From: a virus
IMG/VR virus record: IMGVR_UViG_3300009488_000019
Span: 5,128 to 69,127 of that record
Direction: 5' to 3' (one strand)
DNA: 64,000 nucleotides
Part shown: positions 1 to 64,000 of the stretch, one piece after another
How the letters are laid out: every line of letters starts with the position of its first letter
How positions within the stretch are numbered: position 1 is the stretch's first letter
Program-made: the position numbers and the translations under genes
Notes under the pieces: model-generated
The model's database searches: none
The model's input: the letters and a program-made list of their open reading frames with translations, nothing else
Told to the model about the DNA's origin: nothing

Positions 1-8991: not shown

Positions 8992-9486
8992 ATGGATATA
9001 AAAAACTATTTAATTCATTGCTATCTGTACTATGAGTTAAATGAGAGCATCATTTCAGATGAAGATTTTGATAAGCTCTGCGTGCGGCTGCTGGCCAACT
9101 GGCCTACGCAACAGTCGGTGTATAAGAAATACATCAGCAAGAACGATCTGGAAGCTGGCACCGGGTTTACCCTGTTTTACGATCACGAGACAAACAAACG
9201 GGATTACCCATCAGAGATTATCGAAACGGCCCAAACGAAATTGGCTGAGCATAGGGCACAGCGAGTGCTTCGTTACCGGGTAACCACAAACGATCCTGAC
9301 ATGCTGTATCTTAGTTTGAAGGACTGTGAGGACTGGTTTTTAATCGGTCTGGAAGTGGACTACAAACATTTCTTACGGGGTCACAAACAGAAAATGGCGC
9401 TGGGTGTTATTGAGCGCATCTGGAAAGAGAGGGAAGGTGAATCTAAGGATGATAGTGAGTCTGGCGATGATAGTGTTATCGCTTAA
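8992..9486 (+). CDS. protein with an NAD-dependent DNA ligase domain Ia-like N-terminus
   Basis: HCYLYYELNESIISDEDFDKL resembles LigA Y-Y...ISDxEYD; no adenylation domain. Confidence 0.6.
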   Translation: MDIKNYLIHCYLYYELNESIISDEDFDKLCVRLLANWPTQQSVYKKYISKNDLEAGTGFTLFYDHETNKRDYPSEIIETAQTKLAEHRAQRVLRYRVTTNDPDMLYLSLKDCEDWFLIGLEVDYKHFLRGHKQKMALGVIERIWKEREGESKDDSESGDDSVIA

Positions 9487-10022
9487 TGGATTAGCGGCGG
9501 CACATGAGACTGAGAAGTATAAACATCAACCAACCGGGCACCGGTATGGCGGCGGCTTTATGTGGGGTGGTATCTATAGAACCTACGTGAATGCAGAGAA
9601 AACCCTATGTCGTGATTTGATTTATACCCATACAAAGCTGCACGTCACTGACCCGTTTGAATGCACGCCAACTCTTAAACGAGTATACAAGGAGGAGTAA
9701 ATCATGAGAATTATTGGAAGCGTGGGCTTCGCCTTTCTAATAGGGGTGATGATTCACATTGATCAACCTGCTGTAGCTGCTGCTATGTTTACACTTTTCG
9801 TAGGGCTACTTATAGATGATGTCGTAATGGCAATCAGAGGGAGGTTCTAATGTCAGTCGAATTTGATAATCTGTATGACCGGGTGAGTGAACAAGAAACA
9901 CAACTGGAACGTCAGGCTATTGTGATTGAAAGTCTGGAATCCGAAATCGAAAATCTTAAAAAGAGGATGGACTCTGAGGTTAAGCGTCTTGATACTTTTA
10001 ATCGGAGTCATGTGGAGACAAT

Positions 10023-10835
10023 ATGATAGACGACAAATATTTTACCAGTGACATGCAAATGCACCGGGGCTACCGCTTTGAGCATGACTGCCCTACCGGG
10101 CCGGGCCGTGATAGGCCGCTGGTAGTCACTCGCATAGCAACCGGGTGGAAGTGGTTTTGTCACCGTTGTGGTGAGAAGGGCATCAAGTGGGCCAAAGGCT
10201 TAAGCCCGAAGGAATGGCTCAAGTTTAATCAGGCTCGTGAAGTGCAGGAGAATACGACTGTCTCAAAGGTCGCTCTTCCGCATGGTATGAGCAAACATAT
10301 CCCGGCAGTGGGCCTTGCGTGGCTTTATAAGTATGGTATTGAGGACGTTGACATAGATCAATACCAGATAGGCTACAGTTCAACGTTAAACCGGGTTGTG
10401 CTGCCAGTGTATGATGGGCTGGGAAAACTGGTTTACTATCAGGCCCGGAACCTTGGTAAAATAACAGATAAGAGTCCGAAGTATATGAACGTCAAAGCCA
10501 GAGGCCGTCAGGACATCTATTTTGAAATCTGTAATCCCTGTTTTGATGGTAAAAAGGTCATTATAGTTGAGGATATCCTCTCAGCTATTAGGGTAGGGCA
10601 TCAGCAAGACGTTATGGCCCTCCTGAATGCTTATATACCGGACGATCTTGTCTTTAGGCTTGCCAAGGTATACCCGTTAATCGTCTTATGGTTAGACCCC
10701 GATAAGTGGGATAGAATGCTAAAACGTACCAAACGTTTCCGGTCATTGGGATTGAACGTTAAAATGGTGCGGGTAAATCAAGACCCAAAATTCTATACCG
10801 ATGATGAAATCGGTCAAACAATCATGGAGGTATAA
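10023..10835 (+). CDS. DNA primase (Zn finger plus TOPRIM)
   Basis: HDCP...FCHRC zinc finger; YQAR, KY, IVEDILSA, WLDPD. Confidence 0.85.
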   Translation: MIDDKYFTSDMQMHRGYRFEHDCPTGPGRDRPLVVTRIATGWKWFCHRCGEKGIKWAKGLSPKEWLKFNQAREVQENTTVSKVALPHGMSKHIPAVGLAWLYKYGIEDVDIDQYQIGYSSTLNRVVLPVYDGLGKLVYYQARNLGKITDKSPKYMNVKARGRQDIYFEICNPCFDGKKVIIVEDILSAIRVGHQQDVMALLNAYIPDDLVFRLAKVYPLIVLWLDPDKWDRMLKRTKRFRSLGLNVKMVRVNQDPKFYTDDEIGQTIMEV

Positions 10836-11756
10836 AATGGGAAAGAGACAGAAGCAAGCTGATCTGGAAGAGAATCTTATAGGCCTTGCCTATCTGGACT
10901 TTGTTGGATTGAATAAAGCAGCGGAGAAGGGTACCAAAATCCACAAGGACATGGAGATTAAGGGTGTTGTAACTGGCCGGGTGACGAAGACGGAGCGTAT
11001 CTGGTGCCCCTTTGCAGAGCAAACTGGCTTCGACTGTAAGAACATTGGAGTTGAGGAAAGCTGCACAGACGGTAAGAATCCCTGTCTTCGGGTAGGTGAG
11101 GACTCACCGTCAGACAGACCGTTCGATGGCCTTGACCCGTGGGAATTTAAACGACAAATCAGTCCGACTCACATGAACTTTGAATAGGAGGTTAAAATGA
11201 CCCCAGCATTAAAAGAAGTATTGGATAACATCATGGACGTATTCACCGGGGCCGATGGTGGCGCAGACTATTGCAAAGTACGATGGGCATTAGAGAAGTT
11301 TGAGCAAGGTGCCCTTGACGGTAGCAAATCGTCAATGGATATTCTCGACATCGTCATTAAATTTTCAAAACTATTAACCATCTTAAAAGAAAGGGTGGAT
11401 TAAATGGAATGGTTATGGGACATGGTCTTACGACCGGCATTAATTTTAATGTTCATTGCAGGGATAGGCTGTGCGCTTATCTCACTGTACTGGCAGTGGC
11501 AGGACTACTGCTGGAAATACGGAAAGGGGAAGTATAAAAATGACAAAGCAAACCAAAGAGCGTAAACGAATTAAGGCTGCGCAGCGAAGGTCACGCACCT
11601 GTGACCGGGCTTTCAAGCGTAAGAAATCAGGGAGGCCTTGCTAATGGATACGTTAACTGTATACTGGTACGCCATTAAGTATTGGGCTGGCGGCACTCCG
11701 TGGGAGAAAGCCTTTGAAACTGCTGTCAGCATTGTTAATGGCTGGAAGGAGGACTA

Positions 11757-12275
11757 ATGTATTATTTTACGAGCGACCAACATTTCGATCACATCAATAT
11801 CATTAAGCACTGCTACCGGCCTTTCAGGACGGTGGATGAAATGAATGAGAACATCATGAACGCTTGGAACCTGACGGTTACAAAGGACGATGTTGTAGTC
11901 GTGGCCGGTGACATTTCAATGCTTCCATCGGCTGATCTAATTCACAAAAGGTTTTTATCTAAGCTGAACGGCAATAAAGTTTTCCTTCGTGGGAACCATG
12001 ATCACTGGATGAAGGAAAAACGCTACATCTACAATAAACGGATCGAAGGCGTGCATGTATCTGTCTGTCACTATCCCATGCGTACGTGGCAGAACAGCAA
12101 TCACGGAGCTTGGCAACTGCATGGCCACTCGCACGGAACGCTGGAGCCGTTCTACAACCAATTGGATATCGGGATCGACAATGCTTTCAAAATCTTTGGG
12201 AGCTATCGACCATTCTCTTTTAATGAAGTCAAAGCAATCATGGAGGCGCAAGATGATCAAACAAACATTCTCTGA
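11757..12275 (+). CDS. calcineurin-like metallophosphoesterase
   Basis: SDQHFDH, GD, GNHD, CHYP, HGHSH motifs. Confidence 0.9.
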   Translation: MYYFTSDQHFDHINIIKHCYRPFRTVDEMNENIMNAWNLTVTKDDVVVVAGDISMLPSADLIHKRFLSKLNGNKVFLRGNHDHWMKEKRYIYNKRIEGVHVSVCHYPMRTWQNSNHGAWQLHGHSHGTLEPFYNQLDIGIDNAFKIFGSYRPFSFNEVKAIMEAQDDQTNIL

Positions 12276-13425
12276 TAAGCCGGTCAACATCTTTGGCATT
12301 GGCAATATCCAGCCAAAGGCACTGACGCAGTTAGAACAGTGTATGGAACCGGATTGGGTAATTCGAGCAGCAGCAATGGCCGATATGCATCTGGGCTACA
12401 CTATGCCGATCGGTGGAGTGGTTCTAACCGATAAAGCCATGATCATACCTTCATGGGTTGGTTACGACATTGGCTGTGGCGTATCTGGTATCCGTACAAC
12501 CTTTGATCCACGGGAGATACGGAGCAAGTCGCAAGAGATTTTCGACAACATCTATCGGATGGTACCGACCGGTAGGAATTGGAACCAGTATGAACCTGCT
12601 GGGTATACTGCGCATCTGGAGGGCATGCCAATGTCCTTTTGGATGGCTGATAATTATAAGGAAAAGAAAGCTGGCGCTCAGCTTGGTACGTTAGGTTCTG
12701 GAAACCATTTTATAGAAATTGGTATTGATATGTTCGATGCGGTTTGGATCATCGTACATTCGGGATCACGGAACCTTGGGCATAACGTTGCCAGCCGCTA
12801 CATTGCGGAGGCATGTGGTCATGCAACCGGTGTTTACAAGCAGAAAGAGGGTAGTCACCCTTTGATTGTTGGTACGGAACCCGGCAATGACTACGTGACA
12901 GATATGAATTTTTGTTTGGAGTTTGCCCTATTAAATCGGAAGGTGATTTTGGATAGGGTGGAAACAGCCATTCAATCTGTCTCATGTGATGGAGGTATGA
13001 CTGCGATCACATTAATCAATAAAAACCACAACAGTGCAGTGTTGGCCACGTATGGGTTTGGTGAAGAAACAGTACAGGGTTGGCTGCACAGGAAGGGAGC
13101 AACTGATGCAAGCGAAGGCGTTAAAGGGATTATTCCGGGCAACATGCGGGACGGCAGCTATATTGTCACAGGAAGAGGCAACGTGGATAGTCTCTTTTCG
13201 GCATCTCATGGAGCAGGTCGAATTGGCTCACGCAGAGAAGCTAAAGAGGAGACAACTCTTCAAGCGTTTGCAGAGAGCATGGAGGGTATCACGGCACGAG
13301 TCTCACTTGCTACGCTGGACGAGAATCCTTTGGCATATAAAAACTTCGAGTCTGTCATGTCGGCGCAAGAAGACTGTGTAAAAGTGATCGACCAAATCAA
13401 ACCATTAATCAATATCAAAGCATAG
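12253..13425 (+). CDS. rtcB: RtcB-family RNA ligase
   Basis: DMHLG, PIGG, VGYDIGCG, GTLGSGNHF, HSGSR, HN, HRKGA, IPGNM, SHGAGR, DENP-AYK; ATG 12253 after GGAGG. Confidence 0.95.
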   Translation: MIKQTFSDKPVNIFGIGNIQPKALTQLEQCMEPDWVIRAAAMADMHLGYTMPIGGVVLTDKAMIIPSWVGYDIGCGVSGIRTTFDPREIRSKSQEIFDNIYRMVPTGRNWNQYEPAGYTAHLEGMPMSFWMADNYKEKKAGAQLGTLGSGNHFIEIGIDMFDAVWIIVHSGSRNLGHNVASRYIAEACGHATGVYKQKEGSHPLIVGTEPGNDYVTDMNFCLEFALLNRKVILDRVETAIQSVSCDGGMTAITLINKNHNSAVLATYGFGEETVQGWLHRKGATDASEGVKGIIPGNMRDGSYIVTGRGNVDSLFSASHGAGRIGSRREAKEETTLQAFAESMEGITARVSLATLDENPLAYKNFESVMSAQEDCVKVIDQIKPLINIKA

Positions 13426-13437
13426 GAGATTGACAAC

Positions 13438-13680
13438 ATGAAAAAACAGCCGAAGATTGCAGTTCTATTGAAAGATAAACGGAACCCGGTACACGCATGT
13501 ATAGGTTGTCCTAAAGCTGGGACATGGACGGCAACAGGGTATGAGTGCCCTGTGTTTGCAGAGCCAGCCAAGACCTATAACATTCGTACATTCGGTATTT
13601 GCCCTCACAATAAACCCGTGGCCGTAGTCAAGAAGATGGTGACTCAGGGTCAGCAAAAACAGAGAAAGGGGAAAAGATAA
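13438..13680 (+). CDS. small Cys-containing basic protein
   Basis: AGGAG RBS; CxxC..C..C. Confidence 0.55.
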   Translation: MKKQPKIAVLLKDKRNPVHACIGCPKAGTWTATGYECPVFAEPAKTYNIRTFGICPHNKPVAVVKKMVTQGQQKQRKGKR

Positions 13681-13681
13681 T

Positions 13682-14902
13682 ATGCAAGAGGTTACGATCC
13701 TAAAGGCTATGCAGGATTTTCAAGCGTTCTCGAAGTACTCACGGGTGCTGTTTAAAATCCCTAACTTCGAGCAAGACGCTAAGTCAATCCTGCTGGCCAT
13801 CCAGAAGTATTATCAGAAGTATACAGATAAAAAGCTGATCACGCATGATGAAATAGAAGCCTTCTATCAGTACCTGTATCCCCAGAAGAAGGATATGGCC
13901 GCAGTGGGCTTGCTGTTTACGGGCATGAGGAACGCTGAGATTGCGAATACGGAGCTATTGCAAGACCTGCTTAACCAAACAGTGGAGCAATACCTATCGG
14001 TCGATATAGCAGACGTGGCCACGGCTGTCATGCAGGAGTCACGGGGCACCGGCATTGAAGAGATTAGATCGTTGGTTCGGAAGTACGATGAAGTCACCGG
14101 GCTGATTGACGAGATTGAAAACGATGTGTGTAACCTGAAAGCTGCGGAACTGGTGGCCAAGGCCTCTGGTGAAGGGCTGCGGTTTCGGTTGAAGTGGCTC
14201 CGAAACACCTATGGCTTGCTGAGGCCCGGTACGCTGGGCCATATCTTTGCACGGCCCGATGCTGGGAAGACTTCATTGGCCTTGAATGAACTCTGTTATA
14301 TGGCAAGGCAGCTTAGTCCTGACCGGCCCGGTCTATACCTTAATAATGAAGAGGGTATCGAACGGATCAAGTTAAGGGCCATGTCTTCGATGATGTCAGT
14401 GAAGGTGGAATACATTGAAGCCAATCCTGCGAAGTCAGATGATATCTGGGAGAATGAATACAAGGGTGACAACATCAAATTCATTGGTGGGATTAACCAT
14501 ATCAGCATGGTCGTTCAGAAGCTGGAACGGTTTAAGCCCCGTGTCATTGTGATTGATCAAGGCCCGAAGGTTGATACTTACGGGAACCTTGAGGGTGTTG
14601 CCCGGCTTCAAATTCTTTACAATACCTATCGTGATCTGGCCAATGAGCATGACTGTTCGATCATCACGTTAGGTCAGGCTGACAATAACGCTGAGAATAG
14701 AAAGTACCTGAGCCTCAACAATCTTGACGCATCCAAAGTCGCCATTCAAGGCGAGTTAGATTGGTGCCTTGGGATCGGTAGAGTGGACGCTGAGGGTTAT
14801 GAAGAGGTACGCTATCTCAGCAACGTTAAAAATAAATTAACTGGCCGGTATGGTAAAGGCGAAGTTCGATTTGATATTCAGAAATGCCGGTTCATGGATT
14901 AG
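13682..14902 (+). CDS. DnaB/T7 gp4-like replicative helicase
   Basis: Walker A ARPDAGKT, NNEE, VIVIDQ, GQA, SK..IQGELD, KNK. Confidence 0.85.
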   Translation: MQEVTILKAMQDFQAFSKYSRVLFKIPNFEQDAKSILLAIQKYYQKYTDKKLITHDEIEAFYQYLYPQKKDMAAVGLLFTGMRNAEIANTELLQDLLNQTVEQYLSVDIADVATAVMQESRGTGIEEIRSLVRKYDEVTGLIDEIENDVCNLKAAELVAKASGEGLRFRLKWLRNTYGLLRPGTLGHIFARPDAGKTSLALNELCYMARQLSPDRPGLYLNNEEGIERIKLRAMSSMMSVKVEYIEANPAKSDDIWENEYKGDNIKFIGGINHISMVVQKLERFKPRVIVIDQGPKVDTYGNLEGVARLQILYNTYRDLANEHDCSIITLGQADNNAENRKYLSLNNLDASKVAIQGELDWCLGIGRVDAEGYEEVRYLSNVKNKLTGRYGKGEVRFDIQKCRFMD

Positions 14903-14912
14903 GAGGGAGATT

Positions 14913-15455
14913 ATGTTTCAGACAATCTTTTTGGATATGGACGGAGTCATTGTAGACTTCGATGAAGGGGTACGGCAACGCTACAACGTGGCATGGTACC
15001 CTACTGAATTTAAACTTCCGTATAAAAAATTCGGTGTAACCTTTGAAGAGTTCTGGAAAGACATGGAAGACCCCGACTTTTGGGCCGACCTTCCGTGGCA
15101 TGGTGACGGTAAACGGATTCAGGCAATAGTGGAACCGTTCAAACCTACCATTCTAAGCGCCGCATTCAACGCTGGTACGATCCAAGGCAAACTGGAATGG
15201 CTGAACCAGAATTACCCGGATACGATGGCACAGGGGCAACGTAGAGTGCTTCTCGCTAACGGTCATGAAGCGAAACAGGCTGTTGCGGGGCCGGGTAAAA
15301 TCTTGATTGATGATCGTAATTCAAACATTGATCAATGGGAAGCTGCCGGGGGTGTTGGTATCCTTTATCCCCGACCTTGGAATCGTATGGCCTATGTGCG
15401 ATACCCGATTGAATACCTTATGAGCAGCCTCATGAATGCAATAGGTGGCAAGTGA
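14913..15455 (+). CDS. HAD-family 5'(3')-deoxyribonucleotidase-like protein
   Basis: FLDMDGVIVDF, K..WL, LIDDR, PWN. Confidence 0.85.
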   Translation: MFQTIFLDMDGVIVDFDEGVRQRYNVAWYPTEFKLPYKKFGVTFEEFWKDMEDPDFWADLPWHGDGKRIQAIVEPFKPTILSAAFNAGTIQGKLEWLNQNYPDTMAQGQRRVLLANGHEAKQAVAGPGKILIDDRNSNIDQWEAAGGVGILYPRPWNRMAYVRYPIEYLMSSLMNAIGGK

Positions 15456-17383
15456 GGACTGTAGCGCTGGACGTTGAAACGAGTAAGGCTCCTATTCTGC
15501 ATCCGTGGCAAGAGGGTGCAGAGCTTGTCTGTGTGGGCCTTGCTGATGAAAGCGGCTGGCGGCGAACGTGGGTATTTAACCATGACGAACTGGATGATCT
15601 TGAAACCCAGCGAGAAAAGATAGATGAAATCCAAGCAGAGATTATTAACTGCTCTCGCATCGTTGGCCATAATTTAAAGTTCGATCTTAACTGGCTCAGA
15701 GAGCTTGGAGTCCGGTCAGGGCATGCTAAGCTATGGTGTACGCAGGTTGTAGAGTACCTGCTGAACTCACAGCGCATAGGCGACCTCTCACTGGAAGAGT
15801 TATCCAAGCGGTACCTCAATATTCATAAGATCGACCGGGTCAAAACCATGTGGGATGCTGGGTACGAAACACGAGAGGTTCCTTTGCGAATACTCTTGCC
15901 GTATTGTGAGCAGGATTGTATCAATGCTCTGGCAATCTATCAGCTACAGGTACCTTTGGTTGAAGTAAACCGTCTTAAGGAATTGGCTGCAATCCAGAAT
16001 GAAAATACTCGTGTGCTGTCTACAATAGAACGCAACGGTATGTTACTCAACGTGGAAGTGGCCTTACAGCATGTGAAGGCACTGAGATTACAACTCGAAG
16101 TGTTGGATACAGAAATTAAGATGGTAGTTGGATATGATTTTAACCTTAGCAGTGGGCACGAATTATCAGCCATGTTATTTGGTGGCGTTATCAAACGGCC
16201 CCGTGAAGAGTGGGTGATTCGGGAGTTGAAGTCAAAGCCTGAGTCAACCTATAAAATGCGGGTAGTCTATGATGAAGTCAAAGTCAAAGGTATGGGCTTT
16301 AAAGCTGATAAGAAAATGAAAACCAAACGAGACGGTGTCTACAAAACTGACAAGAATACGATCAAGTTTTTAACGGCAAAAACCAAAGACCAGCGCAATT
16401 TAAAGAAGTGGTTATTTGAACGCTCAGGCGCTGCTAAAGCACTTGAATCTTTATTGGGTGACAATGGTACAGGTATCATTAACAAGGTAGTCAATGGTCT
16501 GGTGCATCCGAAGTATAACATGACGGTGACCAAGACCGGACGACTCTCTTCCAGTGATCCTAACGGCCAGAACCTACCCCGTGAAGGAACGAGTCCAATT
16601 AAGCTATCCTTCGTTGCACGCTTTGACTACATTCTTGAATGTGATATCTCCAAAGCAGAATGGGTGGCCGTGGCAGTACTCTGTAGGGATGCGGTAATGA
16701 TGCAGGAGATACATGATGGTGTTGACCCGCATACAGAGAACGCTAAGAATTTCTTTGGGGCTAAGTTCGATAGGAACGGTGAGCCTTTAACTAAAAAGGA
16801 TTCGGAGCTACGTACTGTTGCAAAGATCATGACCTTCCGTTTGATCTATGGTGGTTCGGCCTATTCATTTTACATGGATCAGAAGATGCCTAACCTCTCC
16901 AAGAAAAAATGGGAAGAAATCGTGGAAGCGTTTTACGAGAAGTACAAAGGCTTGGCCAAATGGCAAGCTGAAAATGTTAGGTTGGTTTACCGTAACAACG
17001 GTGTTCTACGTAATCCTACTGGTAGAAAGTTCCGCTTCTTTAAGGGGCCAAAAGGATACCGACCGCAGCAGGTTAAAAACTTCCCGGTGCAAGCGTTTGC
17101 TACGGCTGATATAATGCCGCTGGCAATGATCATCATCTATAAGAAGTTTGTGAAGGCTGGATTCAAATCCCTTATAGTGGGTCAGGTTCATGACGCTTTG
17201 ATCTTTGACGTTTACAAAGAAGAAATGGAGGCTATTGCCACAATGTGCAGAGACGTATTCCGTAAGCTGCCAGAGTACGTAATGCAGGTATGGCCTGAGA
17301 TTAACTTTGACCTTCCGATGGACGGTGACGCTGACTATGGGGAGAGTTGGGGTGATCTACAAAAACTTAAACTCGCAGCATAG
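15452..17383 (+). CDS. family A DNA polymerase with 3'-5' exonuclease
   Basis: LDVET, GHNLKFD, YCEQD exonuclease motifs; TGRLSSSDPNGQN, DISKAE, RTVAKIMTFRLIYG, QVHD. Confidence 0.95.
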   Translation: MRTVALDVETSKAPILHPWQEGAELVCVGLADESGWRRTWVFNHDELDDLETQREKIDEIQAEIINCSRIVGHNLKFDLNWLRELGVRSGHAKLWCTQVVEYLLNSQRIGDLSLEELSKRYLNIHKIDRVKTMWDAGYETREVPLRILLPYCEQDCINALAIYQLQVPLVEVNRLKELAAIQNENTRVLSTIERNGMLLNVEVALQHVKALRLQLEVLDTEIKMVVGYDFNLSSGHELSAMLFGGVIKRPREEWVIRELKSKPESTYKMRVVYDEVKVKGMGFKADKKMKTKRDGVYKTDKNTIKFLTAKTKDQRNLKKWLFERSGAAKALESLLGDNGTGIINKVVNGLVHPKYNMTVTKTGRLSSSDPNGQNLPREGTSPIKLSFVARFDYILECDISKAEWVAVAVLCRDAVMMQEIHDGVDPHTENAKNFFGAKFDRNGEPLTKKDSELRTVAKIMTFRLIYGGSAYSFYMDQKMPNLSKKKWEEIVEAFYEKYKGLAKWQAENVRLVYRNNGVLRNPTGRKFRFFKGPKGYRPQQVKNFPVQAFATADIMPLAMIIIYKKFVKAGFKSLIVGQVHDALIFDVYKEEMEAIATMCRDVFRKLPEYVMQVWPEINFDLPMDGDADYGESWGDLQKLKLAA

Positions 17384-17399
17384 AATTGGAGAGAAAAAA

Positions 17400-17609
17400 A
17401 TGACAAAGAAAAACACGAAAACTAACATGGTATTGGCCCACCTTTTATCTGGACGCTCAATCACTCAGCTTGAAGCTCAGGCAGAGTACTCACTGTTCAG
17501 ACTTCCGGTGATCATCGCCACGCTGCGGGATCAGGGGTATTACATCAAATGCACCACCAAAACAGCGGTTAACGGTACCCGTTATGGCCGCTACACAATG
17601 GGAGGGTAA
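17400..17609 (+). CDS. winged HTH protein
   Basis: HLLSGRSITQLEA...RL...IATLRDQGY. Confidence 0.65.
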   Translation: MTKKNTKTNMVLAHLLSGRSITQLEAQAEYSLFRLPVIIATLRDQGYYIKCTTKTAVNGTRYGRYTMGG

Positions 17610-17779
17610 CATGGCAGACAAGTATACGGAGCAAACGGCTAAGGCTCTGTTGCAGAACCACGGCATTAAGTTTGATGGCCACAGCATTTCCGTAAAGCGC
17701 TGTGGTATCAAGCTGTGGGGAGCAATCGACTATCTGGTTAACAACCATGAGTACTTCTACATGAAGGAGGAAAATAAAA

Positions 17780-18115
17780 ATGCCTAAAAGATTTTGTGTT
17801 ATCTGCGAAAAGCAGTTGGCTGAGGCGAACAAAGAGGACAGATGTTTTTGTCACCAAGCGGGGATGATCGTCCATGAGCATATACCGGTCACTGGTTGTA
17901 CGTCATGGAAACCCGCTATGGAATCCGGTGCGAACGCACCTTCAGAAGTGCCCTCACCGGGGGATGATGGTTACAATGATCTGGCCTTTGACAAAACTGT
18001 GGTAGGTGCCATTGACGAAGATGGAAGTATTTATGAGGTTGACCTTGGTGAACTGCCGCCGATAACCAAAGAGTTTTATGAGGCTGATACGATCATAAAC
18101 GAAACGGGAATATAA
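17780..18115 (+). CDS. hypothetical protein with a Zn-finger-like N-terminus
   Basis: CxxC..CxxH; AAGGAGG RBS. Confidence 0.55.
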   Translation: MPKRFCVICEKQLAEANKEDRCFCHQAGMIVHEHIPVTGCTSWKPAMESGANAPSEVPSPGDDGYNDLAFDKTVVGAIDEDGSIYEVDLGELPPITKEFYEADTIINETGI

Positions 18116-18129
18116 ACCTTTAACTTTGA

Positions 18130-18804
18130 ATGGAGATTATCATTATGATTTTAGAAATTACAGGATTAGAAAGAGGTACCATTACATCGAAAGCTGGGAA
18201 GGCTCTGACCGGCCTAACCGTCATTGGTATTAAGATTGACCGTGATGGAAACGCCGGGGAAGAGTACGAAAAGTTTTTGATGGATTGGAAAAACACCGAT
18301 GAAATTGCGGTGCTGGAAGAGGCCGGTATCGGTGCGACCGTTAACATGCGGTCAGTCAAGGACGGTAACTTCTGGAATCTTGACAGTGTTGAGATTATGG
18401 AAGAGGGCACCGGCCAGAGTTCAACCCCCTCCACTGCTAAGGAGCAACCCGCTACACAGACCCCGGACGGCCCCGCTACTGCACAGCCTAAGAACGCCAC
18501 GGCTGCCCCGGCCCCAGAAGTGGTCACTCTTGCAGCTTCTGTGGAAGCCATGCGGATTGAAGCTCTGAAAGCAGCGGTGAAGTTAACCGATGCGATCCTT
18601 AAATCTGACCCACGTTTTAAGTCCCTGCTGCCGGTCACCAAGACCAATGTGGAGATTGTGAGTCAAATGACCCTTGAGAATGCCTCAAAATTTGAGTCGT
18701 TTATTAAGGGTGGGGCCAAAGCTGATGTTGCATCTGATGCGGCTGATCTGAATACCGATGGAGTGGACGCTGAGGAGCCGTCAATGCCCGGTGACGAAGA
18801 CTAA
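18130..18804 (+). CDS. putative ssDNA-binding protein
   Basis: OB-like beta-rich N-terminus, linker and acidic C-tail; located in the replication module. Confidence 0.45.
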   Translation: MEIIIMILEITGLERGTITSKAGKALTGLTVIGIKIDRDGNAGEEYEKFLMDWKNTDEIAVLEEAGIGATVNMRSVKDGNFWNLDSVEIMEEGTGQSSTPSTAKEQPATQTPDGPATAQPKNATAAPAPEVVTLAASVEAMRIEALKAAVKLTDAILKSDPRFKSLLPVTKTNVEIVSQMTLENASKFESFIKGGAKADVASDAADLNTDGVDAEEPSMPGDED

Positions 18805-19074
18805 TTAACCGGGGTTATCCGTTAACGTAGCAGACCATCAACGAGTGCATGGTGAGCGTTAGCGGGTAACCTCTAACCGAAAGGAAACCTAAATGAAATT
18901 CAAACTAAAGAAAAAGGATGCCAAGATTATCCGAAATTTCTTGGGTGGCACTTCGACCTGTGACATCACGGAATTTTGTGAAAAGAACGGGTTTAAAAAT
19001 GGCACAGAGATTGATGATAGTCTCTTCATGCTCTACAAGGCGCTGGAAAATACGGCCAAACCGGAGCAGTTCTG

Positions 19075-19584
19075 ATGCTAACCGTGCCCATCACAACGGC
19101 CATGTATACAGAGGCCAAGGAACTTGCAGATGCGCAGGGTGCCCTTAAGGGATCAATTAGGTTTGGTCAGGGAAACATTTACGGCTATCTTGGAGAAGCT
19201 ATTTTTCAGAAGCTCTATGAATGCGTCCGGGTTAATGACTACGAACATGACTTTGTGATTAACCGTTACGACCAAGACATCAAAGTCGATGTCAAAACCA
19301 AAATGACTTCCTACAAACCACTGCCTGAGTACGAAGCATCTGTCACTAAGATGCCGAAGCAGCAGGAAACACATATCTATTTCTTTTGCCGTGTCCATAA
19401 GGATACCAGAAAAGGGTGGGCAATTGGATGGGAGTTTTCAGATGTGTTTTTCAAGACCTGCTATCTGAAAGAGAAAGGCGACAAAGACCCTTCCAATGGG
19501 ATGATCTGTAAACGCACCTGTTGGAACATCTATCATAATCAACTGCGCAGTCCAGAGAGTCTGTGCAATTATATCGGGAGGTAA
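19075..19584 (+). CDS. PD-(D/E)XK nuclease-like protein
   Basis: GE..F, HDF, VDVKT. Confidence 0.6.
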   Translation: MLTVPITTAMYTEAKELADAQGALKGSIRFGQGNIYGYLGEAIFQKLYECVRVNDYEHDFVINRYDQDIKVDVKTKMTSYKPLPEYEASVTKMPKQQETHIYFFCRVHKDTRKGWAIGWEFSDVFFKTCYLKEKGDKDPSNGMICKRTCWNIYHNQLRSPESLCNYIGR

Positions 19585-19589
19585 TCTAC

Positions 19590-20558
19590 ATGGCGAATAC
19601 CGAAAACACTTTGAACTACACTACCATCCCACCGCTGAGAGACGCTATCTTTGAGTACACTCGTTCCTATGACAATTGGGGATCGGATTACTCAGTCACT
19701 GGATTGCTTCGACCGGCACGGGAGATTATGCTGGTGGATAGGCATAAGAAGGAAATAGATGCCCAGCCATTCACGCATGACAAGCTGCTGAAGAGTCTTA
19801 AGTCCTTCAAAGGTACGGCGATACATAATCACTTTGAGTATATGCTTCGCCGGTTCATGGGCAAAAACCAAAAGAAGGGATACATCATTGAGCGGAGAAT
19901 TTGGGATCGGATCAACGGTCGTAAAATCTCTGGTAAGTTTGATGCCTTCCTTAACGGTTGTCTGTATGATTGGAAGACAACGTCAGTCTGGAAAAGAATC
20001 TTTGGGGATTGGACAGACTTTGAAAAGCAGTTAAATCTGTATGCTTATCTCTTAGGAATCTGCGGGATAGAAGTCAAGATGATATCTATCATTGCATGGT
20101 ACCTTGATTGGGATAAGATGAAGGTCTGGAATGATCCTGAATATCCTCGTGCTGAGATAGAACAAATCGTTTACTCTGATTTGTGGACTGCCAAAGACCA
20201 GAAGTCCTATCTCTTCGACCGCATTGACCACATGAAAAGGAATGAGAAGCTGGCCGATGACGACCTCGAACTTTGCACGGACAAAGACCGATGGGCTAAG
20301 CCTACAGCCTATGCGGTTATGCGCCCCGGTCAGGCTCGTGCGGTTGCTTCAAAAGGTTTGACTACCAAAGCAAAAGCAAATGCCTTTATTAAGGACGCAA
20401 AGCAGGAAGACAAAGCTACCTTCACTGTAGAGTGTCGGCCCGGTCTAAACACCAAGTGCCTTGACTACTGCAATGCGGCACCGTTCTGCAATCAGCATCA
20501 AGCATGGTTAGCTGAGAATCAGGCGGCTGTTGATGCGCATATAAAGGCGACCGGCTAA
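19590..20558 (+). CDS. Cas4/RecB-like PD-(D/E)XK exonuclease
   Basis: GTAIH, E, SGKFD, YDWKT, QLNLY, C-terminal C..YC...FC. Confidence 0.8.
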   Translation: MANTENTLNYTTIPPLRDAIFEYTRSYDNWGSDYSVTGLLRPAREIMLVDRHKKEIDAQPFTHDKLLKSLKSFKGTAIHNHFEYMLRRFMGKNQKKGYIIERRIWDRINGRKISGKFDAFLNGCLYDWKTTSVWKRIFGDWTDFEKQLNLYAYLLGICGIEVKMISIIAWYLDWDKMKVWNDPEYPRAEIEQIVYSDLWTAKDQKSYLFDRIDHMKRNEKLADDDLELCTDKDRWAKPTAYAVMRPGQARAVASKGLTTKAKANAFIKDAKQEDKATFTVECRPGLNTKCLDYCNAAPFCNQHQAWLAENQAAVDAHIKATG

Positions 20559-21007
20559 TGGGTTGGCATCGACAAGCAAGGAAAGCGAAACGGCGTGTGC
20601 ATCCATACGCCGGTTGCAAAATGGCTTCAAAGGCAGAAGTCAAGTTTGCTGAATGGATGGATGCGAAGCAATTGAATTGGATGTATGAACCTGAGAAACT
20701 TGATTGGGTACCACCGCTGCGCAAGTACACGCCTGACTTTAAGGTGATGCGCAAAGATGGGAGCTTCTTTTTTGTGGAGTACAAAGGCTATCTTAGGCCC
20801 GAAGATAAAACAAAAATGGCAGCTATTAGAAAGCAATACCCTGACTTAGATATCCGGTTTGTCTTCATGAAGGCTAACAAGCCATCGTATAAGGGTGCGA
20901 AAACCACGTACGCTGGTTGGGCTGAGAAGAACGGGTTTCTATGGGCTGAGCTTACTATCCCTGAAGATTGGTTACTCGAAACCAAACCATATAGGAGGCC
21001 GAAATGA
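20558..21007 (+). CDS. T7 endonuclease I-like Holliday junction resolvase
   Basis: S..E, YEPEK, YTPDF, VEYKG, DIRFVF, TY..WAEKNGF. Confidence 0.9.
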   Translation: MGWHRQARKAKRRVHPYAGCKMASKAEVKFAEWMDAKQLNWMYEPEKLDWVPPLRKYTPDFKVMRKDGSFFFVEYKGYLRPEDKTKMAAIRKQYPDLDIRFVFMKANKPSYKGAKTTYAGWAEKNGFLWAELTIPEDWLLETKPYRRPK

Positions 21008-21384
21008 GACAGTGCAACCAATGTAGTAATCGGAAATGTGATCAGCTAAGAATGCACCGGGCAAAGAAACGAGTACTCACTCTGGAAGAGTTACAAGGTG
21101 ATTGCACCAGACATATTCGTGTGCCCCGTGTTACAGAACCTCTGATTGACTTGGCTGTTGGCAATAACCCACAGGGAGTGCAGGATTGCTTGTCGCAATT
21201 CCCGTTCCCGACTGACCATCTTATCAGCGGAGGAAAAAAACGTGGACGTAAACGAAATCGCAAACGAACTCATAGAAGCAAAAGACCGTCTGGAAACACT
21301 GGCAGCTAACTATCCCGGCTTAGATGCAGACCCACTGTTCTATGAGCCACTGGAATCAATAACCAAAATACTGGAGGAAATCGA

Positions 21385-21810
21385 ATGAACGGACTAACAG
21401 CAAAGCGGCTAAGGAATCTGGCGTACGCTATCGTTGTAGCGGGTGGAGAAAAACCCGGAGAGAAGTACAACCAGTATAACCAAGAAAGCAATTGTATCTC
21501 ATGGGAACCGGCGTATGAGGATGGGTACCGGCATGACTTCTCTACCAAGACGAACATCATTGGTATGCGTTATGCGGATATCAACAATGCCAAGCACGCT
21601 CGTGCAAAAGACCCAGATGGGAATGACCTTCTTGGTATGTTTAAAAACCCCGGCACTGTTCATCATGCGCACAAGGTGACGGTGCTTTACAGGCATCTTA
21701 AAAAACTATGGAGGCGTACTCATGGACGACATGAAATCTTCGGGAAGAAATTTAGACGAAATTACCGATCCGATTTATCATCCTTACAGACGGCTCCAGT
21801 TAAAGGTTAA
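21385..21810 (+). CDS. hypothetical protein
   Basis: GGAGG RBS; overlaps the preceding ORF stop. Confidence 0.5.
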   Translation: MNGLTAKRLRNLAYAIVVAGGEKPGEKYNQYNQESNCISWEPAYEDGYRHDFSTKTNIIGMRYADINNAKHARAKDPDGNDLLGMFKNPGTVHHAHKVTVLYRHLKKLWRRTHGRHEIFGKKFRRNYRSDLSSLQTAPVKG

Positions 21811-22032
21811 TCTCGTGGCTATGGTAGTCGCTTATGCGGTTGCGGCTGTGCTGGCAATCATCCGGTACTTCGATCCTAACGGAGACAAGTACGTTAAGAC
21901 AAGGAAATATGAAGATGATTACTTGCGAAAAATGCGGAGAAACCGGTAGGATCGGTTATCTTCGGGTAGAGAATTACAAACTCATAATCGTATGCGACTT
22001 CTGTGAAGATTGGATACGGGAAGGAGAAGTTA

Positions 22033-22524
22033 ATGAGCTTTGCACCAAAACAACTCAGAGCGTTCATAGAGGACGTTCTCAACCTGTTCGGCCAGAAGGC
22101 AAACAGTTCCAGCTTCGATTCACCTTCGGCAGTTGAGCTATTGATGCTTACGGCTGCACAGGAAACTCACCTTGGAAAGTATCTGAAACAGGTACGTGGC
22201 CCGGCGTTAGGAATCTATCAGATGGAACCAAATACGTATCAAGATATTTGGGCCAACTACATCTGCTATCGCCAAAACCTTCTGGACGCAATGAACGACC
22301 TGTATGGTAACTCAGGTATTGAGTGGCAGCTACGGATGCGGGGTGATCTGGTCTATCAAACGATCATGTCACGAATCTTTTATATGCGTATACCTGCTGC
22401 ACTCCCGGCAATCGACTCTCCGATGGACTTAGCCTACTACTGGAAGAAATACTATAACACCAAGTATGGCAAAGGCACCCCTGAAGAGGCTTACAAGAAC
22501 TATCTCAAATTCTGTTTTAAATAG
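22033..22524 (+). CDS. lysozyme-fold transglycosylase-like protein (putative endolysin)
   Basis: TAAQET catalytic Glu, GPALGIYQMEP, YWKKYYNT. Confidence 0.7.
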   Translation: MSFAPKQLRAFIEDVLNLFGQKANSSSFDSPSAVELLMLTAAQETHLGKYLKQVRGPALGIYQMEPNTYQDIWANYICYRQNLLDAMNDLYGNSGIEWQLRMRGDLVYQTIMSRIFYMRIPAALPAIDSPMDLAYYWKKYYNTKYGKGTPEEAYKNYLKFCFK

Positions 22525-22534
22525 GAGGGAACCA

Positions 22535-22753
22535 ATGGGACTATTCAATAAAACCTATGATCAAATCGTCAAGGGATTCACGAAGGTCAAGTCAGACCTA
22601 CGTGCGCTGGAGCAACGGGAAACCGAAAAGTCAATAACTTTGGATCGGGAGATTGTCGCCTTACGGGACGAACGGAATGTTGCCCTAAAGGAATCAGTCC
22701 GGGCCGGTGCCACTGCTGACAAACTGGACGAGTTCTTCGGCAAGGATGCTTAA
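22535..22753 (+). CDS. coiled-coil hypothetical protein
   Basis: AGGAGG RBS; heptad pattern. Confidence 0.55.
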   Translation: MGLFNKTYDQIVKGFTKVKSDLRALEQRETEKSITLDREIVALRDERNVALKESVRAGATADKLDEFFGKDA

Positions 22754-22806
22754 ACACTTAACACTGACAGGATAATTTATACTGTCAGATATAAATAGGA
22801 GGCAAC

Positions 22807-23922
22807 ATGAAAATAAATTGTGGAACATGTAACTATTCCTATCCCCGTCATTGGGGTGAAGGATTTTCAATTGGCGGCTGCCTGAAAGACTCTGAGGTCT
22901 GTCTCACAAAAAGTGAGGCTGAAACCCGACAAATGCTGAGGGCCGTTTACGGTATGATGTACGACTACCGGCTATGGCTGCCCAAAGGTGACGAGCCTGA
23001 CGAATCCGCTATTATCCCTGCCATTCCTAAAGCATTCATTGGTGAACAGTTGCAGATTGCTGGTGCGAAGTATGATGCACTGGTGAAGGAAAAGGAAAAA
23101 CCCATCTGCTTTCACTGCCCTTCAACGTTGTGGTGCGGTGACTGTGACGATGCCCTGAAGTGTATGGAAGTCGATCAGTGTGGTACCTGTGAGTTTGAGA
23201 CAGAGTGCAATGATAACGACATAGCCGTAAACGGTGGGGAGCTTAGCCAACCTGCGCATACGCACGGTGATGATGGGGTTATGACCTTTAAGCCACTCAG
23301 ACCAACGCCGCTGCTGCTTACGTTTGAAGAGAGCCAGCCGACAAAGGACTTTATCGAAGCTGATCAGTCGGTGCCCTTCTGTGCAGAGGACTGTACGCTG
23401 CGGGAAAACAATCAGGATGCGTGCGAGAATGACTGTCTCCCTCAGCAGCTTAAAACCATTGAAGAGGTTGAGGATATCTTTGATGGGCATCTGGAAGCAG
23501 CTTATGCCGAAGCGGAAGCAGAGTCTCCGCACATGCTTAATGGGCACGTCTTTGCTCCATCTGAGGCGTATCTCAAGGACATGGAGGAAGAGCTACCCAA
23601 AGGCGCAGTGAGCGGTCGTAACTACGATGCCATTGATGCTCTGGAAAAGCGTGAAGAGGACGTGGTGCTGCACCCTAATCACTATGCCGAAGCAGATATA
23701 CCTTCTGGTATTGAGTGTTGGGATTGGTATGAGTTGGCCATGACGGAAGAAGAAATCACTGGCCATTTTAAAGGGAACGCTTTGAAGTATATTTTCAGAG
23801 CGGGAAAAAAGGGCAACGCCATTCAGGATTTGGAGAAGGCCCGGAACTATCTTGCCCGGTGGATTGGTTACCTCAACGGTGATCGAACCGTTCACATGCG
23901 GGGCAAGAAACATGACGGTTAA
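22807..23922 (+). CDS. DUF3310 domain protein with a long Cys-rich N-terminus
   Basis: C-terminal VLHPNHY...IEC...GNALKYIFRAGKKG...DLEKARNYL. Confidence 0.8.
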   Translation: MKINCGTCNYSYPRHWGEGFSIGGCLKDSEVCLTKSEAETRQMLRAVYGMMYDYRLWLPKGDEPDESAIIPAIPKAFIGEQLQIAGAKYDALVKEKEKPICFHCPSTLWCGDCDDALKCMEVDQCGTCEFETECNDNDIAVNGGELSQPAHTHGDDGVMTFKPLRPTPLLLTFEESQPTKDFIEADQSVPFCAEDCTLRENNQDACENDCLPQQLKTIEEVEDIFDGHLEAAYAEAEAESPHMLNGHVFAPSEAYLKDMEEELPKGAVSGRNYDAIDALEKREEDVVLHPNHYAEADIPSGIECWDWYELAMTEEEITGHFKGNALKYIFRAGKKGNAIQDLEKARNYLARWIGYLNGDRTVHMRGKKHDG

Positions 23923-24297
23923 ATTCAAATGCCGTGTACGTGGGTGTAAGAAAGCAGTTGATCATCCTTATACCTGCGCCCCACGCTGTCCTATTCATGG
24001 CAGCAAAATGGTAAAGGCGCAGCGGGAGTGTTCTGCTCCTGCTGCTGGTTCTAAATATACGGAATACGGCGGGAGAGAATGATGATCCAGTGTGATAATG
24101 AGAAGTGTCTGTTTGCGAAGCGAGATCATCATGGCGATCTGGTATGTAGCTCTTCACCCTCACTGCAAGGTGTGGTAGACGAGCGGCTGGTGTGTCATAC
24201 GTTCAAGCTGCGCACTGGCCCTACTGAAGAGTTACAACCGGGCCGCAATAAGACCGGGCTTTTCCCCGGACAAATAGGTTATAGGAGGGATGAATAA

Positions 24298-24576
24298 ATG
24301 GGATCGACTCAACGTTGTAACACCTGTAAATTTGGTGATTGGGGATACAAAGGAAAGGTACCCTGCGGCGACTGTATTGCTTTTAGCAAGTGGCAAACGT
24401 TTGCTGGTGCGCCACCTGTCAAGCACCCTACGGTAGAATTGGAGTGCGAATGTGGCAACCGGGAATCAACCTTTTCTCCGCATCCCCTCACGGGTTTTGT
24501 CTATAACTCTAACTGGAGTGTACGCTGTGGCGTTTGCTCTGCTAAAATGACGGAGGTTAAGAATGACTCTAAATGA
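24298..24576 (+). CDS. small multi-Cys protein
   Basis: several CxxC/CxC pairs. Confidence 0.5.
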   Translation: MGSTQRCNTCKFGDWGYKGKVPCGDCIAFSKWQTFAGAPPVKHPTVELECECGNRESTFSPHPLTGFVYNSNWSVRCGVCSAKMTEVKNDSK

Positions 24577-24877
24577 TATCCGAAAAATCCAAAGCCGCAT
24601 CGACAATCTGAAACAGAAGCATGAGCTTCGCTCAGACGATTATGTCAAAGAGCATTGCCCATATAAAGTGGGTGATCTAATCACTGTGGCCGGTTACTCT
24701 CACAAAGGGAAACAGCTTATGATTGACGGGATTGAATTGAAGCAGGGCTTCGGCTGGAACGATCAACCCTTATCATACGGCTTCGTGTATACCGGCGGCA
24801 TCGTAAATAAAAACGGAAGAGTTGGGGAACTTTACACCAGCTTTGAAGTTAAAATAAAGGAGGGAGAGGATGAATGA
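24563..24877 (+). CDS. hypothetical protein
   Basis: GGAGG RBS; CPYKVGD SH3-like start. Confidence 0.55.
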   Translation: MTLNDIRKIQSRIDNLKQKHELRSDDYVKEHCPYKVGDLITVAGYSHKGKQLMIDGIELKQGFGWNDQPLSYGFVYTGGIVNKNGRVGELYTSFEVKIKEGEDE

Positions 24878-25643
24878 AAAAGAAATTAAAGTCACTGGTG
24901 AACGAACTTTCGACTCTGGCGCTCAGCGTGATCCAAACGAAAACAAAGGAAGGTATGATCTCTTATCTCCGTTATTCCTGCGGCGATTGGCGCAACATAC
25001 GCAAAAGGGTGGACAAGTTCGTGGTGATCGAAATTGGGAAGCTGGCATGCCTATGGCTGCTGTCCTTGATTCTGCTATTAGGCACCTTTATAATTATCTC
25101 GAAGGCGACCGAAGTGAAGATCATCTGGCTGCGGCTTCTTGGAATGTAATGAACCTGATCCATACGGAAGAGCAGATTGAACGGGGGAACCTACCGTCTG
25201 ACCTTGCCGATGGACTACCGGACTACACCAAAAAAAAGAAACCGGAGATTGCCAAGATGGATTTGGCAATGGCTGAACTGGCTATGACCGGGCTGCTGTA
25301 TACCAAAGTCATTTCGTATGAAGACCTCTACCCAAATGAGATTATACCGTTGCGGGGTGAAAGTCCGTATGCGAAGTCTGGCCCCCATGAGAATTGGGAC
25401 GCTGATTATTACGTAGGCCATTGTGGAAACCACGGGGATTATGATACCCGGAAGGGTGACTGTCCGGGCTGTGTCAGGGAATCCACTGGCAGTCATGGGC
25501 ACCCTGACCCTGAGCCGACATGCGGAAACTGCACCACGGCTACCCCGGAGGGAGAGCCAATACCCTTCTCTGATGAATGCATGACCTGTAGCCGCCTGAG
25601 TAACTGGAACGGCCAACCCCGCTCTGGAAAGGATGGTGCCTAA
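24870..25643 (+). CDS. DUF5664 dATP/dGTP diphosphohydrolase-like protein with a Cys-rich tail
   Basis: SGAQRD, KGRYDLL, RNWEAG, SAIRHL, EDHLAAASWN. Confidence 0.85.
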   Translation: MNEKEIKVTGERTFDSGAQRDPNENKGRYDLLSPLFLRRLAQHTQKGGQVRGDRNWEAGMPMAAVLDSAIRHLYNYLEGDRSEDHLAAASWNVMNLIHTEEQIERGNLPSDLADGLPDYTKKKKPEIAKMDLAMAELAMTGLLYTKVISYEDLYPNEIIPLRGESPYAKSGPHENWDADYYVGHCGNHGDYDTRKGDCPGCVRESTGSHGHPDPEPTCGNCTTATPEGEPIPFSDECMTCSRLSNWNGQPRSGKDGA

Positions 25644-25842
25644 TGGCTTTACAAACACCTGAATGTTTTGAGGCAATGCGGCAGGAGTTCATGCTGCAAC
25701 GTGCTGAGCGCCAGTGGCTGGAGTGGTTTTTTCAGAAGGCGTTATCAGGCCCGACCGAAGCAGGTCTACGACAAAGGTTGCAGAAGATGTATGAAAAGGA
25801 AACGGGGCGTACCATTCCCCCTAACTATCGGCAGGAGGACGA

Positions 25843-26223
25843 ATGAAGCTACTGATAATTCTCATGAGTCTTTTGATTACCGTTTCAGCGATCGCCGGGG
25901 ATATCCGTTTAACGTGGGATGCGAATGACGAGCCTACCGTAACCGGGTATAACGTGTACTGGCGCAACCACATCAATGAAAACTACAAACTGATGTCAGA
26001 AATATTCGAGCAAGACTTTGACAACCCGTTGTTTCCAGAGATTGGAGTCTGGGGTTTATCCAACAGCTTGAATTATTACTTTGTGGCAACAGCGTTTTCA
26101 ACCGATGCTGAAAGTGGCCATTCCAATGAAGTTCTATGGTCATACACTGCACCGGCCCCTAAGCCTGACTCTGGTGGAGGCGGGGGTGGGTGTTTTATCT
26201 CAACCGTTGGAGGGACGCAATGA
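25843..26223 (+). CDS. secreted fibronectin type III-like protein with a Gly-rich CFI C-terminus
   Basis: signal peptide; LTWDAN..GYNVY...YYFVATA...ES..SNE; ends GGGGGGCFIST. Confidence 0.75.
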   Translation: MKLLIILMSLLITVSAIAGDIRLTWDANDEPTVTGYNVYWRNHINENYKLMSEIFEQDFDNPLFPEIGVWGLSNSLNYYFVATAFSTDAESGHSNEVLWSYTAPAPKPDSGGGGGGCFISTVGGTQ

Positions 26224-26688
26224 TATTTAATTTACTCGACTTTCAAATCAGTACGGCGAATCGCATCTATTACCTTGACCTTGTCTCTGTGGAAACCGAA
26301 AACAGTGACATGGCTGATGGCCTGTATTCGCTGTTCCATCTGGCCTATGTAGATGGGGAGTGGTTCTTTGACCTGTTCTATCTGGGCAAGCCGATCTACA
26401 AATTGGCTGTTAAACTTTTCGGGTAGGCCTACTGTCGGGGGTGCGTGTTACAAATGACGCATCCCTGACTCAATCCTTTTTAGAAAGGTGGTGTAAATGA
26501 TATGCTTCGATTCTGGCATTTTGTCTTAATGGTAATTATCTTTTTCGTACTCACGCTCTCACCGATTTGGTCAGTCTTTTTGGTCATGCAGTGTGAGGCT
26601 TTTGAAGTTAAATATACGGGTGCAAGCTGGACGGATCATGTTTATTATGATGCTCTGGTGAAATCCAAATGGCGAAAGGTAGGTTTAG

Positions 26689-27621
26689 ATGATAAATTTT
26701 AATCAAGCGTTTGAGTTGTGGCAGGATTGGGCGGGGGATAACCTGAAGGGTAACACAAGCCAGCCAATGATATCTCGCTATGAGCGGCATCTGAGGCGGT
26801 CTGTTGGGAGCCTTTTGCTGGATACGCTGGATGAACCCCGTGCCCGGAAGGTAATTCGTAACCTGAAACGGAAAGGGCTGGATCAGCCTACCATAAAACA
26901 ATGTATCAATACGATCAATTCCATCTATAATGCTATGGTTGAGTTGGGCCACTGGCAGGGTAAAAGCCCCCTATATGGTATGAAAATTAAGCAGTCCAAG
27001 CACAGACGGATTCGTACCCTATCTAAAGGGCAATGCCATGATATACTTTCAGCCTTTAAAGCGGCCTCACGTCCTCTGTATTGGACTTTGGCCGTCCTAT
27101 GCTACCATTGCGGCATGCGACCGTCAGAAGTCCTGTCACTGAGGCCTATGGATATCTCAGGCGATACGATCACGGTGCCCAATGTCAAGACTCCGACCGG
27201 CCAACAGAAGACCAGACGTGTTTTTGTCCTGACGAACCAAGCAGCGGCTGCTGTAGCCTACCTTATGAGCCTTCCTGTTGAAGTCTACGACCGGTTTTAT
27301 CCGCTTACGGTTGATACCCGATACGTCAATACGATCCTCTCGTCCCTTGGCCATAACGAAAACATCAGTGTCCGTGACCGGGTAAACCGGATCAGCCTTT
27401 ACACCCTACGGCACAGCTATGCAACTCACATGCTGGAAGAGGGTGCCGACATTCATCAGGTACAGGCCGCTCTGGGCCACGACAACCTGAATAGCACTAT
27501 GGTTTATTTACACGCATCCAACAAAGCAGGACGTGAAGGTCAGGAGATTTTGGCTACGGCTTTGGATCGAACGGATAAACCTGAATTGCGTGCGATTAAC
27601 GGAGGGAACCATGTCAAATGA
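26689..27621 (+). CDS. tyrosine recombinase/integrase
   Basis: GMRPSE, K, YTLRHSYATH, LGH, TMVY catalytic residues. Confidence 0.92.
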   Translation: MINFNQAFELWQDWAGDNLKGNTSQPMISRYERHLRRSVGSLLLDTLDEPRARKVIRNLKRKGLDQPTIKQCINTINSIYNAMVELGHWQGKSPLYGMKIKQSKHRRIRTLSKGQCHDILSAFKAASRPLYWTLAVLCYHCGMRPSEVLSLRPMDISGDTITVPNVKTPTGQQKTRRVFVLTNQAAAAVAYLMSLPVEVYDRFYPLTVDTRYVNTILSSLGHNENISVRDRVNRISLYTLRHSYATHMLEEGADIHQVQAALGHDNLNSTMVYLHASNKAGREGQEILATALDRTDKPELRAINGGNHVK

Positions 27622-27881
27622 TCAATACGAAAGTTACGAAGATTGGTATGATAACGGCCCCGGCTCTGAGGCGTTCAAACGCAAGATGCGAACCGGGAGA
27701 ACTCCATGCGCATTTCCAAATCTAACCTGTGAACCGACTAAGGTTTTCACAGAAGAAACCTATCACAACAAAGAGCATGGAAGCATGATCAAAGTGACTC
27801 TCAGGATTCCAGTTCGGCAATGGAATAAAATAAAACAAACGGTCATTAGAGTGCTGGCTCGTGTCAGGTTAGGAGGGTGAT

Positions 27882-28235
27882 ATGCCATACAAAGATAAAG
27901 TAAAGATAGCTGCTATGAACAAGCTCTATCGGGAAAAGAATTGGGCAAAGATTGCAGCCCGGCGTAAAGCCCACCATCAACGGTATCCGTGGCGCTGCGC
28001 AGAGCGGGTTGCTCGTAGCTCCTGTAAGAACCAACCACCCCGTGACATTATAAAGTGTCGGCGTGTGTATAAAGAGGTACGGTTACTTAATGAGGCTGCT
28101 GGCTGTCAAAAGTGGAACGTGGATCACATCATTCCTAAATCAGAAAACGGCCCTCACCATGAACATAATCTTCAAATCCTGACAGCAAAAGACAATAACC
28201 TTAAAGGTGATTTTTGGAGGGATAACATCTTATAA
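27882..28235 (+). CDS. HNH endonuclease
   Basis: VDHIIP...G.HHEHNLQIL...N..K. Confidence 0.85.
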   Translation: MPYKDKVKIAAMNKLYREKNWAKIAARRKAHHQRYPWRCAERVARSSCKNQPPRDIIKCRRVYKEVRLLNEAAGCQKWNVDHIIPKSENGPHHEHNLQILTAKDNNLKGDFWRDNIL

Positions 28236-28293
28236 AAAAGAAAAGCCCGGCTACTCCCCGGTTCAATGGGAGCGGTCGGGCTATTTTTGTTTT
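28234..28293. terminator. bidirectional intrinsic terminator
   Basis: GC-rich hairpin AGCCCGGCT..CTCCC/GGGAG..GGTCGGGCT flanked by an A-tract and a T-tract at the point where the two gene arms converge. Confidence 0.8.
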
Positions 28294-28307
28294 GAGCGGT
28301 CGGTACT

Positions 28308-28553
28308 TTAACTTGTGGGTACAATAAAACCATAGAGGAACTTTCCAGCAAGAGCAATGGCTGTGCCTAACACTCCACGTTTCGTCCACGTCACCGTAGA
28401 CTCCAGCTTCTTCAGCTTGTCCTCGTGAACCTGACATTGTCCAAAGCCTTTGCCTTCCATTGTTTTCTTAAAATCTTTCTGATCGCCCCTGATCTTTTCC
28501 ACCCGTTCGTCCAACCGGATCAAAAGTTCGTCCCTCTTCTCTTCAGTTAACAT
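28308..28553 (-). CDS. XhlA-like coiled-coil plus TM protein (lysis module)
   Basis: coiled coil with a C-terminal hydrophobic helix, next to the holin. Confidence 0.55.
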   Translation of the reverse strand: MLTEEKRDELLIRLDERVEKIRGDQKDFKKTMEGKGFGQCQVHEDKLKKLESTVTWTKRGVLGTAIALAGKFLYGFIVPTS

Positions 28554-28558
28554 TTTCC

Positions 28559-28984
28559 TCAGTCTCCTTTTTTTCGACTCATGAAGTCAGCAATTCTGCG
28601 GTAACCAAAAGCAGAACCTACTGCGATTCCCAGCATCCAGTTGTACCAATCTGGACATTCCTTGAGAGCGGCAAATCCTTCTCTCACTATACCCTGAAAA
28701 TCAATACCCCACATTGCAGGTAAGAAGCTCAGGATCGCCGGGATAGATAGGAGCAACGTGAACCACTCGTCTTTCCATCCTGAATTTGTGATACTCAAAT
28801 TCTCCCATGCGATATCAGCTTTCTGGCCGGTGGCCAAACGCTCAATTTTTGCATTGACTTGTGCTTCGGCAATCATAAGATCACCTTTTAACTTCGCACT
28901 CTTCCGGGCTTGCCAGCCCTCTACGATGGTGCCTACCGGTTTAAGGATAGCACCAAACGCTTCTTTAACAAATCCCCAAATCAT
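28559..28984 (-). CDS. holin (3TM, GTA-holin-like)
   Basis: SGWKDEWF motif, TM helices, FGYR end; ATG 28984 after AAGGAGG. Confidence 0.7.
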   Translation of the reverse strand: MIWGFVKEAFGAILKPVGTIVEGWQARKSAKLKGDLMIAEAQVNAKIERLATGQKADIAWENLSITNSGWKDEWFTLLLSIPAILSFLPAMWGIDFQGIVREGFAALKECPDWYNWMLGIAVGSAFGYRRIADFMSRKKGD

Positions 28985-29163
28985 AATACCCTCCTTAGTT
29001 TTGATTAACTTTTCCCTTTTTTGTGCGGCTTGGATCAGCGGAGTTACGTCCGGTATTCCATGCGGCATCCAATTGTCGTTGTTGTTCGGCCCGGCGTTTT
29101 TTCTCGCCGCCTATAGCGTCATGATCCACTGCGCCCGGATCAGTTTTCTTTTCATCTGACATA

Positions 29164-32100
29164 TTATCCTCCTGCTGCTAAGTATTTATCTATAGCTTTT
29201 TTGAGCAACGCTTTCCGTTTAATTAACAGAGCGTCAATCTCTTTGTTTTTTTGATCCCTTGATTTACCACTGCGGAGAATTAGATTCTCTTGAGTCTTAA
29301 ATCGCTTCAACCGTTTCCTGTAATTTAGCATTGACTTCCGCTGGCGCAACAGGTCACGCTTCTCAACTCTATACTCTCGTGCTTCGTCCCTACGACCTTC
29401 CTTCTTTAATAGATTCAAGGTACGATGGGCTTTCTCACCTTCAAGGAGCATGTCATAAAACTTCTCCTCGTATCGGCTACGTCTGGCTGGCCGGTCAAAT
29501 CTAACAAAACGTGAAAGACCGGAAACATAGCCAAGCGTGTCATATAGGAACGGGTCTTCTGGTGCTGACGTTGCGGCTTTGAATGCAATATCTACCCCAG
29601 AAAACGTTAGCGCTGACAGGTATGAGAAATAATCTGCAAAGAACTTCTCAATACGCAATGGCGACTGAGCTATCTCTGGCAGCCCAGCTAACTCTGCTAC
29701 CTTGCCAATACCCTTTGCTAACACTGATGTCCGTGGGCCAAACTGTTCGTCTGCATCCACTAACTCTTTGCCCCGTGGTACAATAGGTGCCCCTGTGAAG
29801 GAATCCCTATTTGCGTACTGATGAATCCACGGTTTCAAGAACTGCGGAATTGGATTGAATGCGAACATATCCATAAACGCAAACTTAGCGAAGTCCCAGA
29901 GGTTGCTGTCTCCAGCAAAGCGCTGGTTGAATAGTGACTTGAATAGTTCAACAGGCATCTTACCAGCCAATGTACCTATCTCAAATGGAGATGGGATACG
30001 TACGTGGCCAAGGCCCGGCACATCAAAGATATGGAAGTAATACCATTTCTCGTCATTGGTCAATTCCTTGTAACGGTCATCGTCTTCGTTCCAGAGATGG
30101 TTAAGCAGTGAAGCCATACCGATCGCTGCTGACGTGAGATAGAAATTAGCCAGATGCTTCTTTCCTTTCTTGGTGTTGGTTCCTTCTCGTCCCAGCTTGT
30201 AAAGTCCCTGTATACGTGCATTAAGGAACGGTACCATTGCAACGAAAAAGCGGGTGACTCCCCATTTACCACTCCGGTGAAAGTCCAGCAAGTCCTTCGC
30301 AGCATAACCAGCTTCCTGTGCGGTCTGTCCTTTCTTACGCTTCTTGGCATACAAACCTACACGGGCTGCGTTCTCAGACATCTCACCAAGTTTGTTATAC
30401 ATGTCAAGATACTTCAATGGATTGCCCCAGCCTCGCTTACCTTTCTTAGCTCGTTTGCGGAGCTTGGCAACACCACGTTCTGTCTGTGCCATGATATCCC
30501 TTTGATGATAGGCACCACTGAAAGCCCCACCTGTTGAGCGGAGTTCCTTCATTATCTCTGTATTCATACCAGCATGGTACATGCCTCTCATGGAATCAAT
30601 GATCGGGATAAATTCCTTTTCAAGAGTTGCGGTTGTGATTGAATCACGAAACCAGTTAGCCAGTTTGAAGGCCGGGTTCTGCGTGACAGCGTATGTCAAC
30701 CAACGTTTCGGAGCGTTGACTATCCGTGAGAACGTACCATTACTGATATCATCCAGATGCATGATTGCATTAAATGTCAGCTTGTCCTCAACCTGCCAGA
30801 ACTGATCCTTACCTCTGACCTTAATTTGAACGATACCCTTTCCGAAAGTACGATCGGTGCGCTCAGCCAAATCAAACTTCTTAAGGAGCTTAAGCGCTTT
30901 GACCCGTGCAACGTTACGCAGGGCATTATGGATGCTGGACGAATACGCATTCAGAAGGTTTGACATAGGATCACCCACGTTCTTACGTGAGCCTTTGAGC
31001 CTTTTCATACCTCTAATCTTTGCGCCGGTTGCGCCCGGATGAAGCATTTTAATATCACCGTCAAGGAAGTCGGTCATGGTTCTAAAGAACGGCATGTAGT
31101 TTTCCCGCTCCCAAGTCGATCTGGTTTCACCATCAATGATACTGGCGCTCTCCAGAATGTCCAGTACGGATTGGTTGTATTCCTTGAGCCGTGTCTCAGA
31201 GTCGTTCCATAGCTGCTTATTCGCAGCGTACAACTCTTTGGTAGACTCCAGAATAGTGTCAATCATTTCTTGATCATCAATAAGCTCACCGGCCTCATTG
31301 TTTCCAAACAACTGCGAACGACCTTTGTTCAGCATTTCCTGCGCCGACTTGGCTTGCTGCCAGAGTAGAAATAGCTCAGCATCATCACCAAGATTCTCAA
31401 ACACTTTAAGCAGACCACCTTTGCTTGAGTCCTCCCGGTTATATTGCACCCAATTGTTTTTCCAGATAAGGCGACCGTCTTCTAAGAATGATCTAAAGAT
31501 AGATTCAAAGTTTGACAGCATGTTCAAATCCATATAAGCGTCCTCACCGATAACAAGCTCACCAGCTTTTTGTTGGAGCTTACCTATTTTATAAAGCGGA
31601 TCGGCCAGACCGGTTCCGATATGATCCATCAGCGTCTCAAGAAACTTTCGAATCTTATCTCTGAATGGAGTCGGCTTGATCCCAATCTGTTGTATCAATT
31701 TCCACTGGTCAGGGGTTACCCGATCACGTAAATCCTTACGAGAAAACCGTTGTGACCGTTCCTCAGCGGAAACGGATAAATCTGGTGGTGTACGGCCCAA
31801 ATCGACCTCGTCAGAGGCCACAGGTTGGACGATCGTACCCTCACCTATAGCAGTATCAGCCGTTTTAACGACAGTTGCAAGAGCGACCTCTGGGGAGGCC
31901 TCAATGAAGTTACCTTTTTTAGCCGCATTTGGGAAGATAGCTTGGACTTCATCCAGATAATCAGCGGTCTTCATGTTGTTTTGAAAGCCCTTGGTCGTCT
32001 CTTTTCCCAGACCAGACCCGTCACCTTCATAAATTCCAAAGATAGCTCGACCATTCGGCTTGACAATGTCGGCTGCCTGTTGGATCACCCGCTGGCGAAT

Positions 32101-35100
32101 GTCAGGTTGCGCAATAACGTTCAAAACATTTGCGGCTGTGACCGTGTCGGCCCCGCCTTCGTAATCTGTCAGATTCAAGACTTCATCATTATGCTCTGCT
32201 GTCCGGTTGAACGGATCGTATACCCGGTGGATCACATCTGACTTTCTCAGATGGTCAGTCACGTTATCAAATTTACCACCACCAATATCGAAGACCGTTT
32301 CACCGGCTCCGAAGTTATACTTGGAAAATAACGTGGGCATTTTATCCTTGTTTATGGACGTGTCTGCACTGGAGATATCCTGCGCAGCTTTCTCCCAGAG
32401 CGCCGGGTTGATCTTTAGGCGCTGAGCCTGTTTCGATTTTTCACCGACTACAATATTTGGAATGGTTAGTTTGCCATTACCAGCGCCACAATTTGCCTGA
32501 CACTGAGTATCCAGTTTACCATTAAAACATTTTGCTTCGTTCAAGCAGCAGGTTCTATTTCTTAGATTAGGTTCCTTTGCGATAATCTCTTTCACCGCTG
32601 TGGACTTGTAAGACATCGACTCGTAACCCGGTGGCGTGTTGGCTTTGTCACCATGAAATAAAGTGATGATCCCAATCTTAGAATCCTTCCCTAACTCCAC
32701 AAAGTGCTTTGGATTTTTGGCAACAGTTCGGACGTGGACATTCGGATATTTCTTAGCCAGCCTGTGAGCTATGCCGTGATCCATCCCGGTGCCTTCACTG
32801 TCGATTGAGACATTAATGGTAATGCCTGTATGTGCAAAGTCCTCAACGAACTCTGGCCGTTTTGTGATAGCCTTTATAGATAGGCCACGGAGTTTAGCTT
32901 GTTCGAGAAGTAGCTCAATCTGTACCCGGTGAGCCGACTTGATATAATCGGAGAAGCTGAACATACGCAGACCACCACGTTGATTGGCCTCAGCGACCAT
33001 AGCCTCTGAGAATACGTACTCGCCTTTGTTCTTACCCTTCGTGTGCCTTTTAAGAAGGTAGTCCGTATACGGAATGGCCGTGATCATGGTCTTGACCTTT
33101 TCGTAGTCTACCCGGCTTTTGGCTGCACCTTCATTATGCAGAATGACAGCGTTCCGTCTATTCTGTTCCACGTAGCAATATGAGCAGGGCACGTCAAGGC
33201 CTTCCTTCCGGGCCTGATCCATTAGGTTAATCCAGACAGATTGCTCTGTCAAATCCTTAAGCTCAACCTGACCTTGCTCGAACTGATTATGTAACCAGCC
33301 AGCAAACGCCTCAGTCTTCGGACAGATGTTGCCCGGATCATAACTGAAATGCGTTTTGTTATTTTTGGAGAAGCCCTGATTGGCTAAGTCTGCACCAGTG
33401 GGATCAACACCAAACAGATACCTGTCCCTGATATTCTTATCAGAGTAGAAATACTTATCGCTGACGATGTCCCTTTCACCAGTAGCAATATCCTCAAACA
33501 TAGATTGAACCTCAGTCTGCTCTGTCTTATATCCCTTGAAGCGGAGATAGATGGCTTTCATGACGTTCTTAATCTTGTTAAAGGCCTTGGTGAGATTCGA
33601 TGTTGGCGCACTCTTGCGGCCAAGGTTCCATTCAGCAAAGCTCTTTGCGAACCAGCGTTGCCAATCGGTAGGTTCCTTAACTTCCTTCGGTTTGGTTTTC
33701 AACCATTCATTGTATAACTGTTTGGCCTCGCCACGTTTCAGCAAACGTCTGGCAGCGAAGTATCCAAACTCCTCAAGGAAATGGCCAGCGTCACCATCCT
33801 TATATAAGGTAACGATCGTCTTGGCATCTTGTTTAAGATCACCCATCTTCTCAAGGCGCACCGATGCGGTACCGGCCTCATCGGAGGTCAGTACTTCAAA
33901 GTGTTCCCGGTATGCTTCGGGCATAGAGTCCAACATGGCCTGAGCGTAATTGAGAGCGTCCTCATTGGCCCCTGCCTTTTTCAGCCGTTGGATATCATCG
34001 GAGAATGTAACCTCCCCACCCTTCGCAAGCTGCTGCCGTCTGACAGACTTCTGCATGGTCTTGACAATACCGTCAAGCTGCACATCAGTCATGTTCGGAT
34101 TGAAACCCAGAGCCTTAGCTAACCGGCGCAGGAATCCCCGGACACGCATCTTGATAGGCGTACCCCGTTTCTTTTCAAACAGGTTAACCAGTACCTCTTC
34201 AGCGGCCAGTTCATCCGTTGCATAACCACCATCCCTAAAGGACTTGACCTCTGTGGGATATCTGGCTTTGATCATATCAGTGATCTGTTTAAAGTCAGCG
34301 CTCAGCTTACCAGCGGCTGCCAGATTCTGAAATGTATTATGCCCGGACTCGTGCCATAGAGTATCCAGCGCCTCTACAAAGTCTGTGTGCGCACCCGCAA
34401 TAATATAGGTTGTATTATCAGTGGGTGACCAGAATCCTTGTATAGCGCCTGAGCGTACCTCTGCGGTTTGTTCGGCTTTAGGCAAATCGCTTATCTGCTC
34501 GACAACGGTAACTTTACCAAGATTCAGCTTTTCCTTTTCCTTAATGCGTGCTTCGATCTTGGTCTTCAATTTTTTGGGGGCTTCGGCTTTATCCGTTAAC
34601 GGTTTAACGGGAACTCGCTTCTGACGTTGGCCGGGTAAATCAGCCGATTTGGTAACCCCGTATTTTGTTGTGGCCGCCTCGCTTGTGAGAAACCCATCAC
34701 CCTGACTGATAAACCCGCTGGTTGCTTTCTTCAATGCAATGGCTTCATTCTGCGCCAGCGTTAGGTCAGCCGTATTGATGATATCAAAATGAGACGATCC
34801 TTCCAGAACCGTACCATCAGGGAATTTGATAGCGGCCTTTAAGTCCTTCGGTGGGGCTTGAACTTTAGGAGCCTTCGGTGGGATACGCCTTTCAGCATCC
34901 CGCTTTGCTATCTGAATTTTGGTTAGACCAAGCTGCTTCTCTCTGGCTCTGGCTCTCGCACCTTTAAACCGCATCATCCGTTGTGGCTCTGGTTTCTTCT
35001 CTGCTGGTTTCTTAGCGGCTGGCTCCTCAACTTCATCAAACTCTGTGAACAGGTCACCAGTGGCTTCCTTAGAGACAGGCTCAAGGGTAGGGGCACCTTC

Positions 35101-36948
35101 CTTTTTTGCCGCTACTTCGGTTTTCTTGGCCTCTGTCTCTTCGGCTTCTTGGGCTTCCTTTATCTGTAGCTCTTGGAACTTCCGATTTTCGTCAGCATAT
35201 TTCTTGCCCTCTTCGGCTTGCTCCAAAGCACCAACACGATCCCGCACACGCTCAGCTAATGCATCGGCTGTAATCTGATACTCATAAGGTTTCTCTTTCA
35301 AGTCCTTATCATTTTTTAGATCATACTCAAGACTCTTCAGCTTTTTGATACTATCCTCTTCCGTGACCAATGCTTTCCGGGCATCGTTAATCGGTTTAGC
35401 ATCCAGCCTTCCAGACTCTTCAAATAGACCCTCAGTGGTTGATACCTTCTCAACGTACTGTGAGCGCTGTTGTGATCGGGCGACTCTTTGATCTTGCTCG
35501 AACTGTGCCGCTGCCTTTTGCTCCTGCTCAAGACGTGCCTCTTCCTTTGCGGCCACTGCTGCGGCCCTTTGGTTATTGATCTCTTTGACAGCAGCCAGAC
35601 GCTCTTGCTGTGTCTCTTCTGTTCTAATAGAAGTGGATCGTTCCTGATTGGAAGTATCTGTTGAGAGTTGCGTCCCTGACTCGACTTTGGTTATTACATC
35701 ATCATCGTCCACAAGTTCAGTTTCAGCTTCTGGATCAAAATCCTTTTTCTCAATCAGTGGATTCTTTGCCATAGCCAGTTGCTCAGGCGAAGGCTCCAGA
35801 ATATTCTTAACGGCTTTGACAGTCTGACCAGCAATCTGACCGGGAGCTTTAATAACGGCTGCCGCACCACCGGGGATAAGTCCACCGGCTGCACCAACTG
35901 AAAAACTCTCCCAACGTTTGGCCCATTGTTCACTGGACTTCAAACGTTCCACAATCTCCGTCATGGAGTCCTCTGCGTTTGCCTCTGGCATTTCAGCCAT
36001 AACATCAGCAACTACTTCCCACTCACCCTGTGCCAACTCTTCAATACCTTCTGCTGCCATATTCTGTAGGATCGCTCCACCCTTTTTTTGTATGATTGCA
36101 GGGATAGCCATTTTGGTTGCGGCTGTGGAGAAGACAGTCTTAAAGGCTTTGATACCGATTATGTTACCAGCTACCTCCAGCGCTGCGGCTGGCAATGAAT
36201 ATAGTCTGGCGGCTGCATCAGCGTCCGAAGCCTTGATACCTTCCTTCCGGTAATCAGTAAACTTCTGGCCATGCATCTGTACTGCACCAACAGCTAAACC
36301 CAGAACTGGATTTACAATGGTAGCAGCCATGATAGGCGCAGAACGGGTGAGTCCTTTTAGCGCCTTCTCGAAAAGGTTTGCTACTGGATTGGTGTATATA
36401 TCAGTTGCTTCTGTATCAGGGTATTGTTCGGATAGGTCGGTATAGTAATCCCTGAGCTTTTGGGAATGCTCTTGAGCAATGGCAATCCGATACGCATCTT
36501 TAATATGCTTCGGCGTTTCCATGCCCGTGCGTTCCTTATACTCATTCAGGAACCTACCATAGCGTTTACGTAGCGCTATGTTTCCCATAGGACTATCGGG
36601 GTCAATATTTAGGGGATCATTGGCCAACCGGACTTGAGGGTCTTCCTTCTCGTCCTGAAAGGTCTTCATCATATCATGTACGTCACGAGCCTCTTCTATA
36701 CCGGCCCGGCTACGCATGAAGTCTCCCACGGAGCCAACGACTTCTGCTTTAAGTTGTTTGCCAAGCTCTTTTGCTTTAGCAATCTGACCAACTGGTTTTG
36801 GTGCGTCCATCTGGTGATCACCCTCCTGCACTGCTGGCATTTGGGTTGCCTCTTCCGTTTCCTTGAAAGGATCAAAATCTATACGGACAAGATTCTCATC
36901 ATCCTCTTCTTCTGAAAACGGGTCGTATTCAATTCGTTCTAATGTCAT
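29164..36948 (-). CDS. giant polyvalent internal virion/ejection protein (LPD38-like C-terminus, MTase, HExxH)
   Basis: 2594 aa; HESGH, DIGGGKFD/ANVLNVI methyltransferase motifs, IPSPFEIG and N.DSFTG.PIVP LPD38-like motifs; last gene of the virion module. Confidence 0.75.
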   Translation of the reverse strand: MTLERIEYDPFSEEEDDENLVRIDFDPFKETEEATQMPAVQEGDHQMDAPKPVGQIAKAKELGKQLKAEVVGSVGDFMRSRAGIEEARDVHDMMKTFQDEKEDPQVRLANDPLNIDPDSPMGNIALRKRYGRFLNEYKERTGMETPKHIKDAYRIAIAQEHSQKLRDYYTDLSEQYPDTEATDIYTNPVANLFEKALKGLTRSAPIMAATIVNPVLGLAVGAVQMHGQKFTDYRKEGIKASDADAAARLYSLPAAALEVAGNIIGIKAFKTVFSTAATKMAIPAIIQKKGGAILQNMAAEGIEELAQGEWEVVADVMAEMPEANAEDSMTEIVERLKSSEQWAKRWESFSVGAAGGLIPGGAAAVIKAPGQIAGQTVKAVKNILEPSPEQLAMAKNPLIEKKDFDPEAETELVDDDDVITKVESGTQLSTDTSNQERSTSIRTEETQQERLAAVKEINNQRAAAVAAKEEARLEQEQKAAAQFEQDQRVARSQQRSQYVEKVSTTEGLFEESGRLDAKPINDARKALVTEEDSIKKLKSLEYDLKNDKDLKEKPYEYQITADALAERVRDRVGALEQAEEGKKYADENRKFQELQIKEAQEAEETEAKKTEVAAKKEGAPTLEPVSKEATGDLFTEFDEVEEPAAKKPAEKKPEPQRMMRFKGARARAREKQLGLTKIQIAKRDAERRIPPKAPKVQAPPKDLKAAIKFPDGTVLEGSSHFDIINTADLTLAQNEAIALKKATSGFISQGDGFLTSEAATTKYGVTKSADLPGQRQKRVPVKPLTDKAEAPKKLKTKIEARIKEKEKLNLGKVTVVEQISDLPKAEQTAEVRSGAIQGFWSPTDNTTYIIAGAHTDFVEALDTLWHESGHNTFQNLAAAGKLSADFKQITDMIKARYPTEVKSFRDGGYATDELAAEEVLVNLFEKKRGTPIKMRVRGFLRRLAKALGFNPNMTDVQLDGIVKTMQKSVRRQQLAKGGEVTFSDDIQRLKKAGANEDALNYAQAMLDSMPEAYREHFEVLTSDEAGTASVRLEKMGDLKQDAKTIVTLYKDGDAGHFLEEFGYFAARRLLKRGEAKQLYNEWLKTKPKEVKEPTDWQRWFAKSFAEWNLGRKSAPTSNLTKAFNKIKNVMKAIYLRFKGYKTEQTEVQSMFEDIATGERDIVSDKYFYSDKNIRDRYLFGVDPTGADLANQGFSKNNKTHFSYDPGNICPKTEAFAGWLHNQFEQGQVELKDLTEQSVWINLMDQARKEGLDVPCSYCYVEQNRRNAVILHNEGAAKSRVDYEKVKTMITAIPYTDYLLKRHTKGKNKGEYVFSEAMVAEANQRGGLRMFSFSDYIKSAHRVQIELLLEQAKLRGLSIKAITKRPEFVEDFAHTGITINVSIDSEGTGMDHGIAHRLAKKYPNVHVRTVAKNPKHFVELGKDSKIGIITLFHGDKANTPPGYESMSYKSTAVKEIIAKEPNLRNRTCCLNEAKCFNGKLDTQCQANCGAGNGKLTIPNIVVGEKSKQAQRLKINPALWEKAAQDISSADTSINKDKMPTLFSKYNFGAGETVFDIGGGKFDNVTDHLRKSDVIHRVYDPFNRTAEHNDEVLNLTDYEGGADTVTAANVLNVIAQPDIRQRVIQQAADIVKPNGRAIFGIYEGDGSGLGKETTKGFQNNMKTADYLDEVQAIFPNAAKKGNFIEASPEVALATVVKTADTAIGEGTIVQPVASDEVDLGRTPPDLSVSAEERSQRFSRKDLRDRVTPDQWKLIQQIGIKPTPFRDKIRKFLETLMDHIGTGLADPLYKIGKLQQKAGELVIGEDAYMDLNMLSNFESIFRSFLEDGRLIWKNNWVQYNREDSSKGGLLKVFENLGDDAELFLLWQQAKSAQEMLNKGRSQLFGNNEAGELIDDQEMIDTILESTKELYAANKQLWNDSETRLKEYNQSVLDILESASIIDGETRSTWERENYMPFFRTMTDFLDGDIKMLHPGATGAKIRGMKRLKGSRKNVGDPMSNLLNAYSSSIHNALRNVARVKALKLLKKFDLAERTDRTFGKGIVQIKVRGKDQFWQVEDKLTFNAIMHLDDISNGTFSRIVNAPKRWLTYAVTQNPAFKLANWFRDSITTATLEKEFIPIIDSMRGMYHAGMNTEIMKELRSTGGAFSGAYHQRDIMAQTERGVAKLRKRAKKGKRGWGNPLKYLDMYNKLGEMSENAARVGLYAKKRKKGQTAQEAGYAAKDLLDFHRSGKWGVTRFFVAMVPFLNARIQGLYKLGREGTNTKKGKKHLANFYLTSAAIGMASLLNHLWNEDDDRYKELTNDEKWYYFHIFDVPGLGHVRIPSPFEIGTLAGKMPVELFKSLFNQRFAGDSNLWDFAKFAFMDMFAFNPIPQFLKPWIHQYANRDSFTGAPIVPRGKELVDADEQFGPRTSVLAKGIGKVAELAGLPEIAQSPLRIEKFFADYFSYLSALTFSGVDIAFKAATSAPEDPFLYDTLGYVSGLSRFVRFDRPARRSRYEEKFYDMLLEGEKAHRTLNLLKKEGRRDEAREYRVEKRDLLRQRKSMLNYRKRLKRFKTQENLILRSGKSRDQKNKEIDALLIKRKALLKKAIDKYLAAGG

Positions 36949-36965
36949 TACGACTCCTCTTTAGG

Positions 36966-38381
36966 TTAGGGTTTTACTCTAAAATAATCTCCATCCTTTT
37001 TGACATACCATTTTCCATCAGGCGCTTGTTTTGCGTCTGGGTAGTCTTTGGGTGGCGTACCGGTTTTAGTCTTTGCTGCTGTACCAATTTTAGTTTTTGC
37101 TGCTGATTCGGCTGCATCAACATCTCCACCGCTACCCTGAAAACCAATGGTCTTCGGCTTTTGCTTTGGGATGGAAGTTGTAACGGCCTTCATGAAAGCA
37201 TCGTACTCTGGTGTGTTAGGCTCTAAGAATAATTGGTCAGTCGCAATCTTCTGAGCGGCCAATAGGTTCTTAGCGTTCTTGGCTTTCTGTACCATACGCA
37301 TAGCCTTATCCACATTACCGTCAAACGCTTTGATGGTTTCAGCAAGGTCTGCTGCCAGCTTACGCTCTGGTGACCAACCCTTCCGGGTTTCTGCTGAGCC
37401 AACCTTTCTGGCCTTTGCTGCTTCGGCTTTGACTTTACCAATGTCAGCCTCACCTTTGCGTTGACCAACACTTTTAAAACGTCCAGCAAGAAAAGCCTCT
37501 TCAGTGATAATACCCATGTCCTCACCGTTCGGCCCCCACATACGAATCTTTAAAGAGCGTTTACCATCTGCGCCTTCCAGCCATGCGGCCTGTACTTCCT
37601 CGCCTCTTGCGTTGGTATAGTATTTGGATTCCAAGATACCGTCTGCGTTTCGTTTCTTCCGGTCTTCAAAATCTTTGATGTACTGTTTAAAATAATTTTG
37701 TTGACCTTCCTCACCTTGGAAGTTAGACATCTTCGTAGTGAAGTCCTCAAACATTGCATCGGTTGAATCAAACTTCATTTCGATTTTACCACCATCAGCA
37801 GTTGTAACTGAGTACCCGGTTTTATCATCATTGAAGACAAGATCGGCACCATCATTATGCATCTCGTAACCTTTCTCAAGGTGACCAAGCATGGTACCAT
37901 AATCTTTAACTTCACCAGACATAGCTGCCACGGCACCCTGCCATTCCTTTTGAATACCAGCAAACTGCTCAGAAGCCTGTGCCTTGTGGAGCTTCATAGA
38001 ACCTTCTGTCAGTGTAACATCTTTGGCCATTTGACCAACCTGCCAATCACTGAAAGCTCTGGCCTTCTCTGGTGTAAAGTCTTGGAACGATGGTTTGTAC
38101 GGGATACCTGACTCTTGTGCAATGAGATTTTGCTTATCAAATTCATCTTGGTGACCTTTGATAACAATGTCCTCTCGTGCCTGATCAAGTTCTAATTGCG
38201 CCGCTTCGTTGGAAATACCTTTCCCTTCGATAGTGGCTTCATGCGTTTCCGCAGTTCTGGCTTCTTGTGCTGCTGCGGTCTGCTGATCTTTGAGTTGCCC
38301 CACGACACCAGCTATAGCGCCCAGCCCTCTATTAAAGCGGTCACCCGCACTTTCCCTTTGTGGTAATACGATTGCTGCCAT
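36966..38381 (-). CDS. internal virion protein
   Basis: Ala/Gln-rich helical protein in the ejectosome position. Confidence 0.55.
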   Translation of the reverse strand: MAAIVLPQRESAGDRFNRGLGAIAGVVGQLKDQQTAAAQEARTAETHEATIEGKGISNEAAQLELDQAREDIVIKGHQDEFDKQNLIAQESGIPYKPSFQDFTPEKARAFSDWQVGQMAKDVTLTEGSMKLHKAQASEQFAGIQKEWQGAVAAMSGEVKDYGTMLGHLEKGYEMHNDGADLVFNDDKTGYSVTTADGGKIEMKFDSTDAMFEDFTTKMSNFQGEEGQQNYFKQYIKDFEDRKKRNADGILESKYYTNARGEEVQAAWLEGADGKRSLKIRMWGPNGEDMGIITEEAFLAGRFKSVGQRKGEADIGKVKAEAAKARKVGSAETRKGWSPERKLAADLAETIKAFDGNVDKAMRMVQKAKNAKNLLAAQKIATDQLFLEPNTPEYDAFMKAVTTSIPKQKPKTIGFQGSGGDVDAAESAAKTKIGTAAKTKTGTPPKDYPDAKQAPDGKWYVKKDGDYFRVKP

Positions 38382-38396
38382 AATTATTTCCTCTCC

Positions 38397-38645
38397 TTAA
38401 GATAGTAGGTAGCCGCCTAATCCAACGGCTCCACCGATTACGGCACCCCAAGGGCCACCGATCATTGCACCGGTTGCGGCACCACCAGCAATGCCCTGTA
38501 GCGCACCACCAATGTCTTTGCCCTCTTCACCCGGTTTAATAATTCTGTCCTGTTTTGAAAATGATGCTGCCGCCTGACCCAATGCTTCTGTAGCCTTGGC
38601 AGCGTAACCACCACCTTGCGATCGTCCGATAAAGTTTGTTGCCAT
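38397..38645 (-). CDS. small Gly-zipper internal virion protein
   Basis: GGAATGAMIGGPWGAVIGGAVG; ATG 38645 after AAGGAG. Confidence 0.6.
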   Translation of the reverse strand: MATNFIGRSQGGGYAAKATEALGQAAASFSKQDRIIKPGEEGKDIGGALQGIAGGAATGAMIGGPWGAVIGGAVGLGGYLLS

Positions 38646-38658
38646 GATTGCTCTCTCC

Positions 38659-39342
38659 TTATATTGGCAGACCGGCTGCCTGTGTTTTCCGTGCGAAGTC
38701 CTCAGACTCAGCGCCTCTGCGGATTTGAGTTTCACCTAATGCAGTTGCCTTGGCTTTCTCCAAACCAACATTAGCGAAGGCTGCAATACCACGACCTGAG
38801 CCGGGATCAATACCAAAGCGGGATAGGTTACGTGTGGCAATCTCACCTTCTTTAGCGAAGGCCTGTTGCACTCCTGCTCTATGCTCTGACACCCTACCCT
38901 CTACATCGACTCCTGAGAGAGCCTCCTTATAGATGGATCGTATAACTCCACCACGTTCCTTTTGCGTAGCGAACCTATCTTTCTGGGCCTCAACTTCAAA
39001 CGGGATAAGCTCTGACTGTGCAGAAAACTGTTGCTGTGTAAGCTCTGCTTCTGAGATAACTGCTTCGGGATCGTACCCCTCACGCTGCGCACGTTCCGTT
39101 AACTCACCTGTTTTTTCATCATAAGGATTGTATGACACGCCATGCTTAAAGAAGTTGAACATCTCGTCAGCGATACCTTGCTGCTTCTCTGAGATAGCCA
39201 GCATGCCAGCGTTGTATTTCTTATCAACCTCTGGAGCAGACCCACCTTTACATAAGGCAATCGGGCCGGTGTAGTTGAAGCACTCAGTCTCAATGACTGA
39301 ACCTTTCTCCATGTCTATTACAATTTTGGTATAGACCTTCAT
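38659..39342 (-). CDS. internal virion/DNA transfer protein
   Basis: N-terminal Y.GPIALCKGGS leader seen in podovirus ejection proteins. Confidence 0.6.
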   Translation of the reverse strand: MKVYTKIVIDMEKGSVIETECFNYTGPIALCKGGSAPEVDKKYNAGMLAISEKQQGIADEMFNFFKHGVSYNPYDEKTGELTERAQREGYDPEAVISEAELTQQQFSAQSELIPFEVEAQKDRFATQKERGGVIRSIYKEALSGVDVEGRVSEHRAGVQQAFAKEGEIATRNLSRFGIDPGSGRGIAAFANVGLEKAKATALGETQIRRGAESEDFARKTQAAGLPI

Positions 39343-39884
39343 TCGTAATCCTCCATTGTGGTGTAAAGCATCATGCCCTCTACGGGCTTTTGGAGTGACT
39401 CACTCCATATAAGATTTGGGATTCGGCCTACAACGTTCAGGCCAACGTCCATTAAATACGTGATCGCAATCTCGTTGGTCGTGGGAAGCATGCCCATGAT
39501 CATCGGAAATTCCTTCAAACAAATCTTCATTGCTTCCTGACCGATCTCCACGTTTCGCCAGTGGTCGCCCCAATATTCGGGGAAGCTCATGAAGTGACAA
39601 TATGCGTGGGTAGCCTCTAATCTGTTCAGCCAGAAGTATCCCACTGTACCTGTTTCGGTTTTACCCAAACCCGTTTTATCCGTTAACGATATTTTGAAAA
39701 AGATTGTACGAAAATCGGTTACGTGATCAACGAACTCTCGTGCATTCGTTATGGTTCCATCGTCAAACATTAAACGGGTAACACCGGCACTTTCCGTACG
39801 TTGGTAAAGCCGGGCGATATCGCTATCCCTCATTGTGGGTACACCGTCAATCTTTTGATACAAAGTAAATTCTAATCCATCCAT
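39339..39884 (-). CDS. GNAT-like virion assembly protein
   Basis: CHF...YWG, N..A...L..VG pattern; position between tail and ejection genes. Confidence 0.6.
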   Translation of the reverse strand: MDGLEFTLYQKIDGVPTMRDSDIARLYQRTESAGVTRLMFDDGTITNAREFVDHVTDFRTIFFKISLTDKTGLGKTETGTVGYFWLNRLEATHAYCHFMSFPEYWGDHWRNVEIGQEAMKICLKEFPMIMGMLPTTNEIAITYLMDVGLNVVGRIPNLIWSESLQKPVEGMMLYTTMEDYE

Positions 39885-39952
39885 GTTGCCCCCTCCTAAT
39901 TTTGGTGGGGAGCCTATCGGCGCAACCCCCACCTGAATATTAAACTTGTTTA

Positions 39953-40405
39953 TCATCCATTGGTTTCTGCCCTAAAACTTACGCCAGCCAATGAGGTCAG
40001 TGTGGCTGATCCAGCTACAATGATCACCTGCCCATTCACATTTATTTCAACGTGGGCCGGGTCTGTTGCACTATCCGAAGACACCACAAACCGTAAGGTT
40101 GCACTTGGTCTGCATCCGGTTGGAAGCTCAAAGACAACACTCGTTGCCCCCGGCGTTCCGTCTTTGACTCCACCGGATAGATGAACCATCTCAGCGGAGT
40201 CCTTTCGATAAGCGGCACCCTGATAGGGATCACCATAATTCTGCCACGAGTTCAGCAACCCCGTATACGTCCATAGCGATCCGTTCATAGCGTAACGAGA
40301 TATAATCTTCTCAACCACCTTTTTTAATGAATCCAGAATTGACCACATTGAATACTTCGCATCCTGTGGTACCTCATAGATTGTTTCAAAGATCGGCTGT
40401 GCCAT
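39953..40405 (-). CDS. tail-associated protein
   Basis: YRK...VHLSG...VFELPTGCRP domain common in tail fibres. Confidence 0.65.
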   Translation of the reverse strand: MAQPIFETIYEVPQDAKYSMWSILDSLKKVVEKIISRYAMNGSLWTYTGLLNSWQNYGDPYQGAAYRKDSAEMVHLSGGVKDGTPGATSVVFELPTGCRPSATLRFVVSSDSATDPAHVEINVNGQVIIVAGSATLTSLAGVSFRAETNG

Positions 40406-42300
40406 TAGTTGAGTTCCTTCATTGATTGAGCAATTGAAAAACCACGTACAGGAATGTAGCCTTGCAATTGAACCTCTACGTTGCGACCATGTTTTGGAGG
40501 CAAACGAAATGGGTTATTGGTTGTGATGTTCTTTTGCATAACCATTGTACCATTTACATAGTACGTGAATTTAATGATGTTAGATATCTCAATCAGATTA
40601 AGGTCAATTAAATTACTACCATTAAACCGGGTGACGTTGAAGGACATGTCCTTGTCGCTATTGTCAGGTTGTAGCTGAACAACAGGTGTTGGCTCAGCCC
40701 CATCACCGTAATTAAAGGTATCTTCCAAATCACCCGCTGCAAAGATAGCCGCATTTAATGTGGCAAGGTAATCATTCTCTTCCATCTGATCAACCAAGTC
40801 TGCGTATGTTTCAGAATCAACTTCAACCTGCGCACATGTAAATCCCATATCCATTGGAAGTAGAAAACGTTTTGACTTCCATGTATAGTACATGAAATTG
40901 AATAGGTCGCCTTCCCACTCTTCAATAGCAACGGCAGACGTAATGGGATTGGTGAAGACTTTAAAGAATGCACCTGAATCCTTTGACCGATAAAAGGTAT
41001 GGTAAAATTCATTCACCGTTGTGAAGGTATCGTTCTCCATATCAAGCATGAAGGTTTCGTCTGTATTGACAGAAGCAAAGTACTTGCCATTGAAATACCC
41101 GCCATGTAATGTTGTCGGCGTGTACTCATTCCATTCAACTGGTGTTAAATATTTAAAGGTAACAACCGTTGGGCCGTCATAATTGATTTTAATCAGGCCT
41201 TCGTTAGAAGCATAAATCACACCACCAACAGTCGAAACGGTACTGCGTTTTGAAACACAAGGATAGAAACCCGGTACCCTTTGCTTTCGCAAAGTGGCAG
41301 GAGTCTCACCTGTTATAAGGTATGCCACACCTTCTGTCAAAACTACCAGTGTTGTTCCGAAGCTGCCAAGCGCTACAACATTATAATCAAAAGTCATGGC
41401 GTATTCATCAGGCCATGCGTGGGGCAAATACTGCTCAGAGTAATACACGCTATTCCCTACGAAGCCAGCGAAGATTCCATTGGTCAAACCGATTAGGCCT
41501 TTGATACCTGCTGGGATACCTTCATAAAGCTCTGTGGGTAGAACCTCTCCAAGATCAGCATCGTCCACATCGTCTGTAAACGTGTCTGTGCCAAAGGTAT
41601 GCGTGGTTGCGTTGAACTCTCCAACGTACTGAAATTCTGCTCCGGTCACGGATGAGTTCGTGCGATAGACACGGACGTACGGAATTTCACCATCGACCGT
41701 AGAGCGAAGTCCAAATCCTGCGGGTGGCTGCGTGAAGTCTTCAATGATAACATCACCCGTGTTATAAACAGCGGTTGAAAGGAGAGTTTTAATCGGGCCA
41801 GTTTCCTCACCGTATCTTGAAACGTACGTGTAGACATACGCTCGAAACTCTGATCCACCATCATGTCCTGAGACAAAGCCCCAAGTTCCAGTATCAACCG
41901 GAACAGCAGGGCCAAACTTATAATAGTCTGTGGTCTGATCGAACGGTGCGCTGTCAATATCATTCACATGCGCACGGGGTTCGGCCTCGCCCGTATAGTA
42001 AAGTCTCTCGAATTGATCAGAGGCGATTGGTGACTCTGCGTAATCCAGATCATTCACAGAGTATAACCAATTTGAATTGATGCCTTCTGTATATCTATGA
42101 AGAGATTTATACGCAGCCGCAGCAATAATCTGCTGCACGTCATTTCTATTCCATGCACGCAGGTCACTCTTCTCCACCCGGACATTCTGAGCTATCTGTG
42201 CCTGAGTATCCTTGAGTAAATGCGTAGCTAATTTTGGTTGCGTACCTTCAAAATTATTTATTGTTATCTTCAATTTGAAGTACCTCTGCTTCTGCGTCAT
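40405..42300 (-). CDS. tail tubular/nozzle (stabilisation) protein
   Basis: YVYTYVS.YGEE, RVYRT, SEQYLPHAWP, CVSKRS, YASNEGL, WKSK.F; true start probably slightly downstream. Confidence 0.75.
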   Translation of the reverse strand: MTQKQRYFKLKITINNFEGTQPKLATHLLKDTQAQIAQNVRVEKSDLRAWNRNDVQQIIAAAAYKSLHRYTEGINSNWLYSVNDLDYAESPIASDQFERLYYTGEAEPRAHVNDIDSAPFDQTTDYYKFGPAVPVDTGTWGFVSGHDGGSEFRAYVYTYVSRYGEETGPIKTLLSTAVYNTGDVIIEDFTQPPAGFGLRSTVDGEIPYVRVYRTNSSVTGAEFQYVGEFNATTHTFGTDTFTDDVDDADLGEVLPTELYEGIPAGIKGLIGLTNGIFAGFVGNSVYYSEQYLPHAWPDEYAMTFDYNVVALGSFGTTLVVLTEGVAYLITGETPATLRKQRVPGFYPCVSKRSTVSTVGGVIYASNEGLIKINYDGPTVVTFKYLTPVEWNEYTPTTLHGGYFNGKYFASVNTDETFMLDMENDTFTTVNEFYHTFYRSKDSGAFFKVFTNPITSAVAIEEWEGDLFNFMYYTWKSKRFLLPMDMGFTCAQVEVDSETYADLVDQMEENDYLATLNAAIFAAGDLEDTFNYGDGAEPTPVVQLQPDNSDKDMSFNVTRFNGSNLIDLNLIEISNIIKFTYYVNGTMVMQKNITTNNPFRLPPKHGRNVEVQLQGYIPVRGFSIAQSMKELN

Positions 42301-42586
42301 AAGTTAATTTAGGCATTGGGTTGCCGTCCGAAAGTTGCCCAATGTGTGCAACCATTAATTTGATATTGGTGTTCTGACGGTTGCGTTCTTTATTGGCGGC
42401 GGTCTGTTGACCCTCTAAGCGCTCTAATACAACCATGAGCATTAGCGTGGATCGTTTGGGTGCGCAGTCGTCAATCGTCTCTGGCTGGCCTCCACCACCC
42501 GGCCTCCAAGTTGTCTTAATAAAATTAGGACACTTTTCTTTATACTTTTTCCACCACGGACATTTGATGTAGCATGTTCCTGTCAT
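42254..42586 (-). CDS. small Cys-containing protein beside the tail fibre
   Basis: CPW..CP..W..DCA; GGAGG RBS. Confidence 0.55.
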   Translation of the reverse strand: MTGTCYIKCPWWKKYKEKCPNFIKTTWRPGGGGQPETIDDCAPKRSTLMLMVVLERLEGQQTAANKERNRQNTNIKLMVAHIGQLSDGNPMPKLTYDAEAEVLQIEDNNK

Positions 42587-42610
42587 TTGGTTTCCCTCCC
42601 AAAGTTAAGA

Positions 42611-43501
42611 TTAATCTTTTGTTGCAATAACACCATTGGCTGCCTCTGGCCGGTACGTGGCTGGAGTCTGACTTGCGCCACCATCAGCCGTACCACTCAA
42701 TCCAGTTGCACCATGATTATGCGCATCCCCGCTACCTGCGGCAAGGGCTGTATGTGTATGTGCGCCTTCCGTACTTACGTGGCCACTTTGATCAATGGGA
42801 TGAGAATCACCCTCGCCACCCTCAACTGCTGCGTTGGTAGACGAGCCGGGATTTCCTGTTCGCCGGGACAGATCATGATTATGGCCGCCGTTTGAGTTGG
42901 TTGTATGTGTATGGCTGGGCATTTCAGCTTCAGTTAATATGTGATCAGGGGTTGTATGCGTATGGTCATTCATAGCATGAACGTGAGTCCCTTGATCCCA
43001 ATCACCAACTACTTGCCCACCGGCTACGTTGTAGTCGTCTGATCCACCCTTTATAGCAAGGACAACATCAGCAACACCAGCATCATACGTCCACCCATCA
43101 GGCACGTCTCCATCATCACAATAGAAGTACATCTTGGTTCCGACCGGAGCATAGAGTTGAATCTGATGTGAAACAATTTCGGTGATCATGTCTTCAATAA
43201 TCTGAGCGCATGGCCGTAGACTGACAATATCATTTGCAGTGAAGGCTTGTGCTGCACCTGTTGAAGAGTCTTGATTACGGACGATCACATCGAACACGTC
43301 AGCGGTACGAGTTGTGACTTTTACAATTTCCCAATTACCATCTGCCTTTTGAAGAGTGACGTAGAAGTAATTGTCACCAGCGGTTGACGGAAACTCTGCA
43401 CCTTCACCAACCTTCATTGTTAGCGTAAGCGCAGCAGCGGATATGCCAGCGTCTAATTGCCCGGTGGCATTGTTTGTTATTTGAACGGCTAAGTCGGCCA
43501 T
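42611..43501 (-). CDS. tail fibre protein
   Basis: N-terminal NNA...EIVKVT..R attachment domain, collar-like PVG..PDGW, repeated HxH motifs. Confidence 0.8.
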   Translation of the reverse strand: MADLAVQITNNATGQLDAGISAAALTLTMKVGEGAEFPSTAGDNYFYVTLQKADGNWEIVKVTTRTADVFDVIVRNQDSSTGAAQAFTANDIVSLRPCAQIIEDMITEIVSHQIQLYAPVGTKMYFYCDDGDVPDGWTYDAGVADVVLAIKGGSDDYNVAGGQVVGDWDQGTHVHAMNDHTHTTPDHILTEAEMPSHTHTTNSNGGHNHDLSRRTGNPGSSTNAAVEGGEGDSHPIDQSGHVSTEGAHTHTALAAGSGDAHNHGATGLSGTADGGASQTPATYRPEAANGVIATKD

Positions 43502-43504
43502 GAT

Positions 43505-44206
43505 TTATACGCCTCCCGAAAATTCTTTCCATTTGATTGTTTCTTGGTGAGTTGAGGTACCACCAGACATTGCATGTTTGGTTGCATTCGATACATACTT
43601 TCGATACTCTCTACGATAGTCACCAGCCGAAGGCCCATCTGTCCAGACTTGACCCGGCATCTTAAGGATACGAAACTTTGCACCAGCTACGAAAGCCTCT
43701 GACCAATCCTCAAATAGATCGGTGTCGATCGTTGTAGCGTCTCTCAGGGGCTTTAAAGACAGTTTAAAATAGATTGTACTCATGTCGTCAGCCATATCAA
43801 AGACTCGTATGGTATGATTGTTTGGAATCCAAAAGAACTTAAACCGATTATCATTTGCAATAACACTACCTGCACCAGTATTGGTTTGCTCCCAATTCGT
43901 CAGGGTGTTACGTATGTTACGCTTGTAAGGTACATAGCGCTCTCCGTCAATCATGATCTCAAGAAGAGTTACCGGGCGAAGGTTCAGACAAAATTCAGAT
44001 ATGTCGAAGTCGATACAATCTTGGATATCATCATCAATATCGTCTTCGTCAATATCCAACTCAAACTCTCGCTGTAGGATATTTGTCTTCTTACAGAAGT
44101 CCAGAATGACTGTGACTACTTCACGCTGAACGATCGGATCAGGGCATGACAAAACGTCTGGCTTGATCAGTTGTTTCAATTCTGTGATTGCTGTGGTATG
44201 TGCCAT
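43505..44206 (-). CDS. tail tubular/adaptor protein
   Basis: P.V..CP...FC; LKP; L.MPGQ.W motifs; position after the capsid genes. Confidence 0.65.
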   Translation of the reverse strand: MAHTTAITELKQLIKPDVLSCPDPIVQREVVTVILDFCKKTNILQREFELDIDEDDIDDDIQDCIDFDISEFCLNLRPVTLLEIMIDGERYVPYKRNIRNTLTNWEQTNTGAGSVIANDNRFKFFWIPNNHTIRVFDMADDMSTIYFKLSLKPLRDATTIDTDLFEDWSEAFVAGAKFRILKMPGQVWTDGPSAGDYRREYRKYVSNATKHAMSGGTSTHQETIKWKEFSGGV

Positions 44207-44880
44207 TAGTCAGTCTCCCTATTTTTCTTTGGACTATAAATCTCCTCTGCGCCTTCCTTACGGCCAAGGCTCTCTAAGAAGATATCCATGTGTCCCTTTG
44301 TGCGTAGAAAGCTGTTTTCAATATCAGTATCTTTTGAAAAACATAAAGCCAAGCAATAATGCAATAGGCTATTGGCATACTCGTCTTCCATCATAATGTC
44401 GTCACCAATAACTTTTGAACCATTGTCAGGCAGCTTCCCGGTCATGACCTCAAGGTAATTTGTACCTGTTGATTTCGGATACACCCAAAAGAGTTTCGGT
44501 GCCCGTTTGGAATCATATATAACATGCGTAACTACTGCATTGGCCGTGTCAGCCATCCAGCCCGGATTGATAGCGTTCATCAACTTCTTATCAACTACCT
44601 CTACCACATCTCCACGAGTTAATCCATCTGTGCCCATATTACTCAGCACGTCAAGAAGCATCACTGCTCGTGTAGGTAGGGATTGTTGCGAACCTGCTGC
44701 TAAAGCCACGGCTTCAACCACAGGATAAGAATCGGTTTTAAGTTTAGCGATTTCCGTCTCACCATCTTTGACCCAACCTAACATCTCAGCTTCTGTCCAG
44801 CGCCGGGTTGTTTGATCCGAATCCTCATCCTGTAGTATGATTTCAGCTTTATCAATTATGCTTTGATAAGTCTCAGCCAT
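44206..44880 (-). CDS. head-tail adaptor (DUF6682-like)
   Basis: LQD....RWT..E, PGW, FWVYP, Y....FSKD. Confidence 0.7.
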   Translation of the reverse strand: MAETYQSIIDKAEIILQDEDSDQTTRRWTEAEMLGWVKDGETEIAKLKTDSYPVVEAVALAAGSQQSLPTRAVMLLDVLSNMGTDGLTRGDVVEVVDKKLMNAINPGWMADTANAVVTHVIYDSKRAPKLFWVYPKSTGTNYLEVMTGKLPDNGSKVIGDDIMMEDEYANSLLHYCLALCFSKDTDIENSFLRTKGHMDIFLESLGRKEGAEEIYSPKKNRETD

Positions 44881-44891
44881 TTCTCCTCCGA

Positions 44892-45317
44892 TTAGTCAAC
44901 GTAACTGTAAGGGTAACGTTGGACTTTTCGTGACTTCCATTCGATGCTACCGTCCATCATGGTAGCGGGATAGAGACGATCCTCAACCGCATCCTTAATA
45001 CATGAATCGAGAATGTACTTCGGAACTTCGACTTCGATCTCTTTGGGAATGTAAAAGCCACGTCCGTTATGGCCTACGAAGACATACGGTATGTCTTGCT
45101 CTCCGATGGAATGAAAGATAACCTTTCTAAGATCAATGCCCTTGTCTTTCAACTCCTGCACATGCTCTTGGGTTTCCTCCACTTCACCTTTAACTGCGGC
45201 CAGTTTGATTGCGTCAATTGCTGCTTTACGATTGTACTTCTCAAGTTTGATACTGAGACGATCCAGTTCACCTTGAATTTCGGAATCTTTCCAACTCCAT
45301 AAATTTGTTTTACTCAT
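44892..45317 (-). CDS. conserved hypothetical protein downstream of the capsid gene
   Basis: VFVGHNG...IP...EVEVP...RYPY; ATG 45317 after AAGGAG. Confidence 0.6.
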   Translation of the reverse strand: MSKTNLWSWKDSEIQGELDRLSIKLEKYNRKAAIDAIKLAAVKGEVEETQEHVQELKDKGIDLRKVIFHSIGEQDIPYVFVGHNGRGFYIPKEIEVEVPKYILDSCIKDAVEDRLYPATMMDGSIEWKSRKVQRYPYSYVD

Positions 45318-45385
45318 AATTATATCTCCTTGATCTCTGCTGGGTAACAGGTTAGCCCTCACATTATCCCTCTCTTATTTTTAAA

Positions 45386-45424
45386 GTGGAGAGGGCCGGG
45401 GGAGGGAGTCCCGACCCAAACCAC
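45386..45424 (-). terminator. possible terminator after the major capsid gene
   Basis: GC-rich imperfect hairpin followed by only a short T run on the - strand. Confidence 0.35.
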
Positions 45425-45464
45425 TATACTAATTACTACCAAGACAATTAGCCTAAACCGATCT

Positions 45465-46517
45465 TTAGGTCAGGGCATCATCGTCTGAGATTGCAACTTC
45501 GATCCGGGTCATCCATGAGTCGTTCAGGATGATGGTCGTTTGCATCGACTTCCAAGATGCGTGATTACGCTGTGCCAGCGGATCGGAATCCGAAGGTTTT
45601 GCGTTCACGATCATCGGCGTAATGGCGGCTTTGCCTTTCAGCGGAACCAGACCATAAGCGTCTTTTGCAAAGATTAGGATCGGATACACGTCTGCGATTC
45701 CACCCGTCTCAAGGACGTTAGAACCGGAGCTTGCACCACCACCTCGCCACGGCTCTACGAGTGTAGAGGCGACAAAGCGGATTTTACCAATCGCACCAAT
45801 CTCGTTGTCCCACGGTGAAACGCTACCGTAGTCAGCCGGTGACACGAAGGTCGTCAGCTTCTCAAGATTGTAACGCATGTCGGTATGACACACGCCTACG
45901 AAGGCCGGTAGGATCGCCTCTGTCCCGTAAGACGGAGTCGAACGAACCATACTCATGATCGGCTTAGCAAGCTGCCGCTCAAGAGAACGCTCTGCCCGGC
46001 GAAGGTCGGCCAGTGCCAGAACGGTGTTAACATCGGTACGTGCTGTACCATTCGCATAGATCACGTTGGTTCCCGCTTTTAGAACGTTGAAACGTGCGGA
46101 TTCCAGAATGATCGGTGCTTGCTCACCAAGGACTTCGATGGCCTCTTGAAGAACGGGGTCTTCGTGAGTGTCCATGACCACGTCAGAAATTTCCACCCGG
46201 TCGCCGTACTGCACGAGCGTAGCGGTAACATCCTGTTTACTCAGAGCGGTTGCGGAAGGCGTTACACCCTCTGTCAGTTGCTTCTGGGTCGGATCGAAGT
46301 TGTCGGTGGAGAAATACGCTGCCGGTGTAAAGGTCGAAAGAGCGGCGTCTTTCAGGAAGTACCGTCTGAACGATACTGTTTTTGTCGAGTTTTTAGGAAG
46401 CGGTTTCGACTGACCGAACTTCTCAAAAACAAGTACCGGCATTCCACGTTTCAGAAGTTCTCTGACAACGTATGCTGCGGTACGGGGGCTAATATCTCCA
46501 TAAATGACTTGACTCAT
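45465..46517 (-). CDS. major capsid protein, N4-gp56 family
   Basis: YGDISPRTA, FGQ..PLP, FRRY, LTEGVTP, QYG, EIG, DVYP, SDPLAQR. Confidence 0.92.
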   Translation of the reverse strand: MSQVIYGDISPRTAAYVVRELLKRGMPVLVFEKFGQSKPLPKNSTKTVSFRRYFLKDAALSTFTPAAYFSTDNFDPTQKQLTEGVTPSATALSKQDVTATLVQYGDRVEISDVVMDTHEDPVLQEAIEVLGEQAPIILESARFNVLKAGTNVIYANGTARTDVNTVLALADLRRAERSLERQLAKPIMSMVRSTPSYGTEAILPAFVGVCHTDMRYNLEKLTTFVSPADYGSVSPWDNEIGAIGKIRFVASTLVEPWRGGGASSGSNVLETGGIADVYPILIFAKDAYGLVPLKGKAAITPMIVNAKPSDSDPLAQRNHASWKSMQTTIILNDSWMTRIEVAISDDDALT

Positions 46518-46538
46518 AATGGTGTCTCCTTAAATAGT

Positions 46539-47636
46539 TTACTTCTGCTTTTCGTCTTTTTTCTCTAACTCGTCCCAAGCTCCATCGAAGTCGTCCTTAG
46601 TGATTTTAACAGCACCCTTCTTAGCGCCAGCGGTGCTGGCAGGTACTGCTTCGATCGCTGCGGCCTTAGCCTTCTTCTCCTCAGAACTTGCAGAATTGGT
46701 TGTGGTTTCTTTGCCTTTGCCAGCGGCACGTTTATAACTGTCAAACATACCGATAACCTCTGATGCGGAACCCTTTTTTAGAATCTCATGCAATCTGGGC
46801 TGCAAGTATTCAGGCTGTCGTTTGATCCAAGTTTCCAGCGCCCCTGAGTCATAAATCTTCTGCCAATCAGAGTGGGCTGTATTGATAGCGGCCATGTGAA
46901 TCCTATCAGCCTCTACCTGTGCAGTTTCCTGCGCTGCTCCTTGGTTCTCTTCCAGCGTTTCAATCTTGTCGCCAATCTTGTCATTGAAAATCTTGGTAGC
47001 TAACTTCTCCGCTACCTTTTTCATTGGGCCTTCCAAATCAGGATATTCTTTGAAGAAAACACTCAACTCAGCATCATCAATATCAGGGGAGACTTCCGAT
47101 GTACTATCTTTTCCCTTAGCCTCTGCGTCTTTGAGCTTTTGTTCAGCCTCTGCTGCACGCTTCTCCGCAGCTTTAATCCTGCCGTCCCACGAGCGCATCT
47201 TCTGCTCTTGCGCTGACTGTGCATCTTTCAGCGCTGTAATCTCTGCGTCACGGGGATCAGGGGTGATTTTCTTACCATCACTATCAAGCGTCTTATCGGG
47301 GTCAGCTTGGGCGGTGTTAAGAATGTCACCGTCTGTGTCACCAGAATCAGTGGACTGAGACTCTTTTGCCAGTGCGTCTGCTTCCGCTTTCGCTTTAGCT
47401 TTGGCATCCGTTTCTTCATTCTTTGCTAACTGAGCTTCCTGATCAGCATCTGTTTCATCAAGTGGTTTGGTAACTTTCTTACCTTCCAGTTCGTCCCAAC
47501 CGGCATCAAATTCATCCTGATTAGGATCATCGGGTTCAAGAGCTTTCAGTGTTTTTAACTCTTCGGCTTCATCAGCCTTTAAAGTTTCGATTGCCTCTAA
47601 CTCTTCTATTCGTGCTTTTTGATCTAATGTAATCAT
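46539..47636 (-). CDS. scaffolding protein
   Basis: acidic coiled coil between portal and capsid; repeated FD(A/G)xWDELE; AHSDW. Confidence 0.7.
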   Translation of the reverse strand: MITLDQKARIEELEAIETLKADEAEELKTLKALEPDDPNQDEFDAGWDELEGKKVTKPLDETDADQEAQLAKNEETDAKAKAKAEADALAKESQSTDSGDTDGDILNTAQADPDKTLDSDGKKITPDPRDAEITALKDAQSAQEQKMRSWDGRIKAAEKRAAEAEQKLKDAEAKGKDSTSEVSPDIDDAELSVFFKEYPDLEGPMKKVAEKLATKIFNDKIGDKIETLEENQGAAQETAQVEADRIHMAAINTAHSDWQKIYDSGALETWIKRQPEYLQPRLHEILKKGSASEVIGMFDSYKRAAGKGKETTTNSASSEEKKAKAAAIEAVPASTAGAKKGAVKITKDDFDGAWDELEKKDEKQK

Positions 47637-47707
47637 AGTGTCTCCTAACGTATCCCCGTAGCCTTTGCAGGGCAGGGGCATTACTTGACAGGTTCCCTCC
47701 TGTCTGA

Positions 47708-47944
47708 TTATTCTCCGAAGGCACCGTCATATTCAGTGACTTGGACTTTGGGGCCAATCCCCTTGTGCATCAGTTTGAGTTCCCTGATTGCGCCTTGATT
47801 TTTTAAGAACTCGTCTTGCTCCGCTGTATCGTTCTTTTCCCGAAGGTCGGCTATCCAAACACCGACCAGTTTACGAAATGCACGGGCTGCGTCTGTCTGG
47901 GCAAACTCCTTGCATTCAGCCATTACCGTTTTCCGTTGTTGCAT
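47708..47944 (-). CDS. small conserved protein after the portal
   Basis: QG.I..L motif; AAGGAGG RBS. Confidence 0.6.
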   Translation of the reverse strand: MQQRKTVMAECKEFAQTDAARAFRKLVGVWIADLREKNDTAEQDEFLKNQGAIRELKLMHKGIGPKVQVTEYDGAFGE

Positions 47945-47953
47945 AGTCCCTCC

Positions 47954-50074
47954 TTACTGTGCAGATGCGGTTGGGTTACCATTGTTGGGCTTAATCTCTG
48001 TGCCCCCGCCGGTACTCAAATCCTTCTGGTTGCCGGGGCCAGCGTTATTGGTATCTCCCGCTGCGCCCGGATCATTACTTACGTGACCACCTGACTGAGC
48101 TTTAAGCATTGCCAAATCCTTCTCGAACTGTGCATCGGCTGCGGCTGCTTCGGCTCGACTCTTCTCTTCAATCTTGACAGAGTTCGGGTCTTTGATCAAG
48201 TCCATGTCGTCCAGATCAAGAACCTTGGTATACTCTCGAAGGACGTTGTCCCGTTTGGTATACATAAGGTCGGTCGGGTTGTTGGTTACATTCATAAAAG
48301 TGATAAGTGACTCCGCTTTTACTTCTCTTGCGATTAGCGAAGTACTACCCTTTGCCATGACCTGATAATCACCCTTGATATTTTCCTTCGGATTAAACTC
48401 CATGTTCCAGAAGTAAAGCCCTTTAATAAAAGGTAGGGTAATACCATCATCAAAGTTTTTAATCTGATCCTTCACGGTTACATTGGCTGCACCCATAAGC
48501 ATTGAAAGCCCGGAAGCCGTCTTACCTGCGCCGCCTACGTTCTGGCTGTCGCCGTACATGTACCGTGGAATAGCCGTTACTTCATCCGTTGCGCTCATGA
48601 AGAAATTAATCATCGCCATGAACTCATTGGTGTATGAAGGTAGACTATAGACCCGTATGGCCTGAGCGGTTGCATCAGTTCCAGTACCGTCCCGCAGGAA
48701 GACTCTAAACGGATATAAATCTTTTGGGTCTTCGTTTACATCAAGCAGATCGGTATTGGCCTCAATGATAGGCCCGGCTGAGATAGCAGCATTGTCAAGC
48801 ATTGCTCTGACAGACGCATTAAATAACTTTTGCGCTTGTCGCATAATGCTGGGGATACCTTCTCCCCAAAGGCTGGTATCGTCTTTATCATAGTAATAGA
48901 AATGGTACGGCAGTGTCACGCCTTCGATATGAGAGACATTTGCCTTAATTATAATGTCACCCAAAATCCAAACGTTTGCTGCGACTTCCAGTTGAAACTC
49001 GTCTGGAATATCTACACCGGCATCACGGAGTTTGTCAGCGCTCAAGAATCCCCAATACTCTTTTAGCTCGTATTTTCCTTTACGGCCAATCACGCCGGGG
49101 CCACTCGACTCATGCTTGTCACTCCACGTCTGGGATATAGATGTGTTATTAAGACCCCTCAGATCGTTCTCAAAGGTCTTTAACTCTGCATCACCATCAG
49201 GATACTGTCGGAGGTATGCGTTGATTGCTGCGCCATTGAAGTCGTCTCTCTGGCCTAACTCTTCCACCTTATGCCGGTTCATGACATAACGTTGAAACGC
49301 TCCTCTCATTTCATCCGGTTGGCGTGCAGACATGTCAGGATACACGTCCCATACTGATACGTTTTCACAGTATGGAGTCAGCTTCTTCATTTCAATGGTT
49401 ACCCATTCGCCGGTTTCCTGATTAGGTAACCAACGTTTCGATGTGACCGTCTTGGCCAGTGGGCCTTTCAGGATACCTGTTCCGTACAGGTTTCCATCGA
49501 AAATCGTTTGACGGATAATCCAGCGGTATTTCAACTCACTAAGCTGGTCGTGCATTTCTTGTTCCATGTTACGGCTACGCAACTCTGCCTCTTCATTGAT
49601 GAACTTTCGGATCAACTCTTCCGTAGGCTCCTCACCGGTCTGCTCTTGGTATTGCAGCATGATGGATTCAATGACCTCTGGCAGTAGCTCAGGGATCGGT
49701 GACGGACTGATAGACCAGTTCTTATCGCCGTTAGCGGGAAAGAGCAAGTCAGTTTCCCTTGCTGCGACTGTCTTCGTCTTAGTTCGAGTTAGACTTAAGA
49801 AAGCCTTAGATCGTTTCGGATGAAGTTTGGCCAACACTTCCGGGTCATACTCTCCCCGGTATTGGCGAAGGTCTTTAATCCACCGCTCTTCTGTGAGCCT
49901 CTTGTCACGCTCAAACTCACCAAACATAGACAGCAGGTTAGAACCTAATGGAGTTCTGTATTTCTCCATTTCGATAATACCATCCATGCCGGTACCGTCT
50001 TTTTCAGCGGTTTCGATTTCATCAAAGGCACCATCAAAATCGTCTTTATATGCTTCTGGATTATCTTTAGGCAT
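47954..50074 (-). CDS. portal protein
   Basis: 706 aa after terL; W..DLRQY.G.Y, YGTGILKGP, WGEG, RAMLDNAAIS.GP, TASGLSMLM. Confidence 0.88.
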   Translation of the reverse strand: MPKDNPEAYKDDFDGAFDEIETAEKDGTGMDGIIEMEKYRTPLGSNLLSMFGEFERDKRLTEERWIKDLRQYRGEYDPEVLAKLHPKRSKAFLSLTRTKTKTVAARETDLLFPANGDKNWSISPSPIPELLPEVIESIMLQYQEQTGEEPTEELIRKFINEEAELRSRNMEQEMHDQLSELKYRWIIRQTIFDGNLYGTGILKGPLAKTVTSKRWLPNQETGEWVTIEMKKLTPYCENVSVWDVYPDMSARQPDEMRGAFQRYVMNRHKVEELGQRDDFNGAAINAYLRQYPDGDAELKTFENDLRGLNNTSISQTWSDKHESSGPGVIGRKGKYELKEYWGFLSADKLRDAGVDIPDEFQLEVAANVWILGDIIIKANVSHIEGVTLPYHFYYYDKDDTSLWGEGIPSIMRQAQKLFNASVRAMLDNAAISAGPIIEANTDLLDVNEDPKDLYPFRVFLRDGTGTDATAQAIRVYSLPSYTNEFMAMINFFMSATDEVTAIPRYMYGDSQNVGGAGKTASGLSMLMGAANVTVKDQIKNFDDGITLPFIKGLYFWNMEFNPKENIKGDYQVMAKGSTSLIAREVKAESLITFMNVTNNPTDLMYTKRDNVLREYTKVLDLDDMDLIKDPNSVKIEEKSRAEAAAADAQFEKDLAMLKAQSGGHVSNDPGAAGDTNNAGPGNQKDLSTGGGTEIKPNNGNPTASAQ

Positions 50075-50085
50075 AACGTCCTCTT

Positions 50086-51627
50086 TTAGTAACCGGCATC
50101 ACTATCTGCTGGCATATTAGTGGGTGTCTCAGTATGCTTGGCCTTGAGCTTCTTACGGCCCTTAGCTGTTCTCCCCCCTGTCAATTCCATGACCGCATAC
50201 TGTAAAGCATCATGAACGTGTGAGTAAATATTCTTATCTGCTTTTTCGTGGAACTTTGGATCGGAGTTCCCTGCTGAAATGGCAACACGCTTCTTTTCAA
50301 AATGGTACTCACTGATAAATCCTTTTCGTAATACCTCACAAGTTGGATTTAAAATGAAGCCCTTTAATTTACGCAAAACGTGTACCACAGATTCCTTACG
50401 CTTTGTCCAGTTATTTGTCAGCCCGGTACGATACGGTAGGCCAGCCGCCTTAATGACTTCACACGCTGAACGCATATCATTGTCTGACCGTTTCGTGGCT
50501 GAAGGATCAACAATCAATTGGTACGCAAAGCCTTTGTAGTTATTCTTGAGATACGGTTTAAGATGGTCTTCACAGAACTTCTCAATTGAACAGTCCTCTG
50601 TTACCAACTCGTCCAGTACCAGAACTTCTCCCATCGGCGTAAGCTGCGTTATACAGGCAGCGGGTGTTAGGCCCAAGTCCATTCCGATTACCAGTGGCAC
50701 ACCCTTAAGAGGTTTGTGAATATTCTTTGCTGTATGAATATTATCATCAAACTCTGGGTACACTGGCCGCCCACTCTGCATCAGACCATAGTTGTTCAGG
50801 ATCATAATGTTGACCCAATCTGGTCTGGCTCCGTATACCTGATCTTGGTAGTAATCGTCAGGTACGTTTCTAACATTATCGGCTTCGTAGTTGATTATAT
50901 AATGGTTCCCAGCAACATCAACAATTGGCTCCTTAGAGTCAATCCTTGGATCGTTGTTGGCTACCAGAAGCAGTGCTGACGGCTGATGGTAGAAACCATG
51001 CTTCGGTGGCTTCTCTTCTTCTGCAATAGTGTAAAGCCAATGCGAAGTATCAACGGAGTTGTAATCACAAATAATAAATGGTGATACAGGTCTTAATGAT
51101 TCATCACCCGGCTCTTGTGGGAACCGGTTAATACGAGACTTGGACATCTGATGGATGCCTCTTGGAATCTCAGCACACTCATTGATATGCATGCCAGTTA
51201 ACTCCAAGGATTGTAATTTGTTGACATCGTCCTCACGGTCGAGAGCGATAAAGACCAACTCAATGTCAACCAGCGATTCCCCGTCAGGGTGCGGGAACCG
51301 TAGCTCTCCACGGATAGGTGTATCGTACACTATATTGACCATGCCCTTAAACCAGTTCTTCCATGATTTAATGACGGTCGATTTCAACGCCGGGTACGAT
51401 GCTCGTATGATTGCGTACCGACTGAACCGTGTGTTGTCATACCAAACCTTTTGCTTCATGGCGTTTAAGACGATCTGCCAAATACAACCAGATGATTTTC
51501 CAGAGCCTACTGGCCCCCGGCAGAATAAGTACTTCCGATCATCTGCATGTATCTGTGCGAACGTTGGTATGCTGCTATAGTTTAGTTCCATGATTCTTTT
51601 TAAATCTCCCCCCAAGTTGATATTCAC
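50086..51627 (-). CDS. terL: terminase large subunit
   Basis: Walker A GPVGSGKS, Walker B INE, nuclease GMDLGLTPA, DP, HVHDALQY; alternative start at 51591. Confidence 0.93.
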   Translation of the reverse strand: MNINLGGDLKRIMELNYSSIPTFAQIHADDRKYLFCRGPVGSGKSSGCIWQIVLNAMKQKVWYDNTRFSRYAIIRASYPALKSTVIKSWKNWFKGMVNIVYDTPIRGELRFPHPDGESLVDIELVFIALDREDDVNKLQSLELTGMHINECAEIPRGIHQMSKSRINRFPQEPGDESLRPVSPFIICDYNSVDTSHWLYTIAEEEKPPKHGFYHQPSALLLVANNDPRIDSKEPIVDVAGNHYIINYEADNVRNVPDDYYQDQVYGARPDWVNIMILNNYGLMQSGRPVYPEFDDNIHTAKNIHKPLKGVPLVIGMDLGLTPAACITQLTPMGEVLVLDELVTEDCSIEKFCEDHLKPYLKNNYKGFAYQLIVDPSATKRSDNDMRSACEVIKAAGLPYRTGLTNNWTKRKESVVHVLRKLKGFILNPTCEVLRKGFISEYHFEKKRVAISAGNSDPKFHEKADKNIYSHVHDALQYAVMELTGGRTAKGRKKLKAKHTETPTNMPADSDAGY

Positions 51628-51773
51628 GTCCTTCGATTTCTAAATGCTCTTCTCGCTCACGAGTAATTCCTTCGCAGTCATGTTTAAAACCCACCTTTAA
51701 GTTACGGTGACAGTCAGCTATACACCGACCACTACCATTTAACTTCGCAAAGGCGCAATGATCCCGCATGATC

Positions 51774-52133
51774 TTAAAACACTCTTGCATACTGAAAGTA
51801 GTAATTGTGCTTTGCGCCATTGTCCAAGGTGACTTCAAATATAACCGTATGCTTCTGACCGCTCTTGTAAGCTGCGGTAGACGGATACTCGAAGTAAACA
51901 GAAATGATATAATCAGAGATTACGATGGATTTTGAATCGTTAATCAATTCAGAAGTTGTCTCTGTCTGATCAGCGATTGCGTCTTCCTTATCGACTTTGC
52001 CAAGATAACTTTTGACGGTTGCTGAGGAAAGTACCGTACCTGTTGGTAGGGCTTCTTCCATGTCAAAATTATGTGGGCCGTAATCATCACTGTAATATCT
52101 GACCTCTATTGTTTTACGTTCAAAATCTGGCAT
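51774..52133 (-). CDS. small beta-rich putative structural protein
   Basis: beta-strand pattern; overlaps the rSAM stop codon. Confidence 0.5.
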   Translation of the reverse strand: MPDFERKTIEVRYYSDDYGPHNFDMEEALPTGTVLSSATVKSYLGKVDKEDAIADQTETTSELINDSKSIVISDYIISVYFEYPSTAAYKSGQKHTVIFEVTLDNGAKHNYYFQYARVF

Positions 52134-53559
52134 TTTCTATCATCCTTATCGTTTTGTTTAAAATGTCGTTTGAGAGTTCACGCTGTTTTTCATCACCCTC
52201 TGGGTTAGCCAATATCCGTTTACTCAGGTTCAAGAACTTTGTAAGTATTTCCCGATCCGCAAAACGGTTCTGAATAGGTCGGGCCTGAGCCTCTGTACTA
52301 CCCGTGTAGTTTGTATGGTCGCATACGCAAGCCCTTTCAGAGCTTCGGTCTAAATGGATGATCTCCCTATCGGTTCCTTCTGAATAACACATGTTAAAAC
52401 AAACGCAGCCTTTAGGCTTATGCTGTTGAGGACTCTGCATTAAACTCACACCAGCTTCTTTGGCTTTGGCCCGGAGCAATAACCCCGCTTCGTGCTGGAC
52501 TTTGGTGAACGCACATTCAACTTTAGGCTGTTTACGTATGTCACCCGTAAAGTCGTAATTGGTTGCATAGCACCCGCCGTTGCAGCCCGATTTACCCGCA
52601 CCCCAAATCTCGCACTTCTGACAGCTTGTGCAGGGATCGTTGATAAAGTCGAACTCGTCAAGGAAGTCCCGGTTTATCCATTCGAACGAGTCTCCCTTTG
52701 GTTGAGCGATACACGTTGGTGACGCTGCTTTTTCGTTAGCGGATAACCCGTGTTTGTTAAATCGGTGACACGGAAAACCATACCCGTCTACTGACCATGA
52801 CATATAATGAGTCCCGGCACCGCATGGATTATACTTCGGCCCACCGTTACCAATGGCTTCATCATTAAGGTGTTTGATTGTAGCAGGTAACCCTTTCTTA
52901 ACCCGCTCGACTTGGTACTCTACAGTCAACGCAAGTTGCTCTGCCGCAATTTTAAGATTCTCAGGTGTCCAATTAGACTCATAGACCGGAGAATAAATTG
53001 CTTCCTGTAATCCCAAATCTTCAAACATAAATTTTATAGATTTAAAAAAGTCTTTAACGTGATCTGCATGCAGCGACATACGCACCTTTGTAGACGGTAC
53101 AACCGCTAAGGCCAGACGCACATTTTCAACTACCTTATCCCATGAGCCAGTACCGTTTTTAAAGCAACGGTGAGCGTCATGTTGATCTCTTAGGCCATCC
53201 ATAGATATCATAAACAGTGACTTATGCTCCAGACACCACTTCACTCTGTCTGGTGTGTAAAGAACACCGTTTGTGGTACCACCAAAAGAAACCTCTCGAC
53301 CTAACTCTTTGGCCTTGGCCTCAGCATAGTACGTCAACTCTTGTAGGGTATCCCATCGGATTAATGGCTCCCCACCCCACCATGTGACACTCAGAGGCCT
53401 GTCAGTGGACGTTTGAGGCATCCACCAATCAAGTATCCGCTTTCCCATGTCGATTGTGAGATGCTTCGATTTATGCTGCGAATGTGTGAAACAATAATCA
53501 CACGCTAAGTTACAACCCTCTGTTAAATCAAGGGTGCAGGATGATAATCCCTCCATCAT
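52120..53559 (-). CDS. radical SAM/SPASM-domain enzyme (peptide maturase-like)
   Basis: CNLACDYC, WGGEPL, TTNG, ISMDG..HD..R, CGAG..GYGFPCHRF, CQKC....CNGGC...C. Confidence 0.93.
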   Translation of the reverse strand: MMEGLSSCTLDLTEGCNLACDYCFTHSQHKSKHLTIDMGKRILDWWMPQTSTDRPLSVTWWGGEPLIRWDTLQELTYYAEAKAKELGREVSFGGTTNGVLYTPDRVKWCLEHKSLFMISMDGLRDQHDAHRCFKNGTGSWDKVVENVRLALAVVPSTKVRMSLHADHVKDFFKSIKFMFEDLGLQEAIYSPVYESNWTPENLKIAAEQLALTVEYQVERVKKGLPATIKHLNDEAIGNGGPKYNPCGAGTHYMSWSVDGYGFPCHRFNKHGLSANEKAASPTCIAQPKGDSFEWINRDFLDEFDFINDPCTSCQKCEIWGAGKSGCNGGCYATNYDFTGDIRKQPKVECAFTKVQHEAGLLLRAKAKEAGVSLMQSPQQHKPKGCVCFNMCYSEGTDREIIHLDRSSERACVCDHTNYTGSTEAQARPIQNRFADREILTKFLNLSKRILANPEGDEKQRELSNDILNKTIRMIENARF

Positions 53560-53567
53560 ATATCTCC

Positions 53568-54455
53568 TTACTTAATTTTTCGTATTGCCAGCCAACGGCC
53601 AGTTGGTAGCTGGTAGCTGAGTTTTGAGTATGATAAACCCTTTAACCATTTCGGTGTATATTTAAAAGTGGGTTCAGTTTTGTCGTCTAAAAAATCCAAG
53701 GCTGCCTTTTTGACTTTAGCCTTTTCCTCTTTGGTAAAATCATCGGCACCATCAATGAGAAGCCGGGAGCTACTTACAGGCACACCATAGTCCTCATCTA
53801 TGTACGGGTCAATTAAAAGATAGTCTTCATACTTGGAATAAGTTTTATAAATGTATTCCTTGGCCATGTTCATATACAAATCTCTTTTTCCAGAAGCCTT
53901 AATTTTATAATCAACTGCACCGGAAAGAGCCGCAATCAAATGCGATCGCAAAAGACCAACAATCATTTTATTATGAAAAATATCTAATTCATCATCAAGC
54001 ATAATCTTATCTGCTTTCTCCACAATTTTATCAAACGGTTTGTAAAGCGCATCAAAGTCTAAATTATGTAGAGGGAGCATGACTGCTGCGCCCATTCGAT
54101 CTTTATCATTATGCCACGGTGTGAACTCTTCCAGACTCATTTCTAAAACGTAGTCAATTCCGTGGTTGGTACACCACTCTAAAAGGGCATCTTGCTCATA
54201 GGGCTTGAGGTAGTTTGGGTGAAAGCTATCTCCACCATCTAACCAACCTGACAGGGTAAAGAGTTCGAGAATTGGCATAAATATCTTTACGACTATTTTT
54301 GCGTCTGGCCGCAAGCGTTTAATCTCTGATATCATCCACGCATGCCCAGCGTGTAGGTATGATACATTCTTGCCCTGCAATCCAAAGTGAACGATCGGAT
54401 TGTTAGCATGATCAGCGATTAGATTATATTCCTGTTCCCGATTAATGACTTCCAT
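53568..54455 (-). CDS. PanC-like HIGH-superfamily adenylating ligase
   Basis: LHAGH, IVVKIF.P, D.L....GIDYV...EEF.P, SGKRD, GVPVSS parallel the pantothenate synthetase motifs LHxGH, VVSIFVNP, GVD, FGEKD, GLAxSSRN. Confidence 0.6.
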   Translation of the reverse strand: MEVINREQEYNLIADHANNPIVHFGLQGKNVSYLHAGHAWMISEIKRLRPDAKIVVKIFMPILELFTLSGWLDGGDSFHPNYLKPYEQDALLEWCTNHGIDYVLEMSLEEFTPWHNDKDRMGAAVMLPLHNLDFDALYKPFDKIVEKADKIMLDDELDIFHNKMIVGLLRSHLIAALSGAVDYKIKASGKRDLYMNMAKEYIYKTYSKYEDYLLIDPYIDEDYGVPVSSSRLLIDGADDFTKEEKAKVKKAALDFLDDKTEPTFKYTPKWLKGLSYSKLSYQLPTGRWLAIRKIK

Positions 54456-54456
54456 T

Positions 54457-55488
54457 TTACCATCTTCCAAAAGTGAAGCCCAAAGCGATATAGGTTATGA
54501 CAAAGGCCATTCCGATTGCGGTACCAAGTTTGTCGCCTTTGAACCATTCCTTCGCACAGGCCCAATAGTTTTGAGTGTTTAGTTGAATCCCAATGAAAAA
54601 GGACGGTAGCCCAATTATGGGGTGATTAATCAACAGCCAGATATTAGCAAGCTGCCATACACCAGCAATCAACATTGCTCTCCAGTATCCGATCTTGGTA
54701 CCTAACCAAGCACCGGGCCAACGAAGTAGCGCTGTGCTTAGGGCTGCAATACCAAAAGCGTAAATGGCTTCCATCTTGGTCATACCAAAAGTCATGAATG
54801 CCGGGATCACCTTTGTGATACAGAGATAATACACGCATCCGATGATCGTATGCCAAGCTGTCCAGTACCACCACTTCGGAGTCTTGAGCAATTCCGCAAC
54901 CTTCGTTTTACTCCATGATAGAAGTTTGAACGAATGATCTTTAACTGCGAACGAAGCCCATGTACCAAAGAAGGCAAAGAGTGCGGCTGCTGCTGCTGCG
55001 AACATACTAAAGCCAGCGGCTTTGACTACAGCGGCCAGTAGCAAATAGAAAAGGGCACTTCCGAAAGTCTTGGCTGATGCTTGTGGTGCAACTCGTAATG
55101 AGTCAATCTCACTATCCTTATTCTTTAGCGGCACTGCAAACGGCAGTATCTTAACTGCTGCGGCTGCGAGTCCCAGACCGATTCCAAACAGCCACATGTT
55201 AAAGGCTGCTCCAAGAATACCTAAGACACCCGCAAAGGTGGCAGCGGCTATTAGGTAATGTGCTTTCACACGATCGCTCATAAAGCCAAGTGCCAGAACT
55301 GATAAGGAAACGGTTGTAAAGAAAATCCCCATTCCTTGTTTCAAGTTCATTTCCACCACACCTGATTTTGCTATGGCAGAAAATCCTCGCTGAATCATAT
55401 AGACAATTAGCACCATGCCTGATAGCGGTAGCCAATCATAACTGATGCTTTTCAATTTGTTAAATTTATCTTTAATCCAATTCCACAC
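54457..55488 (-). CDS. MFS-like multi-pass membrane transporter
   Basis: about 10-11 hydrophobic helices; GFMSDR and GAWLGTKIG MFS loop motifs; EWF..DKLGTA.G. Confidence 0.75.
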   Translation of the reverse strand: MWNWIKDKFNKLKSISYDWLPLSGMVLIVYMIQRGFSAIAKSGVVEMNLKQGMGIFFTTVSLSVLALGFMSDRVKAHYLIAAATFAGVLGILGAAFNMWLFGIGLGLAAAAVKILPFAVPLKNKDSEIDSLRVAPQASAKTFGSALFYLLLAAVVKAAGFSMFAAAAAALFAFFGTWASFAVKDHSFKLLSWSKTKVAELLKTPKWWYWTAWHTIIGCVYYLCITKVIPAFMTFGMTKMEAIYAFGIAALSTALLRWPGAWLGTKIGYWRAMLIAGVWQLANIWLLINHPIIGLPSFFIGIQLNTQNYWACAKEWFKGDKLGTAIGMAFVITYIALGFTFGRW

Positions 55489-55519
55489 CTTAGTTTCCCT
55501 CCTAACACTAATTTAAAAT

Positions 55520-56374
55520 TTATGTCCAAGGATACTCATAAGCTGCAACGTGACATTGAACACATACATCGGTAAAGCACGTCACATCACAAGAACACGC
55601 ACCCTCATTGTTACAAACTGAATCACACGTACAGTCAACATTTCCATCACAAGATGAATCACAGCTACAAGCTGAGTATCCAAAACAGGCGCTATTGCAG
55701 GAGCAATTTACGTTTCCGTAACATGTATTATTGCATGAGCAAGCCGAATGACCCTGACATGAAAAGTCACAATTACATGAATCAGCCTTACACGATTGAC
55801 TGTTACAAGCGCCGTTGCATGAGCATGCCCCATATCCATGACAGGTATTATTGCATGAGCAATTTACGTTTCCGTAGCAAGCGCTATTGCACGAGCATGC
55901 TGAATAACCAAAGCACGAAGCATTACAAGTACAGTCAACATTCCCATCACAGGAGGCATCACAATTACAGACATATCCATCACATGTAGCATCACAGCCG
56001 CAGGTATCAGTATCACAGTTATGGCATTGATAGCACTTGCCATTCTGTATATAGTTCATGTTGTCTCTGACTTCTTCAACCAGCGGATCACCCCCATCTG
56101 TCATTGGGATGCTTCCAAATATATACCCCGCTGCCGCTGTCCATGTGAATGTACCCTCACCAATTAAGGTCTTGAGAGCATCTAAAGCATCTTGCATTTC
56201 TGTGAAGAGAAGCGCATCTATCCGTGTATTCGTTGTTGGCTCTTCATCCGTGAAGGTTGTTAACGAAATACCGTAAGCGGCTTCCCATGCATTAATGGCA
56301 TCTTGCAGTTCGTCTGCATGAACTGGCTTGAATGTCACCGCATAAGAAGGGTCAGTCCATGTTTGTTGAGCCAT
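55520..56374 (-). CDS. Cys-rich repeat protein (42 Cys), putative rSAM substrate with a virion-like N-terminus
   Basis: 12 CxC[DN]xxC units bounded by CYQCH and CVQCH; N-terminal duplicated (W/F)TD....(H/F).E(L/M)QDA motif. Confidence 0.85.
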   Translation of the reverse strand: MAQQTWTDPSYAVTFKPVHADELQDAINAWEAAYGISLTTFTDEEPTTNTRIDALLFTEMQDALDALKTLIGEGTFTWTAAAGYIFGSIPMTDGGDPLVEEVRDNMNYIQNGKCYQCHNCDTDTCGCDATCDGYVCNCDASCDGNVDCTCNASCFGYSACSCNSACYGNVNCSCNNTCHGYGACSCNGACNSQSCKADSCNCDFSCQGHSACSCNNTCYGNVNCSCNSACFGYSACSCDSSCDGNVDCTCDSVCNNEGACSCDVTCFTDVCVQCHVAAYEYPWT

Positions 56375-56375
56375 T

Positions 56376-57161
56376 TTATTTTACCTTTACCCAATGCCTT
56401 CCGTTAACCTCAACCTCATTTCCCGGTGGCCCCCAGATGATGTTTGGTTCTTTGCCAATGTAAACGGCCACAATTCTATCTGGATGAATAATCTTTTCAT
56501 ACCACCGCATCTTTGTAAGCTCACCATGCTTATTGCTGGTCAGCACCGTACCGGGGTGATAACGCTTATTGTCTATGTGAGCAAGCACCCATCCCGCAAC
56601 TGCGAGAGGCACCTGTCTTTGGCTTTTTCGTTGGCCGACTGCCATGCCGTACACGTCAGAGGAGATACCTAAGATTCCTTCCTGACAGCGTTTATCGGCT
56701 TTCATTGCGCCTATCCAAGACGCTTTATAGCAATAGCCGGGCTGTGCATCAGGGCCAGCCAATTTAATAAAATCGGCATAGTCAGAGAGATACGCATTAT
56801 AAACACGGGTTGCATAAAAATACCCATTGTAACCCAGCACGGTTGTACCGGCAGGGGAACTCTGATTGTATTCAAGCGTACCGGCTGATCCAATTTTAAA
56901 TGTCTCTGATCCCGTTTCTGCTAATCGTAACTTGTCAATCAGTATCCAACGTTTGGAGCCGGGGTTGTTGTCCGGGGCGATAATGCCGGGGCTTGATTCA
57001 CCCGCACCAGAAGCCGCATCCAGATTATGCAGGAATAGCTCATCACCGTCAAACGTAAAACTTTTGTAATTGTCAAGTAGAATAGCTCCGTCTATCCCAT
57101 CCAGATCATCCGTGGTTCCACCAAGAAGACCTACAGCGGGGTAAAAGTTTTTGTCTGGCAT
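56376..57161 (-). CDS. tail-associated protein with a C-terminal autocleaving chaperone (peptidase G2-like) domain
   Basis: SDYADF...GISSD.YG..VG...VPLAVAGWV...G..LTS..G. Confidence 0.55.
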   Translation of the reverse strand: MPDKNFYPAVGLLGGTTDDLDGIDGAILLDNYKSFTFDGDELFLHNLDAASGAGESSPGIIAPDNNPGSKRWILIDKLRLAETGSETFKIGSAGTLEYNQSSPAGTTVLGYNGYFYATRVYNAYLSDYADFIKLAGPDAQPGYCYKASWIGAMKADKRCQEGILGISSDVYGMAVGQRKSQRQVPLAVAGWVLAHIDNKRYHPGTVLTSNKHGELTKMRWYEKIIHPDRIVAVYIGKEPNIIWGPPGNEVEVNGRHWVKVK

Positions 57162-57172
57162 AACTTACACCT

Positions 57173-57655
57173 TTAAGCGAAACGTACAGTTATTCCGCAC
57201 AGATCATTGTTGTGGTTGACCGCAGCAGCGCCTACTGTCCGTCTGACAAAAATACGAACCGCAGCAGAGGCAGCAATGTCACCACAATCTAAAGCGGCAC
57301 CCTCAGTGGTCGGATGGGTAAAGGTCACAACTGGTGCGTCCGGGGCTGTGTCTTCATCTGCCAGTTCCTGCGTAGCTGTAGCGTCAATACCCACATCAAT
57401 TGCGGTATCGCCTGAAGCAGTTTCATCATCTATCCACAGGGTGACATCATCAGCTTGATCGGCACCGGAGTTATAGATATCAAACGCCCGGTACTCAATG
57501 TCGCCGGGTGTAGCCTCATCTTCGTCCACATGATCAAATAGATTGTTCATGACTGTTCCTGAGATTTCCACGGAACTCATGGTACCACCTAAAGATGCAT
57601 CTGGGTCAGCGTTTGCGCCTCCACCGGTTAGTCTAAATTCTATTACAGCAGCCAT
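57173..57655 (-). CDS. putative structural protein
   Basis: acidic; SLGG..S, NLFD.V...E...G..EYR motif seen in phage virion genes. Confidence 0.6.
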   Translation of the reverse strand: MAAVIEFRLTGGGANADPDASLGGTMSSVEISGTVMNNLFDHVDEDEATPGDIEYRAFDIYNSGADQADDVTLWIDDETASGDTAIDVGIDATATQELADEDTAPDAPVVTFTHPTTEGAALDCGDIAASAAVRIFVRRTVGAAAVNHNNDLCGITVRFA

Positions 57656-58446
57656 TAAATTACCTCACTTGTATGGTTATGTTTTGTTGTTACAAACTCA
57701 GTGTCTACCGGATGGGCTTTGATATCTGTCTCTACCGGAGTCGCACTGATTGAAAAGTCAACTGGTTTTACTGTATGTGTAGTTATTGGCAATGTTGAAT
57801 TAAATGATTTGAATTGAAAAATCAAAGGATGCGCATCAATTGTAAAAAGTAATGGATTCACTTTGACTAAAGTAATTGGCTCATACTGTACCCCAATCAC
57901 TGTCCACGAACTATCAAAATCTGCAAGATTGTATAACTTCCAACTGGAGTCGAACGCAGCAAGGTTAAAAATCTTCCAGCTAAAATCTTGCCCTGTCGAA
58001 TTAAAGATTTTCCATGACGAATTAAACGAATCTAAATTATAAATTTTCCAACTCGAATTGAATGAGTCAAGATTAAATATCTTCCAACTGGAATTAAACG
58101 AGTCAAGATTAAATATCTTCCAGCTTGAATTGAAAGCATTTAAGTTATAGATTTTCCAAGCCGCATCGAACGAATCAACATTAAAGATTTTCCATGCAGA
58201 GTTAAAAGAATCTAAATTATAAATCTTCCAAGATGAATCGAATGTGTTGGTATTAAAAATCTTCCAAGCTGAATCAAATCCAGCCGCAGCACGTATCTGC
58301 CATGAGGAGTCAAATGAATCTACGTTAAATATTTTCCAACTTGAGTCAAATGCACTCCATTTATAAAGGCCATACCAATGAACCGTGGCCCCAATCAGAG
58401 GCTCAGTCCACTTCACAGTAGCCCCTGATTTCCAATATACTGACAT
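57655..58446 (-). CDS. 12-aa Trp/Phe tandem-repeat protein
   Basis: 13 copies of F[DN]SSWKI[FY]NLDS. Confidence 0.8.
   Translation of the reverse strand: MSVYWKSGATVKWTEPLIGATVHWYGLYKWSAFDSSWKIFNVDSFDSSWQIRAAAGFDSAWKIFNTNTFDSSWKIYNLDSFNSAWKIFNVDSFDAAWKIYNLNAFNSSWKIFNLDSFNSSWKIFNLDSFNSSWKIYNLDSFNSSWKIFNSTGQDFSWKIFNLAAFDSSWKLYNLADFDSSWTVIGVQYEPITLVKVNPLLFTIDAHPLIFQFKSFNSTLPITTHTVKPVDFSISATPVETDIKAHPVDTEFVTTKHNHTSEVI
57904..58350 (-). repeat. 36-bp coding tandem repeat, 13 units
   Basis: synonymously diverged units encoding F[DN]SSWKIFNLDS. Confidence 0.85.
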
Positions 58447-58457
58447 GATTTACCCCC

Positions 58458-58736
58458 TTACAGGATTGAGCTTAGTGAACCTACAAAAATTCCACCAGCG
58501 AAAAGTGCTACACCAATCAGAATTGGTTTGATGTTGGCTTTGATTTTGTTCACAAAACCTTCGATCTCTTCTTTGGCATCATCAAGTTTCTCACCAAGAG
58601 AGTCTTTAATTGAGTCAAGCTCAATTTCCAAATCCACTTTGCGTTCCCGCAGTTTGGCTTCAATGTCTTCCAGAGAGTCCTCAACGGAGTCCTTGGCTTC
58701 TGCCATTTTGTCTTTGATTTCTTCAATTGTACTCAT
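58458..58736 (-). CDS. coiled-coil protein with a C-terminal membrane anchor
   Basis: charged amphipathic helix plus ILIGVALFAGGIFVG; AAGGAG RBS. Confidence 0.65.
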   Translation of the reverse strand: MSTIEEIKDKMAEAKDSVEDSLEDIEAKLRERKVDLEIELDSIKDSLGEKLDDAKEEIEGFVNKIKANIKPILIGVALFAGGIFVGSLSSIL

Positions 58737-58766
58737 TGCGTTTTCTCCTTAAGGTACTGGTTAGTA

Positions 58767-58844
58767 TGGAGGGCCGGGAAGGATTTGAACCTTCGACCCG
58801 TAGGTTAACAGCCTACTGCTCTGACCTGACTGAGCTACCGACCC
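58767..58844 (-). tRNA. tRNA-Asn(GTT)
   Basis: cloverleaf, loop CTGTTAA, CCA. Confidence 0.92.
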
Positions 58845-58847
58845 TTC

Positions 58848-58922
58848 TGGTAGCAGCGGAAAGACTTGAACTTTCGGCCTGACGATTATCGGTCGTCTGC
58901 TCTACCACTGAGCTACGCTGCT
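58848..58922 (-). tRNA. tRNA-Ile(GAT)
   Basis: cloverleaf, loop CCGATAA (C33), CCA. Confidence 0.88.
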
Positions 58923-58925
58923 ATG

Positions 58926-59014
58926 TGGCGGCAGGTGCATGACTCGAACATGCAAGGGTTTAACCCCTGAACACTTTAGCAAAGTGCGTGACTCTCCCAT
59001 CTGTCTAACCTGCC
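58926..59014 (-). tRNA. tRNA-Ser(GCT)
   Basis: loop TTGCTAA, long variable arm, G73, CCA. Confidence 0.88.
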
Positions 59015-59019
59015 TAAAA

Positions 59020-59104
59020 TGGTGGGGGTAGAAGGAGTCGAACCTTCACGGATTGCTCCGGGGGATTCTAAATCCCCTGCGTCTACCAGTTTCACCATAC
59101 CCCC
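59020..59104 (-). tRNA. tRNA-Leu(TAG)
   Basis: loop TTTAGAA, variable arm, A73, CCA. Confidence 0.92.
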
Positions 59105-59109
59105 ATAAT

Positions 59110-59188
59110 TGGGGTGACAGACCGGATTCGCACCGGCATCCCTCCGGTTCACAGCCGAAGGTATTAACTACTTATTATGACTGCCACC
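59110..59188 (-). tRNA. tRNA-His(GTG)
   Basis: loop CTGTGAA, G-1:C73, CCA. Confidence 0.85.

Positions 59189-64000: not shown

Follow-up and report, generated by a model that had tools for sequence, protein, structure and literature searches.

A phage gene cassette pairing a radical SAM/SPASM enzyme with a cysteine-repeat protein: a candidate maturation system for a tail appendage

Thioether-forming systems and the phage locus

PapB makes several Cys-to-Asp thioethers in a repeated motif, and its family (PapB/PapA, freyrasin, NF047865) is the best-scoring curated family for the phage enzyme described here. PapA is, however, a short peptide with a leader, whereas the phage substrate would be a 284-aa protein in a phage-structural context. 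CteB, the SCIFF maturase (TIGR03974; PDB 5WGG/5WHY), is the nearest solved structure and likewise a thioether former, with an auxiliary cluster that binds a substrate Cys. Its SCIFF peptide has about 45 aa and six Cys, and CteB carries an N-terminal RRE of ~100 aa that the phage enzyme lacks. A further relative is QhpD (TIGR03906), a radical SAM (rSAM)/SPASM enzyme that crosslinks a structural subunit rather than a natural product by installing intra-protein Cys-Asp/Glu thioethers (PMC13692751). The QhpC system differs in having three crosslinks, an RRE plus leader and a periplasmic enzyme subunit as substrate, whereas the phage protein is a long repeat array. Finally, the CXXX-repeat target system (TIGR04114/TIGR04115; PF27846 tSAM_targ_Cxxx_rpt) resembles the phage case in that Cys-repeat proteins are regarded as rSAM targets, which is a database-level concept; a literature search with terms for this target system found no paper.

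The closest precedent is CrpA/CrpC of Methanococcus voltae, for which ranthionine crosslinks were demonstrated by MS (Dieter et al. 2026, PMC13692751). There, too, the maturase is of the rSAM/SPASM type with seven SPASM Cys, and its target is the size of a protein (CrpA, ~29 kDa). CrpA begins with a domain free of Cys and ends in an array of short Cys repeats, modelled at low confidence as a beta-helix. The authors read the seven-Cys arrangement as keeping one iron open to a Cys of the substrate. As far as the available text of that article goes, the system differs from the phage locus in being archaeal and cellular, not viral, in a CrpC RRE that engages the substrate N-terminus and is missing from the phage enzyme, in a 17-aa repeat with CxxQ/D as against a 12-aa repeat with CxC[ND]xxC, and in having neither a tail-protein context nor a PanC-like/MFS pair. 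In the same available text the word 'phage' is absent, and our literature search found no paper on a thioether-stapled phage or virion protein.

The locus studied here lies at 52120-56374 of the window, the whole 64,000-nt stretch of DNA that was analyzed, which comes from a 69,127-bp virus record (completeness 100%, CheckV estimate). The co-oriented four-gene cassette described in the sequence-only reading was recovered: in the ORF list of the window all four genes are on the minus strand, with spacers of, in order, 31 nt, 1 nt (a 14-nt overlap with the TTG start) and 8 nt, and the block has a tail-fibre-like gene on one side and the terminase on the other. The features are as follows.

56376-57161, minus strand: p261, tail-fibre-family protein directly upstream of the Cys-repeat gene (PHROG matches of longer homologues)
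55520-56374, minus strand: Cys-repeat protein, 284 aa (motif counts, homologues, AlphaFold2 model)
54457-55488, minus strand: MFS-fold membrane protein, 343 aa (Pfam MFS_1, hydropathy, Atlas)
53568-54470, minus strand: divergent PanC-like HxGH enzyme, 295-300 aa (family profile against solved pantothenate synthetases)
52120-53559, minus strand: radical SAM/SPASM enzyme, 479 aa (Pfam, NCBIfam, structure matches, invariant Cys)
51774-52133, minus strand: p119, small protein between the enzyme gene and the terminase (homologues 3' of the rSAM gene in relatives)

Profile searches identified the terminase large subunit and an SU10-type portal downstream of the block and a major head protein and tail fibre farther along, which confirms the phage-structural surroundings proposed earlier. 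The identities first assigned to the four genes hold up computationally, with the PapB/SCIFF/QhpD matches of the enzyme, the PanC profile match, the resemblance of the membrane protein to the MFS fold and the exact Cys-repeat count. Membership of p119 in the module is uncertain; its homologues come after the rSAM gene in two related loci (L002 and L064) and it had no family match in Pfam, NCBIfam and PHROG searches.

The Cys-repeat protein and its linkage to the enzyme

The Cys-repeat protein contains 42 Cys (14.8%), every one within residues 114-274, and exactly 12 CxC[DN]xxC motifs, mostly spaced by 12 residues, which is the number that had been read from the sequence alone. The repeats are preceded by a helical N-terminal domain of ~110 aa and followed by a conserved extreme C-terminus, YEYPWT. 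Among 19 homologues the N-domain is conserved, the repeat number is variable and the end reads Y[ER]YPW[TS]. A low-confidence AlphaFold2 model (pLDDT 53) has three N-terminal helices, short strands and a 12-aa periodicity. The N-domain had no match in INPHARED or PHROGs and, with the low-confidence model as query, 0 matches at E<=1e-3 in a BFVD structure search, and hmmscan of the protein against NCBIfam returned nothing at E<=0.1. A search of the complete virus record with the 18-position repeat model TIGR04114 (20-bit cut-off) gave nothing at E<=1. The nearest Atlas clusters are viral and carry PF27846 in 13-53% of their members (scores 0.85-0.88), which we take as a lead only.

The 77 rSAM loci were collapsed to 62 non-redundant groups, of which 16 were well flanked (3 kb or more to either side), and a Cys-dense ORF was defined by at least 10 Cys within a 60-aa stretch. 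A Cys-dense ORF lies by the enzyme gene in 14 of the 16 well-flanked groups, in 18/24 with at least 1.5 kb of flank and in 33/62 overall. As a control for the frequency of such ORFs, the window holds one in 454 (counted at >=40 aa), which is the Cys-repeat gene itself. Hence the co-occurrence with Cys-repeat proteins, on which the earlier reading had staked itself, holds in the well-flanked loci, and the conserved linkage is established computationally. The exceptions, at which no Cys-dense ORF was found, are L006 and L054 (2/16), and also L008, L037 and L057, whose flanks are less complete. Nearly all Cys-dense ORFs (49/50) are on the same strand as the enzyme, 15 are less than 100 bp away, and the linkage persists at 32-49% enzyme identity. 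Dozens of phages besides the uncultured window phage have a Cys-repeat protein beside this kind of radical SAM enzyme.

The Cys-dense proteins of these relatives (45 unique sequences) have the 12-aa unit in common, with the family consensus C-[ST]-C-[ND]-x-T-C-Y-G-Y-S-A. Cys is invariant at three positions per repeat, with Asn, Asp or Thr adjacent, and positions 8 and 10 are Tyr in 78% and 72%. Since 27 of the 45 are at least 200 aa long, the products are proteins, not peptides. Some relatives also have short stand-alone repeat proteins (97-165 aa), which resemble RiPP precursors more; examples that carry no added domain are found at L005 (4655-4948, 97 aa), L009 (496-894, 132 aa), L062 and L040.

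The tight, same-strand and often abutting arrangement of enzyme and repeat genes at such divergence argues that the repeats are acted upon by the enzyme. It is hard to reconcile with a scheme in which the repeats are not substrates and fold into a solenoid held by metal or by disulfides, with the synthesis or modification of some small molecule or nucleic acid as the joint task of the enzyme, the PanC-like ligase and the MFS protein. The 12-residue period with Cys six apart does recall disulfide-braced beta-helices such as that of the beetle antifreeze protein, and a transporter with a ligase suggests small-molecule handling; phage radical SAM enzymes in DNA hypermodification have also been reported (PMC8989533). 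Nevertheless, the linkage is kept where the PanC-like and MFS genes are missing (among the 14 well-flanked loci that have a Cys-dense ORF, 7 carry no PanC-like gene), and the enzyme matches maturases of peptides and proteins rather than nucleotide enzymes. To our knowledge, moreover, disulfides do not form in the cytoplasm, the site of phage tail assembly. We consider a non-substrate solenoid highly improbable.

The radical SAM/SPASM enzyme

The enzyme belongs to the radical SAM superfamily as judged by PF04055 (57 bits against a cut-off of 29.5). Its cluster motif CX3CX2C (C16, C20 and C23) is invariant in 22 sequences and GGEP is also present. The full SPASM Cys set that had been noticed in the sequence proved real: seven Cys in this region (246, 264, 313, 316, 326, 330 and 349) are invariant across 22 homologues, as in the seven-Cys motif for two auxiliary 4Fe-4S clusters, and the fold aligns to CteB there. 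The Pfam SPASM model was absent among the Pfam matches of the enzyme.

In NCBIfam the top match is PapB (NF047865; 2.7e-58, 197.8 bits against a cut-off of 340), with residues 5-343 aligned to positions 2-329 of 330. It is followed by the SCIFF maturase (TIGR03974; 1.9e-42, 145.7 bits, cut-off 425), QhpD (TIGR03906; 6.2e-42, 143.8 bits, cut-off 453), the CXXX-repeat maturase (TIGR04115; 123.4 bits, cut-off 350) and the CrpC family (TIGR04463; 76.9 bits, cut-off 525). No named maturase family in NCBIfam is thus reached at its curated cut-off, and thioether chemistry is therefore extrapolated. The full-length, best-scoring matches are all S-to-beta/gamma-carbon thioether formers, and CteB is the closest solved relative both by sequence (E 3.2e-29) and by fold (E 3.8e-22, TM 0.70, rmsd 2.8 A). 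Clustering with some unrelated known function, which would have refuted the earlier reading, was not observed: the nearest relatives are PapB, SCIFF/CteB and QhpD. These similarities suggest S-to-beta/gamma-carbon thioether formation of the ranthipeptide type.

Other chemistry on the repeats could be a sactionine (S to C-alpha), a Tyr-based C-C cyclophane, formylglycine from Cys as in anSME, or epimerisation. The nature of the top full-length matches speaks against this, as does the clear lead of CteB among structures over anSME (3.8e-22 vs 5.1e-16), although anSME and ChlB come next among the structural matches, all curated cut-offs are missed, and weaker matches to cyclophane-forming YhhB (2.8e-16) and the sactipeptide maturase RumMC (6.7e-23) were obtained. 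The strongly conserved Tyr residues of the repeat would suit a cyclophane, but three invariant Cys per repeat beside Asn/Asp/Thr agree with the ranthionine motifs known from PapB, NxxcB, CteB and QhpD, and we hold a chemistry other than thioether formation to be quite unlikely.

The alignment to CteB begins only at CteB residue 99, indicating that the enzyme has no RRE domain. Among the neighbouring genes no protease family was found by Pfam, PHROG and NCBIfam searches. Of the RiPP-cluster layout initially proposed, the pairing of putative substrate and maturase stands, but because of the lack of a leader-binding RRE and of a protease we regard the locus as one of protein maturation, not as a classical RiPP system. 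The enzyme does possess a C-terminal extension (~110 aa, absent from PapB) with a substrate-like CxCxxxCY at 385-392 and a CxC at 411-413.

Tail connection, proposed maturation and the MFS/PanC-like pair

Fusion of the repeats to tail domains in relatives is established computationally. The 556-aa repeat protein of L038 matches Phage Tail Collar PF07484 (E 1.4e-15, 57.4 bits against a cut-off of 24) as well as 14 PHROG tail families, and the repeat protein of L022 matches phrog_8469 (tail fibre) at 1.7e-9, a family to which the fibre gene of the window belongs as well. In addition, a 621-aa repeat protein of L005 has an N-terminus common to neighbouring paralogues and a PHROG tail protein. A tail domain on the repeat polypeptide was seen in 2 of 10 large relatives tested (L038 and L022) and not in the other eight, and the window protein has no recognised tail domain in Pfam, PHROGs or INPHARED. 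Homologues of p261 lie immediately 5' of the Cys-repeat gene in L004/L032, L016, L017, L023 and L030; in L074 the homologue is upstream of the rSAM gene, which itself comes before the Cys-repeat gene. The longer p261 homologues match PHROG tail-fibre families (L023:3-1220, 4.9e-25; L016:526-2298, 5e-13), and p261 is a possible partner of the Cys-repeat protein. The proposal of a virion appendage thus gains indirectly from the repeat-tail fusions and the p261 family, but the ~110-aa N-terminus of the window protein matched no known anchoring domain. These contexts would fit a location of the Cys-repeat protein in the virion.

The same fusions, together with the position of the genes within structural modules and next to tail-fibre genes, weigh against a non-virion product of the same enzyme-substrate pair. 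This would be a Cys-rich protein or peptide of RiPP-like kind, either released or kept inside the cell (anti-competitor agent, host-manipulating factor or metal binder), with the MFS protein in export or immunity. Such a product would fit the short repeat proteins at L005, L009, L062 and L040, the N-domain without tail annotation and the metal binding that the CrpA authors proposed for the archaeal protein (PMC13692751). However, a protease and a peptide exporter are absent, the MFS gene tracks the PanC-like gene and not the substrate, and hydropathy gave no hydrophobic segment in the Cys-repeat protein, in which a lysis or secretion signal was not seen. We also know of no MFS that exports a folded 284-aa protein, and a non-virion product seems to us unlikely.

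The reading we prefer, with a probability of roughly 0.55, is that a tail appendage receives thioether crosslinks from the enzyme in its repeat domain, with the MFS protein and the ligase as an optional decorating module. As a tail-type Cys-repeat protein adjoins a thioether-type rSAM enzyme, the phage probably staples part of its own tail. The 284-aa protein, presumably both substrate of the adjacent enzyme and tail-appendage protein, would be a structural protein of the fibre or appendage type, and the module would provide phage-encoded maturation of this appendage, with the C-terminal 12-residue Cys repeats as the site of action. By analogy with PapB, CteB, QhpD and CrpC, the enzyme would split SAM and take a side-chain hydrogen from an acceptor residue, with the conserved Asn/Asp in position 4 of the repeat and the Thr in position 6 as candidates. 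The acceptor carbon would then be bonded to a Cys sulfur that the first auxiliary cluster binds through its open iron, and this step would recur along the repeat array. The outcome would be a repeat domain with redox-insensitive thioether bridges, formed in the reducing cytoplasm where disulfides cannot be. Substrate recognition without an RRE would presumably rely on the C-terminal extension of the enzyme, with its one substrate-like repeat, and/or on the YxYPW[TS] end of the substrate. A bolder version, which we offer as doubtful, is that many uncultured phages carry an appendage repeat domain with tens of thioether bridges, that the enzyme is guided by the repeat in its own disordered tail, and that in a subset including the window phage the appendage is further decorated with a small molecule via MFS import and the PanC-like ligase. 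If true, no earlier case would be known of a virion protein covalently crosslinked by an enzyme of the radical SAM type.

The membrane protein matches Pfam MFS_1 over model positions 38-343 of 347 (E 6e-4, 19.2 bits against a cut-off of 33.4), has about eight predicted segments by hydropathy and, at 343 aa, is short for a full 12-helix MFS; in Atlas its feature score is 0.98 and its structural TM to MFS_1 clusters is 0.82-0.85. MFS homologues were found at 7 loci and the PanC-like gene is immediately downstream in all seven. The transporter assigned to the RiPP layout therefore probably has an MFS fold, but its gene is tied to the PanC-like gene, unlike that of a product exporter. The PanC-like gene, present at 7/16 well-flanked loci, always lies among phage structural or maturation genes and forms a pair with an MFS gene. 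Hence the best reading is that the two genes are a separate, optional conserved pair, apart from the enzyme-repeat pair. The transporter probably brings in a small molecule, and the ATP-dependent ligase would couple it to a carboxylate or an amine, which may belong to the Cys-repeat protein itself.

When queried alone, the PanC-like protein had no Pfam, NCBIfam or PHROG match. Its family, assigned to the HxGH nucleotidyltransferase/adenylate-forming ligase fold, has 96 representatives, and a 53-sequence profile aligned nearly full-length to a solved pantothenate synthetase (3n8h, E 1.6e-15, positions 1-258 of 282); Pfam Pantoate_ligase (PF02569) was matched singly by 10 of the 53 members. In the alignment G42 is invariant, H40 and H43 are at least 90% conserved, and the ATP-site motifs HxGH, KD and SS(S/R) are retained. 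In contrast to PanC, both the window protein and the family consensus lack two Gln motifs, the Gln in NPxQF and the QQ that follows KD, which we take to be pantoate-binding residues. The protein is thus probably homologous to PanC in fold and not a pantothenate synthetase. Its gene encodes 300 aa from a TTG start at 54470 and 295 aa from an ATG at 54455, and as close homologues begin at the position matching the latter, ATG 54455 is the likely true start.

Gene order around the Cys-repeat gene

The window spans bases 5128-69127 of the virus record, which comprises 69,127 bp and is 100% complete according to CheckV. On the minus strand, an unbroken run of genes leads from an array of 12 tRNA genes (58767-60864, minus strand), located just upstream of the structural operon, into the structural module. 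A sequence-only reading had noted four genes of this run as a RiPP-like cassette that could crosslink and decorate a virion appendage. These genes encode a protein rich in Cys repeats, an MFS-like membrane protein, a PanC-like ligase-type protein with an HxGH motif and a radical SAM/SPASM enzyme. All four genes were recovered at exactly the positions assigned to them, which confirms the observation of the gene set.

Genes of the minus-strand run, listed from the tRNA array onwards
58736-58458, minus strand, 92-aa membrane-anchored protein
58446-57655, minus strand, 263-aa FDSSWKIFN-repeat protein
57655-57173, minus strand, 160-aa protein (phrog_13135)
57161-56376, minus strand, p261, encoded directly upstream of the Cys-repeat gene
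56374-55520, minus strand, Cys-repeat protein
55488-54457, minus strand, membrane protein
54470-53568, minus strand, HxGH protein
53559-52120, minus strand, radical SAM enzyme
52133-51774, minus strand, 119-aa protein
51627-50086, minus strand, terminase large subunit
50074-47954, minus strand, SU10-type portal
beyond the portal, same run, major head protein, structural proteins, tail fibre, internal virion protein and a 2594-aa protein

Promoter and terminator counts between 51500 and 59000 were not above those of shuffles, so the operon limits are undefined. The 263-aa protein, encoded three genes upstream of the Cys-repeat gene, consists of about a dozen FDSSWKIFN-like units of 12-13 aa each; at the DNA level, a tandem repeat with a period of 36 bp (72% matches) covers 57999-58242. 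The structural arm ends with the 2594-aa ORF (29164-36948, minus strand), whose only matches were PHROGs without known function (phrog_18222, 2e-59). Both the GC skew and the coding strand change over near 28 kb, so that the plus-strand left arm and the minus-strand structural arm converge there. Apart from the array, a tRNA-Tyr of 93 nt was called on the other arm (4244-4336, plus strand); its anticodon, ATA, is odd, and the call may be spurious or contain an intron.

The Cys-repeat protein and the radical SAM/SPASM enzyme

All 42 Cys of the 284-aa Cys-repeat protein fall within residues 114-274, and the motif CxC[DN]xxC occurs exactly 12 times, mostly at a spacing of 12 residues. Among the 454 ORFs of at least 40 aa in the window, it is the only one that is Cys-dense, defined here as at least 10 Cys in 60 aa. 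In its family (19 hits), the N-domain of about 110 aa is conserved and the repeats vary in number. The extreme C-terminus is conserved as well and reads Y[ER]YPW[TS], an ending present in 17 of 45 unique Cys-dense proteins. Repeat composition was derived from 102 units spaced exactly 12 residues apart in these 45 proteins; a spacing of 11 was frequent too (70 cases). Positions 1, 3 and 7 are Cys in 100% of units. Position 2 is Ser (37%) or Thr (32%), position 4 Asn (60%), Asp (23%) or Tyr (11%), position 5 variable, position 6 Thr (62%), position 8 Tyr (78%), position 9 Gly (67%), position 10 Tyr (72%), position 11 Ser (43%) and position 12 Ala (43%). No array was detected in the Cys-repeat gene by Tandem Repeats Finder, indicating that the repeats have diverged at the DNA level. 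The unit may resemble that of the 12-residue beetle antifreeze beta-helix.

The AlphaFold2 model of the Cys-repeat protein, built from 15 sequences, had a mean pLDDT of 53, too weak for naming a fold, and a Foldseek search of BFVD with this low-confidence model had 0 hits at E<=1e-3. A homotrimer prediction scored 0.00, which carries no verdict either way. The repeat region had 0 hits at E<=10 in a sequence search of PDB chains, and NCBIfam searches with 10 relatives returned no relevant family. For the N-domain, no match was obtained by tblastn against 50,697 phage records or in PHROGs. In Atlas structure rows, residues 1-109 aligned with the N-termini of viral Ig/fn3 multidomain proteins at a TM by query of just 0.32-0.34, a possible likeness that we treat as a lead only.

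The 479-aa enzyme matched Pfam Radical_SAM (57 bits) and Fer4_12, and it scored below the curated cut-off of each of five NCBIfam maturase families.

NCBIfam matches of the enzyme (E value, bits, curated cut-off)
PapB, 2.7e-58, 197.8, cut-off 340
SCIFF maturase, 1.9e-42, 145.7, cut-off 425
QhpD, 6.2e-42, 143.8, cut-off 453
nif11-peptide maturase, 5e-38, 131, cut-off 518.7
CXXX-repeat maturase TIGR04115, 1.5e-35, 123.4, cut-off 350

The SCIFF maturase CteB was the best solved relative both by sequence (E 3.2e-29, query 8-365 against chain 99-451) and by fold (Foldseek E 3.8e-22, TM 0.70, rmsd 2.8 A, AlphaFold2 model with pLDDT 78.8), followed in fold by anSME and ChlB. Since the alignment begins at CteB residue 99, the phage enzyme is without the N-terminal leader-binding domain. 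The scores below all five cut-offs would be compatible with a chemistry on the repeats other than Cys-to-side-chain thioether formation; the likeness to the thioether-forming PapB, CteB and QhpD points to such thioethers. The reading as a DNA-modification radical SAM enzyme (PMC8989533) was rejected in view of these family matches.

In an alignment of 22 enzyme sequences, C16/C20/C23, GGEP and seven Cys of the SPASM region are invariant. The SPASM domain is followed by an extension of about 110 aa, in which segment 377-427 is modelled as disordered (pLDDT <50) and precedes two helices. C385, C387, N389, C391, Y392, C411 and C413 of this segment are near-invariant in the 22 homologues. Residues 385-413 (52321-52407, minus strand) thus contain one substrate-type CxCxxxCY unit and then CxC, and the unit, CVCFNMCY, has the spacing and subsequent Tyr of the substrate repeat. 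CxCxxxC was present in the last 140 residues of 32 of 41 unique full-length homologues from the study loci. The segment could act as a pseudo-substrate or as a template, be itself modified, or bind a metal.

The enzyme family is large, with 543 members found at E<=1e-3, of which the top hundred are 35-55% identical to the enzyme; INPHARED contained no homologue above 30% identity. The public gene call for the enzyme, P0001, has 405 aa and covers 85% of the ORF of 479 aa. Alignments with homologues start at residue 2-9 and CX3CX2C lies at 16-23, so that the longer ORF is right. Three homologous radical SAM genes carry intein-like insertions, which we judged by eye from sequence and split HMM alignments to be probable inteins (L062:5924-8287, one; L073:849-3717, two; L076:6980-9517, one). 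They interrupt the radical SAM or SPASM motifs at conserved Cys, and some contain endonuclease-like segments.

The nearest known system is CrpC/CrpA from Methanococcus voltae; according to PMC13692751, a radical SAM/SPASM enzyme there puts ranthionine links into a 28.8-kDa Cys-repeat protein. The phage enzyme differs in reaching just 76.9 bits on TIGR04463, the model of the CrpC family, and in the absence of an RRE; the phage system is further set apart by its repeat unit, its tail context and its accessory genes. The word "phage" is absent from that paper, whose supplements may list viral homologues, and in literature searches we found no account of a radical SAM enzyme from a phage that is coupled with a tail protein bearing Cys repeats. 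The CXXX-repeat target model of Haft, TIGR04114, had no match in this virus genome. According to the Atlas, related viral clusters may in part carry Pfam PF27846 (tSAM_targ_Cxxx_rpt), a lead only. The system would be a variation on a known kind of chemistry in a new biological setting.

Linkage to Cys-dense genes and to tail proteins

Pattern scans with the enzyme alignment yielded 9 viral, 2 prokaryote and 72 metagenome loci, numbered with the prefix L; a single-sequence scan of the viral contigs had found nothing. The enzyme family is near absent from the prokaryote collection (one genome per species), where this pattern-limited scan gave only two short MAG contigs. A reverse scan with the Cys-protein alignment recovered the L003 and L004 contigs and no others. 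ORFs were called in all loci and searched with HMMs of the enzyme and of the Cys-protein and PanC-like families. The enzyme was found in 77 loci, which form 62 non-redundant groups at 95% identity. A group was counted as positive if any member locus had the feature, and flanks were measured on its longest locus.

Groups with a Cys-dense ORF or a PanC-like gene, by flank length
at least 3 kb on both sides, 16 groups, Cys-dense ORF in 14, PanC-like gene in 7
at least 1.5 kb on both sides, 24 groups, Cys-dense ORF in 18, PanC-like gene in 12
no flank requirement (many contigs break off a few hundred bases or less from the enzyme gene), 62 groups, Cys-dense ORF in 33, PanC-like gene in 25

With redundant loci included, 49 of 50 Cys-dense ORFs lie on the strand of the enzyme, 15 of them at less than 100 bp from it. 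Clusters with two or more radical SAM genes together with two or more Cys-repeat genes occur in L004, L005, L009, L027, L029 and L070. Six loci had no Cys-dense ORF despite flanks of several kb, namely L006, L054 (L007 group), L008, L057, L037 and L002, the last of which is cut upstream after its PanC-like gene. The shared strand and short distances argue against the rival reading in which the repeats carry no modification at all. The module is real and conserved, and it is apparently phage-restricted.

In relatives of the Cys-repeat protein, domain fusions tie the repeats to tails. A 556-aa protein (L038, 5285-6955) matched Phage Tail Collar at residues 96-151 (E 1.4e-15; 57.4 bits, cut-off 24) as well as 14 tail families of PHROGs, and some 360 aa of repeats come after this part. 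In L022 (2429-3964), repeats at 18-140 are joined to a phrog_8469 tail-fibre region at 383-464; the window's own tail fibre (42611-43501) matches that PHROG too. The first 60-70 residues of a 621-aa repeat protein in L005 are common to two neighbouring paralogues and to L009 3707-4426, which matches a PHROG tail protein. Five non-redundant loci have a p261 homologue immediately before the repeat gene, on its upstream side; in a sixth, L074, the homologue is upstream of the radical SAM gene, which precedes the repeat gene. Longer p261 homologues matched tail-fibre PHROGs at 4.9e-25 and 5e-13. A Cys-repeat product that is not a virion component would agree better with the stand-alone repeat proteins of just 97-165 aa among the relatives, and the other 8 of the 10 large Cys-repeat relatives tested gave no tail match. 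At least 200 aa are reached by 27 of the 45 unique Cys-dense ORFs, and the fusions favour the tail.

Gene identity, linkage and domain fusions are shown by these results. We assign a probability of roughly 55% to a joint mechanism in which a tail-appendage protein has a thioether-stapled repeat array, with the MFS and PanC-like pair as an optional decorating or supply module. We infer that the enzyme would make multiple Cys-to-side-chain thioether (ranthionine-type) crosslinks along the array, with Asn/Asp at repeat position 4 or Thr at position 6 as acceptor. Crosslinking would take place in the cytoplasm, before or during assembly, and would result in a covalently stapled domain that is independent of an oxidising environment. 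To our knowledge, known covalent virion stabilisation is autocatalytic or disulfide-based; the isopeptide chainmail of the HK97 capsid is autocatalytic. If the mechanism is true, a tail protein would be stapled by an enzyme through redox-proof thioethers, and virion maturation would include a step of a new kind. RiPP chemistry would then extend from small secreted peptides to viral structural proteins, and a function would be assigned to one of the radical SAM genes that are orphans in phage genomes, of which there are many. For the stapling of designed repeat proteins, an enzyme that has no RRE and works on a simple unit of 12 residues could be useful as well.

The PanC-like protein and the membrane protein

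On its own, the HxGH protein matched no family of Pfam, NCBIfam or PHROGs. Profile searching across 1.84 billion representatives gave 96 relatives, all of about 250-310 aa, and a 53-sequence profile matched solved pantothenate synthetases over near whole length (3n8h, E 1.6e-15; 3mxt, 2.4e-14; 2ejc, 1.8e-12). Singly, 10 of the 53 family members matched Pfam Pantoate_ligase. HxGH, the KD motif and the SS motif align with the PanC ATP site; the Gln-bearing motifs of PanC, which we take to be the pantoate binders, have no counterpart in the aligned profile. The protein is therefore probably, as judged from these alignments, a PanC-fold, adenylate-forming ligase with a different substrate, and the comparison with solved PanC led us to reject a true pantothenate synthetase as improbable.

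The membrane protein matched Pfam MFS_1 weakly over near full length; in the Atlas its feature score was 0.98, and by structure it aligned to MFS clusters at TM 0.82-0.85. MFS homologues were found in 7 loci and, as in the window, lie directly upstream of the PanC-like gene in all 7, indicating that transporter and ligase form a sub-module of their own. Because the MFS gene tracks the PanC-like gene, its reading as a product exporter was rejected. L004 encodes two 340-aa relatives of the PanC-like protein without HxGH.

Follow-up and report, generated by a model that had tools for sequence, protein, structure and literature searches.

The open reading frame 55520..56374 (minus strand) of the window, by which we mean the whole stretch of 64,000 nucleotides that was analysed, translates into a 284-aa protein encoded by a 69-kb phage and here called the array protein. 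All of its 42 Cys lie within residues 114-274 (window 55553-56035), in short repeats whose order is mirrored around a central irregular element. Since the array gene was always accompanied by a radical SAM gene of the peptide-cross-linking type where enough flanking DNA was available, chemical stapling of a fibre component of the particle by the phage itself is probable, as far as sequence and gene order can tell. We see about an even chance for the fuller reading, in which the array protein would be a two-armed rod associated with a fibre, thioethers made by an enzyme would staple it and the remaining Cys would form disulfides or metal sites. The array gene has the following parts.

55520..56374, minus strand: whole open reading frame, 284 aa, with a helical N-terminal domain, the Cys array and a Y-x-Y-P-W-T end.
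56036..56374, minus strand: N-terminal domain, residues 1-113, three helices, with the conserved motifs MAxQxWT and ELQDAINAWE.
56021..56035, minus strand: N-cap CYQCH, residues 114-118; its CxxC knuckle is conserved, its His is not.
55805..56020, minus strand: ascending arm, residues 119-190.
55778..55804, minus strand: central irregular element NSQS-C195-KADS, residues 191-199, the proposed turn, with the family's conserved Lys.
55565..55777, minus strand: descending arm, residues 200-270, with nested direct DNA repeats shared with the other arm.
55550..55564, minus strand: C-cap CVQCH, residues 271-275.
55520..55549, minus strand: C-terminal end VAAYEYPWT and stop; Y281, P282 and W283 are nearly invariant.

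The array unit comprises 12 residues, C-x-C-[N/D]-x-x-C-x-G-x-x-x, with three Cys: two at positions 1 and 7, six residues apart, and an extra one at position 3. The ascending arm consists of a CDTDT piece, an 11-residue unit, 12-residue units with the tails DGNVD, FGYSA, YGNVN and HGYGA, and the first part of the central unit; the unit tails of the descending arm are QGHSA, YGNVN, FGYSA, DGNVD, NNEGA and FTDV. The translation confirmed the nested tail order around NSQS-C-KADS, from DGNVD on one side to DGNVD on the other, that had been listed in an earlier sequence-only reading of this DNA, together with the array boundaries given there (CYQCH at the start, CVQCH at the end). The mirroring extends to the three-residue pieces between Cys, among which NSA and NNT exchange sides, and to the caps, each of which is adjoined by one 11-residue unit. 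Compared with shuffled right-arm tails, the tails of the array protein were significantly similar to their mirror partners (p=0.004, 6 pairs), as were the inter-Cys pieces by shuffling (p=0.035); tandem order, tested likewise, gave p=1.0. A mirror test that also searched for the centre yielded p=0.01, with NSQS-C-KADS as the best centre.

At the DNA level, mirror partners are nested direct repeats (101 nt, 75% identity, spacing 156; 48 nt, 83% identity, spacing 300). An inverted DNA repeat as the origin of the mirror was rejected, with 0 inverted pairs found. Codon identity at identical residues was 10/14 for the DGNVD mirror pair and 12/15 for the YGNVN pair, compared with 1-3 of 10-11 for non-mirror pairs of the same type; it was not raised for the FGYSA pair (3/14).

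No Pfam, PHROG, NCBIfam or PADLOC family matched the array protein, no relatives were found in a scan of genome contigs, and tblastn against GenBank phages gave no match, for which the low-complexity filter is possibly responsible. We compared arrays across the family, 29 of which are distinct and span 71-161 residues. Of these 29, 24 have a Lys placed +2 to +5 residues from their midpoint, and two arrays lack the central Lys. Left and right arm lengths were correlated (r=0.94, n=26 arrays); two arrays (the first ORF of L002, and P0022) have arms that differ by ~1.5 units, or 17-18 residues. Tails were closer to their mirror partner than to shuffled partners in 20 of 26 arrays (Stouffer Z 5.4, Fisher p 1.3e-4; these combined values overstate independence because the tested arrays are related), and tandem order gave no signal (Z -1.2). 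For the inter-Cys pieces, mirror similarity across the family arrays had a Fisher p of 0.15, and the centre-searching test reached p<0.05 individually in only 7 of 45 arrays from relatives. The closest relative (P0002, 72% identical) differs from the array protein by one 12-residue indel, that is, one unit, in each arm, which is the symmetric gain or loss of repeats that the sequence-only reading had proposed to look for in homologues. P0047 contains two complete modules, each with a centre of its own.

Both array ends carry a CxxC cap in 29/29 arrays. The residue that follows is variable: at the N-cap the fifth residue is H in 14 and D in 15 arrays, at the C-cap D in 16, H in 7, N in 3 and Y in 3, and CxxCH occurs at both caps in only 2 of the 29. 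Within the arrays, 171 distinct 12-mers were compared, and 85% of them carry N or D at unit position 4; among 16 units headed by CxxC, 87% have D or N directly behind the second Cys.

These comparisons support a chain that folds back so that each unit would lie beside its mirror unit. The fold-back proposed in the sequence-only reading thus gained comparative support from the midpoint Lys, the co-varying arms, the mirror similarity and the paired indels, and contacts between mirror units appear in no model. AlphaFold2 predicted the array with a pLDDT of 26-38 and that of the short homologue P0028 (30-row alignment) with 39-52; the N-domain helices (residues 17-33, 54-70 and 97-112) reached 70-88, and 79-93 in P0028. 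The ESM Atlas model of the array protein (pTM 0.35) gave no usable feature match, and a trimer prediction with three copies of residues 96-284 (score 0.00, partner pLDDT <50) has no bearing on oligomerisation either way. Foldseek found no match at E<=0.001 in PDB and BFVD, N-domain included; a PDB profile search with the array protein returned nothing relevant (one unrelated ribosomal-protein row, E 0.097).

The genes that flank the array gene, and the part of the enzyme discussed below, are located as follows.

52120..53559, minus strand: radical SAM/SPASM enzyme, 479 aa, PapB/SCIFF-like, the proposed array maturase.
52300..52410, minus strand: extension at the C-terminus of the enzyme, which contains two units resembling the repeat (CVCFNMCYSEG ... 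CVCDHTNYTG).
53568..54470, minus strand: HxGH-motif protein, 300 aa, between the membrane protein and the enzyme.
54457..55488, minus strand: polytopic membrane protein of 343 aa, encoded on the enzyme side of the array gene and before the enzyme is reached, with a weak MFS_1 match (E 6e-4).
56376..57161, minus strand: gene for a 261-aa protein, upstream of the array gene at a distance of one base.

The enzyme carries the CX3CX2C motif of radical SAM proteins (C16/C20/C23) and a seven-Cys SPASM pattern (C246, C264, C313, C316, C326, C330 and C349), all of which are invariant in 5 homologues. Its best NCBIfam match was PapB (NF047865; E 2.7e-58, 198 bits, cut-off 340), followed by the SCIFF maturase (TIGR03974; E 1.9e-42, 146 bits, cut-off 425) and QhpD (E 6.2e-42); a CXXX-repeat maturase was also among the top matches. 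The sactipeptide maturase RumMC matched far more weakly than PapB (E 6.7e-23), the CrpC family (TIGR04463) scored 77 bits against a cut-off of 525, and a PADLOC search gave a generic viperin-core match only. Because it falls below every NCBIfam curated cut-off, the enzyme is, by these profile scores, related to the PapB and SCIFF families and no equivalog of them. An N-terminal RRE or leader-recognition domain is not present: the radical SAM motif begins at residue 16, and the TIGR03974 match starts at model position 100. The repeat-like C-terminal extension keeps C385, C387, N389, C391, Y392, G395, C411, C413 and Y418 unchanged across 5 enzymes of 40-48% identity.

A radical SAM gene was located <=5 kb from the array gene in 10/10 contigs with enough flank (>=2 kb on the enzyme's side of the array gene). 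Matches of E 4e-13 to 2e-146 were obtained in the window, L001/L017, L002, L003, L010, L011, L015, L018 and L023; L016 has a weak match (E 6e-5) plus three CX3CX2C ORFs. As a background, 35 of 50,697 GenBank phage records matched the enzyme at E<=1e-10.

Gene context suggests a location in the tail fibre. The upstream 261-aa protein is 50% identical over 169 aa to L001:3841-4338, and the L001 ORF that has the C-domain of this protein at its end is a collagen-repeat fibre (Pfam Collagen, E 4.7e-88). Homologues of the upstream gene immediately precede array genes in L001, L006, L008, L009, L013, L014, L016 and L018. In relatives, arrays form the C-terminal parts of proteins of 430-1200 aa with collagen-trimerisation, C1q and discoidin domains, including fusions to F5/8 type C and C1q domains, and the N-domain is also found inside, or at the C-termini of, long adhesin-like proteins. 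The membrane protein and the HxGH protein could point to export. Homology of the latter to HxGH...EEIDYY proteins of L016, L018 and L023 was considered and rejected: only the motif aligns (hhalign, 19 columns, E 0.054), and phmmer found no homology.

We propose the following architecture. The three-helix N-domain would bear the 161-residue Cys array, which would run out for about six 12-residue units, reverse at the Lys-bearing NSQS-C195-KADS and run back, so that unit k of one arm would share a layer, with six Cys, with unit k of the other. The CxxC knuckles C114/C117 and C271/C274 would close the open end beside the N-domain and the YxYPW tail. The PapB/SCIFF-type enzyme may install thioether links of the ranthionine type between Cys and the Asn/Asp of unit position 4. 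This position is followed by a Cys at a distance of three residues and preceded by one at three or four; each array unit offers the known thioether geometries N-x-x-C and C-x-x-N/D. The PapB motif is Cys-X3-Asp. Links documented in PMC8326336 include N-x-x-C (NxxcA, Cys23 to the C-beta of Asn20), Cys-Asp (freyrasin, QhpD) and Cys-Thr, and PMC13692751 reports a large protein with Cys repeats and C-X-X-Q/D motifs on which a SPASM enzyme installs ranthionine links. PapB-type links alone would not hold two arms together because the known ones are local; the remaining in-register Cys would form cross-arm disulfides or metal sites. Among the bonds suggested in the sequence-only reading (metals, Fe-S clusters, disulfides, thioethers), thioethers now come first, given the conserved PapB/SCIFF-like enzyme in the cassette; metal ligation, favoured in that reading, may occur as well. 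A more far-reaching version is possible, on balance doubtful: the array would be a new protein rod, a ladder of mirror units that grows by one unit per arm and is locked by thioethers plus further cross-arm bonds, and the maturase would carry a one-layer copy of this ladder at its C-terminus that docks on or primes the substrate in place of a leader-recognition domain.

Several other explanations deserve consideration. A fold-back rod might be held only by Zn/Fe sites in the CxxC knuckles and CxC...C layers, by disulfides formed after lysis or by both, in the manner of DnaJ zinc fingers or the T4 gp37 His-Fe needle, with the enzyme acting on another target. The hairpin evidence fits this equally well, CxxC...CxxC, with one motif at each end of all 29 arrays, is a textbook mark of four-Cys metal knuckles, each unit has three Cys and each layer would have six, and the five invariant Cys in the repeat-like tail of the enzyme could equally be a cluster site. 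We nevertheless consider this reading unlikely: it leaves unexplained the strict linkage with an enzyme of the peptide-maturase type and the 85% Asn/Asp at unit position 4, and solved metal-binding proteins gave no sequence match to the array protein at E<=1. Haem attachment, as in a c-type cytochrome, would be suggested by the two CxxCH motifs of the array protein itself, and is rejected because CxxCH stands at both ends in so few arrays, with Asp, Asn or Tyr in place of His; no cytochrome family matched, and by eye the N-terminus MAQQTWTDPSY shows no hydrophobic stretch that would indicate a signal peptide. The low rank that the sequence-only reading gave to haem c was justified, and we assign it practically no chance.

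The array protein could also be a matured effector, e.g. a phage exclusion or competition factor, in which the N-domain serves as recognition or leader part, the enzyme matures the array and the membrane protein exports it. RiPPs would be a precedent, effectors of this kind exist (HxsA, a repeat protein matured by a radical SAM enzyme, PMC13128918), small SCIFF-like peptides adjoin related enzymes in gut phage records (L020), and in L004 and L011, as here, the next gene after the array is a homologue of the MFS-like membrane protein. The membrane protein is missing from most cassettes, however, the array gene comes directly after fibre-like genes in eight loci, and arrays form the ends of large proteins with collagen-trimerisation, C1q and discoidin domains; with no signal peptide visible by eye and no PADLOC family besides the viperin-core match of the enzyme, an effector appears quite improbable. 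Still less probable, in our judgement, is a single-pass beta-solenoid with internal disulfides, in which the mirror would be a by-product of DNA copying. The Tenebrio antifreeze beta-helix has a 12-residue coil with Cys at every sixth residue and a T-C-T face. The array shares this period and Cys spacing, both arms contain common DNA tracts, and AlphaFold3 gave a low-confidence beta-helix for CrpA, according to PMC13692751. A single pass is disfavoured because of the central irregular element and the equal arms: it does not account for the Lys-bearing element that marks the exact midpoint of 24/29 arrays, for co-varying arm lengths, for two CxxC caps or for the duplication of an entire module together with its centre (P0047), and no solved protein in the PDB matched in sequence.

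If the stapled two-armed rod is real, phages too use radical-SAM thioether chemistry, on a protein that is fibre-associated by gene context; this chemistry is otherwise familiar from small peptides resembling antibiotics and, from 2026 on, a single archaeal protein. If the ladder reading is also true, RiPP chemistry builds a viral host-recognition fibre. In the literature collection searched, no paper described phage fibres with Cys repeats alongside radical SAM enzymes, nor such a use of the chemistry in any virus. The mirror architecture amounts to a testable design rule (equal arms, Lys tip, CxxC clasp, paired unit gain) and might furnish a scaffold in the form of a thin, very stable protein rod of adjustable length. 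The linkage of array and enzyme may also serve as an annotation marker for a class of phage fibre genes without names in current libraries.

Among known systems, the sequence-only reading had invoked nested DnaJ zinc fingers and the gp37 needle of T4, and both comparisons hold as analogies, with no sequence or fold match. The Cys-rich domain of DnaJ has four CxxCxGxG motifs that bind two zinc ions and pair in a nested manner, outer with outer and inner with inner; the phage array differs in its CxC[ND]xxC units, in caps (CxxC[H/D]) that lack GxG and in having up to 14 units. The gp37 needle at the tip of the long tail fibre of T4 (PDB 2XGF) binds iron through HxH motifs. Its chain runs out and back, as proposed for the phage array on the indirect support of equal arms and mirror order, with a short ligand motif repeated in both passes and a receptor-binding tip at the turn. 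The needle differs in that its ligands are His instead of Cys, three chains intertwine to form it and no modifying enzyme is known for it. For gp37 the array models were unusable for comparison.

The best family matches of the phage enzyme belong to the ranthipeptide and Qhp systems, PapA/PapB (freyrasin), NxxcA/NxxcB, SCIFF CteA/CteB and QhpC/QhpD. They form links from Cys to the C-beta of Asp or Asn in N-x-x-C or C-x(n)-D geometry, which is present in every phage unit, and the target of QhpD is a subunit of a protein, not a natural product. Their substrates are short peptides that carry leaders, or an enzyme subunit, and their links are local and serial and form no two-armed rod. The sactipeptides subtilosin A, thurincin H and thuricin CD are hairpins braced by nested radical-SAM thioethers between their halves, as described in PMC8326336. 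In contrast to the phage array, they are 30-40 residues long, carry their Cys donors on a single arm and are linked at C-alpha.

A further parallel is CrpA/CrpC of Methanococcus voltae (Dieter et al. 2026, PMC13692751). CrpA, too, is large and combines a folded part at the N-terminus with a Cys-repeat array at the C-terminus, the structure prediction of which is of low confidence, and it is encoded beside a SPASM enzyme, the three-cluster CrpC, which installs ranthionine thioethers. Its repeats contain C-X-X-D/Q, comparable with C-x-C-[N/D] (85% of 171) and [N/D]-x-x-C in the phage units. CrpC has an RRE and belongs to TIGR04463, whereas the phage enzyme lacks an N-terminal recognition domain and has a repeat-like C-terminal tail instead. 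The CrpA repeat has 17 residues and is cellular, the phage unit 12 and is viral; the available text on CrpA describes neither a mirror order nor a central turn and makes no mention of a hairpin, phage or tail. The novel element of the present combination of array and enzyme is the mirror architecture.

The array gene (55520-56374, minus strand) encodes a protein of 284 aa in which residues 1-113 form a helical domain and all 42 cysteines sit in residues 114-274; its C-terminal end is VAAYEYPWT. The array unit has 12 residues, C-x-C-[N/D]-x-x-C-x-G-x-x-x. On translation, the unit tails matched exactly those listed in the sequence-only reading, and CYQCH and CVQCH, which it took as the array boundaries, were seen as the two caps, each adjoined by an 11-residue unit. 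Among 171 distinct units, 85% had Asn or Asp at position 4, and Asp or Asn still followed the second Cys in CxxC-headed units (87% of 16). Thus, Cys 2, Cys 3 and the Asx keep a strict register, while a one-residue displacement of the first Cys is tolerated. This Asx is flanked by Cys on both sides, at three residues downstream (N-x-x-C) and three or four upstream. AlphaFold2 gave a model of the N-domain (pLDDT 70-93) but none that was usable for the array (26-52); fold and sequence searches of solved structures with the array protein returned no matches.

The mirror order of the repeats, also first noted from the sequence, is real. When the right arm of the target array was shuffled around a centre set at the Lys element, mirror order was favoured for the tails (p=0.004) and the inter-Cys pieces (p=0.035) and tandem order was not (p=1.0). 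A free-centre test of this array gave p=0.01, with NSQS-C-KADS as best centre. The mirroring extends beyond the tails to the three-residue pieces between cysteines, of which NSA and NNT switch sides. At the DNA level, mirror partners are nested direct repeats (101 nt at 75%, spacing 156; 48 nt at 83%, spacing 300), and there are no inverted ones. Identical residues use the same codon in 10/14 cases in the DGNVD pair and 12/15 in the YGNVN pair, compared with 1-3 of 10-11 in non-mirror pairs of that type. We conclude that DNA copying between the arms took place in at least two layers. Codon sharing was not raised in the FGYSA pair (3/14), whose similarity is apparent from protein sequence alone.

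Two large searches yielded 19 and 55 related proteins, and 18 loci came from scanning viral and metagenome contigs. We used 31 proteins ending in Y-x-Y-P-W, representing 29 distinct arrays of 71-161 residues, 24 of which carry a Lys that lies 2-5 residues beyond the point midway between the caps. In two of the five exceptions the left arm exceeds the right by 17-18 residues (about 1.5 units), two have no Lys at the centre, and the fifth is the array protein P0047. Arm lengths correlate (r=0.94, n=26), and P0002, an array protein 72% identical to the target, differs from it by one 12-residue gap in each arm. The mirror test left out two exact duplicates, the double module P0047 and the two arrays lacking a Lys at the centre. 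In 20 of the remaining 26 arrays, tails were closer to their mirror partner than to shuffled ones (Stouffer Z 5.4, Fisher p 1.3e-4); given relatedness among the arrays, with near-duplicates among them, these combined values overstate independence. The signal was weaker for inter-Cys pieces (17/26, Fisher p 0.15) and absent for tandem order across the 26 arrays (Z -1.2). The free-centre test was individually significant in only 7/45 arrays. Taken together, the midpoint Lys, arm correlation, P0002 gaps and mirrored tails amount to the outcome that the sequence-only reading had proposed to test for: repeats are gained and lost in symmetric pairs. In P0047 (779 aa; L001:6372-8711, on another contig), two entire Cys hairpin modules stand in tandem, and both have equal arms and a Tyr-Ser-Tyr-x-Lys centre of their own, showing that the module duplicates in one piece. 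The array quite probably folds back on itself.

Three genes downstream of the array gene, and part of one of them, are as follows.

54457-55488, minus strand: polytopic membrane protein, 343 aa, weak MFS match (E 6e-4), between array gene and enzyme
53568-54470, minus strand: 300-aa HxGH protein
52120-53559, minus strand: radical SAM/SPASM enzyme, 479 aa, two genes downstream of the array gene
52300-52410, minus strand: enzyme residues 384-420, two array-type repeat units with a 19-residue loop between

The best NCBIfam matches of the enzyme are all peptide or protein thioether cross-linkers, all under the curated cut-offs: PapB ranthipeptide maturase (E 2.7e-58), SCIFF maturase (E 1.9e-42), QhpD (E 6.2e-42) and CXXX-repeat maturase (E 1.5e-35). 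Every contig in which the flank on that side of the array gene reaches 2 kb or more has a homologue next to that gene: the window, L001/L017, L002, L003, L010, L011, L015, L018 and L023 (E 4e-13 to 2e-146), and also L016, where the match is weak and is accompanied by three further CX3CX2C ORFs. L003 and L010, both counted, are near-identical. Ten further loci, ending <1.1 kb after the array gene, were left out of this count. The L023 array protein has a different N-terminus, so the enzyme follows the array and not the N-domain. Among 50,697 GenBank phage records, only 35 match the enzyme at E<=1e-10, all with <30% identity. We infer that the phage enzyme acts on the array, at putative sites within it, and rate this as rather likely.

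The enzyme has no N-terminal recognition domain. In the C-terminal extension, five enzymes of 40-48% identity share an invariant C-x-C-x-N-x-C-Y-x-x-G ... C-x-C-x-x-x-x-Y; the extension looks like one substrate layer built into the enzyme, and its units may serve for docking, act as a pseudo-substrate or hold an extra cluster. At L016:6232-10242 and at L001:11268-12392 and L017:15418-16917, the array gene has three radical SAM genes of differing type in a row behind it, which suggests more than one kind of modification in such cassettes. In an uncultured gut phage (L020, GenBank MT835472.1), a small ORF (5420-5632) with a SCIFF-like Cys-rich C-terminus lies just upstream of a radical SAM gene (6001-7077) whose product is 28% identical to that of the window, an arrangement with the look of a classical peptide-plus-maturase pair.

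Several cassettes encode, together with the radical SAM enzymes, proteins that bear a nucleotidyltransferase-like S-x-x-H-x-G-H motif at the N-terminus. Those at L016:4660-5460, L018:7528-8268 and L023:6827-7618 are mutually homologous and end in EE[IV]DY[YF]; the 300-aa protein of the window shares the motif only (hhalign E 0.054). Membrane-protein homologues come after the array gene in L004 and L011. In some cassettes each array gene is followed by that of a ~160-aa protein ending KWNYEL...W.QY (L003:2878-3363 and 4058-4543; L002 about 1222-1726), which could be a helper or chaperone.

The virus record (69,127 bp, of which the window is 64 kb) is rated complete.

Window, minus strand: major head protein, portal, terminase, SU10-type adaptor, tail fibre, internal virion proteins

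Downstream of an internal virion protein gene lies a giant ORF (29164-36948, minus strand, 2594 aa) that matches PHROGs of unknown function only (phrog_18222, E 2e-59), and the replication module encodes an RtcB-like RNA ligase (12055-13425, plus strand; phrog_1075, E 1.3e-102). The gene string of the array gene is headed by that of a 263-aa protein (57655-58446, minus strand), mostly ~12-residue FDSSWKIFNLD-type repeats (36-nt period, 6.5 copies by TRF) and with no significant family match. A single base separates the array gene from the gene of a 261-aa protein before it. Homologues of that gene precede array genes in eight loci, and the C-terminal domain of its product recurs at the end of a collagen-repeat protein in L001 (50% identity over 169 aa; Pfam Collagen E 4.7e-88). 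In proteins of 430-1200 aa that carry discoidin and C1q domains, an array likewise makes up the C-terminal part, and proteins with Ig, fn3, Calx-beta and beta-helix domains end in the N-domain. The array protein would accordingly be part of a fibre.

A fibre-borne, thioether-stapled hairpin rod is the full reading that we favour, with about an equal chance of being right or wrong. A purely metal or disulfide needle, built on chemistries that the sequence-only reading had named beside thioethers, seems unlikely next to an enzyme gene that accompanies the array. An exported matured effector, to be set beside the membrane protein and the fibre-type domains, is less probable still, and a single-pass solenoid is very improbable given the midpoint Lys and matched arms. 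CxxC occurs at both ends in 29/29 arrays, and an attractive idea is a putative four-Cys clasp joining them. A His comes after the N-cap in 14 arrays and after the C-cap in 7, and only 2 arrays have it at both ends; haem attachment at CxxCH caps, already ranked low, was rejected for this reason, and a cytochrome is scarcely credible.

A review (PMC8326336) describes several links formed by Cys: one to the C-beta of Asn in NxxcA, with N-x-x-C geometry; six to Asp in freyrasin; one to Thr in CteA; and those to Asp/Glu that QhpD makes. A 2026 paper (PMC13692751), whose main text does not mention phages, tails or hairpins, shows that ranthionine links in CrpA, a large protein from an archaeon that has ten Cys repeats and C-X-X-Q/D motifs, are put in place by the SPASM enzyme CrpC. 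The array resembles CrpA in combining Cys repeats, with Asp/Asn motifs in the array and Q/D in CrpA, with a SPASM enzyme, by which the array would be modified; the present case adds a quantified mirror architecture.
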